The position numbers were made by a program, and so were the translations under genes. The notes beneath the pieces are model-generated. The model did no database searches. It was not told where the DNA came from and was given only the letters and a program-made list of their open reading frames with translations. From an uncultured Chthonomonadales bacterium (GTDB taxonomy: Bacteria > Armatimonadota > Chthonomonadetes > Chthonomonadales > CAJBBX01), in the NCBI GenBank assembly GCA_938005745.1, contig CALLMM010000003.1:10572-74571 (forward strand): DNA of 64,000 bases. Reading direction: 5' to 3'. Positions 1 to 64,000 of the stretch are shown in pieces (within the stretch, counting starts at the first letter, position 1; the number at the start of each line of letters is the position of its first letter).

Positions 1-2
1 CG

Positions 3-185
3 TGGGGGCATGTGCTGGCGGAGGGGGATGTAACGGAAGAGTGTCTGGTGCGAACGCCCGTGAATCTGGAGGATGTCGCGATCGCGCGCGCCGGTTCGCC
101 GCTGCTGGCGGACCTGGAGGCGACGCTGTCGGATCTGGTCCTGGAGCTGGAGGCGATCGTGCGAAAACCTCATACGATGGAGTGA
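3..185 (+). CDS. 3' end of an upstream gene (last ~60 codons, product not identifiable)
   Basis: Frame 3 is open from the window edge to TGA at 183-185 (WGHVLAEGDVTEE...AIVRKPHTME*). It has the same G/C third-position bias as neighbouring genes. It is below the ORF-track size cutoff and shows no recognisable motif. Confidence 0.4.
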   Translation, partial: WGHVLAEGDVTEECLVRTPVNLEDVAIARAGSPLLADLEATLSDLVLELEAIVRKPHTME

Positions 186-193
186 CGGCTGCA

Positions 194-1057
194 ATGAGTG
201 AACTGCCAGTGATTTCGGCTCCCCGGTTTGATCCGGACAGCAACATCAATCTGGAGGTCAACTGCGAACTGTTGACGGACTGGCTGGTGGAGTTCCTGCG
301 GGATGAGATCATCCGTCGCAGGGGCTTTCGCCGGGCGGTAGTGGGCATCTCAGGCGGAGTAGACTCCTCCCTGACCGCCTTTCTGTGCGCCAGAGCGCTC
401 GGTCCGGAGAACGTCTTCGGGATCAAGATGCCCTATCGCACCAGCAGCGCGGAGAGTCTGGAGCATGCCCAGCTCGTGGTAGACTGTCTCGGCATCCACT
501 GCCGCACCATCGAGATCACGCAGGCGGTGGACGGCTATCTGGCGTTTGAGCCGGAGGCGGACGGACGCCGGCGCGGAAATGTGATGGCGCGCATGCGAAT
601 GATCGTCCTATTCGACCAGTCGGCAAAGCTTCATGCGCTGCCGGTGGGAACGGGCAACAAGACAGAGCGGCTGTTCGGCTACTTCACCTGGCATGCTGAC
701 GACTCTCCGCCCGTGAATCCGCTGGGGGATCTCTTCAAATCGCAGGTGTGGCAGCTTGCCCGCTATCTGGGCGTTCCGGATGTCATCGTGGAGAAGCCCG
801 CCTCGGCGGATCTGATCGTCGGGCAGACCGATGAGAGCGATTTCGGCATCTCCTACAAGAAGGCGGACCGCATTCTCTACTATCTGCTGAAGGGGTACAC
901 GCCGTCCAGACTGGTGGAGATGGGATTTGCCGAGTCGGAGGTGTTGCTGGTGAAGGGAAAGGTGGATTCGACCCACTGGAAGCGGCACCTGCCCACCACC
1001 GCCATGCTTACCTCTACCTCGATCAATGACTACTATCTGCGTCCGGTAGACTATTGA
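194..1057 (+). CDS. nadE: NH3-dependent NAD+ synthetase (PP-loop ATPase)
   Basis: PP-loop motif GISGGVDSS, with NadE-like length and layout. The ATG at 194 (MSELPV...) follows the stop of the upstream gene. The ORF-track N-terminus (2-193) is Gly/Arg-rich read-through of that gene. Confidence 0.9.
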   Translation: MSELPVISAPRFDPDSNINLEVNCELLTDWLVEFLRDEIIRRRGFRRAVVGISGGVDSSLTAFLCARALGPENVFGIKMPYRTSSAESLEHAQLVVDCLGIHCRTIEITQAVDGYLAFEPEADGRRRGNVMARMRMIVLFDQSAKLHALPVGTGNKTERLFGYFTWHADDSPPVNPLGDLFKSQVWQLARYLGVPDVIVEKPASADLIVGQTDESDFGISYKKADRILYYLLKGYTPSRLVEMGFAESEVLLVKGKVDSTHWKRHLPTTAMLTSTSINDYYLRPVDY

Positions 1058-1126
1058 CGGATGATACTGCCGACTGAAGCGGGGGATCCCTTCGGTAAGG
1101 CGCTGTTCACGTCCGGGAGGAAGTCT

Positions 1127-2851
1127 ATGAGTAGATGGATCTTTGTTCTGCTGTCTCTTCTGCTTGCGTCATCCATTGCGGCTCAGCCGAAAGCGGAGAC
1201 CCCGCAGGAGTTCCAGAAACGAACGCGCTGGTGGCAGGAGGCGAAGTTCGGCATGTTCATTCACTGGGGCGTCTATTCCGTGCTGGCGGGGGAATACAAC
1301 GGCAGACGAACGACCGGAATCGCAGAGTGGATCATGCACGACCTGCAGATACCAAAATCGGAGTATGAGAAGTTTCCCCCGAAGTTCAACCCGGTGAAGT
1401 TCAATGCGCGACAGTGGGCGCGGCTGGCGCGGCAGGCGGGGATGAAGTATATCGTCATCACCTCCAAGCATCATGATGGGTTCAATATCTACGACTCAAA
1501 GGCGAACCCCTACAACATCATGCAGGCGACACCGTTCAAACGCGATCCGCTCAGAGAGCTGGCGCAGGCGTGCCGGGCGGAGGGCGTTCGTCTGGGGTTC
1601 TATCACTCCATCATGGATTGGCACCATCCCGACGCCAACGCTGCCGGAACCGAGCGTTATATTCAGGTGATGAAGGCTCAGCTGAAGGAGTTGATCACCC
1701 AGTACGATCCGGCGATCCTCTGGTTCGATGGCGAGTGGGTGGACTGGTGGACGGAGGAGCGGGGCGACGATCTGGAGAGGTATGTGCGTTCGCTGAAACC
1801 CTCCATCATCATCAATAACCGAGTCGGCAAGCGCACACATAAAGACGGCGATCACGAGACACCCGAGCAGGAGATCCCTGCCAGCGCCATTCCCGGCGGA
1901 CGGCTCTGGGAGACCTGCATGACGATGAACGACACCTGGGGCTACTCCCGCTTCGATCATCACTGGAAGTCAACCCGCTCACTGGTGCAGAAGCTGTGCG
2001 ACATCGCGCATAAGGGCGGAAACTTCCTGCTGAATGTGGGTCCCACAGGAGAGGGCGAGATACCGCAGGCGTCCGTCGAGAGGCTGCTGGAGATCGGGCA
2101 GTGGATGTCCCGCAACGGCGAGGCGATCTACGGTACGAAACAGAGTCCCGTCCGACGCCTCTCGTTCAACGGTCGCTGCACGGTAAAAGGGAACACGCTC
2201 TATCTGCATGTCTTCGAGTGGCCCGAAGGAAACCTGCCCGTCACGGGGCTGAGCGCGGCGCCCCATCGGGTGCGCGCACTCGGCACAGGCGAGACTCTGC
2301 CCTTCTCGGTGGTTGAGTCCTCTGAAGGCGGGATGGAACTCTACATCGCGCGTCCGCGCTCGCTGGATCCACTGGTGACGGTGGTTGCGCTGGAGTTCGA
2401 CAGACTCCCGGCGTTCCGCGAGGCGTCCGCCTCCGTGAAGCCGGATGCCGACGGGGCTTTCACGCTTCGGGCGTCAGAGGCGGAGATACACGGACAGACC
2501 GCCCGGTATGAAGAGGGCGGAGGGAAGGACAACATCGGTTTCTGGATCGTTCCACAGGACTATGTTACCTGGAGCATTCAGGCTCCAGGCGCGAAGAGCT
2601 ACCGGGTCGAGATAACCTACGCCTGTCCGCCGGAGGAGGCGGGCAGCGAATTCGAGGTGCAGGCGGGCGATGGTGAGCCGGCGACGGGAACAGTTCAGGC
2701 GACCGGCTCCTGGATTAATTTTCGGAACTTTCCCGTTGGAAGTATCGCGTTGAAGCCCGGCAGGCAGACGATCTCCGTGAAGGTGCGGAAGATGAAGCGC
2801 GATGCGGTGATGAACCTGCAATCTGTGCGACTGATCCCGATACGACAGTAA
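1127..2851 (+). CDS. Secreted alpha-L-fucosidase (GH29) with C-terminal beta-rich (carbohydrate-binding-like) domain
   Basis: GH29 hallmarks FGMFIHWGVYSV and TSKHHDGF. The ATG at 1127 is preceded by GGGAGG and gives a signal peptide MSRWIFVLLSLLLASSIAAQP. About 150 extra C-terminal residues. Confidence 0.9.
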   Translation: MSRWIFVLLSLLLASSIAAQPKAETPQEFQKRTRWWQEAKFGMFIHWGVYSVLAGEYNGRRTTGIAEWIMHDLQIPKSEYEKFPPKFNPVKFNARQWARLARQAGMKYIVITSKHHDGFNIYDSKANPYNIMQATPFKRDPLRELAQACRAEGVRLGFYHSIMDWHHPDANAAGTERYIQVMKAQLKELITQYDPAILWFDGEWVDWWTEERGDDLERYVRSLKPSIIINNRVGKRTHKDGDHETPEQEIPASAIPGGRLWETCMTMNDTWGYSRFDHHWKSTRSLVQKLCDIAHKGGNFLLNVGPTGEGEIPQASVERLLEIGQWMSRNGEAIYGTKQSPVRRLSFNGRCTVKGNTLYLHVFEWPEGNLPVTGLSAAPHRVRALGTGETLPFSVVESSEGGMELYIARPRSLDPLVTVVALEFDRLPAFREASASVKPDADGAFTLRASEAEIHGQTARYEEGGGKDNIGFWIVPQDYVTWSIQAPGAKSYRVEITYACPPEEAGSEFEVQAGDGEPATGTVQATGSWINFRNFPVGSIALKPGRQTISVKVRKMKRDAVMNLQSVRLIPIRQ

Positions 2852-2864
2852 GGGCGCATACATG

Positions 2865-2899
2865 AGAAGAGACAGCCTCTTCAGAAGGCTGTCTCTTCT
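2865..2899. terminator. 13-bp perfect hairpin between convergent genes
   Basis: agaagagacagcc (2865-2877) pairs with ggctgtctcttct (2887-2899), with a 9-nt loop. It lies between the fucosidase stop (2851) and the stop of the minus-strand gene (2904). There is no clear U-tract on either strand. Confidence 0.5.
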
Positions 2900-2903
2900 T
2901 CTG

Positions 2904-3635
2904 TCAGTTTCGATCTCGATCGCGTCGGATCCTCTCGCCGCACATCGGACAGAAACGCCATTCTTGCCTCAAGGAATACCGGCAGGATCGGCAGAAGCCG
3001 TAGTCGTCGGTATCCCCGATCCTTCTTCCGCGATGATCCACGCGAATCCGCGTGCGCGGATAGAGCGTAACCATATTCTGAGCGGTTACCTCCACGCGCA
3101 GATCGGCGACATTCGCCAGACGCTGAAGCACATTCCAGAGCGGCTCCTGCTTGCTGACGATGGTAACCCGATACTCCGCCGGGATGTCTCGATCCAGACG
3201 GATGGCAACCCGCGCCTGCTGCCCCAGTACGCGCACAATCTCGGCGATAGGGCGTTCTCTGGCGGAGATGTCCACCAACGTTCGGAAGGCGGGGGGCACG
3301 TTCCGGTCCATGTTCGAATAGATGACAAAGTTTCTGCCATCCATACGGAAGGAGGCTCCGACCTGATCCAGGATCATGGTGAGCGCGCGTTCAATCCTCT
3401 GGTTCTCAAACTGTACGCTGATGACGCCCCGCACATCGGTATCCATCTGGTAGCTGTATCTTCCGATGCTGTTGAAAATGTCCTCGATGACGCGCCGAAC
3501 ATCTACGCGCCGAGCGTCTACGCTGATGGTATCCGTCACGCGATTATATCGGACAATCGCTGTCTGTGCGGAGACCGGGCGACCCGCCGTCAAACAGAGA
3601 GCAAGCATTATCAGCAGGCTGATCGCTGTTCGCAT
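2904..3635 (-). CDS. Signal-peptide/anchor protein with two STN/secretin-N-like repeats and a C-terminal zinc ribbon
   Basis: N-terminus MRTAISLLIMLALCLTAGRPVSAQ. Two ~70-aa repeats have the pattern of secretin/TonB N-terminal short domains (...VRGVISVQFENQRIERALTMILDQVGASF... and ...RVTIVSKQEPLWNVLQRLANVADLRV...). The C-terminus is CRSCRYSLRQEWRFCPMCGERI. Confidence 0.7.
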   Translation of the reverse strand: MRTAISLLIMLALCLTAGRPVSAQTAIVRYNRVTDTISVDARRVDVRRVIEDIFNSIGRYSYQMDTDVRGVISVQFENQRIERALTMILDQVGASFRMDGRNFVIYSNMDRNVPPAFRTLVDISARERPIAEIVRVLGQQARVAIRLDRDIPAEYRVTIVSKQEPLWNVLQRLANVADLRVEVTAQNMVTLYPRTRIRVDHRGRRIGDTDDYGFCRSCRYSLRQEWRFCPMCGERIRRDRDRN

Positions 3636-3741
3636 ACTTGTACTTCCTTCCTCTGACTGTCATCTATCGTTAGACGCAGCACAGCCTTAAGCCGTTACAG
3701 AACGACTATCTATCCTGTATCTACGCCTTTTCGCTCTATTC

Positions 3742-4647
3742 GTGACGAACTCGAATGAAACGATTGTCATCGCGCCAGAGGGGTGTTATGATATGCTGAA
3801 TGATTTCAGCGAGGAGGGAGCTGTTACGATGAATCCGGCTCTGCTGCCGACGGATGACGATATACGCTTTTTCCAGGAGAACGGCTTCTGGATCGCGCCA
3901 AAGCTGTTTGACGACGATCTGATCGCGCAGGCGCATGAGCACATGGAGATGCTGCTGCGAGAGGAGTATGAGAAGGGCGAGAAGCCGCTCAGTAACTACC
4001 GCCCCAGCGGGGATGCGGCGAAGGGGCTGGTGAAGATAGATAACGGCTGGTGGGCGGACCGCGTCTTTGAAACATTTGCCACCAGCCCTGTTCTGGGTAG
4101 AATCGCCTCCATGCTGCTGCAGGTTCCGGAGATCTACCTCTGGCATGATCAGGTGCTCTATAAGCCCGGCGACAGCCAGGCAGCCGGAAACGTGGGCTGG
4201 CATCAGGACAAGGGCTACTGGGCGTCCGCCAGCACCAGTGATATGCTGACCGCCTGGATCGCTTTTGACCATGTCAACGAGATGAACGGCTGTATGCGAT
4301 TTGTCGCGGGAAGCAATCACTGGGGACTGGTCAACGAGAGCGACTTCTTCAATCCCGATATGGAGGGGCAGCGCGAAAGGATGCGGATCCCCGGAGGCGC
4401 GGAGTGGCGGGAGGTTCCGGCGATACTGGAGCCGGGACAGGTCAGCTTCCATCACTGCATGACCCTGCACGGCAGCGGACCCAACCGCACCGATCGCCCG
4501 CGACGCTCCATCGCCGTTCATCTGATGTCCGGCGAGACGCGCATGGTCAAAGGCAATAAGCATGTCAACGAGGAGATCTTCGGGGGAGAGGATGGGGAAC
4601 TCTATCGCGGACCGCGTTTTCCCAGACTGTGGCCCCCCGTCGAGTAG
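3742..4647 (+). CDS. Phytanoyl-CoA dioxygenase (PhyH) family Fe(II)/2-oxoglutarate oxygenase
   Basis: HxD motif in WHQDKGYW, a distal His in HHCMTLHGSGPN, and RRSIAVH. The start is uncertain: GTG 3742, ATG 3793, or ATG 3829 (preceded by GGAGGGAG). A weak promoter-like TTACAG-N17-TATCTA lies at 3695-3723. Confidence 0.8.
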   Translation: MTNSNETIVIAPEGCYDMLNDFSEEGAVTMNPALLPTDDDIRFFQENGFWIAPKLFDDDLIAQAHEHMEMLLREEYEKGEKPLSNYRPSGDAAKGLVKIDNGWWADRVFETFATSPVLGRIASMLLQVPEIYLWHDQVLYKPGDSQAAGNVGWHQDKGYWASASTSDMLTAWIAFDHVNEMNGCMRFVAGSNHWGLVNESDFFNPDMEGQRERMRIPGGAEWREVPAILEPGQVSFHHCMTLHGSGPNRTDRPRRSIAVHLMSGETRMVKGNKHVNEEIFGGEDGELYRGPRFPRLWPPVE

Positions 4648-4656
4648 GAGCCGGTC

Positions 4657-5610
4657 TCAGTAGCCCAGCTCAGGGTCCACCCGATTCCTGAGCGGTTCGC
4701 CGTTGAGATACCGGCGCAGGTTTTCGATAAAGATGTCGGTTACCCAGCGGCTGTTGAAGGGACTCGCGCCGCTGGTGTGCTGCGTCAGAATCACATTGGG
4801 AAGCGACCAGAGCGGATGATCTGCGGGAAGCGGCTCCGGGTCGGTTACGTCCAGCCCCGCTCCCGTGATCCAGCCCTCCTGCAGAGCGCGCACGAGCGGC
4901 TCAGCGGCGATGGACGGACCGCGTCCGGCGTTGTAGAGATAGGCGGTCGGCTTCATCTGCCGCAGCTCCGCCTCGCCGATGTAGGCGATCGTCTCGTCGG
5001 TGAGGGGCAGGCAGAGAGCGACATGATCCGCCTGCGCCAGCGCTTCACCTATCTCCTCTCGACGATAGACCCGTTCTACGCCGGGCGGCGGGGGCAGCGG
5101 GCGTCTGCGTATCCCGAACACGCGCATCCCGAGCGCAGAGGCTCTGCGTGCGAGCGTTGCGCCGAGGTCGCCCAGCCCGATCACCAGCAACGTCTGACCC
5201 TCCAGCGTGAACTTCTCTTTCCAGACCAGTTCGGGAGACCACTCTCTCTCTTTCTGCAACTGCAGCAGGGTCGGAAGTCGTATGGCGAACGCCAGCATGA
5301 GCGCGAGAATGTTCTCAGCGATGGGGATGCCGTGCGCTCCGCTCGCATTGGTGAGGAGGATGTTTCGCGCCATGATCGCCGCGATCGGCAGGTGATTGGT
5401 TCCGGCGGAGCGCGTCTGTATCCACTTCAGTCGTTCCGCTCTCTCCAGCAGGTCCGCCGAGATATGCCCGCCGAAGATCGCCTCCCCTTCCGCAATGACG
5501 GATTGTATCGCCTCCTCATGAAACGCCTCGAGGAACTCCACCTCCGGAAAAGCGCGCCGCAGTCGTTCGCCGTCCTCCGGCTTCAGTTGGGTCGCCAGTA
5601 TGACTTTCAT
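4657..5610 (-). CDS. D-isomer-specific 2-hydroxyacid dehydrogenase (glyoxylate/hydroxypyruvate reductase-like)
   Basis: NAD-binding GLGDLGATLARRASALGMRVFG, catalytic region ...LTQHTSG..., and family-typical length of 317 aa. Confidence 0.9.
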   Translation of the reverse strand: MKVILATQLKPEDGERLRRAFPEVEFLEAFHEEAIQSVIAEGEAIFGGHISADLLERAERLKWIQTRSAGTNHLPIAAIMARNILLTNASGAHGIPIAENILALMLAFAIRLPTLLQLQKEREWSPELVWKEKFTLEGQTLLVIGLGDLGATLARRASALGMRVFGIRRRPLPPPPGVERVYRREEIGEALAQADHVALCLPLTDETIAYIGEAELRQMKPTAYLYNAGRGPSIAAEPLVRALQEGWITGAGLDVTDPEPLPADHPLWSLPNVILTQHTSGASPFNSRWVTDIFIENLRRYLNGEPLRNRVDPELGY

Positions 5611-5618
5611 GGGTCTTC

Positions 5619-7025
5619 CTACAGGCGTATGAATCGAATTCCGGAGAAGTCCAGCAGGATGCCTGCCACCCGCGACTCCGCCGAGTAGGCAAGAGCATCG
5701 GCGTCACCCAGAGCGGCGCAAGGAACGGAAATCTCGATACGATTGCCCTCGACACTTCCGAGGACCTCCGCCTGAGACTCTATTCGCCTTCCCCGGACGG
5801 TGATCTGGATCAGGCGATCTTCCGAGCAGGATCCCCGGGAGGAGAGCGGTCGCAGCAGTATCCGAAATCCGATGCGGTCGGCGATCTCCCGACGTGTATC
5901 TATGCGAAGATGGATCGTCTCCCGCGAGCGGGATGCAAAGGCCGCCGTGATGTCACCGCCGCCGTCCATCTCGCGCAGCAGGTTGTCGCGGATAGGGTCT
6001 CGCTGCACGCATTTCAACTCGGAGGAGGGGTCTCTGTCATGCGGAAGGCGTGGCGATTCGATCTGCGCAAACGGCTCGGAGGATCGGATGAAAGAGAGCA
6101 GGAACGATCTCATCACCGATACCTGGCTGTCATGCTTCAGGATGCTTCTACGCTTGTTTTCGACCTGTTCCGGGGTGAGCGTGACTGCCTGCCATTCCCT
6201 ATCCAGATGGAGCATATTTCTGGGCGGGACCAGACGATCGCTGCAGTGCAGACCGCGGGGAACGGGCCAGTCCCCGCGATGGATCAGATAGTGGTGCAGC
6301 CGAACCGTCTCCGGCACAGTCTCCCGGCTCTGCAGCCTGAGCAGCGCCGCCGTAACGAAAGCGGAAGCAGCAGCATGATCGGAATGGTCATCAGATGGAT
6401 GCGTGACGAAGATGTCGGTGGGGCGATACTCCGCGATAATCCGCTCTACATCGCGCAGTACATTCTCGCCGCAGTAGAGCGCGCTCGGGGAGAAGGTGTG
6501 CGCGTAGCGGCTGAAGTTTGACCGGGTAAAGGGCGAGGTGTAGGGAGCAGATGAGGACCAGTTATCAGTCCAGAGCTTCATCAGCCCCCGGTCGGGATAG
6601 CCGAGGAATATCAGGTTCTCCCGCGATACGCCGAGATTTTCGACCGCCTGAACGGTCTCTCGTTGACGCAGCTCGCCGAAGCGAATCATCTCCTCCGGTT
6701 CAATGTTCAGTCTGCGGAATTCGCGTTCGGCGGCGACCCGGAATCCGTCGCCATTGGTCATGATGACGATCCGCACCGGTGCGCCCGCCTGTCGCGCCTG
6801 CTGAATGACTCCTCCGCATCCCAGCGTCTCATCATCGGGATGAGGAGAGAAGATCAGGTAGCGAGACTGCGCGGAAGGGGCGGGAAAGGCGGAGAGCTGG
6901 ATGCCTGCGCGGGAGCCGTTTTCGTGGTGGTGGCGATAGAGATAGCGCGCGCTGGCGGTTCCCAGATAGATTCCGGGAAGCAGAAGCAGCACTAATAGAA
7001 TGCGTCGCAGCACGATGATCTTCAC
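5619..7025 (-). CDS. PIG-L/LmbE family deacetylase with N-terminal TM helix and extra C-terminal domain
   Basis: Motifs SPHPDDETLGCGG and HPSDDHSDH. The ORF-track start (7082) lies inside the tRNA gene. An in-frame GTG at 7025 (VKIIVLRRILLVLLLLPG...) is the first start outside it. Confidence 0.8.
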   Translation of the reverse strand: MKIIVLRRILLVLLLLPGIYLGTASARYLYRHHHENGSRAGIQLSAFPAPSAQSRYLIFSPHPDDETLGCGGVIQQARQAGAPVRIVIMTNGDGFRVAAEREFRRLNIEPEEMIRFGELRQRETVQAVENLGVSRENLIFLGYPDRGLMKLWTDNWSSSAPYTSPFTRSNFSRYAHTFSPSALYCGENVLRDVERIIAEYRPTDIFVTHPSDDHSDHAAASAFVTAALLRLQSRETVPETVRLHHYLIHRGDWPVPRGLHCSDRLVPPRNMLHLDREWQAVTLTPEQVENKRRSILKHDSQVSVMRSFLLSFIRSSEPFAQIESPRLPHDRDPSSELKCVQRDPIRDNLLREMDGGGDITAAFASRSRETIHLRIDTRREIADRIGFRILLRPLSSRGSCSEDRLIQITVRGRRIESQAEVLGSVEGNRIEISVPCAALGDADALAYSAESRVAGILLDFSGIRFIRL

Positions 7026-7057
7026 GGGCGCCTCGGCAAGCAAGAGAGGGGAGGGAG

Positions 7058-7147
7058 CGGAGCGAGTGGGATTCGAACCCACGAACAGGTTTTACCCCGT
7101 TACACGATTTCCAGTCGTGCTCCTTAGGCCAGCTCGGACATCGCTCC
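7058..7147 (-). tRNA. tRNA-Ser (anticodon GGA), long variable arm, no encoded CCA
   Basis: The reverse complement reads GGAGCGA-TG-...-CACGA-CTGGAAA-TCGTG-(variable arm AACGGG/CCTGTT)-GTGGG-TTCGAAT-CCCAC-TCGCTCC-G. It has a 7-bp acceptor stem, a T-loop TTCGAAT, and an anticodon loop with U33 and A37 flanking GGA. Confidence 0.92.
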
Positions 7148-7240
7148 GCGTCGTCATATGCGGGGTGTAGTATAGCAAAGCCCGGAGGAAAAAGTCAAGA
7201 TTTCAGACGACCAGGGAGGCTCTTCCATCCGGACTCGCGT

Positions 7241-8506
7241 TCAGGCGCGGTAGGCTTCATCCAGTAACTCGATGGGATGCCTGACGGTGATCGCGCTTCC
7301 GCGCTCCTTCAGCCCCTGATGTATCCATGCCAGACAGCCGGGATTGCCCGTGGCGATGACGGCTGCTCCCGTCTCGAGGATGAAATCTATCTTTCGCTGC
7401 TGCAGCTTCTTTGCCATCGTCGGCTGGGTCAGGTTGTATATCCCTGCGCTGCCACAGCATGTATCCGATTCGGGCAGGTCTACCAGTTCCAGCCCGGGGA
7501 TGGACTGGAGCATCTTGCGGGGCGGAGCCGTGATCTTCTGACCGTGCGCCAGATGGCAGGCGTCATGGTAGGCGACCCGCAGGTTCAGCGAACCCTTCGG
7601 CGGGCGCAGTCCCAGCTCCATCAGGTACTCCGAGATGTCCCGGACTTTCGCGGCGAACCGACGGGCGCGCTCCGCGTAGAGCGAATCGTCTGCCAGAAGA
7701 TCGCCGTATTCCTTGAGGGTTGAGCCGCATCCCGCCGAGTTGACGATGAAGGCGTCCATTTCGACCGACTCCAGCGCATCCAGCAGCGTTCTGGCGCGCT
7801 GACGGGCATCCTCCAGATATCCATTATGCACATGCAGCGCGCCGCAGCAGCCCGCCGACCGCGGAACCAGCACCTCGCATCCGTTCTGCTGCAGAACGCG
7901 AACGGTCGCCTCATTGGTATCGTGATAGAGAACGCGCATGACGCATCCCGCCAGCATGGCGACCGTGGCGCGCTTCTCTCCGATGGCAGGGTTGATCTCG
8001 GGCAGCGTTCCGACGGAGACTTTCTCGGGAACCGCAGGCAGCGTAACGGGCGCGCTCGCCGAACCGGTCAGCATCTCGGCGGCAAAGGAGGGCATGTAAC
8101 GCTGATGACCGTTAGAGCCTCCCAGAACCTGCGCCGCTTTCAGGGTGGCGGAGAAGAGTCGGGGATTGGTCAGCGTGTTTAGGAGCTGACGCCTGGCAAA
8201 CCGCTGAAGTCCGGGACGCTGTCCGCGCTCCTCGATCTCCGTCCGGAACTCCTCCAGGATGCTGGCGTACTGAACGCCGGAGGGACAAGCGGTCTCGCAG
8301 GCGCGGCATCCCAGACAGGCGTCTATGTGCTTCATCACATCCTGATCCAGCGGGATCACGTTCTCCGCGACGGATCGCATCAGATAGATGCGTCCGCGGG
8401 GCGAATCGGCTTCATTTCCCGTCAGACGGAATGTCGGGCAGGCATCCAGACAGAACCCGCATCGAATGCACTTTACCGCTTTCTCTTCCACCGAACTGTG
8501 CATCAT
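7241..8506 (-). CDS. glcF: Glycolate oxidase iron-sulfur subunit
   Basis: Two 4Fe-4S motifs (CIRCGFCLDACPTF and CLGCRACETACPSGV) followed by two Cys-rich CCG-type regions (GCCGALH, DTCCGSAG). It sits directly downstream of glcE. Confidence 0.85.
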   Translation of the reverse strand: MMHSSVEEKAVKCIRCGFCLDACPTFRLTGNEADSPRGRIYLMRSVAENVIPLDQDVMKHIDACLGCRACETACPSGVQYASILEEFRTEIEERGQRPGLQRFARRQLLNTLTNPRLFSATLKAAQVLGGSNGHQRYMPSFAAEMLTGSASAPVTLPAVPEKVSVGTLPEINPAIGEKRATVAMLAGCVMRVLYHDTNEATVRVLQQNGCEVLVPRSAGCCGALHVHNGYLEDARQRARTLLDALESVEMDAFIVNSAGCGSTLKEYGDLLADDSLYAERARRFAAKVRDISEYLMELGLRPPKGSLNLRVAYHDACHLAHGQKITAPPRKMLQSIPGLELVDLPESDTCCGSAGIYNLTQPTMAKKLQQRKIDFILETGAAVIATGNPGCLAWIHQGLKERGSAITVRHPIELLDEAYRA

Positions 8507-8530
8507 TCGCTCCCGTTTACAGTCAACAGC

Positions 8531-9844
8531 CTACAGTCTGCCGATAAAACGCCCCGGACTGAAGAGACGATGCGGGTCGAGGGTTCTCTTTATCCCCCGC
8601 ATGAGCGCAAAGTCCGCGCGGGGCGCGCCCCACACATCTATCTCCGCTTTCAAAACTGGCGGAAGCCGTGTCCAGACCAGATGCCCTCCCTGCGGGATGG
8701 ATCGCTGTAAGCGCCAGATCGGACCGTTTATGTCGCGGGGATGAGCCGTCGCGGTCTCTTGGGGCAGCGCAGCCTCCAGTATCCCGGTCGGCACATGGCA
8801 CAGCGCCGATGCGCCCAGAGAGATCAGGAGTTTCAGAGCATCAGGCGTTTCTGTGGGGCGTACCGTCATCCTGACCTGCACCGGAGAGGGATGATTGACG
8901 ATGTAACGCCGGATGTCGGAATCGGTCCATCCCGCTTCGGACCGCTGAAGCCCGTGCTCCATGAGCAGATCGGTGATCGCCTTCTCCTGCCACTCTGTCG
9001 CTTCCCGGCTGCCGATCAAGCCCACATAGAGATAGGTCCCTTCGTGGCAGGCAATGCTCAGGCTCGCCGGCTGAAACCGCGCGGTATGGACAGCCAGGGC
9101 AGCCGTCGCCGCACGCTGTGTGTCGGGCGCGGAAAAGAGAAGATGCGCCTGTCGCTCCGGAAGGGGATTGGTCTTGAAGGTTACCTCTGTGATCAGTCCG
9201 AGCGTGCCGAACGAGCCGGTGAACAGCTTGCACAGGTCGTATCCGGCGACATTCTTCACGACCTTTCCTCCGCCCTTCACCATCGTTTTGTTTCCTATCG
9301 CCACACGAAGACCGAGCAGCCTGTCTCTCGGAGTTCCAAAGCCGGGGCGAAGCAGTCCCTGTCGGTTGGCGGCGACAATGCCGCCGAGTGTCGTTCGATC
9401 CTCACAGGGAGGATCGAAGGGCAGGAACTGGTTCTGCTCCCGGAGCGTTTTCTGAAGCTCCGCCAGAGGCATCCCCGACTGAACCGTGACCACCATATCC
9501 GGGGGTGAGTACTCCAGCAGGCGATTCATCTGCCCGGTATGCAGGGCAGCCCAGCGTCGCGCCTCCAGCAGATTGCCCTGCTGGATATCGGTTCCGCCGC
9601 CCCAGGGAACCAGCGCGATCCCGTTGCTGTGAGCCTGTTGAATAATCTGCAGGCACTCCTCTTCGGAGGAGGGCGCTGCCAGAAAATCTGCAGGCTTTTC
9701 GTCCAGAACGAACGACTCCCTGCGGGCGTCTTCAGCGCAGATCAGGCTGGTTATGGGAGAGTGGCTTTCAGTGGCGCTCATGATGTGTGATCCTGCTTTC
9801 GCCATCGGGCGAACGGCGCGAATAACGGTAAAGATGGTCTGCAA
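8531..9844 (-). CDS. glcE: Glycolate oxidase FAD-binding subunit
   Basis: FAD-binding PCMH-type domain (ALVPWGGGTDIQ, KNVAGYDL) and position between glcD and glcF. The start could also be ATG 9805 or 9781 (MSATESH...). Confidence 0.8.
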   Translation of the reverse strand: MQTIFTVIRAVRPMAKAGSHIMSATESHSPITSLICAEDARRESFVLDEKPADFLAAPSSEEECLQIIQQAHSNGIALVPWGGGTDIQQGNLLEARRWAALHTGQMNRLLEYSPPDMVVTVQSGMPLAELQKTLREQNQFLPFDPPCEDRTTLGGIVAANRQGLLRPGFGTPRDRLLGLRVAIGNKTMVKGGGKVVKNVAGYDLCKLFTGSFGTLGLITEVTFKTNPLPERQAHLLFSAPDTQRAATAALAVHTARFQPASLSIACHEGTYLYVGLIGSREATEWQEKAITDLLMEHGLQRSEAGWTDSDIRRYIVNHPSPVQVRMTVRPTETPDALKLLISLGASALCHVPTGILEAALPQETATAHPRDINGPIWRLQRSIPQGGHLVWTRLPPVLKAEIDVWGAPRADFALMRGIKRTLDPHRLFSPGRFIGRL

Positions 9845-9985
9845 AAGTGCCGATCAGTCTATTGAAAAAATCCTCGTAAAAACGTCAGCCGGGATGGAAA
9901 AACCTGATAGGTCGGACGACGCGATGTGCGTTGATCTGATCCCGAAAAGCAGGAAAGAGCGACGCAGGGTCGCGGGAATTCCGCC

Positions 9986-10417
9986 ATGAGAATATCGAAA
10001 GAGAGTATAACGATCGGCTTGATCGGACTGGCTGATCTGATCACAACTATCTACTGGATTCTCTATAAAGGAGCAGACGAAGCCAATCCGCTGTTTGCAT
10101 TCTTTCTATCTCTGGGGATCGGCTGCTTTATTGTTATGAAGCTGGTGATGCTTGCCTGCCCCCTCTATGTGCTGGAGTATGCGCGGATGCGTTCTCCGGA
10201 TTTTACGCGCCGCGCCTCACGTTGTGCGATAGCCGCCTACCTCAGCCTCTATATGGTAGGCGTGGTGAATATCAACCCGCATCTGGTGGGCATTGAGCCT
10301 GTCTATGCCGCATCGGACTCAAGACAGGTTCCTGAGAGCGTGTTGAATAACTACACGAAACTGCCGACAGGAATGAAGATGAGCCTTGCCTGTCAGATCT
10401 CAGAACCCATGCAGTAG
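9986..10417 (+). CDS. Small polytopic membrane protein (DUF5658-like, EANP motif)
   Basis: 143 aa with 3-4 hydrophobic helices and GADEANPLF after the first helix. GC content and GC3 are visibly lower than in the flanking glc genes. It is on the strand opposite to the glc genes. Confidence 0.6.
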   Translation: MRISKESITIGLIGLADLITTIYWILYKGADEANPLFAFFLSLGIGCFIVMKLVMLACPLYVLEYARMRSPDFTRRASRCAIAAYLSLYMVGVVNINPHLVGIEPVYAASDSRQVPESVLNNYTKLPTGMKMSLACQISEPMQ

Positions 10418-10491
10418 CCGTATCAGGAAGAACATGCGCCGTCGAACACAGGGCAGAGCCGGGAGCGTTTCGCAAGCGTTCCCGGCTCGCT

Positions 10492-11949
10492 CTATACGTA
10501 GGCGGTCTTCGGTCTCCATTTCGTCTCGATGCACGACTTGGAGGTCGGCAGCAGTTTGCCGGGATTGCACAGGTTGTTTGGATTGAATACCCTTCGCAGC
10601 CGCTCCATGCAGTCCAGATCCTCCGGCGAGAACAGAAGCGGCATGGCGTTGATCTTCTCCACACCGATGCCGTGCTCTCCCGTGATGGAGCCGCCCACCT
10701 TCACGCACAGATGCAGTATCTCCTCCCCCGCGCTGACAACCCGTTTCACCTCCTCGGGATCGCGGTCATCGAACAGTACGCAGGGATGCAGGTTGCCGTC
10801 TCCAGCGTGGAAGATATTGCAGATGCGAATGCCGTATCGCTGAGCGATCTGCGCGATCTCTCGCAGCACCACCGGCAGCTTGCTGCGGGGAATGACGCCA
10901 TCCTGCGTGACGATGCTCGGAGCCAGTCGTCCCGCCGCCCCGATCCCTTTTTTGCGCGCCATCCACAGCTTTGCCCGCTCTTCCGGAGTGGCTGCCTGCC
11001 GGATCTCACGGGCGCGATTCTTCTGGCAGATTTCGCGCGCCCGCGCGGCGTCGGTCTCCAGCCCCGCTTCAAATCCGTCCAGTTCGATGATGAGGACAGC
11101 TCCGGCGTCCTTTGGGAATCCCAGATGGAAGGCGTCTTCGATCGCCTGCAGAATCAGCTGGTCTATCATCTCCAGCGCGCCGGGCAGCATTCCGGCGGCG
11201 ATGATGTCGGAGACGGTCTGTGTGCAGTCGTCCACCGTGTCGAAGATAGCAAGCAGGGTGCGATAGGATTGGGGCAGCGGCGTCAGGCGCAGCGTAACCT
11301 CAGTCACGATCCCCAGCGTGCCCTCCGACCCGACCACGAACCCGACCAGATCGTAGCCGGGAGTGTCTTCCGTTTCGCCTCCCAACTCGATGATCTCGCC
11401 GTCCGGCATCACCATCTTCAGCCCGGTGATGTGGTTGGTGGTGACGCCATACTTGAGGGTATGGGGACCTCCGGAGTTCTCCGCAACGTTGCCGCCCACC
11501 GTGCAGGCGCCCTGACTGGAGGGATCCGGCGCGTAGTGCAGCCCCTCGTGCGCGACGGCTTTCGTCAGGTGGAGATTGATGCAGCCTGCCTGCGCTACCA
11601 TCCGGCGGTTGATCAGGTCCGTGCTCAGTATCCGGTTCATGCGAACCGTTGCGATCACCACCCCCCCAAAGAGCGCGGTGGTTCCCCCCGACAGACCGGT
11701 TCCGGCTCCCCGTGGAATGAAGGGAACCTCCAGACGGTTGCAGAGCCGAACTACGGCTGCCACCTGCTCGGTGGTTTCGGGAAGCACGATGACAGAGGGG
11801 GTGGCTTTATCCACGGTGTAGGCGTCGCAGTCGTAGACGCGCTGCTGAGCGCGACCGCTTAACACGCGCTCGGCTCCCAGGATCGCGGTTAACTCCTGCA
11901 CAAGCTGCTGTTCACTGACTTTCAGATCGAGGGCGGCGCTGCTCATCAT
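10492..11949 (-). CDS. glcD: Glycolate oxidase subunit GlcD (FAD-linked oxidase)
   Basis: FAD-binding domain PRGAGTGLSGG and a C-terminal FAD-oxidase domain (GEHGIGVEK). 485 aa. Confidence 0.9.
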   Translation of the reverse strand: MMSSAALDLKVSEQQLVQELTAILGAERVLSGRAQQRVYDCDAYTVDKATPSVIVLPETTEQVAAVVRLCNRLEVPFIPRGAGTGLSGGTTALFGGVVIATVRMNRILSTDLINRRMVAQAGCINLHLTKAVAHEGLHYAPDPSSQGACTVGGNVAENSGGPHTLKYGVTTNHITGLKMVMPDGEIIELGGETEDTPGYDLVGFVVGSEGTLGIVTEVTLRLTPLPQSYRTLLAIFDTVDDCTQTVSDIIAAGMLPGALEMIDQLILQAIEDAFHLGFPKDAGAVLIIELDGFEAGLETDAARAREICQKNRAREIRQAATPEERAKLWMARKKGIGAAGRLAPSIVTQDGVIPRSKLPVVLREIAQIAQRYGIRICNIFHAGDGNLHPCVLFDDRDPEEVKRVVSAGEEILHLCVKVGGSITGEHGIGVEKINAMPLLFSPEDLDCMERLRRVFNPNNLCNPGKLLPTSKSCIETKWRPKTAYV

Positions 11950-11969
11950 GTTATCCCATCGCAGAGTGA

Positions 11970-12001
11970 GGCAGGCTCTCCGTCATAGAGGAGAGCCTGC
12001 C
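11970..12001 (-). terminator. 12-bp GC-rich hairpin downstream of the ThuA-like gene
   Basis: ggcaggctctcc (11970-11981) pairs with ggagagcctgcc (11990-12001). It lies 12 nt past the ThuA-like stop and 21 nt upstream of the glcD start. There is no U-tract. Confidence 0.4.
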
Positions 12002-12012
12002 GGGGGAGATCG

Positions 12013-12768
12013 TCAGGACTCTTTCGCGCACCAGAAGACCGCGTTGGTGATCACCTTGCGGACATTGTCATTAAAGTAGGTGGGGATCGTCTCGTGTCCC
12101 GGTCGGAAGTAGAAGACCCTTCCAATACCGTATCCCTCTCCCACGCCGCCGCCCGGACCGGAGGTGAACCCCTCGGTTTTGCCTTTCCCGACCGTCCAGG
12201 TGAGACCGGAGGGGAAGGTGCGACCGTCCAGCGGGAAGTAGGACTGGAAGATCACTTCCAGCGGCGGGGGGACATCAAACGGCGCGCCGTAGAACTCCTC
12301 ATGCTCCAGCGTGAAGTCCTTGATCCCTTTCGCGATGGGATGCCACGGGGCGCAGACCCGAATATTCTCCGCCTCCGGGGGATCGTTCTCGCGCCATCCG
12401 CCTTTCAGGTGACCGGGACAACCCAGAACCGACTGGAAGGGGCGCGAATAGTGCGCGGAGTGCAGGGCAATAAAGCCCATTCCCTGCTCGTGAACGCGGT
12501 AGGCGATGCGCTGTACGGACTCATCGTTGACTTCGCCATGCCGCGCATGACCCCACCAGATCAGAACGTCGGTATTCGCCAGCGTATCCCATATGCAGCC
12601 CTGTTCAGGATCATCCAGGTGGGCGGTCTGAACCTCCACCCTCTTTTTCCCGTATTTCCTGATCCCTTCGGCAACAGCGCCGCGTATGCTGTCCGGATAG
12701 ACCTCTTTCGGGGCATGCGGGGGATTCTCGTCCCAGACCAGCACCCGAACAACTCCGTTTTCTGCCAT
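12013..12768 (-). CDS. ThuA-domain protein (trehalose-utilisation-like, class-I glutamine amidotransferase fold)
   Basis: VRVLVWDENPPHAPKEVYP..., WWGHARHGEV and FIALHSAH are typical of the ThuA family. 251 aa. Confidence 0.85.
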   Translation of the reverse strand: MAENGVVRVLVWDENPPHAPKEVYPDSIRGAVAEGIRKYGKKRVEVQTAHLDDPEQGCIWDTLANTDVLIWWGHARHGEVNDESVQRIAYRVHEQGMGFIALHSAHYSRPFQSVLGCPGHLKGGWRENDPPEAENIRVCAPWHPIAKGIKDFTLEHEEFYGAPFDVPPPLEVIFQSYFPLDGRTFPSGLTWTVGKGKTEGFTSGPGGGVGEGYGIGRVFYFRPGHETIPTYFNDNVRKVITNAVFWCAKES

Positions 12769-12863
12769 CGGGCAACCTCCTGTGTTCGTTCCGGGAGCAG
12801 AATGCCTGCTCTCCTCTTCATTCTACCTCCTGCCGGAACATCCTTCAAAGGCAGGAAGAAGGC

Positions 12864-13595
12864 TCACAGCTGATGCGAGATATGCTGAAGTACGATCTGG
12901 TTGGGGATCAGGTGCGACGGCATTGCTAGCAGGTCCAGTATACTGTGTGCAACCTCCCCCGCCGTGAGCAGCATCTCCGGTCGGGGTTTTCCGGCTATCC
13001 CCTCCCAGAAGGGGGTATCCACGCCGGAGCAGTAGACTCCGGTGACGCGAATGCCGGATCGTCTCCCCTCCTGCGCCAGTGCGTTGGTGAGACCGGCAAG
13101 GGCATGTTTGGTGGCGCAGTAGAGCGCGGCGTTGGGGATTGTTTTCACGCCGAGAATGCCGCACAGGTTGATGATCATCCCCTCTTTCTGTGCGGACATC
13201 ACCTGCCAGACCGCTTTTGCAGAGAGGATCGCCCCTTTCACGTTGACATTGAGCAGACGATCTATGGTCTCTTCAGAGGTGTCCGTCAGCGGACCAAGAT
13301 AGCCGGCTCCTGCGCAGTGCACCAGCGCGTCCAGCCTGCCAAACCGATCCACGGTCTGTTGTACCGCATTCTCGATCTGAGCGGCGATAGTCACATCCGC
13401 CTGCACGGCGTGCAGTTTCGCGCCGGGGAAAAAGATCTCATCTACGGTCTGCTGCAGCCGCTCCATGCTTCGACCGCAAATGGTGACAGCAGATCCCTGT
13501 TTCAGCAGCCTCTCTGCTGCCGCCTTTCCGATGCCGCTGCTGCCGCCGGTAATGAGCGCGACGCCTTTAAACATCCGGTATATCTCCTTCAACAA
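12864..13595 (-). CDS. Short-chain dehydrogenase/reductase (SDR)
   Basis: Cofactor motif TGGSSGIGKA and catalytic YCATKHAL. The true start may be ATG 13574 (MFKGVALITGG). Confidence 0.9.
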   Translation of the reverse strand: MLKEIYRMFKGVALITGGSSGIGKAAAERLLKQGSAVTICGRSMERLQQTVDEIFFPGAKLHAVQADVTIAAQIENAVQQTVDRFGRLDALVHCAGAGYLGPLTDTSEETIDRLLNVNVKGAILSAKAVWQVMSAQKEGMIINLCGILGVKTIPNAALYCATKHALAGLTNALAQEGRRSGIRVTGVYCSGVDTPFWEGIAGKPRPEMLLTAGEVAHSILDLLAMPSHLIPNQIVLQHISHQL

Positions 13596-13650
13596 GTGTC
13601 ACCTAATCTACGCAGACGCAAAACAGGATGCTCCCCTGAGCGAAGCTGGC

Positions 13651-13679
13651 TTGACAACCGACCGCCAGCGCACTATCAT
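13651..13679 (+). promoter_or_regulatory. Sigma-70-type promoter TTGACA-N17-TATCAT
   Basis: TTGACA at 13651-13656, a 17-nt spacer, and TATCAT at 13674-13679. It lies upstream of the metallopeptidase-like gene, inside the non-coding part of ORF-track entry 12945-14480. Confidence 0.55.
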
Positions 13680-13736
13680 GAGGCAGATCGCATCATGCGA
13701 CAGGTAGGCTATCCTCTTGAATCGAGATACAGGCGA

Positions 13737-14480
13737 ATGAGACCCGCTCATTTACATTTCATCCTCCTCGCAGGACTGCTGCTGCTTGCTTGCCGCTCTT
13801 TCGCACAGAACCGAACCGGCGCCGCGTACGATCCGACCTCTCTCTACCAGAAACGCATCCTGCAGGGATTTACGCTCTACATCCATCCGGAAGCGCTGGA
13901 ACGGGAGAAGGAGACAGGAATCGCACTCAGGCTGCTGGAAGAGAAGTTATCGGAGATCGTGCGGATCATGCCGGATGACAGGCTGAAGAGGCTGCGGCAG
14001 TTCGCCTTCTGGATCGAATGGGAGGGACGGTTTCCCACCGCGATGGTCTGTCATCTCTCGGCGGAATGGCTGCGGGAGAACGGGCACAATCCCGACAAGG
14101 AGTTAAGCGTCGAGATGGTTCATCCTCCGAAGTTCGTCCAATGGACGACGGAGGATCAGCCGATGATGGTTCTGCATGAACTCGCCCATGCCTACCACTA
14201 TAAGTTTCTCACGCGGCAGAACCCGGACGTTCTGAAAGCCTTTGACAGTGCGGTGAAGAGCGGGAAGTACGAGATGGTGCCCTATGTTCGCGGACAGAAG
14301 CTGCGCGCATACGCGCTGACAAACGATACCGAATACTTCGCAGAGTTGACGGAAGCCTACTTCGGGCGCAACGACTTCTATCCGTTTACCCGTGACGAGT
14401 TGAAGGCGTTCGATCCCGAAGGATATGCGCTGATGGAGCGCGTCTGGGGCAAACCAAAAGAGGAGATCAAAAGACCATGA
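13737..14480 (+). CDS. Secreted zinc-metallopeptidase-like protein (HExxH plus downstream EYFAE)
   Basis: Signal peptide MRPAHLHFILLAGLLLLACRSFAQ. HELAHAYH plus NDTEYFAELTEAYF resembles the gluzincin/M90-type arrangement. An alternative in-frame ATG lies at 13695. The 5' part of the 511-aa track ORF is antisense to the SDR gene. Confidence 0.7.
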   Translation: MRPAHLHFILLAGLLLLACRSFAQNRTGAAYDPTSLYQKRILQGFTLYIHPEALEREKETGIALRLLEEKLSEIVRIMPDDRLKRLRQFAFWIEWEGRFPTAMVCHLSAEWLRENGHNPDKELSVEMVHPPKFVQWTTEDQPMMVLHELAHAYHYKFLTRQNPDVLKAFDSAVKSGKYEMVPYVRGQKLRAYALTNDTEYFAELTEAYFGRNDFYPFTRDELKAFDPEGYALMERVWGKPKEEIKRP

Positions 14481-15523
14481 GCGCAAAGATCGGTCTGGGC
14501 GTCCTGAGCTGGGCGCACGGGCATGTCAATGCCTACTGCAGCATGATCAGAGAGTTTGACGATGCGCGGCTGGTTGCCTGCTGGGACGATAATGAGGAGC
14601 GGGGACGGCAGAACGCCTCCGCCTTTGGCATGACCTACAGCTCCGATCTGGAGGCGGTGCTGATTAACCCGGATGTCGAGTGCGTGATGATCGCCTCTGA
14701 GACCAGCAAACATGCCGCTCTGTGCGTGCGCGCGGCGCAGGCGGGAAAGGCGATCCTGCTGCAAAAGCCGATGGCGCTCACGCTGGAGGACTGCGATCGA
14801 ATCATCGAGGCGGTGGAGAGAGCCGGGGTATGGTTTTCGATGGCGTATCAGATGCGGCATGACCCGCAGAACATCCATATGAAGCGTCTGGTGGAGGAGG
14901 GCGCGGTCGGCAGAGTGGGGATCGTGCGAAGAAGGCACTGTATCGGGGTGCTCTTCAGTGAAGCCTTCATAAACGGACCCAGCCGATGGCATATCTCGCG
15001 GGAGGCGAATCGAGGCATGTGGATGGACGACGCCGCGCATCCCTGCGACTGGCTCTACTGGATGTTCGGGAAGCCGAAATCGGTCATCGCTGAGGTGGAC
15101 AATGTGCTGACGAACGTTGCCCCGGATGATGCGGGCTTTGCGATATTCCGCTACGAAAACGGCATGATGGCGGAGGTCCACAACGCCAGCATCACGCATG
15201 CCGGAGAGAACACCACCGAGATCTATGGCGATAAAGGTGTTATCATCCAGAATCATGGCGACGGTCCCTCCTGCGCCGTCAAGCCTCCGCATCCTATCGG
15301 CGTGAAGCTGTACCAGTCGGAGCGCGCGGATCTGGGCTGGCAGGATCAGGGGCTGCCGGTGCCCGGCGGTCATGGCGAGCGGATCATGGGGGTTGCGCGC
15401 CCCTTTGTGGATGCGCTGAAAGCCGGGAGACCGATGTGTACCGCACGCGAGGGGCGGGTCAGTGTGGAGATGGTCTTAGCCGCCTACGAATCTGCGGAGA
15501 CAGGAAGGCGAGTCGCCCTTTGA
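14477..15523 (+). CDS. Gfo/Idh/MocA family NAD(P)-dependent oxidoreductase
   Basis: N-terminal Rossmann segment IGLGVLSWAHGHV and family-typical ...LLQKPMALTLEDCD.... 348 aa. The ATG overlaps the upstream stop (ATGA). Confidence 0.9.
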   Translation: MSAKIGLGVLSWAHGHVNAYCSMIREFDDARLVACWDDNEERGRQNASAFGMTYSSDLEAVLINPDVECVMIASETSKHAALCVRAAQAGKAILLQKPMALTLEDCDRIIEAVERAGVWFSMAYQMRHDPQNIHMKRLVEEGAVGRVGIVRRRHCIGVLFSEAFINGPSRWHISREANRGMWMDDAAHPCDWLYWMFGKPKSVIAEVDNVLTNVAPDDAGFAIFRYENGMMAEVHNASITHAGENTTEIYGDKGVIIQNHGDGPSCAVKPPHPIGVKLYQSERADLGWQDQGLPVPGGHGERIMGVARPFVDALKAGRPMCTAREGRVSVEMVLAAYESAETGRRVAL

Positions 15524-17037
15524 TTCGAACGGCTCTTCCCTGCATCTTTCTGGCGTGCATGACCGCCGGCATATCGGGCGATCGAGCGGAATCCGGCATC
15601 GGAGAGAAGACATCCTTCCCCGAGATCAGGCGCGAGTTTCGCGGGGTCTGGGTCGCGTCCGTCGCCAACATAGACTGGCCCTCCCGGCGCGGTCTCTCCT
15701 CCCGCGAACAGCGTCTGGAACTGCGCGCCATCCTGGACCGCGCCAAACAACTGAACCTCAACGCCGTCATCCTGCAGGTGAGACCTGCCTGTGACGCCCT
15801 CTATCCCTCGAAGCTGGAACCCTGGTCGGAGTTTCTTACCGGGAAGATGGGTAAAGCCCCGGATCCGTTCTATGACCCTCTGGAGTATGCGATCACAGAG
15901 GCGCATCGTCGCGGACTGGAGCTTCACGCCTGGTTTAATCCCTACCGCGCCAGTCATCCCTCCTTCAAGGCGGAGATCTCGCCCGATCACATTAGCCGAC
16001 GACGCCCGGATCTGGTGAAAAAGTACGGTCGCTATCTGTGGCTCGATCCGGCACGCAAAGAGGTTCAGGACTACAGCATTCGCGTTGTTATGGATGTGCT
16101 CCAGCGCTACGATCTGGACGGAGTGCACATTGACGACTACTTCTACCCCTACCGCGAGAGAGACGCCCGCGGCAATCTGCTGGATTTTCCCGATGAAGAC
16201 AGCTGGCACGCCTATTTGAAGTCGGGAGGGAGCATGTCCCGGGACGACTGGCGGCGTGAAAACGTTAACGCCTTCATCAGGCGGCTCTATCGTGAGATCA
16301 AGAGCCGCAAGCCCTGGGTGAAGTTCGGCGTCAGCCCCTTCGGGATATGGAGACCGGGAAATCCGCCGGGCATTCAGGGGATGGACGCCTATGCGCAGAT
16401 CTATGCCGATTCTCGATTATGGCTGCATGAGGGCTGGCTGGACTACTTCGCGCCCCAGCTCTACTGGAGGATCGAGCAGACGGCGCAGAGCTACCCCGCG
16501 CTTTTGCAGTGGTGGTCGGAGCAGAATGTAAAGCGCCGCCACCTCTGGCCCGGCAGCTTCACCAGCCGTGTGGGAGGTTCCGGGGCAAATAACTGGACTG
16601 CCGCGGAGATCGTCCAACAGGTTCTCACTGCGCGAGAGCAGGAGGGAGCTGGAGGAAGCATTCACTTCAGCATGAAGGCGCTGATGGAGAACCGGGGCGG
16701 GATCGCGGAGAGCCTTCTGAAGGAGGTCTACGCGCAGCCTGCGCTGGTTCCGGAGTCGCCGTGGCTGAGCAGAAGCCGCCCTCGCGCTCCGAAGGTACAG
16801 GTCCGGCGGGATGCTGAAGATGGGCGGATCGTCTGTGAATGGAGATGCCCGGAGGGCGGAGCGGTCAGGCTCTGGACGGTGAGAATGAAGATCGGTGACG
16901 AGTGGGTTGTAAGGATTCTGCCACGATCAGAACAGAATCTGAAGCTGCCGGACGATCAGCCGCTGACGATGCTGGTGGTGACAGCCGTGGATCGTCTGGG
17001 AAAAGAGAGCGACGCCGCGATAAAAAAACTGAAATAG
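15520..17037 (+). CDS. Glycoside-hydrolase-like GHL10 (DUF187/YngK-type) exported protein
   Basis: FRGVWVASVANIDWPS and TIM-barrel-like motifs (HAWFNPYR, DGVHIDDYFYP). The likely start is TTG 15520, overlapping the upstream TGA and preceded by GGAGACAGGAAGG. An ATG at 15559 (MTAGISG) is an alternative. Confidence 0.8.
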   Translation: MIRTALPCIFLACMTAGISGDRAESGIGEKTSFPEIRREFRGVWVASVANIDWPSRRGLSSREQRLELRAILDRAKQLNLNAVILQVRPACDALYPSKLEPWSEFLTGKMGKAPDPFYDPLEYAITEAHRRGLELHAWFNPYRASHPSFKAEISPDHISRRRPDLVKKYGRYLWLDPARKEVQDYSIRVVMDVLQRYDLDGVHIDDYFYPYRERDARGNLLDFPDEDSWHAYLKSGGSMSRDDWRRENVNAFIRRLYREIKSRKPWVKFGVSPFGIWRPGNPPGIQGMDAYAQIYADSRLWLHEGWLDYFAPQLYWRIEQTAQSYPALLQWWSEQNVKRRHLWPGSFTSRVGGSGANNWTAAEIVQQVLTAREQEGAGGSIHFSMKALMENRGGIAESLLKEVYAQPALVPESPWLSRSRPRAPKVQVRRDAEDGRIVCEWRCPEGGAVRLWTVRMKIGDEWVVRILPRSEQNLKLPDDQPLTMLVVTAVDRLGKESDAAIKKLK

Positions 17038-17057
17038 CTGCGCCCTGTTAGATGTTC

Positions 17058-17073
17058 TGGCACAATTTATGCA
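17058..17073 (+). promoter_or_regulatory. Sigma-54 (-24/-12) type promoter TGGCAC-N5-aTGCA
   Basis: TGGCACAATTTATGCA has GG and GC at the canonical spacing of the TGGCACG-N4-TTGCA consensus, with one mismatch at -14. It lies 63 nt upstream of the PEP-CTERM gene ATG. Confidence 0.5.
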
Positions 17074-17135
17074 ATATGGCAATACAACGGGGCGATGGTG
17101 TACCGGAATACGTAAGGAAAGGGTAACAATACTGA

Positions 17136-17801
17136 ATGAGGGTACGCAACGCAGTCGTACTGTCTCTGTTTTTTCTGAGCGGAGCGCTGTTCCTCAAGAC
17201 GGAGGCGAAGGGGCAAACCATTGACAGCGGGAATGTCCAGATTAACACCCTGACAAACGTTAAGCCCAACAACGCCGCGGCGGAAAACGACAGCTACGCC
17301 AATCTATTTTTGGAGCGAGCCAATCATACGCTTGCCTCTAGTCTGGCGGTAGATGTCTTCAGTCCGCTGGGCAGCTATAACGGCAGCTCATCCTCCGTTG
17401 GAAGCATTGCCGCTGGAACGGTCGTCAACAGCTACTGGCTGAACGTGGATAAGGTAGGTTCTAGCTCCGTATTGGTCAGTTACTCAGGACAGATCACCTT
17501 CCAGTACAAGATTCTGGGGGTTATCTTCAACAATCAAAGCCGGTTTGCCGGCAGTACTGCCGTTCTAGGAAAACCCGGAACCACCTATCCCGGTGCAGGT
17601 TCATACGGACCGCTGGAAGCCACGGACACTTTCAGCGTAACCAACGGCGGCAAAACTCTGATCTTTAGCTGGAAAGTGAACACCAACGCCGATCAGATGC
17701 GGATTATCACCGCTGTACCGGAGCCGGCTTACTATCAGCTCGGCGCGCTGCTGATAAGCGGAGGACTGCTCACTTTAACCAGGCGACGCAAACAAGCCTA
17801 G
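17136..17801 (+). CDS. PEP-CTERM sorting-domain protein (exosortase substrate)
   Basis: N-terminal signal peptide. The C-terminus AVPEPAYYQLGALLISGGLLTLTRRRKQA has the PEP motif, a TM helix and a basic tail. The body is Ser/Gly/Asn-rich. GC is lower than in the surroundings. Confidence 0.85.
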   Translation: MRVRNAVVLSLFFLSGALFLKTEAKGQTIDSGNVQINTLTNVKPNNAAAENDSYANLFLERANHTLASSLAVDVFSPLGSYNGSSSSVGSIAAGTVVNSYWLNVDKVGSSSVLVSYSGQITFQYKILGVIFNNQSRFAGSTAVLGKPGTTYPGAGSYGPLEATDTFSVTNGGKTLIFSWKVNTNADQMRIITAVPEPAYYQLGALLISGGLLTLTRRRKQA

Positions 17802-17841
17802 TCTTCGGTCTCTCTCACCTTTCATTACTTCGATAGTTCTA

Positions 17842-17875
17842 CAGGGAAAGCCATATGCTGGCTTTCCCTGTTTTT
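17842..17875 (+). terminator. Rho-independent terminator
   Basis: cagggaaagcc (17842-17852) pairs with ggctttccctg (17860-17870), with a 7-nt loop, followed by TTTTT (17871-17875). Confidence 0.8.
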
Positions 17876-17882
17876 CGCCATG

Positions 17883-17891
17883 TGCTATTAT
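17883..17891 (+). promoter_or_regulatory. Possible extended -10 promoter (TGcTATTAT) for the isocitrate dehydrogenase gene
   Basis: TG at 17883-17884 and TATTAT at 17886-17891, about 50 nt upstream of ATG 17942. No convincing -35 element. Confidence 0.35.
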
Positions 17892-17941
17892 ATTCCCAGC
17901 GACTCAAGTGAAGTGCGATCCTGATATGAGTGGAGAGTTCT

Positions 17942-19408
17942 ATGAGTTTTCACATTACCGAGGACGGTAAAAAGCTGGTCACCGTTATTCCCGGCGACGG
18001 CATCGGTCCGGAATGCGTCCACGCCGCCCTGCGTATCATCGAGGCGACCGGCGCGCCAGTCGCCTGGGAGGAGAGATATGCCGGCGAGAGCATCTTCAAG
18101 CAGGGGATAGCCTCCGGCGTCCCGTCCGAAACCATCGAATCGGTGCACAAGACCCGCGTCGTGCTGAAAGGTCCGCTCGGAACGCCGGTCGGCTACGGCG
18201 AGAAGAGCGCGAATGTTACGCTCCGGAAGCTGTTCGAGACCTATGGCAACATCCGTCCCGTACGCGAGTTCCCCGGCGTAAAAACGCCCTACAGCGGACG
18301 GGGGATTGATCTGGTCGTGGTGCGTGAGAATGTGGAGGATCTCTATGCCGGTATCGAGCATATGCAGACCCCCGGGGTGGCGCAGTGTCTGAAGCTGATC
18401 TCGCGCAAAGGCTGCGAAAAGATTGTGCGGCTGGCGTTCGAGTTTGCACGGTCGGAGGGACGCAAGAGCGTCGCCTGCGCCACCAAATCCAACATCATGA
18501 AGCTGACCGAAGGGATGCTCAAGCGCACCTTTGAGGAGATTGCGCCGGAGTATCCCGATATCGAGTCGTGGCATATCATCATTGACAACTGCGCCCACCA
18601 GCTTGTTAAGAAACCGGAGCAGTTCGATGTGATCGTTACCACCAACATGAACGGCGACATCATCAGCGATCTGACCTCTGCGCTGGTGGGAGGACTCGGC
18701 TTTGCGCCCTCTGCAAACATCGGCAACGATGTGGCGATCTTTGAGGCGGTGCATGGCTCCGCGCCCAAGTATGCCGGCAAGAACGTCATCAACCCGACCG
18801 CTGTCATCCTCAGTTCCGTGCTGATGCTGCGACATCTGGGTGAGTTTGAGGCGGCTTCGCAGATCGAAAACGCCCTGATGGTGACGCTGGAAGAGGGCAA
18901 GGTGCGAACCGGAGATGTCGTGGGCTACGATAAAGGTTCCTCCACCACCGACTACACCGATGCGATCATCTCCAATCTGGGCAAAAAGTCGGAGAAGTGG
19001 ACGGTCCGCGACTACAAACCGCTGCAGCTTCCGCAGGTTACCAGCAGTCCGGTCATGGTTACGCCGAAGACCCGTCGGGTCATTGGAATGGATCTGTTCG
19101 TGGAGTCTCCTCTGCTTCCCTCTGAGCTTGGACCCAGCATCGAGAGTCTGCTGGACAACAGCCCGGTCAGGCTCAAGATGATCTCCAATCGCGGCACGAA
19201 GGTCTATCCTTCGATGGGCGCGATTACTGACTGCGTGGATCAGAGCCGATGCCGCATCGTCGTGCGTGATGAGAACGCGGAGCTGAACGATAAGCAGATA
19301 CTCGATATTGTTGCACTCATCGGGACCAGACACAAATGGGAGCACATCGAAAAGCTGCAGGAGTTCGACGGCGTCGCAGGCTACACAAAGGCGCAGGGAG
19401 AGGACTGA
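17942..19408 (+). CDS. Isocitrate dehydrogenase (isocitrate/isopropylmalate dehydrogenase family) with ~150-aa C-terminal extension
   Basis: Family motif NMNGDIISDLTSALVGGLGFAPSANIG plus SANVTLRKLFETYGNIRP. The ATG at 17942 is preceded by GGAGAG. The catalytic core spans about 340 aa, and the remaining residues have no motif I recognise. Confidence 0.85.
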   Translation: MSFHITEDGKKLVTVIPGDGIGPECVHAALRIIEATGAPVAWEERYAGESIFKQGIASGVPSETIESVHKTRVVLKGPLGTPVGYGEKSANVTLRKLFETYGNIRPVREFPGVKTPYSGRGIDLVVVRENVEDLYAGIEHMQTPGVAQCLKLISRKGCEKIVRLAFEFARSEGRKSVACATKSNIMKLTEGMLKRTFEEIAPEYPDIESWHIIIDNCAHQLVKKPEQFDVIVTTNMNGDIISDLTSALVGGLGFAPSANIGNDVAIFEAVHGSAPKYAGKNVINPTAVILSSVLMLRHLGEFEAASQIENALMVTLEEGKVRTGDVVGYDKGSSTTDYTDAIISNLGKKSEKWTVRDYKPLQLPQVTSSPVMVTPKTRRVIGMDLFVESPLLPSELGPSIESLLDNSPVRLKMISNRGTKVYPSMGAITDCVDQSRCRIVVRDENAELNDKQILDIVALIGTRHKWEHIEKLQEFDGVAGYTKAQGED

Positions 19409-19430
19409 CCCTTCGTAGAAAGCTTATGAT

Positions 19431-19457
19431 GATCCCCCTTTGATTCAAAGGGGGATC
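19431..19457 (+). terminator. 11-bp hairpin downstream of the isocitrate dehydrogenase gene
   Basis: gatcccccttt (19431-19441) pairs with aaagggggatc (19447-19457), with a 5-nt loop. It is followed by a T-rich but interrupted ggttattgtat. Confidence 0.5.
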
Positions 19458-19488
19458 GGTTATTGTATGCTGTCTCAGGAGTAGCGCA

Positions 19489-21252
19489 ATGCGATCCTCG
19501 TTTCGCCACTTCCCCTATCTTATGCTCCTCCCGCTTCCTCTTCTGTTGCTCTATCGGGCGGAAAGGCAGGAGACGCCCCAGCTCTTTGAGCGCAGGCTTG
19601 CCCCGGGAGTCGTCTATGTGCAGGAGATCACTCCTCCTCCGAATGGTCCGCTTGTCTGTCATGTTCTTCGCGTGAATCTGCAGGAGAAGGGCGTCTTCGT
19701 GCGCTCGGAGATCGGGCGCGACGTGGTGCTGACGGATGAGCCGGAGCAAGGGCGCGAGACCGTCGGCGACCTGGCAGTGCGGCATAAGGCGTTGGCGGCG
19801 GTCAACACCGATTTTTTTCCCTTCACGGGAGACCCGCTGGGGATCGCCATTCGCGACGGAGAGCTTCTGAGCGAGGGGATGCCCAACCGGGCGGCAATGG
19901 GGATCACGGCGCAGGGCAGGATCCTTTTCGATACGCTGCTGCCGATCGGCACGCTCTTTCCGGCACGGGGAGTCTATCGCGCTCTGGACGGCATCAATCG
20001 GGTTCCCGGGAAGAATGAGATCGTTGCGCTGACCCCCTCCTATGGTCAGAGGCTGTTCGCGCCGGAGAAGTCGGTATTCGTGCCGCTCTCTGGGGTGGAC
20101 CTGCCGGTCAGGGCGGGGCAGGAGCACCGGGGAACCGCCGGCATTCCGCAGGATGCAGACCCCAACATGCAAATTCTGCCCGGTCAGGTGGTGCTGGTGG
20201 GGGAGGGGAGCGGCGCGCAGTGGATTCGGGAGCATATCCGCGGAGGTGACACCGTTCGGTTCCGTTTCGACTTTGTAACCAATCCGCTGAACGGTAACAA
20301 CGCGCGCGGAGAGTTCAGTTCCCGCGCGGAGAGCCTGCGCGGTCGCGCCGTGCGCAGCGTCTGGTCGGATGTGGTTCAGGCGGCTGGAGGCGGACCCTGG
20401 CTGATTCGGGACGGCAGCATCGCGATAGATGGCGAGGCACAAGGGTTCAACCGAGAGACCTTTGTCCTGCGCCGACATCCGCGTACGGCAGCCGGCGTAA
20501 CGGAAGCGGGGGAGCTGCTGCTAGTGGTGGTGGATGGTCGGCAGTCGTTCAGCCGGGGGATGTCTCTGCCGGAACTGGCGGAGTATATGAAAAAGCTCGG
20601 CGCAGTGCAGGCGATCAATCTGGACGGGGGCGGCTCCTCCACGCTGTTTGCGCGAGGCATGTATCTCAACGGACCCTCGGACGGCTTGCCCAGACCCGTC
20701 TCCAACGCGCTTCTGATCTTTGCGGATAAACCGGAGGAGACGATCCCGTCGGCAGTGAACGATGCGATCGTCTTCCAGGCGGGTGAGAGCGTGAGGCTCA
20801 CTCTGCCGGATGCGCAGGCGCAGGATGCGATGACGCTCTGGGGAACGCTGGAAGGTCGCGGCTTTGTGGACCAGCGCGGAGCGTTGACCTCGACGCGCGC
20901 CGGTGCGGGGACGGTCGTCGCCTGGCGTAACGGAAGCCGGAGAACCTATCCCTATCAGGTGCTGCCGCTGCAGCCTGCCACGCTGCGCGCCTCCTGGATT
21001 CCGGTGGCAAACAACCCTCCGGATCGAAGCGGGGTGGCGGTAGTGGTTCTGGATCGGTTCGGCAACCCGGTTCCCGGGCAGGAGGTGCGTCTGCAGGTTT
21101 CGGGAGGAGCGGCAGACCGCATACAGCTCACCACCGACTCACGGGGGCGCGCGCAGGCGGAGATCGTCTGGGAACTGGAGAGCATGGAACGAAGCGTCCG
21201 AGTGACCTCCGGCAGTCTGCCTCCGGTATCCCTGACTCCAAAACGTATGTAG
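19489..21252 (+). CDS. Phosphodiester glycosidase family (DUF2233/NAGPA-like) exported protein with C-terminal Ig-like domain
   Basis: Hydrophobic N-terminus, the characteristic AINLDGGGSSTL motif, and a C-terminal beta-rich region (...VVVLDRFGNPVPGQEVRLQVSGG...) resembling a bacterial Ig-like domain. Confidence 0.8.
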   Translation: MRSSFRHFPYLMLLPLPLLLLYRAERQETPQLFERRLAPGVVYVQEITPPPNGPLVCHVLRVNLQEKGVFVRSEIGRDVVLTDEPEQGRETVGDLAVRHKALAAVNTDFFPFTGDPLGIAIRDGELLSEGMPNRAAMGITAQGRILFDTLLPIGTLFPARGVYRALDGINRVPGKNEIVALTPSYGQRLFAPEKSVFVPLSGVDLPVRAGQEHRGTAGIPQDADPNMQILPGQVVLVGEGSGAQWIREHIRGGDTVRFRFDFVTNPLNGNNARGEFSSRAESLRGRAVRSVWSDVVQAAGGGPWLIRDGSIAIDGEAQGFNRETFVLRRHPRTAAGVTEAGELLLVVVDGRQSFSRGMSLPELAEYMKKLGAVQAINLDGGGSSTLFARGMYLNGPSDGLPRPVSNALLIFADKPEETIPSAVNDAIVFQAGESVRLTLPDAQAQDAMTLWGTLEGRGFVDQRGALTSTRAGAGTVVAWRNGSRRTYPYQVLPLQPATLRASWIPVANNPPDRSGVAVVVLDRFGNPVPGQEVRLQVSGGAADRIQLTTDSRGRAQAEIVWELESMERSVRVTSGSLPPVSLTPKRM

Positions 21253-21256
21253 AGGG

Positions 21257-21802
21257 TCAGTCGGAAGCGGGCAGCAGGTGCATGCAGTTGAAGCAGGTTC
21301 GGGCGGTGATAAAGTTCATTGCGCCGCAGTGCCGGCAGCGGATCTCCGCCCATTCGGCGGGGGGATGATGGATCGGATCGGGCTGCCCCTCAATGATATC
21401 GAACCCTTCTGGGTCGGTTCTCTGGGTGTCGCGCAGACGCTGCGTGATCGTGCCGCTCAGCTCCAGAGCGCCGGGATGATGGGGATCGAGATAGAGCGCG
21501 ACATGGTTCTCGCTGGCAGCCTCCTCTAGGTCGTGAATGCTGCAGAGAAAGACGGCGAAGTTGTAGTGGGTGGAGGCGCGTCCCGGGCAGAGTTCGATCG
21601 CCCGTTCAAAATACTCCCTGGCTCTGTCGCGATCCTCCAGGCGGGCGTAGGAGATGGCGAACAGTTCCATCAACTCCGGGTGATCCGGGCGCTGTTTTTG
21701 CAGCTTCTGAAGCTCTTTCAAGATCGGCTGAATGTCCGGTCCCTGTAACGCCCGGCGCGCCCTCTGGATTCTCTTTTCGAAGTCAGAGAGAGTATCTGAC
21801 AT
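21257..21802 (-). CDS. TPR-repeat protein with C-terminal zinc ribbon
   Basis: TPR-like helices (...AISYARLEDRDRAREYFERAIELCPGRASTHYNFAVFL...). The C-terminus is CRHCGAMNFITARTCFNCMHLL. The ATG is preceded by GGGGGA. It is the last gene of the ExeA-like/ParA operon. Confidence 0.75.
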   Translation of the reverse strand: MSDTLSDFEKRIQRARRALQGPDIQPILKELQKLQKQRPDHPELMELFAISYARLEDRDRAREYFERAIELCPGRASTHYNFAVFLCSIHDLEEAASENHVALYLDPHHPGALELSGTITQRLRDTQRTDPEGFDIIEGQPDPIHHPPAEWAEIRCRHCGAMNFITARTCFNCMHLLPASD

Positions 21803-21874
21803 AGAGTCATCCCCCGGCTGTATCGAAATCCTGCAACTATTATACAGGGTTTCCGCCGGGGGGAAGACTCTTTT

Positions 21875-22192
21875 TCAGGATCGCTCTTCAGTTTCCAGCA
21901 GATAGGCGGCGATCAGTCCACGGCAGAGAGCGGGACGCGCCGTAACGGTCTGCATGATCGCCTCTACAATCTCCGGGATCTCCGCGCAGATACCGTACTG
22001 TTTGAGCGTCTGCTGAATCTCCAGCAGCGTCTGCATATTCTGCGGCGCAAACGTGCGATCGTCCGTTGGCGGGATCACTACCGCTGGCGCGGGAGTGATC
22101 GCGATCGGTCTCTCGTCGGCAGGCGGTTCAGGCTGCCGGACGGGCGAAAGCAGCCCCTGCATGGCTGCCCGTATGTCTTCTCGACGCGGCAT
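21875..22192 (-). CDS. Small hypothetical protein downstream of and overlapping parA-like gene
   Basis: ORF-track entry 21875-22249. In-frame ATGs at 22249, 22192 and 22162 all overlap the ParA 3' end (stop at 22128). Pro-rich N-terminal half and helical C-terminal half. No motif recognised. Confidence 0.5.
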   Translation of the reverse strand: MPRREDIRAAMQGLLSPVRQPEPPADERPIAITPAPAVVIPPTDDRTFAPQNMQTLLEIQQTLKQYGICAEIPEIVEAIMQTVTARPALCRGLIAAYLLETEERS

Positions 22193-22943
22193 AAGCTTGG
22201 TCCTCCTGAAGAACCTCCTGCGCCAGGGCGCGGTAGGCATAGGCTCCATTGGAGTCGGGAGCGTACTGGAGAATCGTTTGACCTACGGCTGGAGCTTCTG
22301 CCAGACGAACTGTGCGTGGGATAACCGTCTCATAGACAAGACCGGGCAGCGCCCTGCGCGCCTCTCTCAGCACATCCTGCGCATGAAGTGTCCGCTTGTC
22401 GTACATCGTCGCTACGACCCGCAAGCGTAGATTCCGGTTGGTGGTCTCCTGAATAGACGCCGTGATCTCCTGAACGTCCGCCAGTCCTCGCAGCGACAGA
22501 AATTCACACTGCAGCGGGACCAACGCCACATCGGCGGCGGTCATCGCATTGGTGGTGGCGTGGCTCAGCGACGGTGGGCAGTCTATCAGACAGTAGTCGA
22601 AGTTGGTGCCGATCAGATGAACCGCCTTCTGAAGTTGATAGGCAGGCTCTCCGATCTCATCCAACTGCAGAAACACATTTGCCAGCCTTGCGGTGGCGGT
22701 GACAACGTGCATGTTGCCGGTACACGGATAGATTGCGTGCAGAATAGATTCGGGAGCCAGCAGCACATCCCCCATCGTCAGACCGGTGGCGGCGCGACCG
22801 ACGGCAGCCGTCAGGCTGCCCTGTGGGTCCATATCCAGCAGCAGGACTCTCTTACCCATCTCCGCCAGAGCGGCTCCCAGGTTGATCGTGGAGGTAGTCT
22901 TCCCGACCCCTCCTTTCTGGTTGACGATTGCATAGGTCAGCAT
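22128..22943 (-). CDS. ParA/Soj-type deviant Walker-A ATPase
   Basis: AIVNQKGGVGKTTSTINLGAAL (signature lysine present), LLLDMDPQGS and IDCPPSL. 271 aa with an Arg/Ala-rich tail of about 30 aa. No parB-like gene is adjacent. Confidence 0.9.
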   Translation of the reverse strand: MLTYAIVNQKGGVGKTTSTINLGAALAEMGKRVLLLDMDPQGSLTAAVGRAATGLTMGDVLLAPESILHAIYPCTGNMHVVTATARLANVFLQLDEIGEPAYQLQKAVHLIGTNFDYCLIDCPPSLSHATTNAMTAADVALVPLQCEFLSLRGLADVQEITASIQETTNRNLRLRVVATMYDKRTLHAQDVLREARRALPGLVYETVIPRTVRLAEAPAVGQTILQYAPDSNGAYAYRALAQEVLQEDQAYAASRRHTGSHAGAAFARPAA

Positions 22944-23019
22944 GTAGCAGTTCCGATCTAATCTCCGAAGGAGTTAGTCTGTCTGTTTCTGTTTCGCGGG
23001 TATCCCCTACCGGGAAAGG

Positions 23020-23412
23020 CTAATCCGGCAGCGCGCTGCGCCACTTCCGCAGTACCTGTTCTCTCAGCGCATGCAGCTGCTCTAGGGTCCATGCATCCGA
23101 ATATCCCGACGACAGGGGATTCTGCAGCAGATGCGCCGCCTCTTGCAGGCTTATCGGTCTGCTGACGGCTTGCGCCGGTTTCGGTCTCTCTGCGGGTCCT
23201 TGAGCCGGACGCGGACCGCGCGCGGGGACGTCTCGGACATACGCCTCGCGCGGCAGTTCCGGTGCGCTTGCTGGATCGAGCGGTACCTGTGAGTTCAGGC
23301 GTTCGTGCAGAAGCCGCGCCTTCATCGTGGTCGAGAGGTGCGGCATATCTGCAAACAACTCATCCAGACGCTTTCGTTTCGCGTTGCTTTCGCTGTCCTG
23401 CTCGTACTCCAT
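23020..23412 (-). CDS. Hypothetical soluble protein (130 aa), translationally coupled to the ExeA-like gene
   Basis: The ATG lies 1 nt after the ExeA-like TGA, with GGAGAAGG upstream. It has an acidic N-terminus, a Pro/Ala/Arg-rich linker and a helical C-terminus. No TM segment or recognisable motif. Confidence 0.6.
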   Translation of the reverse strand: MEYEQDSESNAKRKRLDELFADMPHLSTTMKARLLHERLNSQVPLDPASAPELPREAYVRDVPARGPRPAQGPAERPKPAQAVSRPISLQEAAHLLQNPLSSGYSDAWTLEQLHALREQVLRKWRSALPD

Positions 23413-23413
23413 C

Positions 23414-24277
23414 TCAGGCTGCCTTCTCCAGCGTTATCTTTCCATGCCGCGGGATCCGCCCGTTCATGTCGCTCATCGCCTGTTCAACATGCTCCGGCAG
23501 CAGCCGGTCTGCGTCTCGCAGGAAAGCCTCTTTCATCGTGGCTTCGGTTACCACCAGAATATCGCGCGGAACGCCGCCGCTGAACTCATAGATCGCTTTC
23601 ATTGTCTCTACCGGGCACAGACGGATGGGGTCATGACAGCCCGCCCGTCGGAACCGGTGCAGAATCATGGCGTCCGTCTCTTCTGCAGAGAGCGGCTCCA
23701 GTGTCGAAACGGAGGCGATCCGGCTCTGGAGCGCTGGGAAGTAGGACAGTTTCCGATCTATATTCAACTGAGCGGAGAGCACAATCTGCATCAGAATCCG
23801 TTCGCGAGTCTCCAGATTCAACAGGTCGCGAAACACCGGCATCGCCTTGGAGCCGATGGACTGCGCCTCGTCCACAAACAAAACGACGGTCTTACGCTCC
23901 TCATACGCCTGCTCCAGCAGCCAGGTCTCCAGACTCGAGACCATCTCTCGGGTGGAGTTGGATGGGGGCAGACCGAAGGCGGAAAGCACCTCCGACAGCA
24001 GTACCCTGGGCGTGCTGATGGTGGCGGTATTCTGCAGTTTCGCGCACTTCCATCCGAATTGCTGGGGCCAGACCGTCATCAGGTATTCGATCAGGAACGA
24101 TTTCCCCAGTCCTACATCGCCGCGTACTAACGCTAGCCCTCCATGCTCTTCAATCGTCCATCGCGTCTTGATAACCGCTTCTTTATGCTGCGTGGACAGG
24201 AAGAGCCATTTCGGATCGTGGTTGCGTGCGAACGGGGTTTCGGTCATCCCAAAATGCCGAATATACTCCGTGGGCAT
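23414..24277 (-). CDS. ExeA/GspA/MshM-like AAA+ ATPase (ATPase domain only)
   Basis: N-terminal YIRHFGMTETPFARNHDPKWLFLSTQHKEAV is typical of ExeA-type proteins. P-loop GDVGLGKS and Walker B/DEAQ box VVLFVDEAQS. Strong SD GGAGGAGG. No peptidoglycan-binding C-terminal domain. Confidence 0.85.
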   Translation of the reverse strand: MPTEYIRHFGMTETPFARNHDPKWLFLSTQHKEAVIKTRWTIEEHGGLALVRGDVGLGKSFLIEYLMTVWPQQFGWKCAKLQNTATISTPRVLLSEVLSAFGLPPSNSTREMVSSLETWLLEQAYEERKTVVLFVDEAQSIGSKAMPVFRDLLNLETRERILMQIVLSAQLNIDRKLSYFPALQSRIASVSTLEPLSAEETDAMILHRFRRAGCHDPIRLCPVETMKAIYEFSGGVPRDILVVTEATMKEAFLRDADRLLPEHVEQAMSDMNGRIPRHGKITLEKAA

Positions 24278-24759
24278 CCTTAAACTCCTCCTCCGGATCG
24301 TGCTAGCTCCCTTATTCCATAACGCGACCCGAATCTATCAGTGTAACTCCGCTTATTGTCGCCGTCGCGGATGATTCTGTCATCTGGAACGCGAGGCGTG
24401 AGACGGTCTTCGCCTTCTGAGACCTCTCCCATCTGAAGACGCAAACTCCACAGGCGCTGTCTGAATGATAGGTGAAAATGGCAGGGCAGCCGGACTATCA
24501 CGCGACAGGATGCTATCCCGTATACACATTGTCGGATGCTGGCATTCCCGACTGGACAGCAATATCTAGAATCCGGGTAAACTGGCGCGTCCCGCCGTCC
24601 GGCAGATGGAAGATGCCGTCTAGCCCCGATAGAAAAAAGCAATTTTCGATAAATCTTTTCAGAGTGTCTGCAACGTCTAACTCTGTGATTGCGTCCCTCA
24701 GAAAGGGGTCCGTGAGGAGCCGATGAGAAAAATCCACCTATCGGAAGCAGGAACAGACG

Positions 24760-25761
24760 ATGCTCATTCCGGGACTGCCCGACCACACTCAGCCGAGAGT
24801 CTACACAGATACGCCCCGCAGTTACAGATTGATTGACGGCTTAATCGAACTCGAACCATGTAATTCGGTGATACACTTTCGCTCCAGCGAGTTTCACAGC
24901 AAACGGCACGCCGGTCCGCTCTCCATTCGATGCGCCTTCAATGGACAGAGAACCTATTCCGTCCAGCAGACCGACTTTGCCGTCAGCGATGGCTGCTATC
25001 TGGTTCTGAATGAGGGACAGGTCTTTTCGAGCCATATTCGCTCCGAGACCGAGGTGGAGAGTTTCAACATCAACTTCCGTCCAGGCTTTGCGGAGGAGGT
25101 GCTGAGGAGCCTGATCACCAGCGCAGATCATCTGCTGGATGCGCCGAATGAGGACTGCGGACAGCCGGTTCTCTTCTTCGAACAGCTCTACCCGCATGAT
25201 AGTATCCTCTCGCCCGATCTGATCAAGCTGAGAATCACGGTTTCGCAGGAGTGGGCGACGCATACCTGGCTGGAGGAGAGGTGCCATGATCTCTTGGAGA
25301 AACTGCTTCAAGTACACCGCAGCATCGGCAGGGAGATCGAAAGCCTGCCGCTGGCGCGCGGAACGACACGACGAGAACTCTACTACCGCCTGCATCGCGC
25401 TCGCGACTTTATGGAGTCCAATCTGCGTCAGCCGATCTCCATCGCACAGATTGCAGAGGTCGCCTGCCTGTCACCGCACTACTTTCTGCGGATGTTCAAG
25501 CAGACCTTTCAGGAGACGCCGCATCAGTATCTGACGCGCCGGAGGCTGGAGACCGCGAAGAGCCTGCTGGTGAAAACCGACTGTTCCATCACGCAGATCT
25601 GTCTGTCGGTGGGATTCGAGAGCCTGGGGTCCTTCAGCTGGCTGTTCCGCCGGCGTTTCGGGGTCTCGCCGGAGATGTATCGCAAACATGCTCGAAATCC
25701 GCTGCATCCGCGACCGTGCGATCTGGACTGGATCCGGAATGCGTTGAAGTCGCCCTCTTAG
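24760..25761 (+). CDS. AraC-family transcriptional regulator
   Basis: C-terminal double HTH: ISIAQIAEVACLSPHYFLRMFKQTFQETPHQYLTRRRLETAKSLL...ITQICLSVGFESLGSFSWLFRRRFGVSP. The N-terminal domain is cupin-like. Confidence 0.9.
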   Translation: MLIPGLPDHTQPRVYTDTPRSYRLIDGLIELEPCNSVIHFRSSEFHSKRHAGPLSIRCAFNGQRTYSVQQTDFAVSDGCYLVLNEGQVFSSHIRSETEVESFNINFRPGFAEEVLRSLITSADHLLDAPNEDCGQPVLFFEQLYPHDSILSPDLIKLRITVSQEWATHTWLEERCHDLLEKLLQVHRSIGREIESLPLARGTTRRELYYRLHRARDFMESNLRQPISIAQIAEVACLSPHYFLRMFKQTFQETPHQYLTRRRLETAKSLLVKTDCSITQICLSVGFESLGSFSWLFRRRFGVSPEMYRKHARNPLHPRPCDLDWIRNALKSPS

Positions 25762-25764
25762 TCG

Positions 25765-25804
25765 AAAAAAACGCTCCCGGCAGTCTGGTGCTGCCGGGAG
25801 CGTT
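25765..25804 (-). terminator. Rho-independent terminator of pdxS (hairpin shared with convergent araC-family gene)
   Basis: aacgctcccggcag (25770-25783) pairs with ctgccgggagcgtt (25791-25804), a 14-bp stem. On the minus strand it is followed by a run of T (plus-strand A-run 25765-25771). Confidence 0.8.
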
Positions 25805-25816
25805 GCGCGAAAGGAG

Positions 25817-26713
25817 CTACCACCCGCGCATCGCCATCAACTGCTTCTCGTCCAGCTGGCGAATATCTATGGAGTTCATCGGCTCTCCCAGTTCCATGGA
25901 GACCTCCGCCAGTATCTCCGGTCGGTCGTAGTAGGTGCAGGCAGAGACAATGGCGTGTGCGCGCTTCTTGGGATCGGAAGACTTGAAAATACCGGAACCC
26001 ACGAAGATCGCCTCCGCGCCAAGCTGACGCATCAGAGCCGCATCCGCCGGCGTGGCGATGCCTCCCGCGGAAAAGTTGGGAACGGGCAGCTTGCCGGTCT
26101 GATGCACCTCTACCACCAGATCGTAGGGAGCCTGCATCTCTTTGGCAGCGACCATCAGTTCATCGGGGGACATGGACTGCAGACGGCGAATGCCGCTCAT
26201 TACGGCGCGCATGTGCCGCACCGCCTCCACCACGTTTCCGGTTCCAGCCTCACCTTTTGTGCGGATCATCGCCGCGCCCTCGCCGATACGTCGCAGGGCT
26301 TCTCCCAGATCGCGGCATCCGCAGACGAAGGGCACCTTGAACGCATGTTTGTTGATGTGGTGCTGCTCATCCGCCGGGGTCAGAACCTCGCTCTCATCCA
26401 CAAAGTCTACTCCCAGCGATTCGAGAATCTGCGCCTCCACGAAGTGTCCGATACGCGCCTTCGCCATCACGGGAATGGTGACCGCCTGCATGATCTCGCG
26501 GATCATCTTCGGGTCGCTCATCCGCGCCACGCCGCCATGTACGCGAATGTCCGCCGGAACCCGCTCCAGAGCCATGACGGCGACCGCTCCGGCTTCTTCC
26601 GCAATGATTGCCTGCTCCGGCGTAACCACGTCCATGATGACGCCGCCTTTGAGCATCTCCGCCAGACCTACCTTCGTTCGCCAGGTAGACTTCTGCGTTT
26701 CGTAACTCTCCAT
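25817..26713 (-). CDS. pdxS: Pyridoxal 5'-phosphate synthase lyase subunit
   Basis: [31 protein letters not shown] and [27 protein letters not shown]. The ATG at 26713 is preceded by GAGGAA, whereas the ORF-track start at 26728 is TTG. No pdxT is adjacent. Confidence 0.9.
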
Positions 26714-26767
26714 CTTGGTTTTCCTCAATCCCTAGAGTCTGGTCAGACCCGTTGTTTACTCTACGTA

Positions 26768-26800
26768 ATTATACCTTGTTACCCTGTTTTCAACAGGGTA
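26768..26800 (-). promoter_or_regulatory. pdxS -10 box (TATAAT) abutted by a perfect 9-bp inverted repeat
   Basis: The minus strand reads TATAAT at 26773-26768. Immediately upstream, taccctgtt (26780-26788) and aacagggta (26792-26800) form a perfect palindrome across the expected -35 region. Confidence 0.4.
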
Positions 26801-26880
26801 TGCGCAGTTCGGCTGCCTGAGCGGCAGGGGCGCGCCGGAGCGTTATCTGCGGTTTACCGAGATTTCTTACGAGTTCCTAC

Positions 26881-26909
26881 TTGACAGAGTTTCGCCTCTG
26901 TTCTACTAT
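26881..26909 (+). promoter_or_regulatory. Sigma-70-type promoter TTGACA-N17-TACTAT placed for a leaderless ppk mRNA
   Basis: TTGACA at 26881-26886, a 17-nt spacer, and TACTAT at 26904-26909. The A of the ppk ATG (26916) is 7 nt past the -10 hexamer, which is the expected +1 position. Confidence 0.55.
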
Positions 26910-26915
26910 GTTCCC

Positions 26916-29066
26916 ATGATCGAAAGCCCTGTAACCTCGCGCAAGCGCTACTTTAACCGAGAGATTAGCTGGCTGGAGTTCAACCGGCGTGTGCTGGAGG
27001 AGGCGCAGGATGAGAACCATCCGCTGCTGGAGCGCGTTAAGTTCCTGAGTATCTTTCATAGCAATCAGGATGAGTTTTTTATGATCCGCGTCTCCGGGCT
27101 GCAGGAGCAGGTGGAGGCGGGGCTGCAGGAACCCAGCGATGACGGTCTCACCCCCCGCGAACAGCTTGAGATCCTCCGGGAGCGGATCATTGCGCTCAAT
27201 AAGGACGCCTGGCAGTGCTACCAGTCTCTACGGAAAAAGCTCGCAGAAAACGGCATCTGTCTCTACAACTACTCCGAACTGAACCGGACGCAGAAAACCG
27301 CCCTGCGCAGATACTTCCTGACCAGCGTCTACCCGGTCCTTACCCCGCTGGCGGTAGACCCGGCGCATCCCTTTCCCCATATCTCCAACCTGAGCCTGAG
27401 CCTCGCGGTGGTCATTCGCGATCAGGAGAACCACGAGAAGTTCGCCCGTGTCAAAATACCTCAGGTGCTTCCGCGCCTGATACCCGTGGAACTGACAGCG
27501 GCAAGGGAGGAGCCAGGCGTGGGGCGTATGCGAAAGCGTTGCTTTGTCTGGCTGGAGGAGCTGATCGCGGCGCATCTGGACACGCTCTTTCCCGGAGTGC
27601 AGGTGGTCAGCAGCTACCCGTTCCGGGTGGTTCGCGACGCCGACATCGAGATACGCGAGGATGAGGCGGGCGATCTGCTGCAGGCGATCGAACAGGTGCT
27701 GGTGCGTCGTCGGTTCGGCAGCGTGGCGATGCTGATGGTCAGCGAGGATATGCCGGATCAGATACGCACCATCCTGGAGCAGAACCTCAGTATAGATCAC
27801 TCCTATGTGTATGAATCGGAGGGACCGCTTGGGTTAAGCGCGTTGATGTCGCTCTATGATCTGGAGTACCCGCATCTCAAAGACCCTCCCTTTCGTCCGT
27901 ATGTCCCGCTGGTGCTGCACAACACACGCGACATATTCGCCTGCATCCGCAGTCAGGATATCCTGCTGCACCATCCCTACGACAGCTTTGCGCCGGTGGT
28001 GGAGTTTGTGCAGGCGGCAGCCAGCGATCCCGACGTGCTGGCGATCAAGCAGACGATCTATCGCGTGGGAAGAAACTCCCCGATCGTGGAGGCGCTGGCG
28101 CAGGCGAGCCTGAACGGGAAACAGGTCTCCGTGCTGGTGGAGTTGAAAGCCCGTTTCGATGAGGAGAACAATATCGAGTGGGCGCGCGCGCTGGAGAAGG
28201 TCGGGGTGCATGTCGTCTACGGACATGTCTCGCTCAAGACGCACTGCAAGGTTCTGCTGGTTGTGCGGCAGGAGGCGGACGGCATCCGGCGGTATGTGCA
28301 TCTGGGAACGGGTAACTACAATGCGAAGACCGCGCGGGTCTACACCGACTTCGGCATGTTTACCTGCAACCCGGAGATCGGGGAAGATGTCTCCATGCTC
28401 TTTAACTCGCTGACCGGTTACAGCGCGCATGTCCCCTACAAGAAGCTGCTCGTTTCGCCGGATGGAATTCGCAAAGGCTTGCTTGAGCGTATTCAACGGG
28501 AGATTGAGCATGTGAAAGCCGGGAGGGGAGGGCATATCATTGTGAAGATGAACTCCCTGACAGATAACCGATCCGCCGATGCTCTCTATGAAGCCAGCCA
28601 GGCGGGCGTCAAAATAGACCTGATCGTGCGCGCAAGCTGCTGCCTGATCCCCGGTGTCCCGGGAATGAGCGAGCATATCCGGGTGATCAGCATCGTCGGG
28701 CGATTTCTGGAGCACCACCGCGTCTACTACTTCCGAAACGGGGGAGAGGGGCGGGAAGAGGTGTGGCTAGGCAGCGCGGATATCATGCAGCGCAACCTCG
28801 ACCGGCGCGTGGAGACACTCTTCCCGATAGAGGATCGCGATATCAAGCTATGGATGATTCAGGAGGCTCTTCCGGCATTCTTGCGGGATACGAAACAGGC
28901 GCGCCAGTTAATGCCCGATGGCACCTACCGGCGCGTTACGCCTGTGCCGGGGGAAGAGCCGTTCGATTCGCAGATGTGGTTTCTGTCGCGCCATCAGGAG
29001 CCGATTCGTCGCACAGCGGGCATGAAAAAGGTCTACAAGCCCAACTCCTCTTCCGAGACCACGTAA
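26916..29066 (+). CDS. ppk: Polyphosphate kinase 1
   Basis: N-terminal RYFNREISWLEFNRRVLEEA and two PLD-like catalytic domains (HCKVLLVVR...; ...KMNSLTD...). 716 aa. Confidence 0.95.
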   Translation: MIESPVTSRKRYFNREISWLEFNRRVLEEAQDENHPLLERVKFLSIFHSNQDEFFMIRVSGLQEQVEAGLQEPSDDGLTPREQLEILRERIIALNKDAWQCYQSLRKKLAENGICLYNYSELNRTQKTALRRYFLTSVYPVLTPLAVDPAHPFPHISNLSLSLAVVIRDQENHEKFARVKIPQVLPRLIPVELTAAREEPGVGRMRKRCFVWLEELIAAHLDTLFPGVQVVSSYPFRVVRDADIEIREDEAGDLLQAIEQVLVRRRFGSVAMLMVSEDMPDQIRTILEQNLSIDHSYVYESEGPLGLSALMSLYDLEYPHLKDPPFRPYVPLVLHNTRDIFACIRSQDILLHHPYDSFAPVVEFVQAAASDPDVLAIKQTIYRVGRNSPIVEALAQASLNGKQVSVLVELKARFDEENNIEWARALEKVGVHVVYGHVSLKTHCKVLLVVRQEADGIRRYVHLGTGNYNAKTARVYTDFGMFTCNPEIGEDVSMLFNSLTGYSAHVPYKKLLVSPDGIRKGLLERIQREIEHVKAGRGGHIIVKMNSLTDNRSADALYEASQAGVKIDLIVRASCCLIPGVPGMSEHIRVISIVGRFLEHHRVYYFRNGGEGREEVWLGSADIMQRNLDRRVETLFPIEDRDIKLWMIQEALPAFLRDTKQARQLMPDGTYRRVTPVPGEEPFDSQMWFLSRHQEPIRRTAGMKKVYKPNSSSETT

Positions 29067-29107
29067 ATCTCAAAATGCCGTGATTCATTTTGCCGCAATA
29101 AATTAGG

Positions 29108-29113
29108 TATAAT
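29108..29113 (+). promoter_or_regulatory. Consensus -10 hexamer (TATAAT) upstream of the nuo cluster
   Basis: TATAAT at 29108-29113, 79 nt upstream of the nuoA ATG. Only weak -35 candidates exist (TTCATT at 18 nt). Confidence 0.3.
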
Positions 29114-29191
29114 GTCAGCTGTGTGTGCAGGCTTTGCCACGCCGCAGCGTAGTTTGTGAACATCTTCACAATAAGCCAGCCGGAGGCGCAG

Positions 29192-29719
29192 ATGCTCAAC
29201 GATTATCTCCCCGTTCTTGTCATGATGGCTGTCGCCACCGTGATCGCCGTAGGAATGGTTGTCGGCTCATATCTTCTCGGACCCAAAAAGCCATCGCGTT
29301 TCAAGCAGTCCTCCTATGAGTGCGGCATGACCCCGGTTGGCACCGCCCGCGAGCGGTTCCCGATCAAGTTCTACCTGATCGCCATGCTGTTCATCATCTT
29401 CGATATCGAAACGATCTTCCTCTATCCCTGGGCGGTTACCTTTGCCGGATCGGAACGCGCTGTAAAGCTGTTTAACCTGGCGGAGATGGCGATCTTTGTC
29501 GGCATCCTCTTCGTCGGATACTTCTATATCCTCTGGAAGGGCGCGTTCGACTGGGACGAGGGGCAGAGAGAGGATGCCGAACAGCCCTCGAGAAAGATCT
29601 TCGAGCCGCGCGCGCCCATACGGTTTGGCAACGAGAGCAGCGGCGAGGTGCGGCTGAAAGCCGCCGCGGACGTCTCCTCCTCGCCGACGGAAGAATCGAG
29701 CCGGCTAACGCACGTATAG
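29192..29719 (+). CDS. nuoA: NADH-quinone oxidoreductase subunit A with ~55-aa hydrophilic C-terminal tail
   Basis: YECGMTPVGTARERFPIKFYLIAMLFIIFDIETIFLYPWAV. The ATG at 29192 is preceded by GGAGG. The canonical protein ends near ...YILWKGAFDW, and the extra tail follows. Confidence 0.9.
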   Translation: MLNDYLPVLVMMAVATVIAVGMVVGSYLLGPKKPSRFKQSSYECGMTPVGTARERFPIKFYLIAMLFIIFDIETIFLYPWAVTFAGSERAVKLFNLAEMAIFVGILFVGYFYILWKGAFDWDEGQREDAEQPSRKIFEPRAPIRFGNESSGEVRLKAAADVSSSPTEESSRLTHV

Positions 29720-29746
29720 TCTAGCAGTTTGTCAGGAGAGCGAGCG

Positions 29747-30388
29747 ATGACAGAGACAGATGTGCAAGCCCCGGCGGAGCGGATAGAGATCACGAAAATC
29801 AGAGAGCAGTTTCCGGACGCCATTCTGGAGGTGAACGAGTTTCGCGGCGACACCCGCATCACGGTAAGGCGGGAGCAGATCGTTGAGATTCTCACCCTGC
29901 TGCGTGACGATCCCGACCTGCACTTCAACTTCTTCTCCGAGTGTCTCGGCGTGGACTATCTCAATGTGGACGACGAGAGCTACATTCTGGGAAAGCCCCA
30001 TCGCTTTGAGGTGGTCTACAACCTCTACTCTCTGCATGACCCCCGCACGGGCAAAGGGAGGAATCAGCGCATCTTCATCAAGGTCGGCGTGCCGGAAGAG
30101 GATCCCGTCGTGCCCTCCGTAACGGAGGTCTATCCCGGAGCGAACTTCCCTGAGCGCGAGATATACGATATGTTCGGCATCCGTTTCAGCGGACACCCGG
30201 ATCTGCGGCGTATCCTGATGGCGGATGACTGGGTCGGTCATCCCCAGCGGAAGGACTATCCGCTGGGAGGTGAGCGCGTTCAGTTCCCGGACGGCAAGTA
30301 CGGACCCGCTGTCGGAGATCGCATGGTGCAGCATCCCGGCGAGAGCTTCTTCGGCAAGACCGCCAGCGAAATCGGAGATATTGACTGA
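29747..30388 (+). CDS. nuoC: NADH-quinone oxidoreductase subunit C (30 kDa)
   Basis: EREIYDMFGIRFSGHPDLRRILM motif. The ATG at 29747 is preceded by AGGAGAG, whereas the ORF-track start at 29729 is TTG. Confidence 0.9.
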   Translation: MTETDVQAPAERIEITKIREQFPDAILEVNEFRGDTRITVRREQIVEILTLLRDDPDLHFNFFSECLGVDYLNVDDESYILGKPHRFEVVYNLYSLHDPRTGKGRNQRIFIKVGVPEEDPVVPSVTEVYPGANFPEREIYDMFGIRFSGHPDLRRILMADDWVGHPQRKDYPLGGERVQFPDGKYGPAVGDRMVQHPGESFFGKTASEIGDID

Positions 30389-30389
30389 T

Positions 30390-31625
30390 ATGACCCTTGA
30401 ATCACGCGAGCTGAACCCGCCTTCTCTGCTGGCGCAGGGCGTATCCCTCGATCCCATCAACGAAGGCACGATGGTCATCAATATGGGACCGCAGCATCCC
30501 TCTACCCATGGAGTGCTGCGTCTGGTGCTGGAGCTGGAGGGGGAGACCATCGTCAGCTGCACACCCCACATGGGATATGTCCATACCGGCATCGAAAAAG
30601 AGGGCGAGTACCAGACCTACATGAAGGCGGTTACCATCACCGACCGCATGGACTATCTGTCCGCCCACATCAATAATCTGGCTTACTCGCTGTCGGTGGA
30701 GAAGCTGCTGGGCGTCGAGGTCCCTCCCCGCGGTCAGTATCTTCGGGTCATCCTCTCCGAAATTCAGCGCATCGCCAGCCATATGGTCTGGCTGGGCACG
30801 CACGCGCTGGACATCGGCGCGATGACCGTCTTCTTCTTCGCCTTCCGGGAGCGCGAGAAGCTGCTCGATCTGACCGAGATGATGTCGGGCGTGCGGATGA
30901 TGCCCTCCTGGATCGTTCCGGGCGGACTGCGCGGAGACGCGCCGGAAGGCTGGCTCGAGCGCTGCAAGAAGGTCATGGATGAACTGCCCTATCGCTTTGA
31001 CGAGTATGAGACGCTGATTGATCAGAATCCCATTTGGCGCGAGCGCACGCAGGGCATCGGGATCATCTCTGCAGAGGACTGCTACGCGCTGGGCGTCAGC
31101 GGACCGACGCTGCGCGGCTGCGGCGTTCCTCACGATATCCGCAGAGCCGCACCCTACTGCGGCTTCGATCAGTTCGAGTTCGGCATTCCCATCGGCGATT
31201 ACGGAGATGTCTATGACCGGTATCGCGTGCGCATGGCGGAGATGCGACAGAGCCGGGAGATCATCAAGCAGGCGCTGGAGCGGATTCCGGACGGTCCGAT
31301 CAATGTCTCGGATCGCAAGGTGGTTCCTCCGCCCCGCTACGAACTCGACAGCTCGATGGAGGCGGTGATCCACCACTTCAAACTGTGGACGGAGGGCTTT
31401 CATCCGCCGGTGGGCGAAGCCTATGTGCCCGTGGAGTCTCCGAAGGGCGAGATCGGCTTCTACATCGTCTCGGACGGCTCGAACTATCCGTGGAGAATGC
31501 ACGAGCGACCGCCGTCGTTCATGAACCTTCAGGCGCTCGCCAAAATGTGCGAAGGCAGACTGATCGCCGATGTGGTTGCCATCATCGGCAGCATAGATAT
31601 CGTTCTGGGCGAAATAGACCGTTAG
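30390..31625 (+). CDS. nuoD: NADH-quinone oxidoreductase subunit D (49 kDa)
   Basis: MVINMGPQHPSTHGVLRLVLEL, and a C-terminal ...DIVLGEIDR. The ATG lies 1 nt after the nuoC stop. The ORF-track N-terminus (30225-30389) overlaps nuoC in another frame. Confidence 0.95.
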   Translation: MTLESRELNPPSLLAQGVSLDPINEGTMVINMGPQHPSTHGVLRLVLELEGETIVSCTPHMGYVHTGIEKEGEYQTYMKAVTITDRMDYLSAHINNLAYSLSVEKLLGVEVPPRGQYLRVILSEIQRIASHMVWLGTHALDIGAMTVFFFAFREREKLLDLTEMMSGVRMMPSWIVPGGLRGDAPEGWLERCKKVMDELPYRFDEYETLIDQNPIWRERTQGIGIISAEDCYALGVSGPTLRGCGVPHDIRRAAPYCGFDQFEFGIPIGDYGDVYDRYRVRMAEMRQSREIIKQALERIPDGPINVSDRKVVPPPRYELDSSMEAVIHHFKLWTEGFHPPVGEAYVPVESPKGEIGFYIVSDGSNYPWRMHERPPSFMNLQALAKMCEGRLIADVVAIIGSIDIVLGEIDR

Positions 31626-31645
31626 CCCTGTACCGGGAGTGACAG

Positions 31646-32266
31646 ATGAGTGAACAAGCGGGATATGTTCCTGTGGTTGGAGCGGTTGCCGAACCGCAGC
31701 CTGCGCCGGAGAAGTCGTATCGCTTTTCCGAACAGGCGATACAGGAGCTGGAGGAGATCTTAACCCACTACCCGGATAAGAAGTCGGCAATCCTGCCTGC
31801 GCTGTGGATCGCGCAGCGCGAATATGACGGCTACCTGCCCCCGCAGGCGATTCAGGAGGTCGCAGACCGCTTGGAACGCCCGTTTGTCGAGGTGGAAGGC
31901 GTCGCTACCTTCTACACGATGTACAACCTTCGCAAGCGCGGACGCCATCATCTGGAGGTCTGCACCTGTCTAACCTGCGCGGTGATGGGGGCGTATGAGG
32001 TGGTGCATCATCTGGAAAAGAGGCTTGGCGTGAAGGTCGGGCAGACGACCTCCGACGGCGAGTTTACGCTCTCCGAAGTGGAGTGCCTCAACTACTGCGG
32101 AGCCGCGACGGTGGTGCAGGTGGGCGATAAGTACTTTGGAAACATCACGAAAGAGAACGTGGACGAGTTGATCGAGACGCTGAGAAACTCCAATGAGTTC
32201 ACGCCCGCCGACCTTGCCAATGCCATCGTCAGGCTGCATATTCCGGAACGCACCGCAAAGAAGTAG
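31646..32266 (+). CDS. nuoE: NADH-quinone oxidoreductase subunit E (24 kDa, 2Fe-2S)
   Basis: Cys ligand pattern CTCLTC...(CLNYCGAATVVQV), with thioredoxin-like NuoE length and order. Confidence 0.9.
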   Translation: MSEQAGYVPVVGAVAEPQPAPEKSYRFSEQAIQELEEILTHYPDKKSAILPALWIAQREYDGYLPPQAIQEVADRLERPFVEVEGVATFYTMYNLRKRGRHHLEVCTCLTCAVMGAYEVVHHLEKRLGVKVGQTTSDGEFTLSEVECLNYCGAATVVQVGDKYFGNITKENVDELIETLRNSNEFTPADLANAIVRLHIPERTAKK

Positions 32267-32309
32267 CATCGCGCGCCGTCTGCAAGCATGTCGTAATCGA
32301 GGGAGTTCG

Positions 32310-33668
32310 ATGGCGGAGACACTGGTTCTACTGAAGCACCGGGATGTTCCCGGAATAGAGAATATTGATATTTACGAACAGCACGGGGGCTATGCCGGGC
32401 TGAAGAAGGCGCTCGCCATGGAGCGGGATGCAGTGATCAATGAGATCAAGACCTCCGGTCTGCGCGGTCGCGGCGGGGCGGGCTTCCCGGCATGGATTAA
32501 ATGGAGCGGCATCCCCAAAGACACGAAGAAACCGCACTATGTGCTGTGCAACGCGGATGAGGGGGAGCCCGGGACCTTCAAAGATCGCGAACTGATGCTC
32601 AAGCTCCCGCACATGGTCATCGAAGGCATGATCATTGCCGCCTATGCCACGCAGTCTGCAAAGGGCTACATCTATATCCGCGGAGAGTTCGTCGAGTCGG
32701 CGCGCAGCATTCGCCGTGCGATAGATCAGGCTTACAAAAAAGGCTATCTCGGTAAGAGCATCTGTGGGAAAGAGGGCTTCGACTTCGATCTCTACATCCA
32801 TATGGGCGCGGGCAGCTACGAATGCGGCGAAGAGTCGGCGCTGATGAGCAGCCTGATGGGAGAGCGCGGACAGCCCCGATTGAAGTTTCCCCATGCGCCG
32901 CTCCCCATTCATGAGGGCGTCTGGCAGAGTCCGACCCTCATCAACAATGTGGAGACCTACGCCGCCGCGTCCCAGATTCTGGCGCATGGCGGCGCATGGT
33001 ACGCCACGATGGGAACCGAGAACAGCAAGGGAACCAAGATCATCTCGGTCAGCGGACATGTGAAGAAGCCCGGCAACTATGAGGTCGAACTTGGCTACCC
33101 GGTGCTGGACATGATCGAACTGGCAGGCGGGGTAACGGGCGGCAAGCTGAAGGCGGTCATCCCCGGCGGCTCCTCCGTGCCGATCATCCCGGCGGAGCTG
33201 TGCAAGGACTTCAAGCTCGATTACGACGCCCATCAGGTGGTACAGTACAGTATGCGCACGATGCGTCTGCCGGTGGTCGGCTCCGGGGGCTTTATGGTCT
33301 TCAACGATAAGACCGACATCGTGGTGTTGATGCGTCGTACCGCCGAGTTCTACACGCATGAATCGTGTGGAAAGTGCACCCCCTGCCGCGAAGGGACGCG
33401 CTGGATCTTCAAAATCCTCTCCCGCATCACGACCGGGGGAGGACTGCCCGGAGACATTGATCTGCTGGTGAACATCTGCGATCAGATTGACGGACGCTCC
33501 TACTGCGGGCTGGGGGACGCGGCGGCGTGGCCCATTATGGGCGCCATCAAGCATTTCCGCCATGAGTTCGAATACTGGATCGAGCACAAGCGATCGCCGG
33601 TTGGGGAGGACTGCCTGCCTCCGGCTCCGGAGCCGCTCAATCCGCTGCTGACACTGACTCCCGTTTAG
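32310..33668 (+). CDS. nuoF: NADH-quinone oxidoreductase subunit F (51 kDa, FMN/NADH site)
   Basis: GLRGRGGAGFP, CNADEGEPGTFKDR and the N3 cluster ESCGKCTPCREG. The start is ATG 32310 (MAETLVLLKH...). Confidence 0.95.
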   Translation: MAETLVLLKHRDVPGIENIDIYEQHGGYAGLKKALAMERDAVINEIKTSGLRGRGGAGFPAWIKWSGIPKDTKKPHYVLCNADEGEPGTFKDRELMLKLPHMVIEGMIIAAYATQSAKGYIYIRGEFVESARSIRRAIDQAYKKGYLGKSICGKEGFDFDLYIHMGAGSYECGEESALMSSLMGERGQPRLKFPHAPLPIHEGVWQSPTLINNVETYAAASQILAHGGAWYATMGTENSKGTKIISVSGHVKKPGNYEVELGYPVLDMIELAGGVTGGKLKAVIPGGSSVPIIPAELCKDFKLDYDAHQVVQYSMRTMRLPVVGSGGFMVFNDKTDIVVLMRRTAEFYTHESCGKCTPCREGTRWIFKILSRITTGGGLPGDIDLLVNICDQIDGRSYCGLGDAAAWPIMGAIKHFRHEFEYWIEHKRSPVGEDCLPPAPEPLNPLLTLTPV

Positions 33669-33679
33669 AAGGATTCGAT

Positions 33680-35956
33680 ATGGCTGACGTTCCTATGGTG
33701 AACATCAAAATCAATGGGATTGCGCTGCAGGCACCGCAGGGCGAAAAGGTGATCGAGGCTGCCAGGCGAATCAACGTAGACATTCCCTTCTTCTGCTACC
33801 ATCCGCGTCTGACCATGGAGAACGGGGCAAACTGCCGTATGTGTCTGGTGGAAGTCGCGACCCCGCGCAAGAATCCGGATGGCAGCGTGGTAATGGCGAA
33901 GATGCCCAAGCCGCAGACCGCCTGCAGCCTCCCGGTTTCGGAGGGGATGGAGGTCTGGACGGAGACGGAGCAGGTGATCGCGGATCGCCGGGGGGTGCTG
34001 GAATTTCTACTTATCAACCACCCGCTCGACTGTCCCATCTGCGACCGCGGGGGAGAGTGTCCGCTGCAGAACAACACCATTCACTACGGTCCGCCGACCT
34101 CGCGCTTCATCGAGGAGAAGAGACACTTCCCGAAAGCCTATCCACTGTCGGAGTACGTGGTGTTTGATCGAGAGCGCTGTATCCACTGTGCCCGATGCAC
34201 CCGTTTCACGCAGGACATCTCCGGGGATGCTCAGCTGGACTTCCTCTTCCGTGGCGCGGATATGGAGGTGGGCACTTTCGCACACACCCGGTTCAGCTCA
34301 CGGTTCTCCGGCAATGTGATCGAACTCTGCCCGGTCGGCGCGCTGCTGTCGCGCACCTATCGCTTCAAAGCCCGCCCTTGGGACCTGATGACGCAGAAGT
34401 CCATCTGCACACAGTGCTCCAATGGCTGCAACATCAAAATAGATCATCGCGTCAGCCAGTTGCAGCGCGTCAATGCGCGGGTGAACGAGGCGGTGAACGA
34501 GGAGTGGACCTGCGACCGGGGCAAGTTCGGAATGGACTACGTCTCCTCTCCCGACCGGATCACGACGCCGTTGGTGAAGCGTGACGGCGAGTTTCAGCCC
34601 GTTACCTGGGACGAGATCAACACCCTGATCATTGACCGGCTGCAAGAGGCTGGCGCAAAGGTTGGAGGCATCGGCGGCACTCGCTCATCCAACGAAGACC
34701 TGTATGTCTGGCAGAAGTTCTTCCGGCAGACCCTCCGGGTGAATAACCTCGATCATCGCATGGGTCCGCACTTCCGACCGACTAACAGCGGTCTTTATGC
34801 GCGCTTCGGCTATCACAGCATGAACAACGCGATTGCCGATCTGGAGAAGATGAAGACGATCCTGGTCTTCGGTTCCAATCTGGTGGATGAGCAGCCGATC
34901 ATCTATCTCCGCGTTCGTAAGGCATGGCGTGCGAAAGGCGCGGGCATCGTCGAGGCGGTGCCGAGGAGCATGAAAACGGGCGAGGAAGCCAACCATGTCG
35001 GCGAGTTCGCCTCCGTACGGCTCTACTATCGTCCCGGTACGGAGGTCGCGCTGCTGCATGGTCTGCTGAACGTGATGCTCTACGAGAATCTGCTCTCCGC
35101 CGAGCGGCTGGGAGAGATCAAGAACCTCTCCATCGTCCAGAACGCGGTCAAATCCTGGGCACCAGAGATCGCGGCGAAAGAGTGCGGCGTAGAGGCGGAC
35201 GCCATCCGCCGGGCGGCTCGCCTGCTGGCGACCGACCAGATGGCGATCCTGGCGGGAGAGACCGTTACACAGCATCCCTATTCTGAGGACATTCTCAACG
35301 CGCTGGGCAACCTTGCTATCCTGACGGGCAACCCCGGCAACATCAACGTCCCGGTGACGGAGAACAACCAGCAGGGCGCGATGGATATGGGCATTCTGCC
35401 CGATGTGCTGCCAGGATATGTCGGGCTGGATCAGCCGGGTCTGAATACGAAGCAGATGCTGCAGGGAGCGGTGAGCGGGGAGATCGAGGCGTTATGGATC
35501 TCCGGGGTAGACCTGGTGAACCGCTTCTATGACAGAGATCTTGCACGGCGCGCTCTGGAAGCCTGCTCCTTTGTGGTGGTGACCGAGCATACGCTGACGG
35601 AGACGGCGCAGCTTGCCGATGTCGTTCTGCCGACCCAAAGCGTTGCGGAGCGCGATGGAACCTTCACTAACGTCGAACGGCGAGTTCAGCGTTTCTTTAA
35701 AGCCTTTGAGATCTCACCGGAGATTCATCCGGAGTGGCTGATCTTCAGCCAGCTTGCCATGCGAATGGGGGGAACTGCACCCTACTTCTCCGCCAGAGAC
35801 ATTCTGCGCGAGATCGCCGCCTCCGTGCCCATCTATCAAGCCTGTACGCCGCGCGATCTAGGCGATCAGGGCGTGCGCTGGCACTATCCGGCTGCCAATC
35901 ACACCGCGGATCTGGTGGGGGTGGAGTACCGCGCCCCGGCTGCCGTATCCGCCTGA
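33680..35956 (+). CDS. nuoG: NADH-quinone oxidoreductase subunit G (75 kDa)
   Basis: N-terminal 2Fe-2S (CYHPRL...CRMCLVEV), HPLDCPICDRGGECPLQ, CIHCARCTRF, then a molybdopterin-oxidoreductase-like domain. Confidence 0.9.
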   Translation: MADVPMVNIKINGIALQAPQGEKVIEAARRINVDIPFFCYHPRLTMENGANCRMCLVEVATPRKNPDGSVVMAKMPKPQTACSLPVSEGMEVWTETEQVIADRRGVLEFLLINHPLDCPICDRGGECPLQNNTIHYGPPTSRFIEEKRHFPKAYPLSEYVVFDRERCIHCARCTRFTQDISGDAQLDFLFRGADMEVGTFAHTRFSSRFSGNVIELCPVGALLSRTYRFKARPWDLMTQKSICTQCSNGCNIKIDHRVSQLQRVNARVNEAVNEEWTCDRGKFGMDYVSSPDRITTPLVKRDGEFQPVTWDEINTLIIDRLQEAGAKVGGIGGTRSSNEDLYVWQKFFRQTLRVNNLDHRMGPHFRPTNSGLYARFGYHSMNNAIADLEKMKTILVFGSNLVDEQPIIYLRVRKAWRAKGAGIVEAVPRSMKTGEEANHVGEFASVRLYYRPGTEVALLHGLLNVMLYENLLSAERLGEIKNLSIVQNAVKSWAPEIAAKECGVEADAIRRAARLLATDQMAILAGETVTQHPYSEDILNALGNLAILTGNPGNINVPVTENNQQGAMDMGILPDVLPGYVGLDQPGLNTKQMLQGAVSGEIEALWISGVDLVNRFYDRDLARRALEACSFVVVTEHTLTETAQLADVVLPTQSVAERDGTFTNVERRVQRFFKAFEISPEIHPEWLIFSQLAMRMGGTAPYFSARDILREIAASVPIYQACTPRDLGDQGVRWHYPAANHTADLVGVEYRAPAAVSA

Positions 35957-36032
35957 CAGCAGGCAAACTGTGTCCGTCCTGTAACCTCTTCTGCGTGTCT
36001 CTGTTCCAGACATCCGCTCCTAAGGAGCTGTT

Positions 36033-37166
36033 ATGATAATTCCGAACTACAGACTCGGACCGATTGATCTCGTCACGCTTCTCCCGTATATCGCGATGCT
36101 CTGCATCATCGGCTTCATCCTGGCGATCGTGCCGCTGCTGATCTGGATTGAGCGGGTGGTGATCTCGCTGATGCAGGATCGCATCGGACCCAACCGGGTC
36201 GGTCCGCGGGGCTTGCTGCAGACCATCGCCGACGGGATCAAGCTGTTTTTCAAAGAGGACATTCAGCCGCGCGCGGTAGATGTGCGAATCTACTATCTGG
36301 CTCCCGTGCTGGCGATGATACCGGCTCTGACTGCCGGGGCGACGCTGCCCTTCTCCACCGTGCGCTTCCGCATGGAAGACGGATCGGTGCAGACCTTCCC
36401 GATGGTGGTGGGCAATGTTAATATCGGCATCCTCTTCATTCTGGCGATGGCGTCCCTGCAGGTCTACGGGATCATTCTGGCGGGCTGGTCCTCCAACAAC
36501 AAGTACTCCCTGCTGGGAGGGCTTCGCGCCTCCGCGCAGGTGATCAGCTATGAACTGGCGATGAGCCTGGCGATCTTGAGCGCGGTGCTGATGTCCGGCT
36601 CGCTGAACCTGGTGCATGTGGTGGAGGCGCAGATGAACGGTTTCTGGAACTGGAACCTCTTCGCCTATCCGCCGCTCGGCTTCATCATCACAGTGATCTA
36701 CCTGATCTCCATGGTGGCGGAGACGAACCGCGCTCCCTTTGACCTGCCGGAAGCAGAGTCGGAACTGATCGCCGGCTTCCATACCGAGTACTCCTCCATG
36801 AAGTTCGCCATGTTCTTCATGGGCGAGTACGCGAGTATGCTGGTGGTCTCCGGCGTGGCGGTTTCGCTCTGGTTTGGAGGTTGGACCTCGCCCCTGCCTC
36901 TCTTGGACTTCATTCCAGGCTTTATCTGGTTTCTGGTCAAGCTGTTCGCCCTGTTCTTTGTCTATGTCTGGCTGCGCGCCAGCCTGCCGCGACTGCGCTA
37001 CGACGCGCTGATGAACCTGGGCTGGAAGCGGATGCTGCCGACCGCGCTGGTGATCCTGTTCCTCATCGCCTGCTGGAATACCCTGCGGACGCCGCAGGCT
37101 CAGGACGCGAACCCCGTCTCCGAGATCACCATGGCTCCCGCCCGGGCAGCCGAAGGAGAGCGATAA
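36033..37166 (+). CDS. nuoH: NADH-quinone oxidoreductase subunit H
   Basis: IERVVISLMQDRIGPNRVGPRGLLQTIADGIKLFFKE, FDLPEAESEL and 8 predicted TM segments. Confidence 0.95.
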   Translation: MIIPNYRLGPIDLVTLLPYIAMLCIIGFILAIVPLLIWIERVVISLMQDRIGPNRVGPRGLLQTIADGIKLFFKEDIQPRAVDVRIYYLAPVLAMIPALTAGATLPFSTVRFRMEDGSVQTFPMVVGNVNIGILFILAMASLQVYGIILAGWSSNNKYSLLGGLRASAQVISYELAMSLAILSAVLMSGSLNLVHVVEAQMNGFWNWNLFAYPPLGFIITVIYLISMVAETNRAPFDLPEAESELIAGFHTEYSSMKFAMFFMGEYASMLVVSGVAVSLWFGGWTSPLPLLDFIPGFIWFLVKLFALFFVYVWLRASLPRLRYDALMNLGWKRMLPTALVILFLIACWNTLRTPQAQDANPVSEITMAPARAAEGER

Positions 37167-37167
37167 G

Positions 37168-38058
37168 ATGAGCTTTAACTGGTCGCTCATGGTCTTCTTC
37201 ATCCTTGCCGGTATCTCGGTCGGATCGGCGCTGCTGGTGGTTGCCAACCGAAACCCGGTGCGCAGCGCGCTCTTTCTGGTGGTGAACTTCTTCGTGCTGG
37301 CGATCTTTTTCCTGACGCTCTCCGCGCAGTTTATCGCGGCGGTGCAGGTGATCGTCTATGCCGGCGCGATTATGGTTCTATTTCTGTTCGTCATCATGCT
37401 GCTGAACCTGGGCGCGCCGGAGGCGTTGAAAGAGCGGGGAGGACTGCAGATGCCGGTCGCCATCGCGCTGGCGGTGGTCTTCATCTCCTCGCTGGGACTG
37501 GCGGGATCGCTGACTACCGGACTTCCGCCCACCAGGGCGACCCCGGCAACGGTGGACGGCTCGCCCTACTTCACCAACAGGGACATACTGCTCCCGGCGG
37601 ATCTGGCGCAGAAACTGCGGAACGGCGCAGACCCGGCGACCGCCTATCTGCGAGATCAGATGCATCCGGAGGTGCAGGCAAAGCTGGCGGCGTACCGAGA
37701 CAGCGATGCGCCTTCCGTGGAGCTGATCAGCGATATGAAGCGGGAGTTGAATCGCCTGGTGGACGGACCGAACCTGTATGACCCGCAGCGATTCTCCTCC
37801 GTGCGTCTGTCCAGAGAGACGCAGAAGCTCCTGAACAGCGCCTCCCCGATGACCGACAGAAAACGGATAAATCGGCTGCTTCTGCAGGATGTATTCCCCC
37901 TGGAGATCACCAAGAGCGATCAGATGGGATCGGTGGAGACGATCGGTAAGGCGATGTTCGATGCGAAACAGCCCTGGCTGCTGCCGTTTGAACTGACCTC
38001 CATTCTGCTGCTGGTGGGAATTGTCGGGTCGGTAGTGCTGGCGAGAAGGAGAGGATAG
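37168..38058 (+). CDS. nuoJ: NADH-quinone oxidoreductase subunit J with a large hydrophilic insertion
   Basis: N-terminal NuoJ helices (NRNPVRSALFLVVNFFVLAIFFL..., AAVQVIVYAGAIMVLFLFVIMLL) and C-terminal LLPFELTSILLLVGIVG. About 130 hydrophilic residues lie between them. The ATG is 1 nt after the nuoH stop. Confidence 0.85.
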   Translation: MSFNWSLMVFFILAGISVGSALLVVANRNPVRSALFLVVNFFVLAIFFLTLSAQFIAAVQVIVYAGAIMVLFLFVIMLLNLGAPEALKERGGLQMPVAIALAVVFISSLGLAGSLTTGLPPTRATPATVDGSPYFTNRDILLPADLAQKLRNGADPATAYLRDQMHPEVQAKLAAYRDSDAPSVELISDMKRELNRLVDGPNLYDPQRFSSVRLSRETQKLLNSASPMTDRKRINRLLLQDVFPLEITKSDQMGSVETIGKAMFDAKQPWLLPFELTSILLLVGIVGSVVLARRRG

Positions 38059-38060
38059 GT

Positions 38061-38369
38061 ATGCTGGGCGTCCCGACCGAGTACTTTCTGGTTCTGAGCG
38101 GCATCCTCTTTACTATCGGGGTGATCGGGGTTCTGATCAAACGGAACCCGATCGTGATCTTCATGTGTATCGAGTTGATGCTGAACGCCGTCAATCTGAC
38201 CTTCATCGCGCTGGGACGGCACTTTGTCCATGTGAACGGGCAGATGTATGTGATCTTTGTGATGGCGGTGGCTGCGGCGGAGGTCGCCATCGGACTGGGG
38301 ATTATCGTCGCCCTGTTCCGCTCCAAAGAGACGATCAATATTGATGAGGTCAACCTGATGAAGTACTGA
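38061..38369 (+). CDS. nuoK: NADH-quinone oxidoreductase subunit K
   Basis: 102 aa with 3 TM segments and FMCIELMLNAVNLTFIA. Confidence 0.9.
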   Translation: MLGVPTEYFLVLSGILFTIGVIGVLIKRNPIVIFMCIELMLNAVNLTFIALGRHFVHVNGQMYVIFVMAVAAAEVAIGLGIIVALFRSKETINIDEVNLMKY

Positions 38370-38421
38370 AGCCCGCGAAGTTTACCGCTCGAATCGGCTT
38401 ACAGTACGGAGTGACATCGCT

Positions 38422-40524
38422 ATGCATGAGTTGCCATCCGCCAATCTGGTAGGACTGATCACCGGGCTGCCGCTGCTCGGGTTCCTGTTCCATGCGTTTT
38501 TCGGAAAGCTCATCATCACCCGGATGGGCAATGCGGTCGGGAAGCGCGTGGTAGGGGGACTGGCTACGGCGCTGGTGTTCGCCAGTTTCGGAGTGAGTCT
38601 CATAATCTTTTCTGGTCTGCTTTCGATGGAAGGGGAGCATAAGCGCGCTTTTGCGAGTCTCATCCCCTTTCTGAGCAAGCCGGTCGCCTGGATTGACATC
38701 GCCGGTTTCAAGGCGAATTTTGGTGCGCTGGTAGATCCGCTCTCGATCCTGATGTGTCTGATCGTTACGGGAATCGGCGGACTAATCCATCTTTATGCGA
38801 CCGGTTACATGGCAGCTGATAAGGACTACGCCCGTTTCTTCACCTACATGAATCTGTTCATCTTTTTCATGTTGGTGCTGGTGCTGGCGGACAATATCCT
38901 GCTGATGTTTGTGGGATGGGAGGGCGTCGGTCTCTGCTCCTATCTGTTGATCTCCTTCTGGTACGAGGATACGGAGAACTCGAAGGCGGGCAACAAGGCG
39001 TTCATCGTCAACCGGGTCGGCGATGTCGGGTATGCGCTGGGAATCATGGCGATCTTCGCCTTTTTTGGCACGCTGACGTTCTATACGGCGGACGGCAAAG
39101 GCTTTCTGGACGCCGCGATCGCGGGAAAAGCCGCCAACGGCGCTGACTTTACGGCGGAGATCGCGCTGGTGATCGGTCTGCTGCTCTTTGTGGGAGCCTG
39201 CGGAAAATCGGCGCAGTTTCCGCTGCATGTCTGGCTGCCCGACGCGATGGCGGGTCCGACGCCGGTCAGCGCGCTCATCCACGCCGCCACGATGGTTACC
39301 GCCGGGGTGGTGATGCTGACGCGCATGTCGCCGATCATCGTCAAGTCGGAGACAGTGCTGCTGGTGGTCGCTGTTGTCGGGCTCTTTACCGCGATCTTCG
39401 CGGCAACCATCGCCCTGACGCAAAACGACATCAAGAAGGTGCTCGCCTATTCCACCGTCTCGCAGCTTGGCTATATGTTTCTGGGATGCGGCGCGGGGGC
39501 GTTCGGCGCGGGCATGTTTCATGTTACGACGCACGCCTTCTTCAAAGCGCTGCTCTTTCTGGGAGCCGGATCGGTCATACATGCGCTGCATCATGAGCAG
39601 GATATGCGGCGTATGGGCGGGCTAAGCAAAAAGATCAAGGTGACCTATCTGACCATGCTTGCCGGATGGGTCGCCATCTGCGGAATACCGCCGTTTGCCG
39701 GTTTCTGGAGCAAGGACGAGATCCTGGGGTATGCCGCCGGCATACACAGCTTCGGCATGCTGATCTATGCCGTCGGACTGATCACCGCCGCTCTGACCGC
39801 CTTCTATATGTCCCGGCTGATGTGGAAGACCTTCTGGAGCGATCAACGCTTTGACGAAGCGGCTCTAGGCGCTCACGGACATGGCGGCGATTCGCACGAC
39901 GCGCTTCACGATCACGGGAACGACGCTCACAGCGTGCATGACGCACAGCCGCACTCCTCCGGCGTGAAGGAGTCTCCGCCCTCCATGCTGGTTCCGCTGG
40001 TGATCCTCGCGGCTCTTTCTGTGGTCGGAGGCTTTATCGGCACGCCGTTCAACAACTTCTTCGAGCACTTCCTGGAGCCTTCCATCGCCAGGTCGGAGGC
40101 GCATCACGGCGTCTCCTTCTTGACAGGAGCTGCGCTGGGAACCATCGCCGCCGCCATCGGGATCGCGCTGGCGTATACGCTCTATGCGAAGCGGCGCGCT
40201 ACCGGCGAACTGCTCACCGAAGCGCAGAAAGCGGGTAATCTCCTCTATCAGGCTCCCGCTAATCTCTGGTATGTGGATCGCTTCTTCTACGATCTGTTTG
40301 TCATTCGGGGCGGAAATATCGCCGTTGCACTCTGGCGGGTGGTAGACCAGAACATAATTGATGGTCTCGTAAACGCCGTCGCAGGCATTACCGGTCTCTT
40401 CAGTGAGCTGTTCCGGCGCCTGCAGACCGGTTACATACGCGCCTATGCCCTCTCCATGCTGACCGGCGTGGTTCTGGTGGTGATTGCGCTCCTGTGGAGC
40501 GCGATGAGAACGATGGGCAAGTAG
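38422..40524 (+). CDS. nuoL: NADH-quinone oxidoreductase subunit L
   Basis: WEGVGLCSYLLISFW, KSAQFPLHVWLPDAMAGPTPVSALIHAATMV and a long C-terminal lateral-helix region. 700 aa. Confidence 0.95.
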   Translation: MHELPSANLVGLITGLPLLGFLFHAFFGKLIITRMGNAVGKRVVGGLATALVFASFGVSLIIFSGLLSMEGEHKRAFASLIPFLSKPVAWIDIAGFKANFGALVDPLSILMCLIVTGIGGLIHLYATGYMAADKDYARFFTYMNLFIFFMLVLVLADNILLMFVGWEGVGLCSYLLISFWYEDTENSKAGNKAFIVNRVGDVGYALGIMAIFAFFGTLTFYTADGKGFLDAAIAGKAANGADFTAEIALVIGLLLFVGACGKSAQFPLHVWLPDAMAGPTPVSALIHAATMVTAGVVMLTRMSPIIVKSETVLLVVAVVGLFTAIFAATIALTQNDIKKVLAYSTVSQLGYMFLGCGAGAFGAGMFHVTTHAFFKALLFLGAGSVIHALHHEQDMRRMGGLSKKIKVTYLTMLAGWVAICGIPPFAGFWSKDEILGYAAGIHSFGMLIYAVGLITAALTAFYMSRLMWKTFWSDQRFDEAALGAHGHGGDSHDALHDHGNDAHSVHDAQPHSSGVKESPPSMLVPLVILAALSVVGGFIGTPFNNFFEHFLEPSIARSEAHHGVSFLTGAALGTIAAAIGIALAYTLYAKRRATGELLTEAQKAGNLLYQAPANLWYVDRFFYDLFVIRGGNIAVALWRVVDQNIIDGLVNAVAGITGLFSELFRRLQTGYIRAYALSMLTGVVLVVIALLWSAMRTMGK

Positions 40525-40538
40525 GAGACGAGGGACTG

Positions 40539-42170
40539 ATGAACTATCTGTTGAACGCCGTCATATTCCTGCCGCTTGCGGGCGCGCTGCTGCTGCTTTT
40601 CTTTCCCCGCCCGGAAGACGCGCCAGAATCACACGGACACGGGGAGGAGACGCCTGCGCCGCCGGATGCCGCCGCGCAGGCAGTTCGCTGGTTCACCCTG
40701 GCGGTCTCTCTCGTCACATTTGTCGCTTCGGCGTGGCTGCTGACCGGCTTCGATATCGCGCAGAAAGAGGGCTATCAGTTCGTGACGGACCGGATATGGT
40801 TTGTCATGGGAGACCTGCGGGTTCGCTACCATATCGGCATTGACGGGATCAGTCTGCTGCTGATCCTGCTGACGACCTTCCTCAGCGTGCTGTCGGTGCT
40901 CTTCTCGTTCTCCATCAAGAAGCGGCTTCGGGAGTATATGGTCTTCCTGCTGGTCCTGCAGACGGCGATGACCGGGGTGTTCTGCGCGCTCGATCTAGTG
41001 CTCTTCTACGTCTTCTTTGAAGCCGTCCTGATTCCGATGTACTTTCTGATCGGCATCTGGGGACATGAGCGGCGCATCTACGCAGCGGTGAAGTTCTTTC
41101 TCTACACTTTCGTGGGCAGCGTGCTGATGCTGCTGGGGATCGTCTTCATCTATCTGAACACCGGATCGCTCAGCATCGTGGATCTCGTAAAGCCCGGCAC
41201 TGACGCCTACATGAAGCTGAACCTGCTGGATGCGCAGACCCTGATGTGGCTGTACGCGGCGTTCGCGCTGGCGTTCATGATCAAAGTTCCGATGTTCCCG
41301 TTCCATACCTGGCTGCCGGATGCCCATGTGGAGGCGCCGACGGCAGGATCGGTCATTCTGGCGGGCGTTTTGCTGAAAATGGGGACCTACGGCTTCATCC
41401 GGATCTGCCTTCCGATCTTCCCGATCCAGGCGCAGAACAGCGCAATGCTGTTCATCCTTCTCGCGATCATCGGCATCATCTACGGCGCGATAGTCGCGGC
41501 GGTGCAGCCGGATATGAAGAAACTGGTCGCCTACTCCTCCGTCAGCCATCTGGGATTTGTGATGCTGGGCGTCTTCTCCTTCACCAAGCTGGGCATGGTC
41601 GGAGCGGTGCTGCAGAGCATCAATCACGGGGTCTCGACCGGAATGCTCTTCTTCATGGTGGGGATGATGTACGAGCGCAGGCATACCCGCGAGATCGCCG
41701 CCTATGGCGGGATCAAGCGCGTGGTGCCGGTGATGGCAGCCTTCTTCCTGATTGCGCTGCTCTCCTCCATCGCCCTGCCGCTGACGAACGGGTTTGTCGG
41801 AGAGTTTACCATTCTTCAGGGAAGCTACATCTCACAGAACAGCGGTCCGCTGCTGACGTTCGTCGCCGCGCTGGGAATGGTGCTCTCCGCCGTCTATATG
41901 CTCTGGCTGTTCCAGAGGGTCTTCACCGGACCGGTCAAGCATGAGGAGAACCGCCATCTACGGGATATGAACTGGCGCGAGAAGGTGGTTCTCGTACCGC
42001 TGGTGATCATGATCTTCTGGTTCGGCTGCTATGTATCTACCTGGACCCGGTATCTCAATCAACCGGTAGACGAGCTAATGGGCAGGCTGGGGATCGAGAA
42101 TCAGGAGCAGAGACCTCGTGACCCCAATGCGCCCTCACCTTTGAGAGGTTCGCCAACGGGAGCAGGTTAA
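40539..42170 (+). CDS. nuoM: NADH-quinone oxidoreductase subunit M
   Basis: KVPMFPFHTWLPDAHVEAPTAGSVILAGVLLKMGTYGF. The start is ATG 40539 (MNYLLNAVIFLPLAG). Confidence 0.95.
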   Translation: MNYLLNAVIFLPLAGALLLLFFPRPEDAPESHGHGEETPAPPDAAAQAVRWFTLAVSLVTFVASAWLLTGFDIAQKEGYQFVTDRIWFVMGDLRVRYHIGIDGISLLLILLTTFLSVLSVLFSFSIKKRLREYMVFLLVLQTAMTGVFCALDLVLFYVFFEAVLIPMYFLIGIWGHERRIYAAVKFFLYTFVGSVLMLLGIVFIYLNTGSLSIVDLVKPGTDAYMKLNLLDAQTLMWLYAAFALAFMIKVPMFPFHTWLPDAHVEAPTAGSVILAGVLLKMGTYGFIRICLPIFPIQAQNSAMLFILLAIIGIIYGAIVAAVQPDMKKLVAYSSVSHLGFVMLGVFSFTKLGMVGAVLQSINHGVSTGMLFFMVGMMYERRHTREIAAYGGIKRVVPVMAAFFLIALLSSIALPLTNGFVGEFTILQGSYISQNSGPLLTFVAALGMVLSAVYMLWLFQRVFTGPVKHEENRHLRDMNWREKVVLVPLVIMIFWFGCYVSTWTRYLNQPVDELMGRLGIENQEQRPRDPNAPSPLRGSPTGAG

Positions 42171-42198
42171 GCAACGTCGGAGGCGAAAGGAGCCGAGC

Positions 42199-43131
42199 AT
42201 GACCGGACGCGAGCGCGTACTGGCGGCGATCTCTGGTAGACCGGTAGACCGCGTTCCCTACAGTCTGTGGTATCACTTTCGTCTGACTCCGCCTGCGGGA
42301 GAGAATATGGCGCAGGCGGAGCTGGAGTTCTTTCGCCGATTACGTCCCGATCTGTTGAAAGTCATGCACGACATCCCCTACGAGATGCCTGCGGGACTGC
42401 CACAGGTGGAGGTTGTGGACGACTGGGCGAGGATGCCGGTTCTGGATGGAAAATCCGGCAACTTCGGCGCGCAGTTGAAGACGGTGCAGCAGATCAAAGC
42501 CGGGCTGGACGAGGACGTGCCGGTCATTGATACGGTGTTCAACGTCTTTTCCATTGCTCAGAAAGCCTGCGGGCATCGCGTGATGGGATTTCTCGGCACA
42601 GACCCGGAGAAGGTGCATATCGGTCTGCGAAATATCGCGCAGTCGCTGGCAAACTATGCGCGCGAACTGACGGCGGGCGGCGCGGACGGCATCTATCTGG
42701 CGATTGCGGGCGCAGCGCTGGATTCCATGCCTGCGGAGGAGTACCGTATGCACTTTCTCGCCTACGATCAGCACATTTTGGATGCGGCGGCGGGCGCGGC
42801 GGTGAATGTCGCGCATCATCACGGGAAGGGAATATACCCGGAGCTTGTCCTCTCGCTCAAAGGATATCAGATCTACAGCTGGAGCTGCCGGCTTGCCGGC
42901 AATCCCGACCTGCGCGAGATGCGCCTGAAGACGCAGATGTGCCTGATGTCGGGAGTGGATGAGACCTCGTTTGGAACCTGCACGCCGGAGGATATTGTGA
43001 CGCAGGCGAAGGAGGCGATCTCCGTCACACACGGGCGCAGCTTTATCCTTGCGCCCGGCTGCGCGGTTCCCACACCGCCGGAAACGCCGGAGGAGAACCT
43101 TCAGGCGTTGCGTACTGCCGTTAACGGGTAG
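42199..43131 (+). CDS. Uroporphyrinogen-decarboxylase (URO-D) family protein, embedded in the nuo cluster
   Basis: N-terminal RERVLAAISGRPVDRVPYSLWYHF and C-terminal FILAPGCAVPTPPETPEENL are typical of the URO-D/MtaA-like TIM-barrel family. AAAGGAG SD. It lies 28 nt after nuoM and 57 nt before nuoN. Confidence 0.8.
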   Translation: MTGRERVLAAISGRPVDRVPYSLWYHFRLTPPAGENMAQAELEFFRRLRPDLLKVMHDIPYEMPAGLPQVEVVDDWARMPVLDGKSGNFGAQLKTVQQIKAGLDEDVPVIDTVFNVFSIAQKACGHRVMGFLGTDPEKVHIGLRNIAQSLANYARELTAGGADGIYLAIAGAALDSMPAEEYRMHFLAYDQHILDAAAGAAVNVAHHHGKGIYPELVLSLKGYQIYSWSCRLAGNPDLREMRLKTQMCLMSGVDETSFGTCTPEDIVTQAKEAISVTHGRSFILAPGCAVPTPPETPEENLQALRTAVNG

Positions 43132-43188
43132 GTGGAAGCGCGCCCCATCTGTGAATGCGCACGATATTGATTCTGTCCTGGAGGAGTT

Positions 43189-44667
43189 ATGCCTGGCTCA
43201 CCAACAATCTGGGATGACCTGACTCTCATTCTGCCGCTCATTGTCCTGTGGATCACGTCGTTTGTGCTGCTGCTGGGCGATGTCGTGGTCTGGAAGAAGA
43301 ATAGAGACCTGAATCCGATCCTTGCCATCGTCGGCACGCTGATCGCGCTGGGTATCGCGGTCTATCAGACGATCTCTCTGACCGGCGACAAGGCGTTCGC
43401 CCGATCCCTGAATATGGACGCTCTGGCGCAGGTGAGCATGATTGCGCTGCTGGTGACCGGGCTGCTCGCCATCCTGCTGGCGTGGACCTATCTGAAGAAT
43501 CGGGGGCTGGAGCGCGGCGAGTACTACCCGTTGATGCTGCTCTCCGTCTCCGGCGCAGCGCTGATGGGAGCCGCCAACGACCTGATCGTTCTGTTTATCG
43601 GTCTGGAGATCCTTTCGTTTGCGCTCTATGTCATGGCGGGGTTTTCGCGATCGGATATTCGCAGCGAAGAGGCTTCCATCAAGTATTTCCTGCTGGGCGC
43701 GTTTGCCTCCGCGTTTCTGCTCTACGGGATCGCGCTGGTCTACGGCGCAACACAGACTACGCAGCTATCCGAACTGGCTTCCAGAGTGCACTCCGCACAG
43801 ACCCCGATGCTCGTCGCGGGGATCGGACTGTTGATTGTGGGACTGGGCTTCAAGGCGGCGGTGATCCCGTTCCATCAGTGGACTCCGGATGTCTACGAGG
43901 GCGCGCCGACATCGGTTACCGCCTATATGGCGGGCGCGGCAAAGATCGCCGCTTTTGTCGCGATGCTGCGGGTTTTCGATTCGCTCGCCCCGGTCAGCAG
44001 CGTCTGGCTAGGCGCGATCCAGGCGCTGGCGGTTCTGACCATGGTCTTCGGCAACCTGCTGGCGATCGCACAGACAAATGTTAAGCGTATGCTCGCCTAC
44101 TCCAGCATCGCCCATGCCGGTTATCTGATGGTCGCCATCGCCACGCTGGCGCACAGACTGGACGGTCCGCGCGGGGCGCAGGCGGGCGAGCTTGCTATGA
44201 CCGGCTCCCTGTTCTATCTCTTCGCCTATACCTTTATGACTCTGGGCGCGTTTGGCGTGCTGATCTATCTGAGTAATCGGGGCAAAGACTACCAGCAGAT
44301 TGAAGACCTTCGCGGACTGGTTCGGCATGATCCCCGCACCGCCTATGCGATGCTCTTCTTCATGCTGTCGCTGGGAGGAATTCCACCCACGATGGGCTTT
44401 ATGGGGAAGTGGCAGATCTTCTACGCGGCGCTGTCGGGCGGAGAGATTATGCTGGCGATCGTGATGGCTCTCACCAGTGTGATGGCAGCCTTCTACTATC
44501 TGAAGATCGTCTACGTGATGTGCTTCGAGGAGCCGCGGGAGGCTGCTCCCGCCCCAGCGCAGTTCTCATTTGGCGCGAGCCTCTCGGTGCTGCTGTCGGC
44601 GGCTGCCACCATCCTCTTCGGCATTATGCCCGGACTGCTCTACACCCTTACCGGTCTGGTTCGATAG
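43189..44667 (+). CDS. nuoN: NADH-quinone oxidoreductase subunit N
   Basis: KAAVIPFHQWTPDVYEGAPTSVTAYMAGAAKIAAF, KRMLAYSSIAHAGY and GGAGGAG SD. Confidence 0.9.
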   Translation: MPGSPTIWDDLTLILPLIVLWITSFVLLLGDVVVWKKNRDLNPILAIVGTLIALGIAVYQTISLTGDKAFARSLNMDALAQVSMIALLVTGLLAILLAWTYLKNRGLERGEYYPLMLLSVSGAALMGAANDLIVLFIGLEILSFALYVMAGFSRSDIRSEEASIKYFLLGAFASAFLLYGIALVYGATQTTQLSELASRVHSAQTPMLVAGIGLLIVGLGFKAAVIPFHQWTPDVYEGAPTSVTAYMAGAAKIAAFVAMLRVFDSLAPVSSVWLGAIQALAVLTMVFGNLLAIAQTNVKRMLAYSSIAHAGYLMVAIATLAHRLDGPRGAQAGELAMTGSLFYLFAYTFMTLGAFGVLIYLSNRGKDYQQIEDLRGLVRHDPRTAYAMLFFMLSLGGIPPTMGFMGKWQIFYAALSGGEIMLAIVMALTSVMAAFYYLKIVYVMCFEEPREAAPAPAQFSFGASLSVLLSAAATILFGIMPGLLYTLTGLVR

Positions 44668-44684
44668 TGCATTCTCGGCTCTCG

Positions 44685-44723
44685 AGAGACGCCGGGCGGA
44701 AACCGATTCCGCCCGGCGTCTCT
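44685..44723. terminator. 15-bp perfect GC-rich hairpin between convergent nuoN and the TlpA-like gene
   Basis: agagacgccgggcgg (44685-44699) pairs with ccgcccggcgtctct (44709-44723), with a 9-nt loop. It lies 18 nt after the nuoN stop and 20 nt after the minus-strand stop. Confidence 0.7.
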
Positions 44724-44742
44724 GGTTCTGGCGCCTGTCCGA

Positions 44743-45894
44743 TCAGTGTATGCCAGCCCGCTTCAGCGCGGCGTCCAGCTTCTCCTCGTTCAGTCCCACC
44801 AGACGGGAGATAATGCGCCCTGAGCGATTGATAACCACATTGGTCGGGGTCGCCTCCACGTTATAGAGCCTGGCGACATCGTCTTGCTGACCGTTGATAG
44901 CGGCATAGAAACGCGCCTGATAACGGTTCATGAAGGCGCGCACCTCTTCCGGCGTATCCTTCACATTCACGGAGATGATCACGAATCCGCGATCTCTGTG
45001 CGCGTTGTAGAGCTTGACCAGATGGGGAAACTCCTCCTGACAGGGCGGGCAGTCGTTGAAGAAGAAGTTCAGCAGAACCACCCTCCCCCTGAACTGAGAC
45101 AGTTGAATGGTCTCCCCGGCGGCGGTCTGCAAGATGAAGTCCGGGGCGGGAGGTCCGGTAACAATGTGGTCAACATACTCCAGCGGGGGAAGCGTGCTGA
45201 CGAGCCTTGCTCCCTCCGGGAGCGTGCGGCGGAACGTCTCCTCTGGAACCGGGCGGTCTATCGCGATATTCATGCGGTCTTCGATGACTTTTGGCTCTCC
45301 CGAACGATAGAGTACGACCCGGCGAATCAGGTTGTCCTCCACGGTAGCATAGACTCTGGCGTCAAACTCCTCATCATAGGGGAAGCGCAGAACATACGCC
45401 TGTCGGTCGCCAAAAGGCTTGAGTCCCTCCAGTTCCGCCTCCGTTATACGCTTTGCGAGAGGTATCTCTGAATTTCGCAGATTGCCCTGCAGGAGCAGGG
45501 AGATGATCTTCGCTCCCGGAGCCGGAACGTCCACCTTTCCCAGCAGGTCTGCGCCGATGAGACGCTGCGGCGCGCGCGATCGGGTATAGACGTTTCTGTC
45601 CGGGCGATAGGCGATCAACTCGCTTCCGTCGCTGACCACCAGTGTATTGACCTTCTCGCCCTTTATCTCCAGAATATACTTTCCGGGACGCTGTACTGCC
45701 AGATGCACCGTCGCCTTTATCTCCGGCTCGGCAAGCCGGTTGGTCCAGCTGGCGGTATCGGAGTAGGTCTGCAGATTGCGGTACGTGCTGCTGATCCGGT
45801 TCAGCACCGTGCTGAGAGAGGGGGGAGACTGCGCCTGCGCCCCCATGCAGAGCAGAGGAAGGGCGGCAAGGGCTGGGACTACTTTTCGTATCAT
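44743..45894 (-). CDS. Exported TlpA/ResA-like thiol:disulfide oxidoreductase fused to an N-terminal LolA-like/beta-barrel-half domain
   Basis: C-terminal thioredoxin fold with a CPPC active site (VVLLNFFFNDCPPCQEEFPHL). The ATG at 45894 is preceded by GGGAGG and gives the signal peptide MIRKVVPALAALPLLCMGAQAQ. The ~220-aa N-terminal domain assignment is an inference. Confidence 0.8.
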   Translation of the reverse strand: MIRKVVPALAALPLLCMGAQAQSPPSLSTVLNRISSTYRNLQTYSDTASWTNRLAEPEIKATVHLAVQRPGKYILEIKGEKVNTLVVSDGSELIAYRPDRNVYTRSRAPQRLIGADLLGKVDVPAPGAKIISLLLQGNLRNSEIPLAKRITEAELEGLKPFGDRQAYVLRFPYDEEFDARVYATVEDNLIRRVVLYRSGEPKVIEDRMNIAIDRPVPEETFRRTLPEGARLVSTLPPLEYVDHIVTGPPAPDFILQTAAGETIQLSQFRGRVVLLNFFFNDCPPCQEEFPHLVKLYNAHRDRGFVIISVNVKDTPEEVRAFMNRYQARFYAAINGQQDDVARLYNVEATPTNVVINRSGRIISRLVGLNEEKLDAALKRAGIH

Positions 45895-45965
45895 AGAAGC
45901 CTCCCTGATGGGATGAGATACAACTCTGTTCTCAAATGATCCTGTGGATTCCTTTGGCATGCATG

Positions 45966-45997
45966 AAAAAGAGGGCTGTCTCCTACGGACAGCCCTC
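45966..45997 (-). terminator. Rho-independent terminator of the six-gene membrane operon
   Basis: gagggctgtc (45971-45980) pairs with gacagccctc (45988-45997). On the minus strand it is followed by TTTTT (plus-strand A-run 45966-45970). It lies 21 nt past the stop of the last gene (46018). Confidence 0.75.
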
Positions 45998-46017
45998 CGT
46001 CATGCAGTCGTTACCGC

Positions 46018-46698
46018 TCACTTTAACCAGGGAACGAAGGTTCCGCCAAACTGCTTGATCAGAAAGTCCATGCGCGAGATGAAGAGCGCCATGCGCGCCA
46101 TGATGGTCGAGCCAAAGATCGCGCCGAACGCGATCATCAGAACCCATCGCCCGGTGTTGGCGGTCTTCTGGACGACCTTCGATTTGACCTCGAACGAGAA
46201 GAAGAAGTAGGTCATCACGCAGATGATAATCGCCAGGAAGATCAGGTTGTTGATCGCCCCCGACAGGGTAACCGCCTTCATGGAGCCTTCAGCAGCCTGC
46301 GGCACGATGGGCTTGAAGGTGGTAACGATCTGCTTGTAGTAGAGACCCGCAAAGGACTGGAAGGTCTGTCCCGCGCTCAGTCCCAGCAGGAAACCGATAC
46401 TGATGCGCGCCATCCAGTTATACTTGCGGCTGTAGATGAGGTAGAGCATCAGACCGAGCGGCAGCGCAAGAATCCACCACCATCGCCCCTCATGGAAGAT
46501 CCTCTGATAGAAGTTCGGATAGAGAACATCCACCCACGCCGTTCGTATGGTCCAGCCCATTGCCAGCCCGATGAAGGCGTGCTCAAAGAAGCGGTAGATT
46601 TTGTTCTCTTTGTAGAGAATCGAGTAGATGCCAAGGGTGCAGGCGACGGCGACCCACATCTGGATCGCCCCTGCGTTTGCGCTGATGAAATCGAGCAT
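46018..46698 (-). CDS. Uncharacterised polytopic membrane protein (operon gene 6 of 6)
   Basis: 226 aa with about 6 hydrophobic helices (e.g. IQMWVAVACTLGIYSILY, WWWILALPLGLMLYLIY, LIFLAIIICVMTYFFF). The ATG directly abuts the upstream TAG, with an AAGGAG SD inside the upstream gene. No motif recognised. Confidence 0.75.
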   Translation of the reverse strand: MLDFISANAGAIQMWVAVACTLGIYSILYKENKIYRFFEHAFIGLAMGWTIRTAWVDVLYPNFYQRIFHEGRWWWILALPLGLMLYLIYSRKYNWMARISIGFLLGLSAGQTFQSFAGLYYKQIVTTFKPIVPQAAEGSMKAVTLSGAINNLIFLAIIICVMTYFFFSFEVKSKVVQKTANTGRWVLMIAFGAIFGSTIMARMALFISRMDFLIKQFGGTFVPWLK

Positions 46699-47553
46699 CT
46701 ATCCAACTCCTTGCTGGGATTTCTGACGCCGCTTCTGTGCGAGATAACCGAGGTTGCCTACGACGATCAGGAGAATGATCAGGATATGGGAGACGGAGAG
46801 CGCCAGTCCCTGCGCGGTGGCTCTTCCCGGCTCCTTGACCAGTCCCTCATACTCCAGCGCGCCCTTCAGTCCGGTGAGCATACCGACCATCTGACCGGAA
46901 TCGAGATACTGATAGGCTTCCGGAGCCATGACGGCGGTCGGGCAGAAGACCAGAGGCGTTCCCTTGATGCCCTGCACGAAAGCCACCCACGACTCAAACG
47001 TCTGTGAGGGGGTAACCACGACCAGAACGCCTACATCATTGATATCCTTGAAACGCGCCATCATCGGCAGCCTGACATGGTCGCTGAGCGGAATATTTTT
47101 GGAATCCTGCTTCATGCCCTCCTGAAAGCCGCGTACCATCGCCTTCAGCGTGGCGTTGATCGTGCCGGGCGGTCTGAAGCCCCAGTTAATCCAGTCGGTT
47201 CCGTACTGGTAGTTATAGCGTTTGGCGAGCTTTTCGGCTTCCGCCGCCACCAGCTCTGGACCCTGCGGGTCGAAGCCCATGATGGCGAAGGGGAGACGTC
47301 GTTTCATCAGGTGATGCAGGATGGCGATGGTCTGCGCCCCGTTTTCGCCCCGCGTGCTGGCGGACCAGTCCGCGCCGATGATCACCAGCTTATCGGTGGG
47401 CGCGTTTTCGATCGCTTCAAAGGCGGAGCGCGCCTGATTGCTGGGGATGACCGGAAGCGGCTTGCGGGGGATCAACGCCAGTCCTACCGAGAGAAAGAGC
47501 AGAAGATAGACTATCCGGCGGTCTATGGTCTGTAGTTTTTCCAGGATGCTCAT
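46699..47553 (-). CDS. Uncharacterised bitopic protein: TM helix at each end flanking a ~230-aa soluble domain (operon gene 5 of 6)
   Basis: The ATG at 47553 is preceded by GGAGG, whereas the ORF-track start at 47559 is TTG. N-terminal helix IVYLLLFLSVGLALI and C-terminal helix LSVSHILIILLIVVGNLGYL. No catalytic or nucleotide-binding motif recognised. Confidence 0.75.
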   Translation of the reverse strand: MSILEKLQTIDRRIVYLLLFLSVGLALIPRKPLPVIPSNQARSAFEAIENAPTDKLVIIGADWSASTRGENGAQTIAILHHLMKRRLPFAIMGFDPQGPELVAAEAEKLAKRYNYQYGTDWINWGFRPPGTINATLKAMVRGFQEGMKQDSKNIPLSDHVRLPMMARFKDINDVGVLVVVTPSQTFESWVAFVQGIKGTPLVFCPTAVMAPEAYQYLDSGQMVGMLTGLKGALEYEGLVKEPGRATAQGLALSVSHILIILLIVVGNLGYLAQKRRQKSQQGVG

Positions 47554-47592
47554 ATTCAAACCTCCGCTGTGGAGCCGGTGAGTGCGCCGGAT

Positions 47593-48444
47593 CTAGACTT
47601 CGCGGTCAAAGTAGCTGCCGCGTTCCAGGCTGAGCCAGATACGCAGCGCCGTCGCCAGCAGACCGACGCCCAGACCAAAGCCGACCGCCCGCACCGCCGG
47701 GGCGTTGATCCGTGTCAGGAGCCAGTCGCTCATCGTCTCGATGCGCAGATTGGAGAGCGCGCCTTCCGTTGGCAGCCAGTTGGTGAGGAACTGCCCCGCA
47801 TAGACCTGACCGAGCATCACGATAAAGGCGGCTGCCATCAGAAGCGAGGCTTCGGCGTTTCTGACCCGGAACGCGCGATAGGCGGCGGAGACGATGTAGA
47901 AGGCGATGATGCTGAACATCGTGCCTTCCAGCGCCTGCAGTCCGCCCACGAAGAGGATGCTCCGGATATCCCGGTTGATCTGCGCTTCGCGGCTGAAAGG
48001 CTCCTCCACCATGATCCCGAAGGTCGCCATCAGGATCATGAAGGTGAAGAAGGTCAGGCTGTAGAACCAGCCGGTGCGGAAGCGCAGCAGCGTCTTCCCG
48101 TGGATCATCGTCAGGCTGTAGATGCCCAGTCCCAGAGCCAGAACCGCGACGATCTGTGCGAATTCGCTCATCGGAACCAGGAATCGGGTCAGCGCGTTGG
48201 TCTCCTTGCCGTCTATCAGTTCGGTCGGGAGGAAGAACTCGAGCGCATAGAAGAGACCTGCCAGGAACGTTACCACGGCGATCAGGCTCTTGCGCGCGCG
48301 CGGCTTTAAGAGTTGAAGTCCGAAGAAGATCACCACATAGGCGACGATCAGACCCATCAGGATCAGCCAGAGCGTCAGCCCTTTCTGGGGCGGGAAGCTG
48401 CGCGCAAACCATGCGGCGATCTCATCAACCATGTTACGAAGCAT
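47593..48444 (-). CDS. Uncharacterised polytopic membrane protein (operon gene 4 of 6)
   Basis: 283 aa with about 7 hydrophobic helices and a GGAGAG SD. The alternative-frame ORF 47606-48412 is Arg/Pro/Gly-rich and was rejected. Confidence 0.75.
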   Translation of the reverse strand: MLRNMVDEIAAWFARSFPPQKGLTLWLILMGLIVAYVVIFFGLQLLKPRARKSLIAVVTFLAGLFYALEFFLPTELIDGKETNALTRFLVPMSEFAQIVAVLALGLGIYSLTMIHGKTLLRFRTGWFYSLTFFTFMILMATFGIMVEEPFSREAQINRDIRSILFVGGLQALEGTMFSIIAFYIVSAAYRAFRVRNAEASLLMAAAFIVMLGQVYAGQFLTNWLPTEGALSNLRIETMSDWLLTRINAPAVRAVGFGLGVGLLATALRIWLSLERGSYFDREV

Positions 48445-48483
48445 CGGCTGCTCTCCGGTGGCGCGTCGGGCGCGCCGCTTCGT

Positions 48484-49266
48484 TTAGCGTTTCCACCACA
48501 GGGGCGTGAACCAGTTCATGAGGAAGTTGTCGGGTCCCATAATTGTCGTGATGAGGACACCCAGAATGCAGATCAGCAGGATGACCGCTTTGCCGATATC
48601 CTGACCGACTAGGCTTCCGACGAGGGTCGGTTCGCGGGTCAGAAAGGCGGTTGCCGCGTAGAACTCGTCTCCGATGATCACGTAGTCGCATGCGGCGATC
48701 AGGAAGGGTATCTGGGTGGTGGAGGGCGTTCCCGCGACCTGAATGGCGCCAATCTGGTTGGCGTTCTCCGCCATGATGAGCGATTCGGCGAAGAAGAGAC
48801 CGAAGAGGAAGGCGGTGGCGACCTTCTCGCGGTTGATCAGTCCCGCTACGCCGGCAGCGAAAGCAAACTGGCGGTCGCTGAGAAACATGATGTCTTCCGC
48901 GCGGAAGCTCTCGACGCGCCCCTCCAGGTTGTACGATTCGCGGATCGCCTCCTCCGCCACGGGGATAAAGGAGGCGTCCGCGACCGGCATGATGATCCGG
49001 TTGCCAAACCGCGCCGCCGCGCGCGCCACATAGGCAAGGATCGCCAGCGCCTGCAGGGTGATCACGTCAATGCCCCCCAGTCCGGGCTGCAGGAGCATCG
49101 GGCGCCCCATCTCCGTGGCGCGTCCCACCGCGTCATCAATGGCGTTCAGACCGGGGATGCGTCGGATGAAGGGCTGTTTCCCGCGGCGGGAACGAAAGAT
49201 CATGGTAAGAATAGCCGCACAGATGATAAAGGTCAGCGTGCTGTTCACAGGATCGGAATGTTCCAT
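48484..49266 (-). CDS. Uncharacterised membrane protein with N- and C-terminal TM helices and a central conserved-looking domain (operon gene 3 of 6)
   Basis: 260 aa. N-terminal helix LTFIICAAILTMIF, central region ...IPGLNAIDDAVGRATEMGRPMLLQPGLGGIDVITLQALAILAYVARAAARFGNRIIMPVAD..., and C-terminal helix AVILLICILGVLITTIM. It may correspond to a DUF family that I cannot verify. Confidence 0.75.
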   Translation of the reverse strand: MEHSDPVNSTLTFIICAAILTMIFRSRRGKQPFIRRIPGLNAIDDAVGRATEMGRPMLLQPGLGGIDVITLQALAILAYVARAAARFGNRIIMPVADASFIPVAEEAIRESYNLEGRVESFRAEDIMFLSDRQFAFAAGVAGLINREKVATAFLFGLFFAESLIMAENANQIGAIQVAGTPSTTQIPFLIAACDYVIIGDEFYAATAFLTREPTLVGSLVGQDIGKAVILLICILGVLITTIMGPDNFLMNWFTPLWWKR

Positions 49267-49307
49267 GGAGAGTGCCTCTACTCAGTGTTGATCCGGTTGA
49301 CGGCGTA

Positions 49308-49877
49308 TCAGGAAGCGGACGGCGGCGTCTGATCCTGCGCATCTCGTCTGCGCCTGCGGGGTCTGGAGCGGGGAGCCGGCGGATCCGATACCACTGTGTC
49401 CACTCTCTCTGGAAAAGGTCGGAGCGATTTGACAGCTCTCAGCACCGACTCGCGATCCCCCGTCTGCCCGTCCGGCGCAAACCGCAGAAAAACTCCCCGA
49501 AAGTTGTCCAGTCGCGACGGCGAGGGCAGGGGGGAGAGCCTGACCCCGTCTTTGTAGAGCAGAACGCGCCGCACCCTCTTCCACTCAATCTCAAAGCGAT
49601 TTGCCCCATACCGGCAGCGCGCGGCGAGGTTGGTCAGGCGATACTGACAGGGACAGAGATACTCGGCAGCGGCGGAGAGTATCATCAATATTGCCGCGAA
49701 GGAGAAGAAGAGATTGTGAAAGAGCATCCAGGCAACGGACGCCACAAACAGGGAGGCTCCCAGAACGACCGGCAGACGCTGCGGCTGTTGCCGCAGCAGA
49801 TGAATATTCCAGACGAGATGATCCGTCTCTTGCAGTGGCTCCGCTTCTGAAGCAGGGTGGGTTTGCTGATTAATCAT
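49308..49877 (-). CDS. Uncharacterised protein: TM hairpin plus beta-rich (bacterial PH-like?) domain and Arg/Pro-rich tail (operon gene 2 of 6)
   Basis: Two adjacent hydrophobic helices (LPVVLGASLFVASVAWMLF, LFFSFAAILMILSAAAEYL), then ...RFEIEWKRVRRVLLYKDGVRLSPLP..., ending in PRSRPRRRRRDAQDQ. Confidence 0.65.
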   Translation of the reverse strand: MINQQTHPASEAEPLQETDHLVWNIHLLRQQPQRLPVVLGASLFVASVAWMLFHNLFFSFAAILMILSAAAEYLCPCQYRLTNLAARCRYGANRFEIEWKRVRRVLLYKDGVRLSPLPSPSRLDNFRGVFLRFAPDGQTGDRESVLRAVKSLRPFPERVDTVVSDPPAPRSRPRRRRRDAQDQTPPSAS

Positions 49878-49964
49878 CCCATCGTGATTCGGTTTAGAGT
49901 GAGAGCTTCCCGGGGTTGAGGTGCGGATAAGGCTGAACCATTATAGACGTTCGCCCGCGAAATG

Positions 49965-50336
49965 TCAACCGGCTCCCTCCGGTTTACCGCTCTCTCCGCT
50001 CTCTGTTTCGACGCTTCGAAGATGAGAAAGCTCTTCGATCCGGTCAATCAGAAGCTCGATATTCTCGCGCTTCTCGATCAGTTTTGCCGCCAGCTGGACG
50101 TTGCCGATCCCCACAAACGGTGCGATGAAGGGAGAGGTAACGACCAGGCTCTGACTGGCGACAAAGGTCAGGGGCTTGTGCATCTCCAGAAAGAGGATGG
50201 CGGGCGTCTGCATGCCCCGTTTGACGATGCCCTGCGCGATCTTCTCGATCAGGTCGTCACGCTCCTGCGGGGTCAGGTCTTCCGTCCAGTCGCGCATCAG
50301 CAGCGATCTCCAGAGTGTCGTGGTTGAAACCGACAT
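49965..50336 (-). CDS. Uncharacterised small protein (operon gene 1 of 6)
   Basis: 123 aa. The mid-section is moderately hydrophobic (TPAILFLEMHKPLTFVASQSLVVTSPFIAPFVGIG) and the tail is a C-terminal acidic coil. It is the first ORF downstream of the consensus promoter. Confidence 0.6.
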   Translation of the reverse strand: MSVSTTTLWRSLLMRDWTEDLTPQERDDLIEKIAQGIVKRGMQTPAILFLEMHKPLTFVASQSLVVTSPFIAPFVGIGNVQLAAKLIEKRENIELLIDRIEELSHLRSVETESGESGKPEGAG

Positions 50337-50366
50337 GCCGGGGGGCGTCAGGCGGTTACCCTGCCG

Positions 50367-50395
50367 ATTATAGTGTCTGGCGTATGCTGTGTCAA
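50367..50395 (-). promoter_or_regulatory. Perfect consensus sigma-70 promoter TTGACA-N17-TATAAT driving the six-gene membrane operon
   Basis: Plus-strand tgtcaa at 50390-50395 and attata at 50367-50372 are separated by exactly 17 nt. The predicted +1 near 50360 gives a ~24-nt leader before ATG 50336. Confidence 0.65.
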
Positions 50396-50486
50396 TCCCC
50401 GATCAACGCTCCGGTATGAATACCTTTACAAACGGGCAGAGTTTGTGGATGTGACGGGGTTTTTTAAGTAGGAAATGTGAAAATGG

Positions 50487-50515
50487 TTGACAGTGTGAAG
50501 CGTGTCTGGTATACT
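50487..50515 (+). promoter_or_regulatory. Sigma-70 promoter TTGACA-N17-TATACT for infC-rpmI-rplT
   Basis: TTGACA at 50487-50492, a 17-nt spacer, and TATACT at 50510-50515. It is divergent from the operon promoter 92 bp away and lies inside the ORF-track infC extension. Confidence 0.6.
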
Positions 50516-50563
50516 TTGCTTCGTTTCCGCGAACGTTTTTTTGACTTTAGAGAGGTAGTAAAC

Positions 50564-51094
50564 ATCAACAAAGATTTTCGTGTCAACGAACAGATTCTGC
50601 GGCCTCACAAGGACTATCCGCGTGTCCGTGACGTGCGTCTGATCGACGAGAACGGTGAGCAGATGGGGATTGTGAATGTCCGTGAGGCTCTGCAGATTGC
50701 GGGCGAGCGAGGACTGGATCTGATCGAGGTCGCTCCTCTAGCCAGTCCCCCTGTCTGCCGTATCATGGACTATGGACGCTACAAGTACGAGCAGTCCAAG
50801 AAAGAGAAAGAGTCGCAGAAGAAGCAGAAGGGCGGCGATATCAAGGGGATCTGGTTTCGCCCGGGAACCGATGACCACGACGTAGATTTTAAGATCAAAA
50901 GCATCATCAAGTTCCTGAAAGAGGGCGATAAGGTGAAGGTCACCGTGCGTTTCCGAAGCCGCGAAATCACCCATCCGGAATTCGCCCGCAAACTTCTGGA
51001 TCGTGTTGTTGAGATGGCTGGCGAGGTAGCGTCTGTGGAGAAGCCCGCGGCGATGGAGGGCAGAACCATGACGATGATCCTCGCTCCTAAATAG
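50564..51094 (+). CDS. infC: Translation initiation factor IF-3 (probable non-AUG start)
   Basis: INKDFRVNEQI...VRLIDENGEQMGIV...PPVCRIMDYGRYKYEQSKKEKE aligns by eye with IF-3 N-termini. ATC at 50564 lies 8 nt after GAGAGG. The upstream in-frame GTG/ATG codons (50477, 50483) lie upstream of the predicted +1. Confidence 0.85.
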   Translation: MNKDFRVNEQILRPHKDYPRVRDVRLIDENGEQMGIVNVREALQIAGERGLDLIEVAPLASPPVCRIMDYGRYKYEQSKKEKESQKKQKGGDIKGIWFRPGTDDHDVDFKIKSIIKFLKEGDKVKVTVRFRSREITHPEFARKLLDRVVEMAGEVASVEKPAAMEGRTMTMILAPK

Positions 51095-51122
51095 ACGTTC
51101 CAGTCGTCTTATTGCGCTCCGG

Positions 51123-51157
51123 CGACCCTCCGCCCGCTGAAGGTGAGCGGAGGGTCG
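51123..51157 (+). other. 11-bp hairpin in the infC-rpmI spacer (possible attenuator or L20-responsive element)
   Basis: cgaccctccgc (51123-51133) pairs with gcggagggtcg (51147-51157), followed by tttctg. The function is not determinable from sequence. Confidence 0.35.
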
Positions 51158-51231
51158 TTTCTGCCGCATCCATATACACAAAAACTGGCAGAGGAGAGGA
51201 ATCTCCTGCCGGAAAATGAGGATTTTCACGC

Positions 51232-51432
51232 ATGTCCAAGCTGAAGACTCGTAAAACCGCCGCCAAGCGCTTCAAAATCAGCGCAAACGGCAAGTTAATG
51301 CGAAGATGCACCGGGCTGAACCACCTGATGCGAAAAAAAAGCATGTCGCGCCGGCGCAGACTCCTCAAAGGGAGTGTGCTCTTCCAGGGCGACAACAAGC
51401 GCATGAGCCGCATGATGGGCGAAGGCGCATAA
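51232..51432 (+). CDS. rpmI: 50S ribosomal protein L35
   Basis: MSKLKTRKTAAKRFKISANGKLMRR. 66 aa. Confidence 0.95.
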   Translation: MSKLKTRKTAAKRFKISANGKLMRRCTGLNHLMRKKSMSRRRRLLKGSVLFQGDNKRMSRMMGEGA

Positions 51433-51506
51433 CTGTTAGATATCAACACGAGGGAATGGGACGCAAAGCGGGCTGACGCCCCTCCCATCCGATAGGAGAG
51501 TGAATC

Positions 51507-51872
51507 ATGCCGCGCGTGAAACGCGGGACGCTTGTCAAAAAGCGCCATAAAAAGATCATTGAGTCCGCCTCCGGGTACTGGGGCGGTAAGAAGAATCTCT
51601 TCAAGACCGCCAATGAGCAGTTCCAGCACAGCGGAAACTACGCCTACCGGGACCGACGCAACAAAAAACGCCACTTCCGACAGCTCTGGATTGCGCGGAT
51701 CAGCGCCGCCTGTCGTCTGAATGGCGTCAGCTACAACCGTTTTATCGAGGGGTTAACCAAGTCTGGGATTGTCGTGGATCGCAAGATCCTGTCTGAACTG
51801 GCAGTTTCGGACCCGGGCGCGTTTACGCAGCTCGTGGCTCAGTCGGCGAGCGCGCTGCGTCCTGCGGGCTAG
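51507..51872 (+). CDS. rplT: 50S ribosomal protein L20
   Basis: MPRVKRGTLVKKRHKKIIESASGYWGGKKNLFKTANEQ. 121 aa. Confidence 0.95.
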   Translation: MPRVKRGTLVKKRHKKIIESASGYWGGKKNLFKTANEQFQHSGNYAYRDRRNKKRHFRQLWIARISAACRLNGVSYNRFIEGLTKSGIVVDRKILSELAVSDPGAFTQLVAQSASALRPAG

Positions 51873-51915
51873 CCTGCCGGGAATGGCGGGTCCCACACCT
51901 ATCTCTTACACACGA

Positions 51916-51973
51916 CGCTCCGTTCGCCGCTTCTCAGCAGCCATCTGACTGAAGCGGGTGCGGAGCGTTTTTT
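51916..51973 (+). terminator. Rho-independent terminator/attenuator between rplT and pheS
   Basis: Long interrupted hairpin: outer arms cgctccg (51916-51922) and cggagcg (51961-51967), inner arms ccgcttc and gaagcgg. It is followed by TTTTTT (51968-51973), 28 nt before the pheS ATG. Confidence 0.7.
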
Positions 51974-52000
51974 CTTGTTCTGGCGAAAGGGGTTTGCAGA

Positions 52001-52984
52001 ATGGATGCGCTGGACAGCCTGATACAACAAGCGCAGGAGGAGATACGCGCCGCCGGCTCCTCCTCCACGCTTACACAGATAGAGGTGAAGTATCTGGGGA
52101 GCAAGGGCAGCCTGCAGGCTGCTCTGCGACAGATCGGTACGCTGCCGAAAGAGGAGCGCGCCGCCTATGGCGCGCGGGTCAACAGCGCGAAACAGACGTT
52201 GACCGCACTGCTGGCGCAGCGCGGAGAGGAGCTTGCACGGATCGAGATCGAAGAGCGTCTGCGCGCAGAGGTGATAGATGTTACCATGCCCGCAGGTCGT
52301 CCTTCCATCGCCGGAAGGCGACATCCTCTCACCGCCACGATGGCGCGGTTGAAGCAGACGCTGATCGGGATGGGATTTGAGTTCGTCGAAGGACCGGAAC
52401 TGGAAGACTACGCCTACAACTTCGACGCGCTGAACTATCCCGAAGATCACCCTGCTTTTGACGAGCAGATGACCTTCTATGTGGATGATACGCGGCTGCT
52501 CCGCACGCAGACAACCTCGCTGCAGGGACGAGTGATGGAACGTCGTAAACCGCCTTTCCGGATCGCCACCACCGGTCGCTGCTTCCGCTATGAGGCGGTG
52601 GACGCCACCCATCATCACACCTTTCATCAGGTGGACGTGTTCATGGTGGATGAGGGAATCTCGATGGCGAACCTGAAAGGAACGCTGCGTCAGTTCGCCT
52701 CTGAGATGTTCGGAGGCGAGGTGCAGGTTCGTTTTCGACCGGACTTCTTTCCATTCGTCGAACCGGGAGTAGACTACTCGATCTTCTGGCAGGGGCGATG
52801 GCTGGAACTGGGAGGCGCGGGACTCATTCATCCGAACATTCTGGAGCGATACGGAATCGACTCAGAGCGATACTCCGGCTTTGCCTTCGGGCTGGGAGTT
52901 GAGAGGATCCATATGGTGCGCTACGGCGTGGAGGATCTCCGGCTCTATCTGGAGAACGATCTGCGGTTCCTGAGACAGTTTTAG
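52001..52984 (+). CDS. pheS: Phenylalanine--tRNA ligase alpha subunit
   Basis: Class II motifs (FRYEAVDATHHHTFHQVD; GFAFGLGVERI) and HPLT. 327 aa. Confidence 0.95.
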   Translation: MDALDSLIQQAQEEIRAAGSSSTLTQIEVKYLGSKGSLQAALRQIGTLPKEERAAYGARVNSAKQTLTALLAQRGEELARIEIEERLRAEVIDVTMPAGRPSIAGRRHPLTATMARLKQTLIGMGFEFVEGPELEDYAYNFDALNYPEDHPAFDEQMTFYVDDTRLLRTQTTSLQGRVMERRKPPFRIATTGRCFRYEAVDATHHHTFHQVDVFMVDEGISMANLKGTLRQFASEMFGGEVQVRFRPDFFPFVEPGVDYSIFWQGRWLELGGAGLIHPNILERYGIDSERYSGFAFGLGVERIHMVRYGVEDLRLYLENDLRFLRQF

Positions 52985-53005
52985 CGATCTGACAGGGGGA
53001 TTGAG

Positions 53006-55048
53006 ATGAGATTGCCGGTGGAGTGGATCCGGGAGTACGCACCGTTGACGGAGCCGGCGGAGGAGATAGCCGAAGCCCTGACGATGGCGGGGCTAGAGGC
53101 CGAGGAGAAGGGAGAATCGGCGATCGGTCCGGTGCTTGATATCAAGGTAACGCCGAACCGGGGCGACTGTCTCTCAGTCATCGGCGTTGCGCGTGAGCTG
53201 GGAGCTGCCTTCAAGGCAAGAACCGCGCCTTTCCCGAAAGCCGTCTCCGTATCCGAAGGAGAAGCGGCGCGATACACCTCGGTCACGATTGATGCGCCGG
53301 ACCTCTGCGCCCGTTATGCGGTGCGGATCATCCGCGACGTGAAGGCAGGCGAGTCTCCGGCATGGATGCAGGAGCGGCTTCTAGCGGCGAACATGCGTCC
53401 GGTCAACAACGTGGTGGATGTTACCAACTATGTCATGCTGGAGATGGGGCAGCCGCTCCATGCGTTCGACTACGATCTCCTGAAGGAGAATCGGATCGTA
53501 GTGCGACGGGCAGCGTCTGGCGAGTCGCTGACAACCTTGGACGGAGTCGAGCGCTCCCTGACGCCGGATATGCTGGTCATCTGCGATGCGGAGCGTCCCG
53601 TAGCCATCGCGGGAGTGATGGGGGGCGGAGAGACGGAGATCAGCGACAGCACCACGACCATCCTGCTCGAGTCGGCGCACTTTGCGCCGACTTCGATACG
53701 AAGAACGGCGCGTCTGCTCGGAATGCGGACCGAAGCCTCGTATCGCTTTGAACGGTATGTGGATCCTGAGCTGGTCGTCGCTGCCGCAGACCGCGCCTGC
53801 CAGTTAATCGAGGAGCTGGGAATAGGCGCGGTTATTCCCGGCGTGGCGGATGTCTATCCGCGGCGCGCCGAGACGAGAACGCTCGTGGTTCGACCGGAGA
53901 GAGTCGGGAGGATGATGGGCTATGCGGTTTCGGAGGAGGAGGTTCGCAGCAGTCTGGAGTGGCTGGGGATCTATCCGGCAGACGCTCCGAACAGTTACAT
54001 CACGCCCACCTGGCGCCCCGATCTGATGCGCGAGATTGATCTGGTGGAGGAGGTGGGGCGCGTGCTGGGATATGAGCGGATCCCGGAACAGCTTCCGATA
54101 GGCGTTACCACCGTCGGCAAAGACACCTCCTGGAGCCATTTTGCGGAACAGGTGCGCGACATCTTCACGGGAGCCGGGCTGCAGGAGGTCGTTACGCACA
54201 GCCTCATACGTCCCAGTGTCTATGAGGACTCGCTGCATCAGGACAACCGGATCTCGATCCGGAGCGCGCTCTCCGCCGAGCTTTCGGGCTTGCGCCGCTC
54301 TCTACTGCCCGGTCTGATCGAGACCCTTGACCACAACGCCCGACGCGGTCTTGCTCCCCTTGCCTTTTTTGAGGTGGGCAGAGTGTTTCATCTGACGCGC
54401 AACGGATACGAGGAGACGACGGCGATCGGAGGCGCGCTTGCCGGACCGCTCACGCACGGCTTCTGGCAGAAGTCCTCCGGACAGGCAGCGGCAGACTACT
54501 ACACGGTTCGCGGTCTGGCAGACCGCCTGTTCAATGCGATGCACATTCACGAGGCGCGGTTTCAGCGTAGAGAGGATACGCGGCTGCATCCCGGTCGCGC
54601 CGCCGATATTCTGCTTCATGGAAAGACGATCGGCTATCTGGGCGAACTGCATCCGAGCCTGTCGAAAGAGTTGACAGTTCGCGATCGGGTCTATGTTTTC
54701 GAACTGATGTTTGAACCTCTGCAGGAGGCTTCCCTCAGCGTTCGTCGGTTCAAGCCCTGGTCGGATACGCCAACGGTAACGCGCGATCTCGCCCCCCGCG
54801 TGGATCTCTCGCTCCCGTATGAGCAGATCCATCGGGCGATCGAGGGAACGAAGATCCCCTTCCTGCAGCGGGTGGAGCTGATTGACCTCTACACCGGAAC
54901 CGGGGTCCCGGAGGGGAAGAGGTCGCTCACCCTCTCCTTTACCTTCCAGATGCCGGACAGAACCCTCACCGATGAGGAGGTAAACGAGGCTCTTGCCACG
55001 CTTCGCCGCGCGCTGGAGAGAGAGTGTGGAGCAACCTTTGTCGGGTGA
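53006..55048 (+). CDS. pheT: Phenylalanine--tRNA ligase beta subunit (short form lacking the OB-fold tRNA-binding B2 domain)
   Basis: N-terminal MRLPVEWIREY..., B3/4 TPNRGDCLSVIGVARE, a B5 region, and C-terminal FDX-ACB KRSLTLSFTFQMPDRTLTDEEV. It is 680 aa, versus the ~790 aa I recall as typical for bacterial PheT. Confidence 0.9.
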   Translation: MRLPVEWIREYAPLTEPAEEIAEALTMAGLEAEEKGESAIGPVLDIKVTPNRGDCLSVIGVARELGAAFKARTAPFPKAVSVSEGEAARYTSVTIDAPDLCARYAVRIIRDVKAGESPAWMQERLLAANMRPVNNVVDVTNYVMLEMGQPLHAFDYDLLKENRIVVRRAASGESLTTLDGVERSLTPDMLVICDAERPVAIAGVMGGGETEISDSTTTILLESAHFAPTSIRRTARLLGMRTEASYRFERYVDPELVVAAADRACQLIEELGIGAVIPGVADVYPRRAETRTLVVRPERVGRMMGYAVSEEEVRSSLEWLGIYPADAPNSYITPTWRPDLMREIDLVEEVGRVLGYERIPEQLPIGVTTVGKDTSWSHFAEQVRDIFTGAGLQEVVTHSLIRPSVYEDSLHQDNRISIRSALSAELSGLRRSLLPGLIETLDHNARRGLAPLAFFEVGRVFHLTRNGYEETTAIGGALAGPLTHGFWQKSSGQAAADYYTVRGLADRLFNAMHIHEARFQRREDTRLHPGRAADILLHGKTIGYLGELHPSLSKELTVRDRVYVFELMFEPLQEASLSVRRFKPWSDTPTVTRDLAPRVDLSLPYEQIHRAIEGTKIPFLQRVELIDLYTGTGVPEGKRSLTLSFTFQMPDRTLTDEEVNEALATLRRALERECGATFVG

Positions 55049-55097
55049 CAGAACTCAGTCGCCGCAGGTGGACAAGCAGGCTCTGGCAGCGCGTTTC

Positions 55098-56798
55098 ATG
55101 CGTCAATTGCCGGTTCTGTGTCTGATCGCGCTGGCGCTGGCGCTGCGACTGTGGGGGATAACCTGGGGGCTTCCCGACCAGGACCGCCTCTTCTCCTATC
55201 ATCCCGATGAGGGCGTCAATCTGGTCAGCGGGGTTCTAAAGCAGGGCGAACTTCGCCCCCATCTGGATCTTGGCTTCTACAACTACGGCGGTCTCTACTT
55301 CTATCTGTGGCAGATCGCCGCTGCAGTCAATCGCGCCTACGGGTTCATTCAGGTTCCCGAAAGCTCTGCTTTCTTCTCGAACGCCCCTCCTACCGCTACC
55401 ATCGGCGCGTTGATACTGGTCGGACGCCTTCTGACGGTTCTGCTCGGCGCGATGACGGTCTGGGCGGTCTACGCGCTGGGAGATCGTCTGTTTGGCAGGA
55501 ACACGGGACTGCTTGCCGGGGGCATCTACGCCATCCTTCCAGCGGCAGCGGTTCACGGTCACTTCGCCACGGTGGATGTTCCCGCCACCCTCTTCGCCTC
55601 GCTGGCGCTCCTGTGGGGCGCGAAACAGCTTTCGGGAGCCGATCCCACAGGAGCGGATAAGGACAGACCGGATCACGTGCAGAACTCCGCCCTTCGATCG
55701 CGCCTGCGCTCTCTGGCGACGCCGCTGCTGGCTGGTCTCTTCAGCGGACTGGCGGCGGCGACGAAATACAATGTTGGGCTGGTGATTCTGGCTCCTCTGA
55801 CCGCGCTGATCCTGCGCCGAAAGCTCGCGGCGGGCGTATCGCGATGGGAGACGGTCAGCGTGATCTTCGGCGGGATCGCAGGCTTTCTGCTGGGCTGCCC
55901 GGGGGCGATCATCGAGCGGTCCAAGTTCCTGGAGGATGTGCGTTTCGAGTGGACAAAAACCGGGGAAGGGATGGGGCTGCTCTTCATAGATACGGGCAGC
56001 GGCTGGGTGTATCATCTGCTCTATTCGCTGCGTTTCGGACTCGGGATTCCCCTCCTGCTGCTCTTCCTGGTCTCTCTCTGCCTGGCGTTGATTCGTCGAA
56101 CGCGGCAGGACTGGTACCTGCTCGCCTTTCTGCTGCCCTACTATCTGGTCGTCGGCTTTGCGCAGGTCAAGTTCCTGCGATACATCATTCCTCTTCTGCC
56201 GGTCATCGCCGTTTTAACCGCACGTCTGCTAACGGAACCCTGGCATGACCGACCGGCGGTAGGGCGCGTTCTCGCCTCCATCGGCTCGATCGTTCTGGTT
56301 CTGACGCTGGGCATATCCGCCGGCATGAGCCAGATGATGGCTTCCCCCGACCCGCGCGATCAGGCGTTAAGATACCTGCGCGCCAGTGTTCCGCCCGGCA
56401 GGATCATCGCCTTTGCCACCACGCCCTGGTACTACTCGCCCCCGCTCGCGCCGGGAATGACCGCTCCGAGTCCGATGGTCAGAAGAGAGAGCGCATTACA
56501 GCAGTCCGCCTTCTCCGTGCGTCTTCCGGCGGAGGGGACAGAGTGGGACATGAACGTCTTCCGTCCCGATCCGCCCGACTATGTGATCCTGTCCGACATC
56601 GAGAGCCAGGATGCCCTGCGGCTGGACTGGAAGCCCGCGCAGCCGTTCTTCGCAATGCTTGCCTCCTCCTACACGCCTGTAGTCTTTGAGAACCGTCTGC
56701 GCGTCTTCGGAATACCGATGCGGAAACCCTCCTATGTGCCGAACGACTGGCTCTATGTCTACCCGCGTATCACGCTCTATGCGCGAAGAATACCATGA
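55098..56798 (+). CDS. GT-C fold membrane glycosyltransferase (GT39/ArnT-like)
   Basis: About 12 TM helices. The first periplasmic loop carries YHPDEG, and there is a C-terminal soluble domain. The start ATG 55098 (MRQLPVLCLIALALAL) lies after the pheT stop, and GTG 55068 is an alternative. Confidence 0.7.
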   Translation: MRQLPVLCLIALALALRLWGITWGLPDQDRLFSYHPDEGVNLVSGVLKQGELRPHLDLGFYNYGGLYFYLWQIAAAVNRAYGFIQVPESSAFFSNAPPTATIGALILVGRLLTVLLGAMTVWAVYALGDRLFGRNTGLLAGGIYAILPAAAVHGHFATVDVPATLFASLALLWGAKQLSGADPTGADKDRPDHVQNSALRSRLRSLATPLLAGLFSGLAAATKYNVGLVILAPLTALILRRKLAAGVSRWETVSVIFGGIAGFLLGCPGAIIERSKFLEDVRFEWTKTGEGMGLLFIDTGSGWVYHLLYSLRFGLGIPLLLLFLVSLCLALIRRTRQDWYLLAFLLPYYLVVGFAQVKFLRYIIPLLPVIAVLTARLLTEPWHDRPAVGRVLASIGSIVLVLTLGISAGMSQMMASPDPRDQALRYLRASVPPGRIIAFATTPWYYSPPLAPGMTAPSPMVRRESALQQSAFSVRLPAEGTEWDMNVFRPDPPDYVILSDIESQDALRLDWKPAQPFFAMLASSYTPVVFENRLRVFGIPMRKPSYVPNDWLYVYPRITLYARRIP

Positions 56799-57679
56799 TG
56801 AACCCGCAGGAACCGCTTCACCGCTTCACGAACCATCTGGTAACGGAGCGAGGACTCAGCCGCAACACGGTACAGGCGTACCGCCGAGACCTGGAGCAGT
56901 TCACCGCGTATCTGAACCGGATTGCCCTTCCGCTGGATCAGGTTGACAGAGAGAGCGTTGCCCGGTTTATACGACATCTGAAAGAGGGCGGTCTTTCGGA
57001 TGCCAGCATCGCGCGGAAGCTCTCCGCGCTGAAGATGTTTTCCCGGTTTCTCTGTTCGGAGAAGGTCATTGAAGCCGACTTCACGGAGTTTCTGGAGAGC
57101 CGAAAAACACCGCTGCGCCTCCCAGAGCCGCTCTCCATTGCACGTGTCAGGCGTCTTCTGGACATGCCGGGCAGAGGGACGATCCGCGACCGTGCCATTC
57201 TTGAGCTGCTCTATGCATGCGGCTTGCGTGTCTCTGAACTGGTGTCGCTGCGCGTAGGCGATGTAGACCTTGAACAGAGACGTGTGCGCTGCCTGGGCAA
57301 AGGGGAGAAGGAGCGGCTGATACCCCTGGGAGCGTCCGCCTGCCGCTGGATCGCCGCGCATCTTGCCGAGCGCAGGCGAAGGGGCGATCGTCTGGATCGC
57401 GCCGCGCCGCTCTTTGGCGGAAGAGCCTCCGGCGCGCTGACCCGTCAGTCGGTCTGGCGGATGGTGAAGGCGTATGCAAGACACGCTGGCATTACACAGA
57501 GAGTTACGCCGCATACCCTGCGTCACTCGTTTGCCACGCATCTGCTGGGCGGAGGCGCGGATCTGCGGGTCATACAGGAGCTGCTCGGTCATGCGCGTCT
57601 CTCCACGACACAGAGATACACGCATGTGGATACTTCACGTCTGAAACGGATCTATCGCGCTGCCCATCCCCGGGCATGA
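56795..57679 (+). CDS. Tyrosine recombinase XerC/XerD family
   Basis: N-terminal LVTERGLSRNTVQAYRRDL. Catalytic RHSFATHLL...LLGHARLSTTQRYTHV. The ATG overlaps the upstream stop (ATGA). Confidence 0.9.
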   Translation: MMNPQEPLHRFTNHLVTERGLSRNTVQAYRRDLEQFTAYLNRIALPLDQVDRESVARFIRHLKEGGLSDASIARKLSALKMFSRFLCSEKVIEADFTEFLESRKTPLRLPEPLSIARVRRLLDMPGRGTIRDRAILELLYACGLRVSELVSLRVGDVDLEQRRVRCLGKGEKERLIPLGASACRWIAAHLAERRRRGDRLDRAAPLFGGRASGALTRQSVWRMVKAYARHAGITQRVTPHTLRHSFATHLLGGGADLRVIQELLGHARLSTTQRYTHVDTSRLKRIYRAAHPRA

Positions 57680-57689
57680 GGAGAGTCGC

Positions 57690-58868
57690 ATGAAGATCGA
57701 ACGAGTCTTTGTGATCGTACTCGACGGCGTGGGCATTGGAGAGCTGCCGGATGCAGCAGAGTATGGAGATGAGGGCAGCAATACGCTCTCTCACACAGCG
57801 GAGGCGGTGGGAGGTCTGCATCTGCCGACGCTCCAGAGCCTAGGCATGGGAAACATCATCGCGATTAAAGGCGTCCCTCCCGCCGATATGCCCCGAGCCT
57901 GCTACGGCAAGATGCGTGAGCGGTCTCCGGGAAAGGACTCGGTGACCGGACACTGGGAGATGATGGGAGTGGTGATGGAGTATCCGTTTCCGCTCTATCC
58001 GAAAGGCTTCCCCCCGGAGATCATCCATGAGTTCGAGGTCGCCATCAAGACGAAAACGCTGGGGAATATCCCTGCCTCCGGCACGGAGATCATCTATCAG
58101 CTCGGTCTGGAGCACGAGATGACGGGCTATCCCATCATCTACACCTCCGCGGACAGCGTGTTTCAGATCGCCGCGCATGAGGGGATCATTCCGGTAGAGC
58201 GTCTCTATGAGATGTGCCGGATCGCGCGAAAGATACTGACGGGGCGTCACGGCGTCGGCAGAGTGATCGCCAGACCGTTTGAAGGACATGCGGGAGCGTA
58301 TCGGAGGACCGAGCGGCGCAGAGACTTTCCGCTGGATCCGCCCGCGACTACGCTCGACGCGCTGCAGGCGGCAGGGCATTCGGTTCACGCGATCGGAAAG
58401 ATACGGGAGTTTTTCAATGGTCGCGGCGTCACCACCTGGGACGATACCTCCAACAACGCCGATCATATCGCCGCGCTGATCCATGCCGCGCAGTCGAACC
58501 GCAGTTCGCTGATCTTTGCCAACCTGGAGGACTTCGATATGCTCTTCGGACATCGGAACGAGCCGCAGGGCTTCGCGGATGCTCTGCAGTCCTTCGACGC
58601 TGCGCTTCCGCAGATACTGGAGCCGCTTCAGGAGGGCGATCTGCTGATTCTGACCAACGATCACGGCAACGATCCAACCACGCCCTCTACCGATCATAAT
58701 CGGGAATACGCCTTTCTGCTGGCATACAACCCGCTGCGTCGTCGGGGGCGCAGTCTGGGAGAGCGCGCCAGCTTCAGCGACATCTCCGCAACCATCAGAC
58801 AGGCATTCGATCTTCCGCCGGGGGAGCATGGCGAGAGTTTTCTGTCTGAGGTGCTGGAACATCCATGA
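57690..58868 (+). CDS. deoB: Phosphopentomutase
   Basis: VIVLDGVGIGELPDA...GSNTL and TNDHGNDPT. 392 aa. Confidence 0.9.
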   Translation: MKIERVFVIVLDGVGIGELPDAAEYGDEGSNTLSHTAEAVGGLHLPTLQSLGMGNIIAIKGVPPADMPRACYGKMRERSPGKDSVTGHWEMMGVVMEYPFPLYPKGFPPEIIHEFEVAIKTKTLGNIPASGTEIIYQLGLEHEMTGYPIIYTSADSVFQIAAHEGIIPVERLYEMCRIARKILTGRHGVGRVIARPFEGHAGAYRRTERRRDFPLDPPATTLDALQAAGHSVHAIGKIREFFNGRGVTTWDDTSNNADHIAALIHAAQSNRSSLIFANLEDFDMLFGHRNEPQGFADALQSFDAALPQILEPLQEGDLLILTNDHGNDPTTPSTDHNREYAFLLAYNPLRRRGRSLGERASFSDISATIRQAFDLPPGEHGESFLSEVLEHP

Positions 58869-60175
58869 ATATCAGCGAACTGATTGCGAAAAAGCGAGAT
58901 GGAGGGGAGCATACCTCGGAGGAGATCGAATTTCTGATTCGCTCTCTCGTATCGGGGAAGATGCCGGACTATCAGGCAGCTGCCTGGCTGATGGCTGCCT
59001 ATCTGCAAGGGATGACGCCTGCCGAAACCCTCGCCCTCACCTTCGCCATGCGCGATTCCGGTGAGCGCGTCGGGCGCCGCGAAATACCCGGCTGCAGACT
59101 GGACAAGCACAGCACTGGAGGAGTGGGCGATAAGACGACCCTGGTGTTTGCGCCGCTGCTAGCCGCCGCCGGCATCCCGATCCTCAAGATGTCGGGGCGC
59201 GGGCTGGGGCATACCGGGGGCACCGTAGATAAACTGGAGGCGATACCGGGTTTCCGAACCGATCTGGACATCGAGCAGGCATGCAGACAGACCGCTCAGA
59301 TCGGCGCGGCGCTGATCGGACAGTCGCCGAAACTTGCCCCGGCGGATAAGATACTGTACGGTCTGAGGGATGTAACGGCGACGGTGGACAGCATCCCGCT
59401 GATCGCCTCCAGTATCATGTCGAAGAAGCTGGCGGCAGATCCGGACGGAATACTGCTGGATGTGAAGGTAGGACGCGGCGCATTCATGTCGGACCTTGCC
59501 CGCGCTAGAGAGCTGGCGCAGACGCTGGTAGCGATCGGCAGGGGGGCGGGAATCAAGACGGTTGCCGCCCTCTCCGCCATGGATGAGCCGCTGGGCTATG
59601 CGGTTGGAAACGCGCTGGAGGTGTCAGAGGCGTGCGCGGTACTGACCGGGCGCGGCATGGCGGAGGATCGTTTCCGGGAGCTGTGCCTGCTGCTGGCAGG
59701 TCGCGCCCTCTTCATGGCGGGAAAAGCGGACACTGAACTGGACGGCTATACGCAGGCAGAAAAGTTGCTGCAGAGCGGCGCGGCTGCCGAAAAGTTCATG
59801 CAGATTATCGCGGCGCAGGGAGGCGACCCGGCTGTCGTTCAGGATCCTTCGTTGTTGCCGCAGGCGCCGACGGTTCGGCGGGTCCGTTCGCAGGAAGACG
59901 GCTATGTCGAGACGATAGATGCCAGAGCGATCGGCGCGCTCTGTATGCAGATGGGAGCCGGTCGCGCCCGCAAAGAGGACCCGGTTGATCCTGCGGTCGG
60001 AGCCGTGCTCCGAAAAAAGACGGGCGATCCGGTAGCAAAAGGAGACATCCTTGCCGATCTGCATCTTCGCACAGAGGAGAGTGAAAGTAATTTCGCGGAG
60101 CAGCTTCGCGCGGCGTTTCTCATCTCCGCAGAGATGCCCAGAGCAAAGCCGATCCTCTACGAAGTGATCGGATGA
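58865..60175 (+). CDS. deoA: Pyrimidine-nucleoside (thymidine) phosphorylase
   Basis: KHSTGGVGDKTTL, SGRGLGHTGGTVDKLE. 436 aa. The start overlaps the deoB stop. Confidence 0.9.
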   Translation: MNISELIAKKRDGGEHTSEEIEFLIRSLVSGKMPDYQAAAWLMAAYLQGMTPAETLALTFAMRDSGERVGRREIPGCRLDKHSTGGVGDKTTLVFAPLLAAAGIPILKMSGRGLGHTGGTVDKLEAIPGFRTDLDIEQACRQTAQIGAALIGQSPKLAPADKILYGLRDVTATVDSIPLIASSIMSKKLAADPDGILLDVKVGRGAFMSDLARARELAQTLVAIGRGAGIKTVAALSAMDEPLGYAVGNALEVSEACAVLTGRGMAEDRFRELCLLLAGRALFMAGKADTELDGYTQAEKLLQSGAAAEKFMQIIAAQGGDPAVVQDPSLLPQAPTVRRVRSQEDGYVETIDARAIGALCMQMGAGRARKEDPVDPAVGAVLRKKTGDPVAKGDILADLHLRTEESESNFAEQLRAAFLISAEMPRAKPILYEVIG

Positions 60176-60191
60176 CTGAATGCGGGCTGCG

Positions 60192-60220
60192 TTGACGGTT
60201 CAGGGCAGATGTGTTATAGT
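60192..60220 (+). promoter_or_regulatory. Sigma-70 promoter TTGACG-N17-TATAGT with only a ~5-nt leader before radC
   Basis: TTGACG at 60192-60197, a 17-nt spacer, and TATAGT at 60215-60220. The predicted +1 is near 60227, the radC ATG is at 60232, and there is no SD. Confidence 0.5.
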
Positions 60221-60231
60221 GTCAGGCAGCC

Positions 60232-60939
60232 ATGGGGGAGTTATCAGCAAGTCAACGCTACCTGATCGAGGAGGCAGCTCCGTCGGTTGAAGAGAGACCG
60301 CGCGAAAGACTGATCCGCTACGGCGCGCAGGCGCTCTCATCAACGGAACTGCTCGCCATTGCGCTCCGAACCGGCACGGAAGACCGCTCCGCGCAGGAGA
60401 TGGCGGAGCTTCTTTTACAGAGGTTTCACGGGCTGCGGGGCGTGGCGAAGGCTTCCCTGAAAGAGCTTTCCCGTGTAAAAGGCGTGGGACCCGTAAAGGC
60501 GATGCAGATTGCCGCCTGCGTGGAACTCGGAAGGCGACTGGCTGCGCGTGTCTCCGAGCCGAAACCGATCATCCGCTCCCCGGAAGATGTCGCCGACCTT
60601 CTGATGCCGGAGCTTTCCGGCGAGAAGAAGGAGCATGTGAAGTCGCTGCTTTTGGATACGAAAAACCGCGTGATTAGCGTGAACACGGTCTCCGTCGGGA
60701 GCCTGGATAGCAGCATCGTGCATCCGCGGGAGGTGTTCAAAGACGCTATTGCCGTCAGCGCCGCCAGCATCATTCTGGCGCATAATCATCCCAGCGGCGA
60801 CCCCACTCCCAGTCTGGAGGATAAGCAGATTACTCTCCGGCTGGTTAAGGCGGGAGAGATACTCGGGGTGGAGGTGCTGGATCATCTCATCCTTGGAGAT
60901 GGAAAGTGGGTCAGTCTGAAGCAGACAGGAATGATGTGA
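60232..60939 (+). CDS. radC: RadC-like JAB/JAMM domain protein (UPF0758)
   Basis: HhH segment (LSRVKGVGPVKAMQI) and JAMM motif ILAHNHPSGDPTPS. 235 aa. Confidence 0.9.
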   Translation: MGELSASQRYLIEEAAPSVEERPRERLIRYGAQALSSTELLAIALRTGTEDRSAQEMAELLLQRFHGLRGVAKASLKELSRVKGVGPVKAMQIAACVELGRRLAARVSEPKPIIRSPEDVADLLMPELSGEKKEHVKSLLLDTKNRVISVNTVSVGSLDSSIVHPREVFKDAIAVSAASIILAHNHPSGDPTPSLEDKQITLRLVKAGEILGVEVLDHLILGDGKWVSLKQTGMM

Positions 60940-61589
60940 GCCAGGATAGACAAACGGAGACTCTGGAGAGTATCGCGAGCCGCCTGCGGATTGTTCTGGA
61001 GGCGCGCAACTCCGCACGTGAACAGGTGCTGCGACAGTGTCGGGAGGTGATACGCACCTCCGCGCTGGCAATTCGCGCGGTGCATCGGCAGCAGTTTGAG
61101 GAGTCCGCGCGACTCCTGCAGGAGGCTCGCCGCAACACCGAAAATATTAAAGCCATCCTGATCCCCCATCCGGAACTGCTCTTTGCCGGATATGTGCACG
61201 ACGCTCAGAAAGAGTATGTGGAGGCGGAGGCGGTCTACGCCATTGTTCGCGGCGAACCGCTCCCTTCGCCGGAGCGTCTGGGCGTGGAGGCGGCAGCCTA
61301 TCTGAACGGAATGGCGGAGGCGGGCAGCGAATGCCGCCGTTATGTTCTGGATCGCCTGCGCGCTGGTGAGATCGCCTGCGCCGACCGCCTTCTGGAGGTT
61401 ATGGACGACATCTACTACGAGCTGATCACCTTTGACTTCCCGGACGCTATTACCGGGAACCTGCGCCGTACAACGGATGCCTTCCGCGCCGTCCTTGAGC
61501 GCACTCGCGGAGACCTGACGCTGACCTTTCAGCAGCGCGCTCTGGAAGAGGCGCTGCGTTCCGCCACAGAGAGGTATGGTTCGCACTGA
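60936..61589 (+). CDS. Translin-family-like alpha-helical protein
   Basis: All-helical and about 217 aa. The pattern ...AREQVLRQCREVIRTSALAIRAVHR... and ...AAYLNGMAEAGSECRRYVLDRL... resembles the translin/TRAX YLxGxADxxGELxR helix. GTG at 60936 overlaps the radC TGA (GTGA). The assignment is by eye only. Confidence 0.55.
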   Translation: MSQDRQTETLESIASRLRIVLEARNSAREQVLRQCREVIRTSALAIRAVHRQQFEESARLLQEARRNTENIKAILIPHPELLFAGYVHDAQKEYVEAEAVYAIVRGEPLPSPERLGVEAAAYLNGMAEAGSECRRYVLDRLRAGEIACADRLLEVMDDIYYELITFDFPDAITGNLRRTTDAFRAVLERTRGDLTLTFQQRALEEALRSATERYGSH

Positions 61590-61658
61590 AGCCTGCCGGT
61601 AGAGACGCCATCTGTGATGAAGAGCTTTTCTCCCGTTCCATAAGGAGTAGAAATACCG

Positions 61659-63527
61659 GTGGCTTATCAAACACCCGTCAGTTCGATCCCTCTACTGCAG
61701 GACCCGCCGTTCATACTGTTGATGCTCTGGCTTGCATGCGCGATCGGCTATCGCGCCCTGCGAGTTCTGAAAGCTCCTCTCTCTGATGTCTCCCCGCTGG
61801 AAAAGGGCGTTCTATCCGCCGCTCTCGGTCTCGGTCTTCTTCAGTATGTCGGCTACACGCTGGGAATGGCGGGCGCGCTCTCCCCGAAGTCGGTCTGGAT
61901 CAGCCTGATCGCGCTGCTGGCGGTCTTCGGCTGCGATATGTTTCATGTCGCGCGCGGATTCGGTCGCGCCGTCCGCCAGTTCTGGCACTCTCCTCCTCCA
62001 CGCTGGATACGCTTCGGTCTTCTCACACTGCTTGTTCCTCTGCTGATCGCCTTCCTCCTTGCGTTATGTCCGCCGACCGATGCGGACGGGATCGGCTATC
62101 ATCTCACCGCCCCCAGACGCTGGCTTCAGGAGGGCAGGATCACCTATCTGCCAACCTTCACCTATACCAGCTCGCCGATGGGCTTTCAGATGCTCTACCT
62201 GCTTGGACTGGCGGTCTGGAGCGACACGGCGGCGAAGCTGTTCAACTATTTCGCGGGACTGCTCAGCTTCCTGACCCTGTACGCACTGGGGAGGCGGCTG
62301 AGAGACGCGAACGTCGGCTTTTTCTCCGCCTCTCTGTTTCTGTTTGGATTGGGCGGGATACTCGGTACGATCGAACAGTTTACAAACTCATATGTAGATA
62401 TGGGATTGACTCAGCAGATCTGCGCTGCATACCTGGCATGGCTGCTCTGGAGCCGCTCAGGATCGCGAGGCTGGATGCTCTGCTGTGCGCTGTGCGCCGG
62501 TTTTGCCGCCTCCTTCAAATTGACCGGCTCTTTTGTCGGACTGGTCTTCTCAGCGGCTGCGGTCGCGCAGCTGCGGCATGAGAAGCGCGGGTGGGGGAGC
62601 GCGATCGGCGGAGGAGTTCTGTTTCTTCTGCTTGCCTTGCTGCCGGTTGCGCCCTGGCTGATACGCGCCTGGCTGCAGACGGGAAACCCGGTCTACCCGC
62701 TGCTCTCCGGCATCTTCCCGACGCGAGACTGGAGCCCGGATGCCGCGCAGCAGTTCAGCGACTTCTTCAAGTACTACAACTGGGGAACCGGCAGACTCGC
62801 TTCCCTGACGCTGGAGGAGCGGAAGCTGATACGATGGGTTGCGCTGGGACTGACGGTGATGATCACCGGGCTGATGCTCTGGCGCATCAAAGACCGCGAA
62901 CTGCGGACGATGGCAGGCGTAACCGGCGCGCTCGTCATGATTACGATCTGGAATACGGGTCTCTATCTGCGGTTTTTCATCCCGTTGATTGCGGTCACGT
63001 GGGTTCTAATTGTCTGTGCGCTGTCGCCGCTTCTGGAGCGGCGCCCCGTGATCCCGAAAGCGGCGGTGGGGGTGATCGCGCTCTTCGCCCTGCTGTTTAT
63101 CGTGAGGCAGCGGGGATCCATCGCGCCTGCCCTGTCTGTCGTCACGGGAAAGACCACGCGAGAGGAGTATGTGATCTCGAAAATTCCTGCGGCAAAGATC
63201 TGGTTTGATACACGGGGTGAGATCCCGGCAGGCTCCCGAATACTGGCTGCCGGGATTGTGCCCTACTTCTACTGCGACTTTCCCTGCTACTATATGACGG
63301 AGAGCTATTTTCGCACGGACAGCTGGGAGGCGTTTCTGGAAGATCTGCGCCGCGAGAAGATAACCCATCTGGTGCTGACGCCGATGTACTTTCCGGAGGT
63401 ACTGCCCGGCGTTCAGCTGCCCAACCGAATGCTGTTCGTCCGACTGCTGGCGGAGAAGCACGGTCGGTTGATCACGCAGGTACAGGGAGACCGGCTCTAT
63501 GCGCTCTCCGGTCTTTCCGCCCCCTGA
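61659..63527 (+). CDS. Polytopic membrane protein, probable GT-C fold glycosyltransferase
   Basis: 622 aa with at least 12 TM helices. The acidic loop motif CPPTDADGIGYHL follows an early TM bundle, and there is a C-terminal soluble domain. GTG start preceded by AAGGAG. Confidence 0.6.
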   Translation: MAYQTPVSSIPLLQDPPFILLMLWLACAIGYRALRVLKAPLSDVSPLEKGVLSAALGLGLLQYVGYTLGMAGALSPKSVWISLIALLAVFGCDMFHVARGFGRAVRQFWHSPPPRWIRFGLLTLLVPLLIAFLLALCPPTDADGIGYHLTAPRRWLQEGRITYLPTFTYTSSPMGFQMLYLLGLAVWSDTAAKLFNYFAGLLSFLTLYALGRRLRDANVGFFSASLFLFGLGGILGTIEQFTNSYVDMGLTQQICAAYLAWLLWSRSGSRGWMLCCALCAGFAASFKLTGSFVGLVFSAAAVAQLRHEKRGWGSAIGGGVLFLLLALLPVAPWLIRAWLQTGNPVYPLLSGIFPTRDWSPDAAQQFSDFFKYYNWGTGRLASLTLEERKLIRWVALGLTVMITGLMLWRIKDRELRTMAGVTGALVMITIWNTGLYLRFFIPLIAVTWVLIVCALSPLLERRPVIPKAAVGVIALFALLFIVRQRGSIAPALSVVTGKTTREEYVISKIPAAKIWFDTRGEIPAGSRILAAGIVPYFYCDFPCYYMTESYFRTDSWEAFLEDLRREKITHLVLTPMYFPEVLPGVQLPNRMLFVRLLAEKHGRLITQVQGDRLYALSGLSAP

Positions 63528-63555
63528 GCCGGAAGAGAGAACCACTCCATAAACC

Positions 63556-64000
63556 ATGAAACCGAACGCCGAATCGGCATCTCAGAACGACGCAACGCTC
63601 GATGAGGAGACCAGACCTTCCATGACCGGAGTGCTGACAGTGCTCATCCCGGCGTATAATGAGGTCGCCACACTCAGGGAGACTCTGCGCCGGGTGCTGG
63701 AAGTTCCGGTGGAGAAGGAGGTACTGATTGTAGATGACGCCTCCACAGACGGCACGCGCGAGCTGCTCATGAACGAGATCGAGGGGCGATACCCGCAGGT
63801 GCGCGTGATCTATCAGGAGTTCAATCAGGGGAAGGGCGCGGCGATCCGCGCCGGCATACCGTATATTCGCGGGGAGTATGTGATCATACAGGACGCCGAT
63901 CTGGAGTACGACCCGGCGGATTACCCGGCGCTCCTTCAGCCCATTCTGGAGGGAAAGACCAGCATCGTCTACGGCACGCGCTTTCTGAAACAGCGGCCTG
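63556..64000 (+). CDS. Family 2 glycosyltransferase (polyprenyl-phosphate sugar synthase-like), 3'-truncated by window end
   Basis: My own translation from ATG 63556 gives ...VLIPAYNEVATLRETL...VLIVDDASTDGTRE...NQGKGAAIRAG...IIQDADLEYDP.... It is open to the window edge and absent from the ORF track because it has no stop. Confidence 0.8.
   Translation, partial: MKPNAESASQNDATLDEETRPSMTGVLTVLIPAYNEVATLRETLRRVLEVPVEKEVLIVDDASTDGTRELLMNEIEGRYPQVRVIYQEFNQGKGAAIRAGIPYIRGEYVIIQDADLEYDPADYPALLQPILEGKTSIVYGTRFLKQRP

Follow-up and report, generated by a model that had tools for sequence, protein, structure and literature searches.

Gene content and layout of the locus

Within the window, i.e. the whole 64,000-nt stretch of DNA analysed here, from an uncultured soil bacterium of the Chthonomonadales (Armatimonadota), five ORFs lie on the minus strand at 21257-24277. 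All five had been announced in the original prediction, two details of which had to be corrected, namely the start of the fourth gene and the zinc-ribbon spacer in the fifth. The first gene (23414..24277, minus strand) encodes an ExeA/MshM-like cytoplasmic AAA+ ATPase of 287 aa (AAA_22, 3e-15), where the expected P-loop GDVGLGKS and DEAQ box were located at residues 53 and 136, respectively. It aligns with the ATPase half of Aeromonas caviae ExeA (30% identity, E 3e-28) and comprises this half only: as had been proposed, the domain scan disclosed neither a C39-like nor a peptidoglycan-binding domain, both of which were present in the true ExeA of A. caviae under the identical scan, and a crude hydrophobicity check gave no transmembrane segment. 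Regarding the TIGRFAM ExeA subfamilies, the best curated match was the XrtA/PEP-CTERM-associated ATPase (TIGR03015), matched over positions 2-267 of 269 but with a score of 141.6 bits, below the cut-off of 324.5. Since this model counts 269 positions and is matched end to end, the short form devoid of the peptidoglycan-binding half is normal for the PEP-CTERM type, as it is for MshM. Among 32 homologues, Walker A, the DEAQ box and an N-terminal YxxHFG..PF motif are all invariant, and the homologues 55-98% identical carry Chthonomonadales names.

The second gene (23020..23412, minus strand) encodes a 130-aa protein, hereafter sp2, whose ATG lies 1 nt past the AAA+ stop in the ORF listing, as first described; this tight junction recurs in relatives, with 1-4 nt in the loci whose coordinates were compared. 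Its conserved N-terminal motif (KRLDELFADxPxLSxTMKARxLHExL) is separated by a variable linker from a degenerate HTH_17-like domain at the C-terminus, the N-terminal helices being modelled by AlphaFold2 with a pLDDT of about 90. HTH_17 is intact in 21 of 94 family members, and the C-terminus of the short form aligns with that of the long form (hhalign, 98% probability). The family is rare, with only 108 representatives in 1.84 billion proteins.

The third gene (22128..22943, minus strand) encodes the anticipated Soj-type ParA ATPase (AAA_31, 1e-45), with KGGVGKTT at residue 10 and a length of 271 aa that is kept across relatives. Its best solved-structure relative is the Soj of Thermus thermophilus (1WCV, 9e-52), MCDA coming among the weaker structure matches, and it retains the Walker motifs and a Soj-like IPRxVRLAEAP stretch. 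The fourth gene, sp4, was listed as an ORF of 124 aa (21875-22249); its start was corrected to 22192 (21875..22192, minus strand), 8 nt downstream of a Shine-Dalgarno sequence AGGAGGA read directly within the 3' end of the ParA gene (22201..22207, minus strand). The resulting protein of 105 aa, with a 65-nt overlap, agrees with the size and the overlapping start given initially. Several relatives have an in-frame stop just 5' of the corresponding start Met, most have a GGAGGA-like sequence 8-9 nt 5' of the sp4 ATG, and the overlap is exactly 65 nt in 13 loci.

In sp4 a proline-rich linker joins a basic conserved N-terminal helix (M-x-RR-D-D-IRAAM) to a C-terminal domain of three helices (RPxLCRGLLAAYLL), the latter modelled by AlphaFold2 with pLDDT 84-91 and helices at 50-65, 72-85 and 87-103, of which the last is hydrophobic. 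The model shows no ribbon-helix-helix strand, no helix-turn-helix and no match to a DNA-binding fold; no PDB entry was matched with an E-value below 4 (Foldseek), profile searches returned nothing in Pfam, NCBIfam or PADLOC, and no plasmid homologue was found. The suggestion that the small proteins could be adaptors fits their layout, i.e. conserved N-terminal helices, variable linker and conserved C-terminal domain; as the fold of sp4 matched nothing, it is this predicted layout that points to such a role for sp4.

The fifth gene (21257..21802, minus strand) encodes a 181-aa TPR protein with a C-terminal zinc ribbon, both recognised by family matches, the spacer of which is CxxC-N10-CxxC and not N11 as originally counted; PrsT is its second-best curated match. 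The 72-nt gap that precedes it holds a TATAAT-like element and a GGGGGA ribosome-binding site of its own, so that it is only a putative member of the operon.

Upstream, the intergenic region 24278-24759 is common to the AAA+ gene and a divergent AraC-family gene. The only sigma-70-like match in 20800-25000, ATGACA-17-GACAAT (24355..24383, minus strand), is a candidate promoter site, for which this is weak evidence since the match count is no higher than in shuffles. About 45 nt 5' of the AAA+ ATG, a TATGGAATAA element is partly recurrent at other loci, as the 8-mer TGGAATAA in 8 of 18 and as a 10-mer in 3 of 18. A protein with a PEP-CTERM-like tail is encoded 3.4 kb from the module, inside the window. 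No PilB, PilC or secretin gene occurs in all 64 kb, and no polysaccharide gene in the flanks scanned.

Conservation and neighbourhood of the four-gene core

Of 30 non-redundant Chthonomonadales loci, 21 have the core order AAA+, sp2, ParA and sp4, as against none of 55 outgroup loci, so that four of the five genes do co-occur in other genomes. Flanking genes differ from locus to locus around this core, and the arrangement is therefore more than chance. Gene order, spacing and overlaps persist across 56-82% AAA+ identity, and some genomes harbour two copies. The two small ORFs correspond to real, conserved proteins. Each either starts 1-4 nt past the ATPase gene before it or overlaps that gene, an arrangement suggestive of translational coupling. 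Their HMMs recover sp2 in 27 and sp4 in 21 related loci, with none in the outgroup, and both families are seen only adjoining these ATPases. The AAA+-sp2 pair is found without ParA and sp4 at L005/L021 and L017, where sp2 has an intact HTH_17, and sp2 therefore belongs with the AAA+ ATPase; in the form accompanying ParA, the helix-turn-helix is decayed. In gene content, the conserved unit consists of two ATPase-plus-partner pairs, the partners of which were not previously described.

As for the TPR/zinc-ribbon gene, included at first as fifth operon member, the gene itself is real but lies outside the conserved unit; it is restricted to the window and L011, where the orthologue in the same position is 39% identical and retains the TPR as well as the zinc ribbon. 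L019 lacks the gene, though the downstream NAGPA gene is common with the window, and a scan of metagenomes for the protein gave nothing close. It is a lineage-specific add-on to the conserved core.

ParA could have been the chromosomal Soj of the organism, with parB located elsewhere. This was ruled out: the related Bin_57_9 genome carries the module (L012) plus a separate canonical parA-parB pair (L030), the ParA encoded 5' of ParB in the latter is 41% identical to that of the window, and the module ParAs form a clade apart in rough neighbour-joining trees. The module ParA is thus an extra paralogue of canonical ParA.

Beyond sp4 the next gene is variable: 10 loci have a class III nucleotide cyclase there (a Tll0287-HAMP-cyclase gene), and 3 have a PilB/MshE-type ATPase. 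In these last three (L014, L015, L018), the four genes are followed by PilB on the same strand with gaps of about 100-230 nt, and genes 5' of the AAA+ gene are housekeeping. These PilB proteins reach 600 bits on TIGR02538 and carry an MshEN domain with the MshE c-di-GMP motif (51.7 bits vs a cut-off of 38). PilC follows PilB in L015 and L018, with a pilin and minor pilins further on in L018, as far as the contig allows this run to be read. Besides, a PilZ protein is encoded directly 5' of sp2 in L003, L031 and L032, and directly 3' of a lone AAA+ gene in L029. The description of the operon as free of pilus genes thus holds for the window and fails for the three loci adjoining PilB. Outgroup AAA+ genes show other company: in L078 and L047 (Omnitrophota) the AAA+ gene comes after a MerR-type HTH and before genes for a 255-aa protein, a secretin and then a TPR protein, and in L049 it adjoins an HTH_36 protein. 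A search for secretin genes in the Chthonomonadales loci gave none.

Possible roles of the module

The PilB/PilC, PilZ and cyclase neighbours in relatives speak against the free-standing module without known partners that was first envisaged; the module therefore looks like a type IV pilus accessory rather than a free-standing new machine. The reading we favour, with a probability of roughly 45%, is that the four-gene unit serves an MSHA-like type IV pilus system of Chthonomonadales as a cytoplasmic accessory, ParA-sp4 being its spatial or regulatory arm. Related loci place the module ahead of type IV pilus genes or beside second-messenger genes, so that control or placement of pili is its most likely role, and not DNA segregation. 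Also in favour of this reading are the conserved core and junctions, the parallel gene order of the Vibrio cholerae msh operon, the secretin near outgroup AAA+ genes and the separate parA-parB pair of a genome with the module. Against the pilus reading, the window is devoid of PilB, PilC and secretin genes, and only 3 of the 21 module loci are pilus-linked, which represents one or two evolutionary events in rough neighbour-joining trees; the window's own subclade has the TPR/zinc-ribbon gene or nothing after sp4, and the commonest fifth gene, the cyclase, is not pilus-specific. The label of pilus accessory, moreover, does not yet define a biochemical activity.

Regarding the function and the protein contacts, all of which we infer, ParA would dimerise on ATP and bind a surface, most likely the nucleoid; the Soj-like IPRxVRLAEAP stretch is retained. 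The basic N-terminal helix of sp4 would bind ParA and stimulate its ATPase, as ParB, ParG, MinE and McdB do with theirs, and its helical C-terminal domain would link ParA to a cargo. This cargo is probably either the complex of AAA+ and sp2 or the PilB/PilC pilus motor served by that complex. The invariant N-terminal motif of sp2 may dock on the AAA+ ATPase, its C-terminal domain presumably deriving from a DNA-binding HTH_17 fold, decayed in this form. The cyclases and PilZ/MshEN receptors neighbouring the module in relatives could make this process responsive to cNMP and c-di-GMP.

Should the pilus adjacency be secondary, the four genes could instead form a second-messenger-controlled regulatory complex for another envelope process, such as exopolysaccharide/PEP-CTERM export or secretin assembly, which we consider unlikely. 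The cyclase as commonest fifth gene (10 loci) would accord with it, as would PrsT among the matches of the TPR protein and the PEP-CTERM-like-tailed protein 3.4 kb off in the window. The XrtA/PEP-CTERM-associated ATPase is the best curated match of the AAA+ protein, but scores 141.6 against a cut-off of 324.5; likewise, a secretin adjoins outgroup relatives but none of the Chthonomonadales loci. No glycosyltransferase or polysaccharide-export gene is prominent among recurrent neighbours (exosortase was not covered), the scanned window flanks are devoid of polysaccharide genes, and the machine genes found immediately next to the module are all pilus genes.

Slightly less likely again is a second system of type Ib, for DNA partition or nucleoid organisation, in which ParA-sp4 would resemble ParF/ParG, sp2 or sp4 would sit on a chromosomal site and the AAA+ would be a DNA-bound loader related to TniB/ORC. 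The closeness of ParA to chromosomal Soj (1WCV, 9e-52) and the ParA gene with a small overlapping gene, an established type Ib par layout, point in this direction, but no centromere-like repeat array or palindrome was found in or around the module, nor any DNA motif common to the loci except the promoter-like element. The DNA-binding HTH_17 descent of sp2, the domain being kept in those 21 of 94 members, and the winged-helix proteins adjoining outgroup AAA+ genes (MerR in L078, HTH_36 in L049) are to be set against the decay of the helix-turn-helix in the ParA-accompanying form and against the three-helix model of sp4, without ribbon-helix-helix strand or DNA-binding-fold match. Besides, the module lies on large chromosomal contigs amid housekeeping genes, plasmids yielded no homologue of sp4, and the PilB/PilC, PilZ and cyclase linkage would be left unexplained.

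Hardly credible, and already contradicted by the conservation data, is a chance gene run or a mobile/defence island, for which the variable flanks, the two copies in some genomes and the dispersal of some normally clustered genes in Armatimonadota, e.g. Fimbriimonas rRNA and oriC-region genes (PMC4072686), could be invoked, but order, spacing and overlaps are kept over 56-82% AAA+ identity, the small-protein families occur only beside these ATPases, PADLOC gave no matches of note, and neither an integrase or transposase nor repeat boundaries came to light.

Comparison with known ATPase-partner systems

In sequence, the ParA of the window is closest to that of chromosomal Soj-Spo0J (ParABS), with Walker motifs and IPRxVRLAEAP kept; unlike that system, the module has no adjoining ParB, and its ParA is set apart by clade and by the canonical parA-parB found elsewhere in a related genome (41% identity). 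Similar in layout are type Ib cassettes (ParF-ParG, pB171 ParA-ParB) and McdA-McdB, where a small ParA without N-terminal DNA-binding domain likewise precedes a partner about 100 aa long. In type Ib and McdB partners, a flexible linker connects a basic N-terminal segment with a folded C-terminal domain, a layout comparable to that of sp4. Unlike them, the module is devoid of centromere-like repeats and sp4 of ribbon-helix-helix or helix-turn-helix, and the module is chromosomal, conserved across an order, with ParA-sp4 always accompanied by AAA+-sp2. With ExeA/GspA-ExeB/GspB of type II secretion, it shares homologous AAA_22 ATPase halves and a small partner gene immediately next; it differs in that the window ATPase has no transmembrane segment (crude check), C39-like or peptidoglycan-binding domain, sp2 is not T2SSB and neither a secretin nor a type II secretion locus is present.

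For the ParA-sp4 arm, the closest functional analogy would be TadZ/CpaE of Tad (type IVc) pili, a ParA/MinD-superfamily ATPase likewise encoded with type IV filament genes; TadZ resides at the pole as a hub recruiting further pilus components (PMC6668835). Unlike TadZ, the ParA of the window resembles Soj, has a standard KGGVGKTT motif and is served by a dedicated small partner, sp4, and its P-loop starting at residue 10 leaves no room for an N-terminal extra domain; the PilB and PilC genes linked to the module are of the type IVa/MSHA kind and not Tad genes.

The Vibrio cholerae msh operon has the order mshL, mshM (ExeA-like), mshN (TPR), mshE and mshG, and deletion of mshM leaves pili in place and alters c-di-GMP-dependent behaviour (PMC4624765). 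Unlike in MSHA, three extra genes (sp2, ParA and sp4) here separate the ATPase gene from that for TPR or PilB, the module has no adjoining secretin or PilMNO-like genes, its TPR protein is small, cytosolic and zinc-ribbon-ended, and the window is without nearby pilus genes. As in mshM-mshN-mshE-mshG, a short cytoplasmic ExeA-like ATPase is encoded 5' of a TPR protein in the window and L011, and 5' of a PilB with an MshE-type N-terminus in L014, L015 and L018, joined by the platform protein PilC in L015 and L018, the order from AAA+ to PilB-PilC being parallel in L018, with a link to c-di-GMP via the MshEN motif and PilZ.

Conservation of a four-gene core

With small corrections, ORF listing and domain searches confirmed five minus-strand open reading frames spanning 21257-24277, namely those of an AAA_22 ATPase (AAA+; 23414-24277, 287 aa), of a first small protein, sp2 (23020-23412, 130 aa), starting one base past the ATPase stop codon, of a ParA (22128-22943, 271 aa), of a second small protein, sp4, listed as a 124-aa ORF, and of a TPR/zinc-ribbon protein (21257-21802, 181 aa). 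By a crude hydrophobicity check, none of the five proteins has a candidate transmembrane span. The flanks are metabolic and housekeeping, with glycolate-oxidase-like genes, ThuA, a GHL10 hydrolase, isocitrate dehydrogenase and a NAGPA-family protein, as well as a divergent AraC regulator, PdxS, polyphosphate kinase and the nuo operon. The genes for ThuA and for the Gfo/Idh/MocA-like protein are separated by a 511-aa ORF (12945-14480, plus strand) that no Pfam family matches at 1e-4. The AT skew is strongly negative (-0.08 to -0.18) over 36001-46000, coinciding with the long plus-strand nuo run from 29156; this skew is probably due to T-rich codons in the membrane-subunit genes and no anomaly.

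Loci were fetched around ATPase homologues (numbered L001 onwards) from assemblies, plus one genome per species. The five proteins of the window and HMMs built for sp2 and sp4 served as queries against them, and their ORFs were clustered all against all, giving 30 non-redundant Chthonomonadales loci, the window included and none from Chthonomonas calidirosea, as denominator. AAA+, sp2, ParA and sp4 are colinear in 18 of these (the window, L004, L006, L008, L010-L016, L018-L020, L022-L024 and L028), and in three others (L003, L031 and L032) all four are present, with AAA+ divergent from PilZ-sp2-ParA-sp4; four of the five genes of the original prediction thus co-occur in 21/30 loci. AAA+ and sp2 only, the latter with an intact HTH_17 domain, are found in two loci (L005, identical in sequence to L021, and L017), and AAA+ alone in seven (L001, L007, L025-L027, L029 and L030), corresponding to a ~312-aa paralogue clade plus L025. 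Neither ParA, sp2 nor sp4 was found near the ATPase in any of 55 outgroup loci, mostly from Acidobacteriota with some Omnitrophota and others (31-40% AAA+ identity). As AAA+ and sp2 persist without ParA and sp4, sp2 belongs with AAA+ and sp4 with ParA.

The TPR/zinc-ribbon gene is found elsewhere only in L011 (39% identity, both domains kept) and is absent from L019, whose downstream NAGPA gene matches that of the window; considering this rarity, it was rejected as a conserved fifth member and the conserved unit has four genes, not five. Its product has TPR repeats and ends in a CRHC-N10-CFNC zinc ribbon, the predicted ribbon being indeed present with a spacer of ten residues in place of eleven. 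Direct reading of the N-terminus (MSDTLSDFEKR) reveals no signal peptide, a metagenome scan returned two unrelated TPR fragments and no close relative, and a PilW/PilF TPR pilotin was discarded at 40.3 bits against the 154-bit cut-off of TIGR02521. The 72-nt gap preceding the gene (21803-21874) holds TGTATAAT and a GGGGGA ribosome-binding site, and on this sequence the gene may have its own promoter, at about 21840.

Several genomes carry two modules (L014/L031, L015/L032, L018/L022 and L020/L024), and the paired copies have different fifth genes, e.g. PilB for one copy against cyclase or PilZ for its counterpart, which suggests module duplication followed by specialisation. Directly 5' of AAA+ and on the same strand, a ~630-720-aa protein is encoded in L004 (5725-7875), L008, L010, L011, L016 and L019, and neither Pfam nor NCBIfam has a family matching it. 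The window lacks this protein and has the AraC gene there instead. The protein could be a further lineage-specific partner. Upstream of AAA+ in the window, TGGAATAA lies within TATGGAATAA at ~24318-24327 (minus strand), about 45 nt 5' of the start codon; the 8-mer occurs in 8/18 loci and the 10-mer in 3/18, and its role may be that of a -10-like promoter element or of an operator. A cross-locus search found no other common intergenic k-mer. An RNA element or riboswitch in the 480-nt gap upstream of AAA+ was rejected, as the Rfam gathering search of the whole window matched a single tRNA gene located elsewhere (7058-7147, minus strand, 90 nt), the length of which would allow a long variable arm. 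A defence system was likewise set aside, the PADLOC matches being trivial P-loop ones.

Two ATPases and their small partners

The AAA+ protein has only AAA-type Pfam matches (AAA_22, 3e-15), with GDVGLGKS at residue 53 and DEAQ at residue 136. The Walker A, the DEAQ-type Walker B and an N-terminal Y..HFG...PF..R motif are invariant across 32 homologues. Chthonomonadales (Armatimonadota) genomes and metagenomes supply homologues of 55-98% identity. JGI labels some homologues MshM or GspA, and the best annotated relative is the ATPase half of Aeromonas caviae ExeA (30% identity, E 3e-28).

sp2 starts within 1-4 nt after the AAA+ stop in the loci whose coordinates were compared. No family of Pfam, NCBIfam or PADLOC matches it, its structural model has no Foldseek match in the PDB, and an exhaustive profile search of 1.84 billion proteins retrieved just 108 representatives of the family. 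The invariant N-terminal motif LDELFADxPxLSxTMKARxLHExL (residues 12-41), modelled by AlphaFold2 as two helices (pLDDT ~90), is followed by a variable linker and a C-terminal segment, LS..EAA..LR...FR..VL..WL. A C-terminal HTH_17 domain is present in 21/94 scanned members and the short-form and long-form C-termini align with an hhalign probability of 98% (E 1.3e-13), which makes sp2 a derivative of a MerR/excisionase-type DNA-binding protein with a decayed recognition region, a case of a DNA-binding domain decaying into another that probably binds protein. Of the helix-turn-helix kinship sought in both small proteins, this degenerate form was thus recovered for sp2, and sp4 matched no Pfam or NCBIfam family. 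Just after the cyclase gene of three loci, a second sp2 paralogue is encoded (L004 12205-12810, L009 5234-5839 and L010 7471-8076) with the same N-terminal motif and HTH_17 intact, so that these loci have genes for either form of sp2, decayed and intact. In Omnitrophota, L078 (9682-15159) and L047 show the order MerR-type HTH, ExeA-like AAA+, 255-aa unknown protein, secretin and TPR protein, so that outside Chthonomonadales, too, this AAA+ family is accompanied by a small winged-helix protein.

The window ParA (AAA_31, 1e-45) carries the deviant Walker A KGGVGKTT at residue 10 and has Thermus thermophilus Soj (1WCV, 9e-52) as nearest solved structure. ParA is exactly 271 aa long in most loci and overlaps sp4 by exactly 65 nt in 13 of them, the overlap being carried by a 20-residue tail absent from canonical ParA, with a GGAGGA-like sequence inside its "QEED" stretch 8-9 nt 5' of the sp4 ATG. 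In the window, AGGAGGA lies 8 nt upstream of the ATG at 22192; in several relatives, a stop codon stands in frame immediately 5' of the corresponding methionine, and residue conservation starts exactly there (M-E/Q-R-R-D/E-D-I-R-A-A-M), so that 22192 is the true sp4 start, giving a protein of 105 aa.

The N-terminal helix of sp4 (residues 1-15) is basic, and a proline-rich linker joins it to a C-terminal domain of three helices, which ends in RPxLCRGLLAAYLL. AlphaFold2, from an underlying alignment of 8 sequences, places helices at 50-65, 72-85 and 87-103 (pLDDT 84-91) with no strand. Against the PDB, Foldseek gave no match under E = 4, a NikR ribbon-helix-helix at E = 6.8 being not significant, and the hydrophobic nature of the last helix argues against a DNA-recognition helix. 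ParG, McdB, MinE and the ParB N-terminus, all partners of ParA-type ATPases, have a similar layout, and it is in layout that sp4 resembles them. Word-indexed searches gave only 5 and 7 homologous proteins for sp2 and sp4, respectively, in part owing to gene callers that truncate sp4 or miss it, so that the alignments behind both structural models are shallow; the families were recovered instead by six-frame HMM searches of the fetched loci.

Pilus and second-messenger neighbours, and the readings they allow

In L014, L015 and L018, a PilB-type ATPase gene comes next after sp4 on the same strand, with a gap of ~100-230 nt. The protein matches T2SSE (2.5e-134) and TIGR02538 (600 bits), and has an MshEN domain and an MshE-related c-di-GMP motif (51.7 bits against a cut-off of 38). 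A T2SSF/PilC gene follows in L015 and L018, the L014 contig ending inside PilB, and beyond PilC L018 also encodes a pilin, a DUF7305 protein and a minor pilin with an N-methyl motif. Housekeeping genes upstream of AAA+ in all three loci indicate that the cluster begins at the AAA+ gene. Besides, the gene after sp4 in 10 loci encodes a cyclase that is a membrane sensor (Tll0287-like, HAMP and Guanylate_cyc domains), and a 90-aa PilZ protein precedes sp2 in L003, L031 and L032; in L029, a PilZ protein follows the lone AAA+ gene. The statement that known partners are lacking therefore fails beyond the window. As a whole, the original prediction stands as to a conserved, undescribed ParA module with two adaptor-like small proteins, and is amended in that the TPR gene falls outside it and known partners exist.

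On these grounds, the module is tentatively read, at a probability of about 0.45, as a cytoplasmic accessory to type IV pili of an MSHA-like system. AAA+ and sp2 would form its MshM-like arm and ParA and sp4 its spatial or regulatory arm, with cNMP and c-di-GMP inputs from the genes often found beside the module; the observations comprise gene content, conservation, the tight junctions, the paralogy of this ParA to the canonical one and the linkage to pilus, PilZ and cyclase genes, and from there on every protein contact and the function are what we infer. Counting against this reading, the window is devoid of pilus genes, with no PilB, PilC or secretin detectable within its 64 kb, the cyclase is not pilus-specific, and we know of no activity for MshM itself. 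Pilus-linked loci amount to 3/21 and, from neighbour-joining trees, may represent one or two evolutionary events.

A more ambitious proposal, which we regard as rather unlikely, takes the four genes for a new kind of ParA system that positions a type IV pilus machine: sp2 and sp4, confined to Chthonomonadales, would link the gradient of a Soj-like ParA to a hub formed by the MshM-like AAA+ protein, which would set the place and time of PilB/PilC assembly under cNMP/c-di-GMP control.

Short ExeA-like ATPases are found in pilus and PEP-CTERM loci, and a second-messenger-controlled module serving another envelope process, e.g. PEP-CTERM or polysaccharide export, would suit a cyclase without pilus specificity. 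The AAA+ protein indeed aligns end to end with TIGR03015, the XrtA/PEP-CTERM-associated ATPase, but at 141.6 bits it falls far under the cut-off of 324.5 and PEP-CTERM membership was rejected; no glycosyltransferase or polysaccharide-export gene is prominent among the recurrent neighbours or in the scanned window flanks, and we hold this alternative to be unlikely. Of note for it, a 221-aa secreted-looking protein encoded 3.4 kb from the module (17136-17801, plus strand; no Pfam match at 1e-4) has a C-terminal end, VPEPAYYQLGALLISGGLLTLTRRRKQA, resembling a PEP-CTERM sorting signal.

The module ParA is an additional copy, distinct from the chromosomal one. In L030, the gene of a canonical ParA (264 aa) precedes that of a ParB in which the GERRFRAA motif is present; the window ParA is 41% identical to this canonical ParA, vs. 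58-73% to most module ParAs, and the module ParAs form one clade separate from canonical ParA in neighbour-joining trees, which are rough only. As L030 and the module locus L012 both come from genome Bin_57_9, the objection that the ParA is simply the canonical chromosomal Soj is removed, at least for a related genome. No ParB adjoins the module ParA in the window, the downstream gene being sp4. A second partition-like or nucleoid-organising system is improbable, and no centromere-like repeat array was found in 21000-24800. Plasmid origin was also rejected, sp4 having no plasmid homologue and the AAA+ matches in the plasmid collection being ExeA-/PEP-CTERM-type ATPases at 27-30% identity. Lastly, that the four genes form no functional unit at all is hardly credible. 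The Fimbriimonas genome is reported to have split rRNA genes and scattered oriC-region genes (PMC4072686), against which a cluster kept so tightly together in a related lineage is notable for the phylum and suggests selection for co-expression.

To our knowledge, MshM-type ATPases have no assigned job. The module provides one of them with fixed partners, i.e. a dedicated sp2, a ParA-adaptor pair and second-messenger genes, which turns a vague ATPase annotation into testable protein contacts, and it brings two new small-protein families, sp2 and sp4. Were the positioning proposal true, it would give the MshM/ExeA-like cytoplasmic ATPases their first defined role. The module may also add a case of a ParA-type ATPase working with a surface machine, for which TadZ in Tad pili is the precedent (PMC6668835), this time concerning type IVa-like pili in a little-studied phylum.

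Comparison with known systems

Full-text literature searches on ExeA or MshM in combination with ParA or ATPases did not retrieve a description of this gene set. The window AAA+ protein shares with ExeA/GspA the N-terminal AAA_22 ATPase, including its Walker A, its DEAQ-type Walker B and the HFGL..PF motif; unlike the A. caviae ExeA control, which shows GspA_C39-like and PG_binding_1 domains, it lacks both, and the crude hydrophobicity check gives it no candidate membrane span. The control ExeB following ExeA matches T2SSB, whereas sp2 has no Pfam match and no type II secretion locus is present. As in chromosomal ParABS, the window ParA is Soj-like and keeps the deviant Walker A KGGxxK[ST], but an adjacent ParB with a CTPase domain is missing and the module ParA is not the single chromosomal copy; the centromere-like repeats of type Ib partition are absent beside the module, from 21000-24800 as from the intergenic k-mers.

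Regarding pilus-associated members of the ParA family, TadZ/CpaE proteins have an N-terminal receiver-like domain, whereas the P-loop of the window ParA at residue 10 leaves no room for one. TadZ, the ParA/MinD-family localisation hub of Tad (type IV filament) pili, has an atypical Walker A (PMC6668835), in contrast to the standard KGGVGKTT of the Soj-like window ParA. Moreover, the latter has its own partner, sp4, and the pilus genes found next to the module encode PilB/PilC-type proteins and are not those of a Tad locus.

In the MSHA pilus operon of Vibrio cholerae, the msh genes run mshL (secretin), mshM (ExeA-like), mshN (TPR), mshE and mshG; surface pili remain upon deletion of mshM or mshN, and transposon insertions in these two genes suppress a c-di-GMP-related motility defect (PMC4624765). 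Unlike this operon, no secretin adjoins the module, in the window or in any Chthonomonadales locus, and the window is without pilus genes. Like MshM, the window AAA+ protein is short (287 aa) and cytoplasmic, with the ATPase half only. In L015 and L018, the module is succeeded by PilB, with its MshEN domain, and by PilC, in L014 by PilB, and in the window and L011 by a TPR gene. By gene order, the Chthonomonadales clusters would thus parallel the msh operon, with sp2-ParA-sp4 inserted after the MshM-like gene.

Follow-up and report, generated by a model that had tools for sequence, protein, structure and literature searches.

The window, a 64,000-nt stretch of DNA from an uncultured Chthonomonadales bacterium (contig CALLMM010000003.1, assembly GCA_938005745.1), carries a cluster of membrane-protein genes at 45966-50395. 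It consists of six co-directional minus-strand open reading frames, g1 to g6, which are present at the sizes given in a preliminary description of this DNA (Table 1). The intergenic gaps, in order, are 87, 41, 39, 39 and 0 nt, the ATG of g6 directly adjoining the TAG of g5; these distances, the transmembrane (TM) features of the products and the position of the cluster between nuoL/M/N-type and TlpA-like redoxin genes and infC-rpmI-rplT all agree with that description. The pheST genes also lie nearby. For g3 to g6, a ribosome-binding site of GGAG/GAGG type stands 7-9 nt before each ATG. An independent gene caller starts g1 at an internal ATG at 50297, which may be the true start and yields 110 amino acids. 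An alternative TTG start two codons upstream of the g5 ATG gives 286 amino acids.

Table 1 Genes and regulatory features of the locus, with positions in the window
Feature	Position	Strand	Description
Promoter P1	50367-50395	-	TTGACA-N17-TATAAT, 12/12; ~30 nt 5' of g1 ATG
g1	49965-50336	-	123 aa; small protein, putative adaptor
Promoter P2	49940-49968	-	TTGACA-N17-TATAAT, 12/12; between g1 and g2, ~60 nt 5' of g2 ATG
g2	49308-49877	-	189 aa; TM hairpin, ~80-aa beta-rich domain, Arg/Pro tail
g3	48484-49266	-	260 aa; DUF6754 (Pfam E=4e-90); most conserved subunit
g4	47593-48444	-	283 aa; polytopic, 7 predicted TM helices
g5	46699-47553	-	284 aa from ATG; TM, predicted periplasmic Rossmann-like domain, TM
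g6	46018-46698	-	226 aa; polytopic, ~6 TM helices
Intrinsic terminator	45965-45998	-	11-bp G+C-rich stem, 7-nt loop, T5 run

P1 is the perfect promoter reported previously, but it had been taken for the single best one of the window, and P2, which is equally perfect, had been missed. The -35 hexamer of P2 contains the stop codon of g1. These two are the only perfect sigma-70-type matches in the window, against ~0.0013 expected from base composition. The hairpin-T5 terminator said to close the cluster is likewise present; its hairpin, at 45998-45970 and with 7 G-C pairs among the 11 bp of the stem, begins 20 nt past the g6 stop codon, and it is the sole terminator-like site within 44500-52000. 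A perfect promoter also stands at the cluster head in 11 of 45 related loci (~0.26 expected), a recurrence consistent with strong expression. Together, P1 before g1, P2 before g2-g6 and the one terminator would give strong expression from one or two overlapping transcripts. The earlier view of an abundantly expressed housekeeping assembly agrees in its first half with the conserved promoter, which fits strong expression. Its housekeeping part is unproven; the system occurs commonly in Armatimonadota as well as in several candidate phyla, and was not seen among model organisms. Searches of plasmid and phage collections returned no DUF6754, the family of g3, in line with the proposal that the cluster is not mobile-element cargo.

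All six products had been considered unassignable. This holds for g1, g2, g4, g5 and g6, which have no match in Pfam, NCBIfam, PADLOC or PDB, but not for g3, a full-length member of Pfam DUF6754 (PF20539, profile positions 15-249 of 257). The Pfam entry carries no function, partners, topology or literature, and no paper mentions the family. A confident match to a characterised transporter or complex had been named as evidence against a new system; profile searches gave none for any g1-g6 product. Walker A, HExxH, CxxC and lipobox motifs were not found in g1-g6, in accord with the preliminary description, which had also noted no Cys cluster, and a motif scan found no GxGxxG motif in any of the six.

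Structurally, g3 and g5 are the two subunits modelled with confidence by AlphaFold (AF2; pLDDT 80 and pTM 0.76 for g3, pLDDT 94 and pTM 0.89 for g5). The alignment of g3 contains 21 residues invariant across phyla. Its predicted topology, which runs from an outside N-terminus through a TM helix and a cytoplasmic Rossmann-like alpha/beta domain to a second TM helix at the C-terminus, is supported by a K/R-rich segment following TM1, by N-terminal signal-peptide and fn3 extensions in other phyla, and by zinc-ribbon fusion variants with an odd number (one or three) of extra TM helices. The extensions of g3 in other phyla are periplasmic fn3 domains or otherwise large. The g5 family comprises 4,913 representative clusters without any Pfam model. 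The predicted topology of g5 places both termini, which are K/R-rich throughout the family, in the cytoplasm and a Rossmann-like alpha/beta domain in the periplasm. In both domains, conserved residues cluster past the first strand and at the strand ends, the usual ligand site in Rossmann-like folds. Foldseek searches, proposed earlier as a check, returned only generic Rossmann folds for the two models (TM-scores 0.3-0.5) and no characterised transporter family. The best PDB matches of the g5 domain, and one for g3, are MoCo-carrier/LOG/PpnN (SLOG-type) proteins at probability 0.9-1.0, but with E ~2e-3, TM-scores of 0.3-0.5 and 10-16% identity, and no LOG match is found by sequence. Moreover, those proteins are soluble and cytoplasmic, whereas the g5 domain is predicted to be periplasmic and membrane-anchored at both ends.

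The polytopic subunits are defined by family alignments. In g4, the motif FSxxAFYxxSAAYRAFRxR is conserved and K+R-rich loops alternate; shorter homologues in other phyla have ~5 TM helices, and there is no family match among 46 members and no PDB match. The g6 family, which has no family or PDB match, conserves YFFFS...GRWxLMIxFGAxFGxTxMAR. Natural g5-g6 fusions (P0407 and P0451) each join the two parts through a single extra TM helix, the number demanded by the topologies predicted for g5 and g6.

Of the two remaining proteins, g1 has no Pfam or PDB match; its family alignment shows a hydrophobic core, PAILFLExHKP...PF, that is conserved, and a helix, LIxRIEE, at the C-terminus. The hydrophobic hairpin of g2 spans residues 34-77, and its Arg/Pro tail is lineage-specific. 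The beta-rich domain of g2 may be described as resembling a bacterial PH domain: weak bPH_6 matches occur in 5 of 35 homologues (best E=0.0016), and the window g2 itself gives none. With its TM hairpin ahead of a short beta-rich domain, g2 resembles the YdbS/YdbT-type membrane-flanked PH proteins (Pfam bPH), although all g2 members lie under the family threshold.

We compared 80 species-level loci spanning about ten phyla, including Armatimonadota, Poribacteria, Cloacimonadota, Planctomycetota, WOR-3, Zixibacteria, Fermentibacteria/Aegiribacteria, Eisenbacteria, Stahlbacteria and Ignavibacteriales. The order g3-g4-g5-g6 is kept in essentially all loci that extend far enough, and the subunit families are conserved across phyla at E-values of 1e-25 to 1e-120. 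Behind a single ATPase pair there are often two or three complete g3-g6 cassettes in tandem, and loci of Poribacteria and Cloacimonadota hold only g3-g6 within 7 kb. No conserved neighbour besides the system's own genes was found in the related loci. These comparisons show that, in about ten phyla, g3-g6 have been passed on, kept in order and duplicated as one unit. The evolutionary unit is therefore a four-gene core, g3-g6, with two accessory genes, g1 and g2, whose order in the window, g1-g2, reverses the usual g2-g1 and is specific to the clade. The preliminary description had proposed a six-gene undescribed membrane complex with conserved co-occurrence; a real, conserved and co-ordered set of membrane proteins stands, but its core is four genes.

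In other phyla the operon reads g2-g1-ATPase-X373-g3-g4-g5-g6, an order found from both directions, in which the ATPase is an ASKHA protein of GlmL type and X373 its 373-aa partner. Among 34 loci that contain the ATPase and extend at least 2.5 kb beyond it on the downstream side, 19 have g3 within 2 kb downstream of X373, and g1 lies directly 5' of the ATPase gene even where g3-g6 are not nearby. Along its full length the ATPase matches PF13941 (E=1e-125); it also matches the NCBIfam GlmL models of the GlmL/MutL proteins (TIGR01319), which are accessory to the glutamate mutase and ornithine aminomutase pathways. It differs from these in scoring well under the GlmL and Or-4 equivalog cut-offs (222 vs 475 bits), in a ~120-aa C-terminal extension and in accompanying membrane proteins instead of a B12 mutase. 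The N-terminal domain of X373 is a lipoyl/biotinyl-like barrel-sandwich, according to precomputed PF13375/PF00364 matches. Thus, the absence of an energising subunit noted earlier is true for the window, where neither member of the pair was found within 64 kb, but not for the many other phyla with the pair in the same operon. A linked ATPase is missing in most loci of Armatimonadota, Poribacteria and Cloacimonadota. One Capsulimonadaceae genome has X373 ~330 kb away from its cassette and no ATPase next to X373, which indicates that ATP coupling is not universal.

In many loci the operon is flanked by gcvT-H-PA-PB on one side and a lipoate-protein ligase gene on the other, the gap to the latter being at most ~15 nt, in an array that contains no L-protein gene. 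In an alternative setting, a TonB-dependent receptor with ExbB/ExbD lies downstream. Only some lineages show these two links, which could stem in part from inherited synteny.

We postulate, at somewhat less than even confidence, that the cluster encodes the membrane part of a widespread multi-subunit inner-membrane machine, not described before, whose most likely role is solute uptake. This DUF6754 system is new and absent from the literature, and its uptake role is a proposal. From synteny and the g5-g6 fusions we infer that g3-g6 probably assemble into one complex, which would carry a small molecule through the inner membrane. In this scheme g5 would take the substrate outside, g4 and g6 would make the path, and g3 would receive the substrate or couple the step on the inner side. 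As putative membrane adaptors, g1 and g2 would in many other phyla dock the ATPase and X373, and one such soluble energising pair could serve two or three cassettes. The window complex, with no pair in the window, would be served in trans or work without it. In favour of uptake we counted the fixed g3-g6 order, unit duplication, g5-g6 fusions, the eight-gene operon, the confident g3 and g5 models with their topology evidence and clustered conserved residues, the gcv/lipoate-ligase and TonB settings, including the gcv genes divergently upstream in five Armatimonadota loci, and the conserved promoter. Against it we counted the lack of a transporter-family match (profiles of g1-g6, Foldseek of g3 and g5), the generic nature of the fold matches, the absence of the ATPase pair from the window, the distant X373 of the Capsulimonadaceae genome, the g3-g6-only loci of Poribacteria and Cloacimonadota, the limited spread of the gcv and TonB links, and the fact that GlmL-type proteins are known as B12 mutase accessory proteins and not as transport ATPases.

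In general terms, the layout is like that of ABC/ECF importers: an external alpha/beta binding-type domain, two polytopic subunits, a cytoplasmic coupling part and, in other phyla, a soluble ATPase module encoded alongside. ECF modules share EcfAA'T, much as one ATPase pair is common to two or three DUF6754 cassettes. Like BtuB/FhuA-type uptake systems, some DUF6754 loci are encoded beside a TonB-dependent receptor with ExbBD. In contrast to ABC/ECF importers, the system has neither a Walker A nucleotide-binding domain nor a match to ABC or ECF families of membrane domains or binding proteins, its associated ATPase has the actin/Hsp70/sugar-kinase (ASKHA) fold, and the g5 external domain is TM-anchored at both ends. 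GldF/GldG-type ABC-2 systems have an accessory protein with a large external alpha/beta domain between terminal TM helices, beside polytopic subunits. The predicted g5 layout is similar, but there is no ABC_transp_aux or ABC-2 match and no GldA-type ATPase.

An appreciable but minor chance falls to an envelope-biogenesis enzyme complex, in which the g3 and g5 domains would serve as transferase or carrier, building or modifying a lipid-linked or envelope component, and g4 and g6 as flippase or scaffold. GT-B half-domains (TreT, PimA, UGT) and nucleotide-binding Rossmann proteins are among the Foldseek matches, but these are weak (E>1e-3, TM-score ~0.3) and generic, and no glycosyltransferase, acyltransferase or flippase family was matched. 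Domains predicted on both membrane faces, the periplasmic g3 extensions, and a perfect promoter and core-gene setting suited to a constitutive function agree with this reading. However, envelope-synthesis genes do not recur around related loci, and multiplied cassettes behind one ATPase pair, with the TonB-receptor setting, suit uptake better.

We give a small chance to an ATP-driven chaperone, membrane-remodelling or signalling assembly, whose ASKHA ATPase would act like Hsp70, actin, FtsA or a reactivase and be recruited by g1 and the PH-like g2. The named relatives of the ATPase, its adjacency to g1 without a cassette and the likeness of g2 to membrane-flanked PH-domain proteins favour this; the many loci keeping the system without a linked ATPase speak against it. 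Signalling output domains such as kinase, GGDEF or HTH are neither present nor recurrent. The Rossmann-like domains both bear conserved sites that resemble pockets, which points to ligand handling.

It is quite improbable that the system is a membrane partner of glycine cleavage that, for example, re-oxidises or services the lipoyl H-protein or couples cleavage to the membrane. The gcv-ligase arrays without an L-protein gene, the lipoyl-like domain of X373 and the divergent upstream gcv genes of five Armatimonadota loci point that way, but most loci, the window included, have no gcv genes nearby, and flavin, NAD, CxxC and haem motifs are missing from the six products. On this reading the multiplied cassettes are difficult to account for, and glycine or lipoate uptake explains the gcv link equally well. 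Finally, unrelated genes adjacent by chance, or spurious reading frames, are scarcely credible: only the missing annotation speaks for them, and they are refuted by the cross-phylum synteny, E-values and fixed order, with fusions, unit-wise duplication, ribosome-binding sites and tight spacing adding to the case.

The cluster consists of six minus-strand open reading frames, g1 to g6 in transcription order, which encode proteins of 123, 189, 260, 283, 284 and 226 amino acids. The intergenic gaps from g1 to g6 measure 87, 41, 39, 39 and 0 nt, with the TAG of g5 abutting the ATG of g6, and each of g3 to g6 is preceded by a GGAG/GAGG-type ribosome-binding site. These ORF and junction data confirm the six co-directional genes, their sizes and their tight spacing as given in the preliminary description. 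An independent gene caller run on an identical contig returned the same six genes, with g1 begun at an internal ATG (110 aa). The start of g1 is ambiguous (50297-50336): the ATG at 50336, yielding 123 aa, has no obvious ribosome-binding site; the alternative ATG at 50297, yielding 110 aa, is preceded by a GGAG at about 11 nt and is a better fit to the N-termini of homologues.

Two promoters that match the consensus at every position are found in the cluster, P1 ahead of g1 and P2 between g1 and g2. They are the only perfect 12/12 matches across the 64-kb window, for which about 0.0013 would be expected from base composition. The preliminary description had rightly reported the first as perfect but overlooked the second. 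P2 is not a duplicate of P1, because the two have no sequence in common beyond the hexamers. The second perfect promoter ahead of g2 suggests that two nested transcripts may be produced, and the gaps of at most 87 nt, the lack of an internal terminator and the single terminal one, which had been noted from the start, are compatible with one transcript running through g1 to g6. No riboswitch or leader element was detected with Rfam in 45800-50700. Among homologous loci from other genomes and metagenomes (L numbers below), 11 of 45 have a perfect 12/12 promoter immediately before the cluster's first gene, where about 0.26 would be expected by chance in the zones concerned; the operon has therefore conserved its strong promoter. 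These cluster-head promoters make up 11 of only 20 perfect matches in the 1.9 Mb scanned.

Transcription signals of the g1-g6 cluster, in window positions
Feature	Position	Strand	Description
Promoter P1	50395-50367	minus	TTGACA-N17-TATAAT, 12/12
Promoter P2	49940-49968	minus	TTGACA-N17-TATAAT, 12/12; g1 stop codon within its -35 hexamer
Terminator	45998-45970	minus	11-bp hairpin stem, then T5; begins 20 nt past the g6 stop codon

The six proteins had been regarded as unassignable. This does not apply to g3, a full-length member of Pfam DUF6754 (PF20539; 301.8 bits, E=4.1e-90, residues 10-243; gathering score 27 bits), whose homologues from all phyla reach 315-409 bits, but it stands for g1, g2, g4, g5 and g6, which have no Pfam or NCBIfam match. 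Pfam scans of 35-46 homologues per family revealed no recurrent family except a weak bPH_6 match in 5 of 35 members of the g2 family (best E=0.0016); the window g2, in which a transmembrane (TM) hairpin is present, lacks it, and for g4, g5 and g6 the family-wide scans returned nothing beyond scattered noise hits. Profile searches against PDB sequences were empty or at noise level for all six families, and profile-profile comparison found no significant relationship between g3 and g5 or between g4 and g6. No subunit was matched with confidence to a characterised transporter or complex family. A motif scan confirmed that Walker A, HExxH and lipobox motifs are absent from all six proteins, as first described, and likewise found no CxxC or GxGxxG. 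Public sources label all six 'hypothetical'.

The DUF6754 gene occurs in at least 593 species-level genomes, scanned as one genome per species. In 80 retrieved loci, tblastn and profile HMMs reveal the order g3-g4-g5-g6 wherever the contig is long enough, the lineages being Armatimonadota, Poribacteria, Cloacimonadota, Planctomycetota, WOR-3, Zixibacteria, Fermentibacteria/Aegiribacteria, Eisenbacteria, Stahlbacteria and Ignavibacteriales. The genes g1 and g2 join this core in Armatimonadota and a small number of further lineages, usually in the order g2-g1-g3. Clustering of all ORFs in the loci revealed no further widely conserved neighbour beyond the set. The claim of a six-gene unit is upheld in that the genes belong to a conserved set, but the real unit is a four-gene core with two accessory genes, within an eight-gene system (g2-g1-ATPase-X373-g3-g4-g5-g6). 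The closest relatives of the window cluster are Armatimonadota of the Chthonomonadales type. There, in L164 and L166 as in the window, the order is g1-g2-g3 and the cluster adjoins infC-rpmI-rplT; nearly all other lineages have g2-g1, and the swap is thus clade-specific. The swap (window 49308-50336; L164 and L166 versus L003-L050) coincides with the gain by g2 of its own perfect promoter.

Structurally, g3 and g5 share one layout, in which an alpha/beta domain of five or six strands is preceded by a TM helix and followed by a long one at the C-terminus (AlphaFold2 models; g3, pLDDT 80 and pTM 0.76; g5, pLDDT 94 and pTM 0.89). Foldseek searches of both models against the PDB returned only generic Rossmann-like matches, with E>1e-3 and TM-scores of 0.3-0.5; for g5, those with a probability of at least 0.9 were concentrated on MoCo-carrier, LOG and PpnN proteins, again at E>1e-3. 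One Rossmann-like domain is found on each side of the membrane. That of g3 is assigned to the cytoplasm, with the N-terminus outside, on three independent grounds: a K/R-rich stretch follows TM1 family-wide; the N-terminus in other phyla bears an fn3-like module together with a signal peptide, or, in Cloacimonadota, a ~700-aa extension; and variants in Armatimonadota begin with a zinc ribbon, after which come one or three additional TM helices. The termini of g5 are K/R-rich on both sides of its TM helices, and its domain is therefore periplasmic. In the window, g4 has seven predicted helices with alternating positive loops (about five in shorter homologues), and g6 has about six. Natural fusions demonstrate that g5 and g6 can be joined: P0407 (591 aa) and P0451 (522 aa) contain exactly one added TM helix at the junction, linking the cytoplasmic C-terminus of g5 to helix 1 of g6, as the topologies require. 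The most conserved subunit is g3, with 21 residues invariant across phyla, many of which are acidic or glycine residues that follow strand 1 or sit at the ends of strands. In Cloacimonadota (L059 4811-7732; L055, L071, L074, L080), g3 has a signal peptide as well as the ~700-aa extension, which lacks any Pfam match; in Poribacteria, WOR-3 and other lineages, g3 has one fn3-like module, which contains a DxPNDDG motif.

Two further genes are inserted between g1 and g3 in Aegiribacteria (L082, L078) and Eisenbacteria (L069). The first encodes a protein of 600-624 aa that matches PF13941 (Pfam 'MutL', E=1e-125), the GlmL/hydantoinase-like ASKHA ATPase family, and scores under the named GlmL equivalog cut-offs; the second encodes X373, a soluble 373-aa protein without a family. 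In L029 (Armatimonadia) and L050 (Planctomycetota), this pair comes shortly after g6. A metagenome search from the X373 side yielded 80 loci. The ATPase is adjacent in 49 of them, and many hold the complete eight-gene operon; where the ATPase and at least 2.5 kb of downstream sequence are available, g3 follows X373 within 2 kb in 19 of 34 loci. Directly upstream of the ATPase stands g1, even with no cassette (the g3-g4-g5-g6 unit) nearby. In seven loci (L091, L110, L143, L120, L150, L117, L094), two or three complete cassettes follow a single ATPase-X373 pair; the DUF6754 cluster genes are a conserved, co-ordered set that is duplicated as a unit. The earlier view that there is no energising subunit holds in the window, where neither the PF13941 ATPase nor X373 was found by tblastn or HMM, but other phyla encode the ASKHA ATPase within the homologous operon. 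In a Capsulimonadaceae genome, X373 is about 330 kb away from the cassette and lacks an adjacent ATPase. Together with the absence of the pair from the window, this indicates that the soluble module is facultative or acts in trans in Armatimonadota. Profile searches of X373 and the ATPase against PDB sequences gave nothing usable (best, X373 against RraA, E=0.07). A second class of X373 homologues, with no ATPase or cassette nearby, adjoins or is fused to a class I methyltransferase (L163 with P0294; P0293; L097, L103, L106 and similar loci). In L150, a SIR2_2-domain gene separates g1 from the ATPase, which is in turn separated from X373 by a gene for an '8xMP' octameric membrane protein (6406-7536 and 9492-9896).

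In many eight-gene loci, the genes gcvT, gcvH, gcvPA and gcvPB lie co-directionally upstream of the operon, and a lipoate-protein ligase gene follows it with a gap of at most about 15 nt, overlapping in one case (loci including L084, L087, L110, L128, L130, L132 and L143). Genes for a TonB-dependent receptor, ExbB and ExbD instead come directly after g6 in Aegiribacteria-like loci (L084 14715-19165; L087, L078, L082); the receptor there bears a carboxypeptidase-regulatory-like N-terminal domain. In five Armatimonadota loci (L017, L019, L023, L025, L031), gcvT-H-PA-PB is divergently placed upstream of g2, about 1.5 kb away. No gcv, lipoate-protein ligase or TonB receptor/ExbBD genes are present in the window.

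The invariant gene order, the unit-wise duplication and the g5-g6 fusions indirectly suggest that the four core proteins form one complex, which would translocate a small molecule. We postulate that g5 would provide an external receptor domain, g4 and g6 the translocation path, and g3 an internal acceptor or coupler, with g1 and g2 acting as putative adaptors for the ATPase pair. Solute uptake fits best, since cassettes share one ATPase pair and occur in the neighbourhood of TonB receptors and sandwiched between gcv and lplA; we hold this function tentatively, as somewhat short of probable. A bolder form of the proposal, which we consider unlikely, is a new class of primary-active transporter in which modular four-subunit cassettes would be energised by a GlmL-type ASKHA ATPase and its 373-aa partner, docked via g1/g2, in place of an ABC, P-type or V-type ATPase, and would import glycine or lipoate in gcv/lipoate-ligase operons. 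To our knowledge, no lipoate importer is established for most bacteria.

The system most resembles an importer that depends on a binding domain and shares its energiser, as ABC/ECF transporters do, but no test placed it in those families: it lacks a nucleotide-binding domain, and its proteins belong to no recognised family of membrane domains or binding proteins. In contrast to ABC transporters, which contain a subunit with Walker A/B and ABC signature motifs, the six proteins have no Walker A and no ABC_tran match; g4, g5 and g6 match no ABC, ABC-2 or SBP family in Pfam or PDB profiles, and no ABC ATPase recurs among 160 related loci. The associated ATPase is a member of the GlmL family but in a new genomic context, and the cluster belongs to DUF6754 through g3 only. 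Besides solute uptake, an envelope-biogenesis enzyme complex has perhaps one chance in several of being correct, and an ATP-driven chaperone, remodelling or signalling assembly is slightly less likely still. A dedicated membrane partner of glycine cleavage is improbable. Chance adjacency of the genes is effectively refuted. The remaining probability falls to functions beyond these readings. A defence system was rejected, as no PADLOC model matched: g1 to g5, the ATPase and X373 had no match, and g6 had only a noise-level ZorA match (E=0.0015, 15 bits). Mobile cargo was likewise rejected, on a search with g3 as sole query that found no DUF6754 homologue in the plasmid and phage collections.

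The suggestion of an undescribed envelope complex survives as that of an undescribed, strongly promoted membrane assembly, corrected as to its unit, its number of promoters and its supposed lack of an energiser. No description was found of the DUF6754 system, known here from sequence and models: a search of the available literature returned no paper on the system, on DUF6754, PF20539 or PF13941, and nothing relevant for GlmL with ASKHA. Database models are missing for five of its eight protein families. Its extent is considerable, with more than 6,000 protein clusters at 90% identity for DUF6754, about 4,900 at 50% for the g5 family and more than 7,000 at 90% for X373. Unusual traits are the Rossmann-like domains on both membrane faces, the partner ATPase of ASKHA fold, and cassettes multiplied behind one pair. 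If a transporter, it would represent a new architecture for coupling energy; should it prove otherwise, it remains a major membrane complex still to be characterised. The gcv/lipoate-ligase and TonB contexts offer a concrete lead for groups seen almost exclusively in metagenomes (Cloacimonadota, Aegiribacteria, Poribacteria, Armatimonadota), and there are cultured armatimonads that can be used for genetics.

In independent annotation, the cluster is flanked by nuoL/M/N-type genes, a TlpA-like redoxin, infC-rpmI-rplT and pheST. On the plus strand, a promoter that scores 11/12 and has an extended -10 TG points towards infC (50487-50515), about 90 nt from P1, and the two constitute a compact divergent promoter region. 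As this promoter falls inside the longest infC ORF (GTG at 50477), translation of infC probably begins further downstream, perhaps at a non-canonical codon. The TlpA-like gene (44743-45960, minus strand; DUF2092 and AhpC-TSA/Redoxin) begins about 10 nt past the terminator, co-directional with the cluster; a TlpA-like neighbour also follows g6 in L166 and L167, there as two split genes. A uroporphyrinogen decarboxylase (URO-D) gene at ~42199-43131 (mapped from L001 14136-15068) sits between two Proton_antipo_M (nuoM/N-type) genes, an unusual insertion for a complex I gene array.
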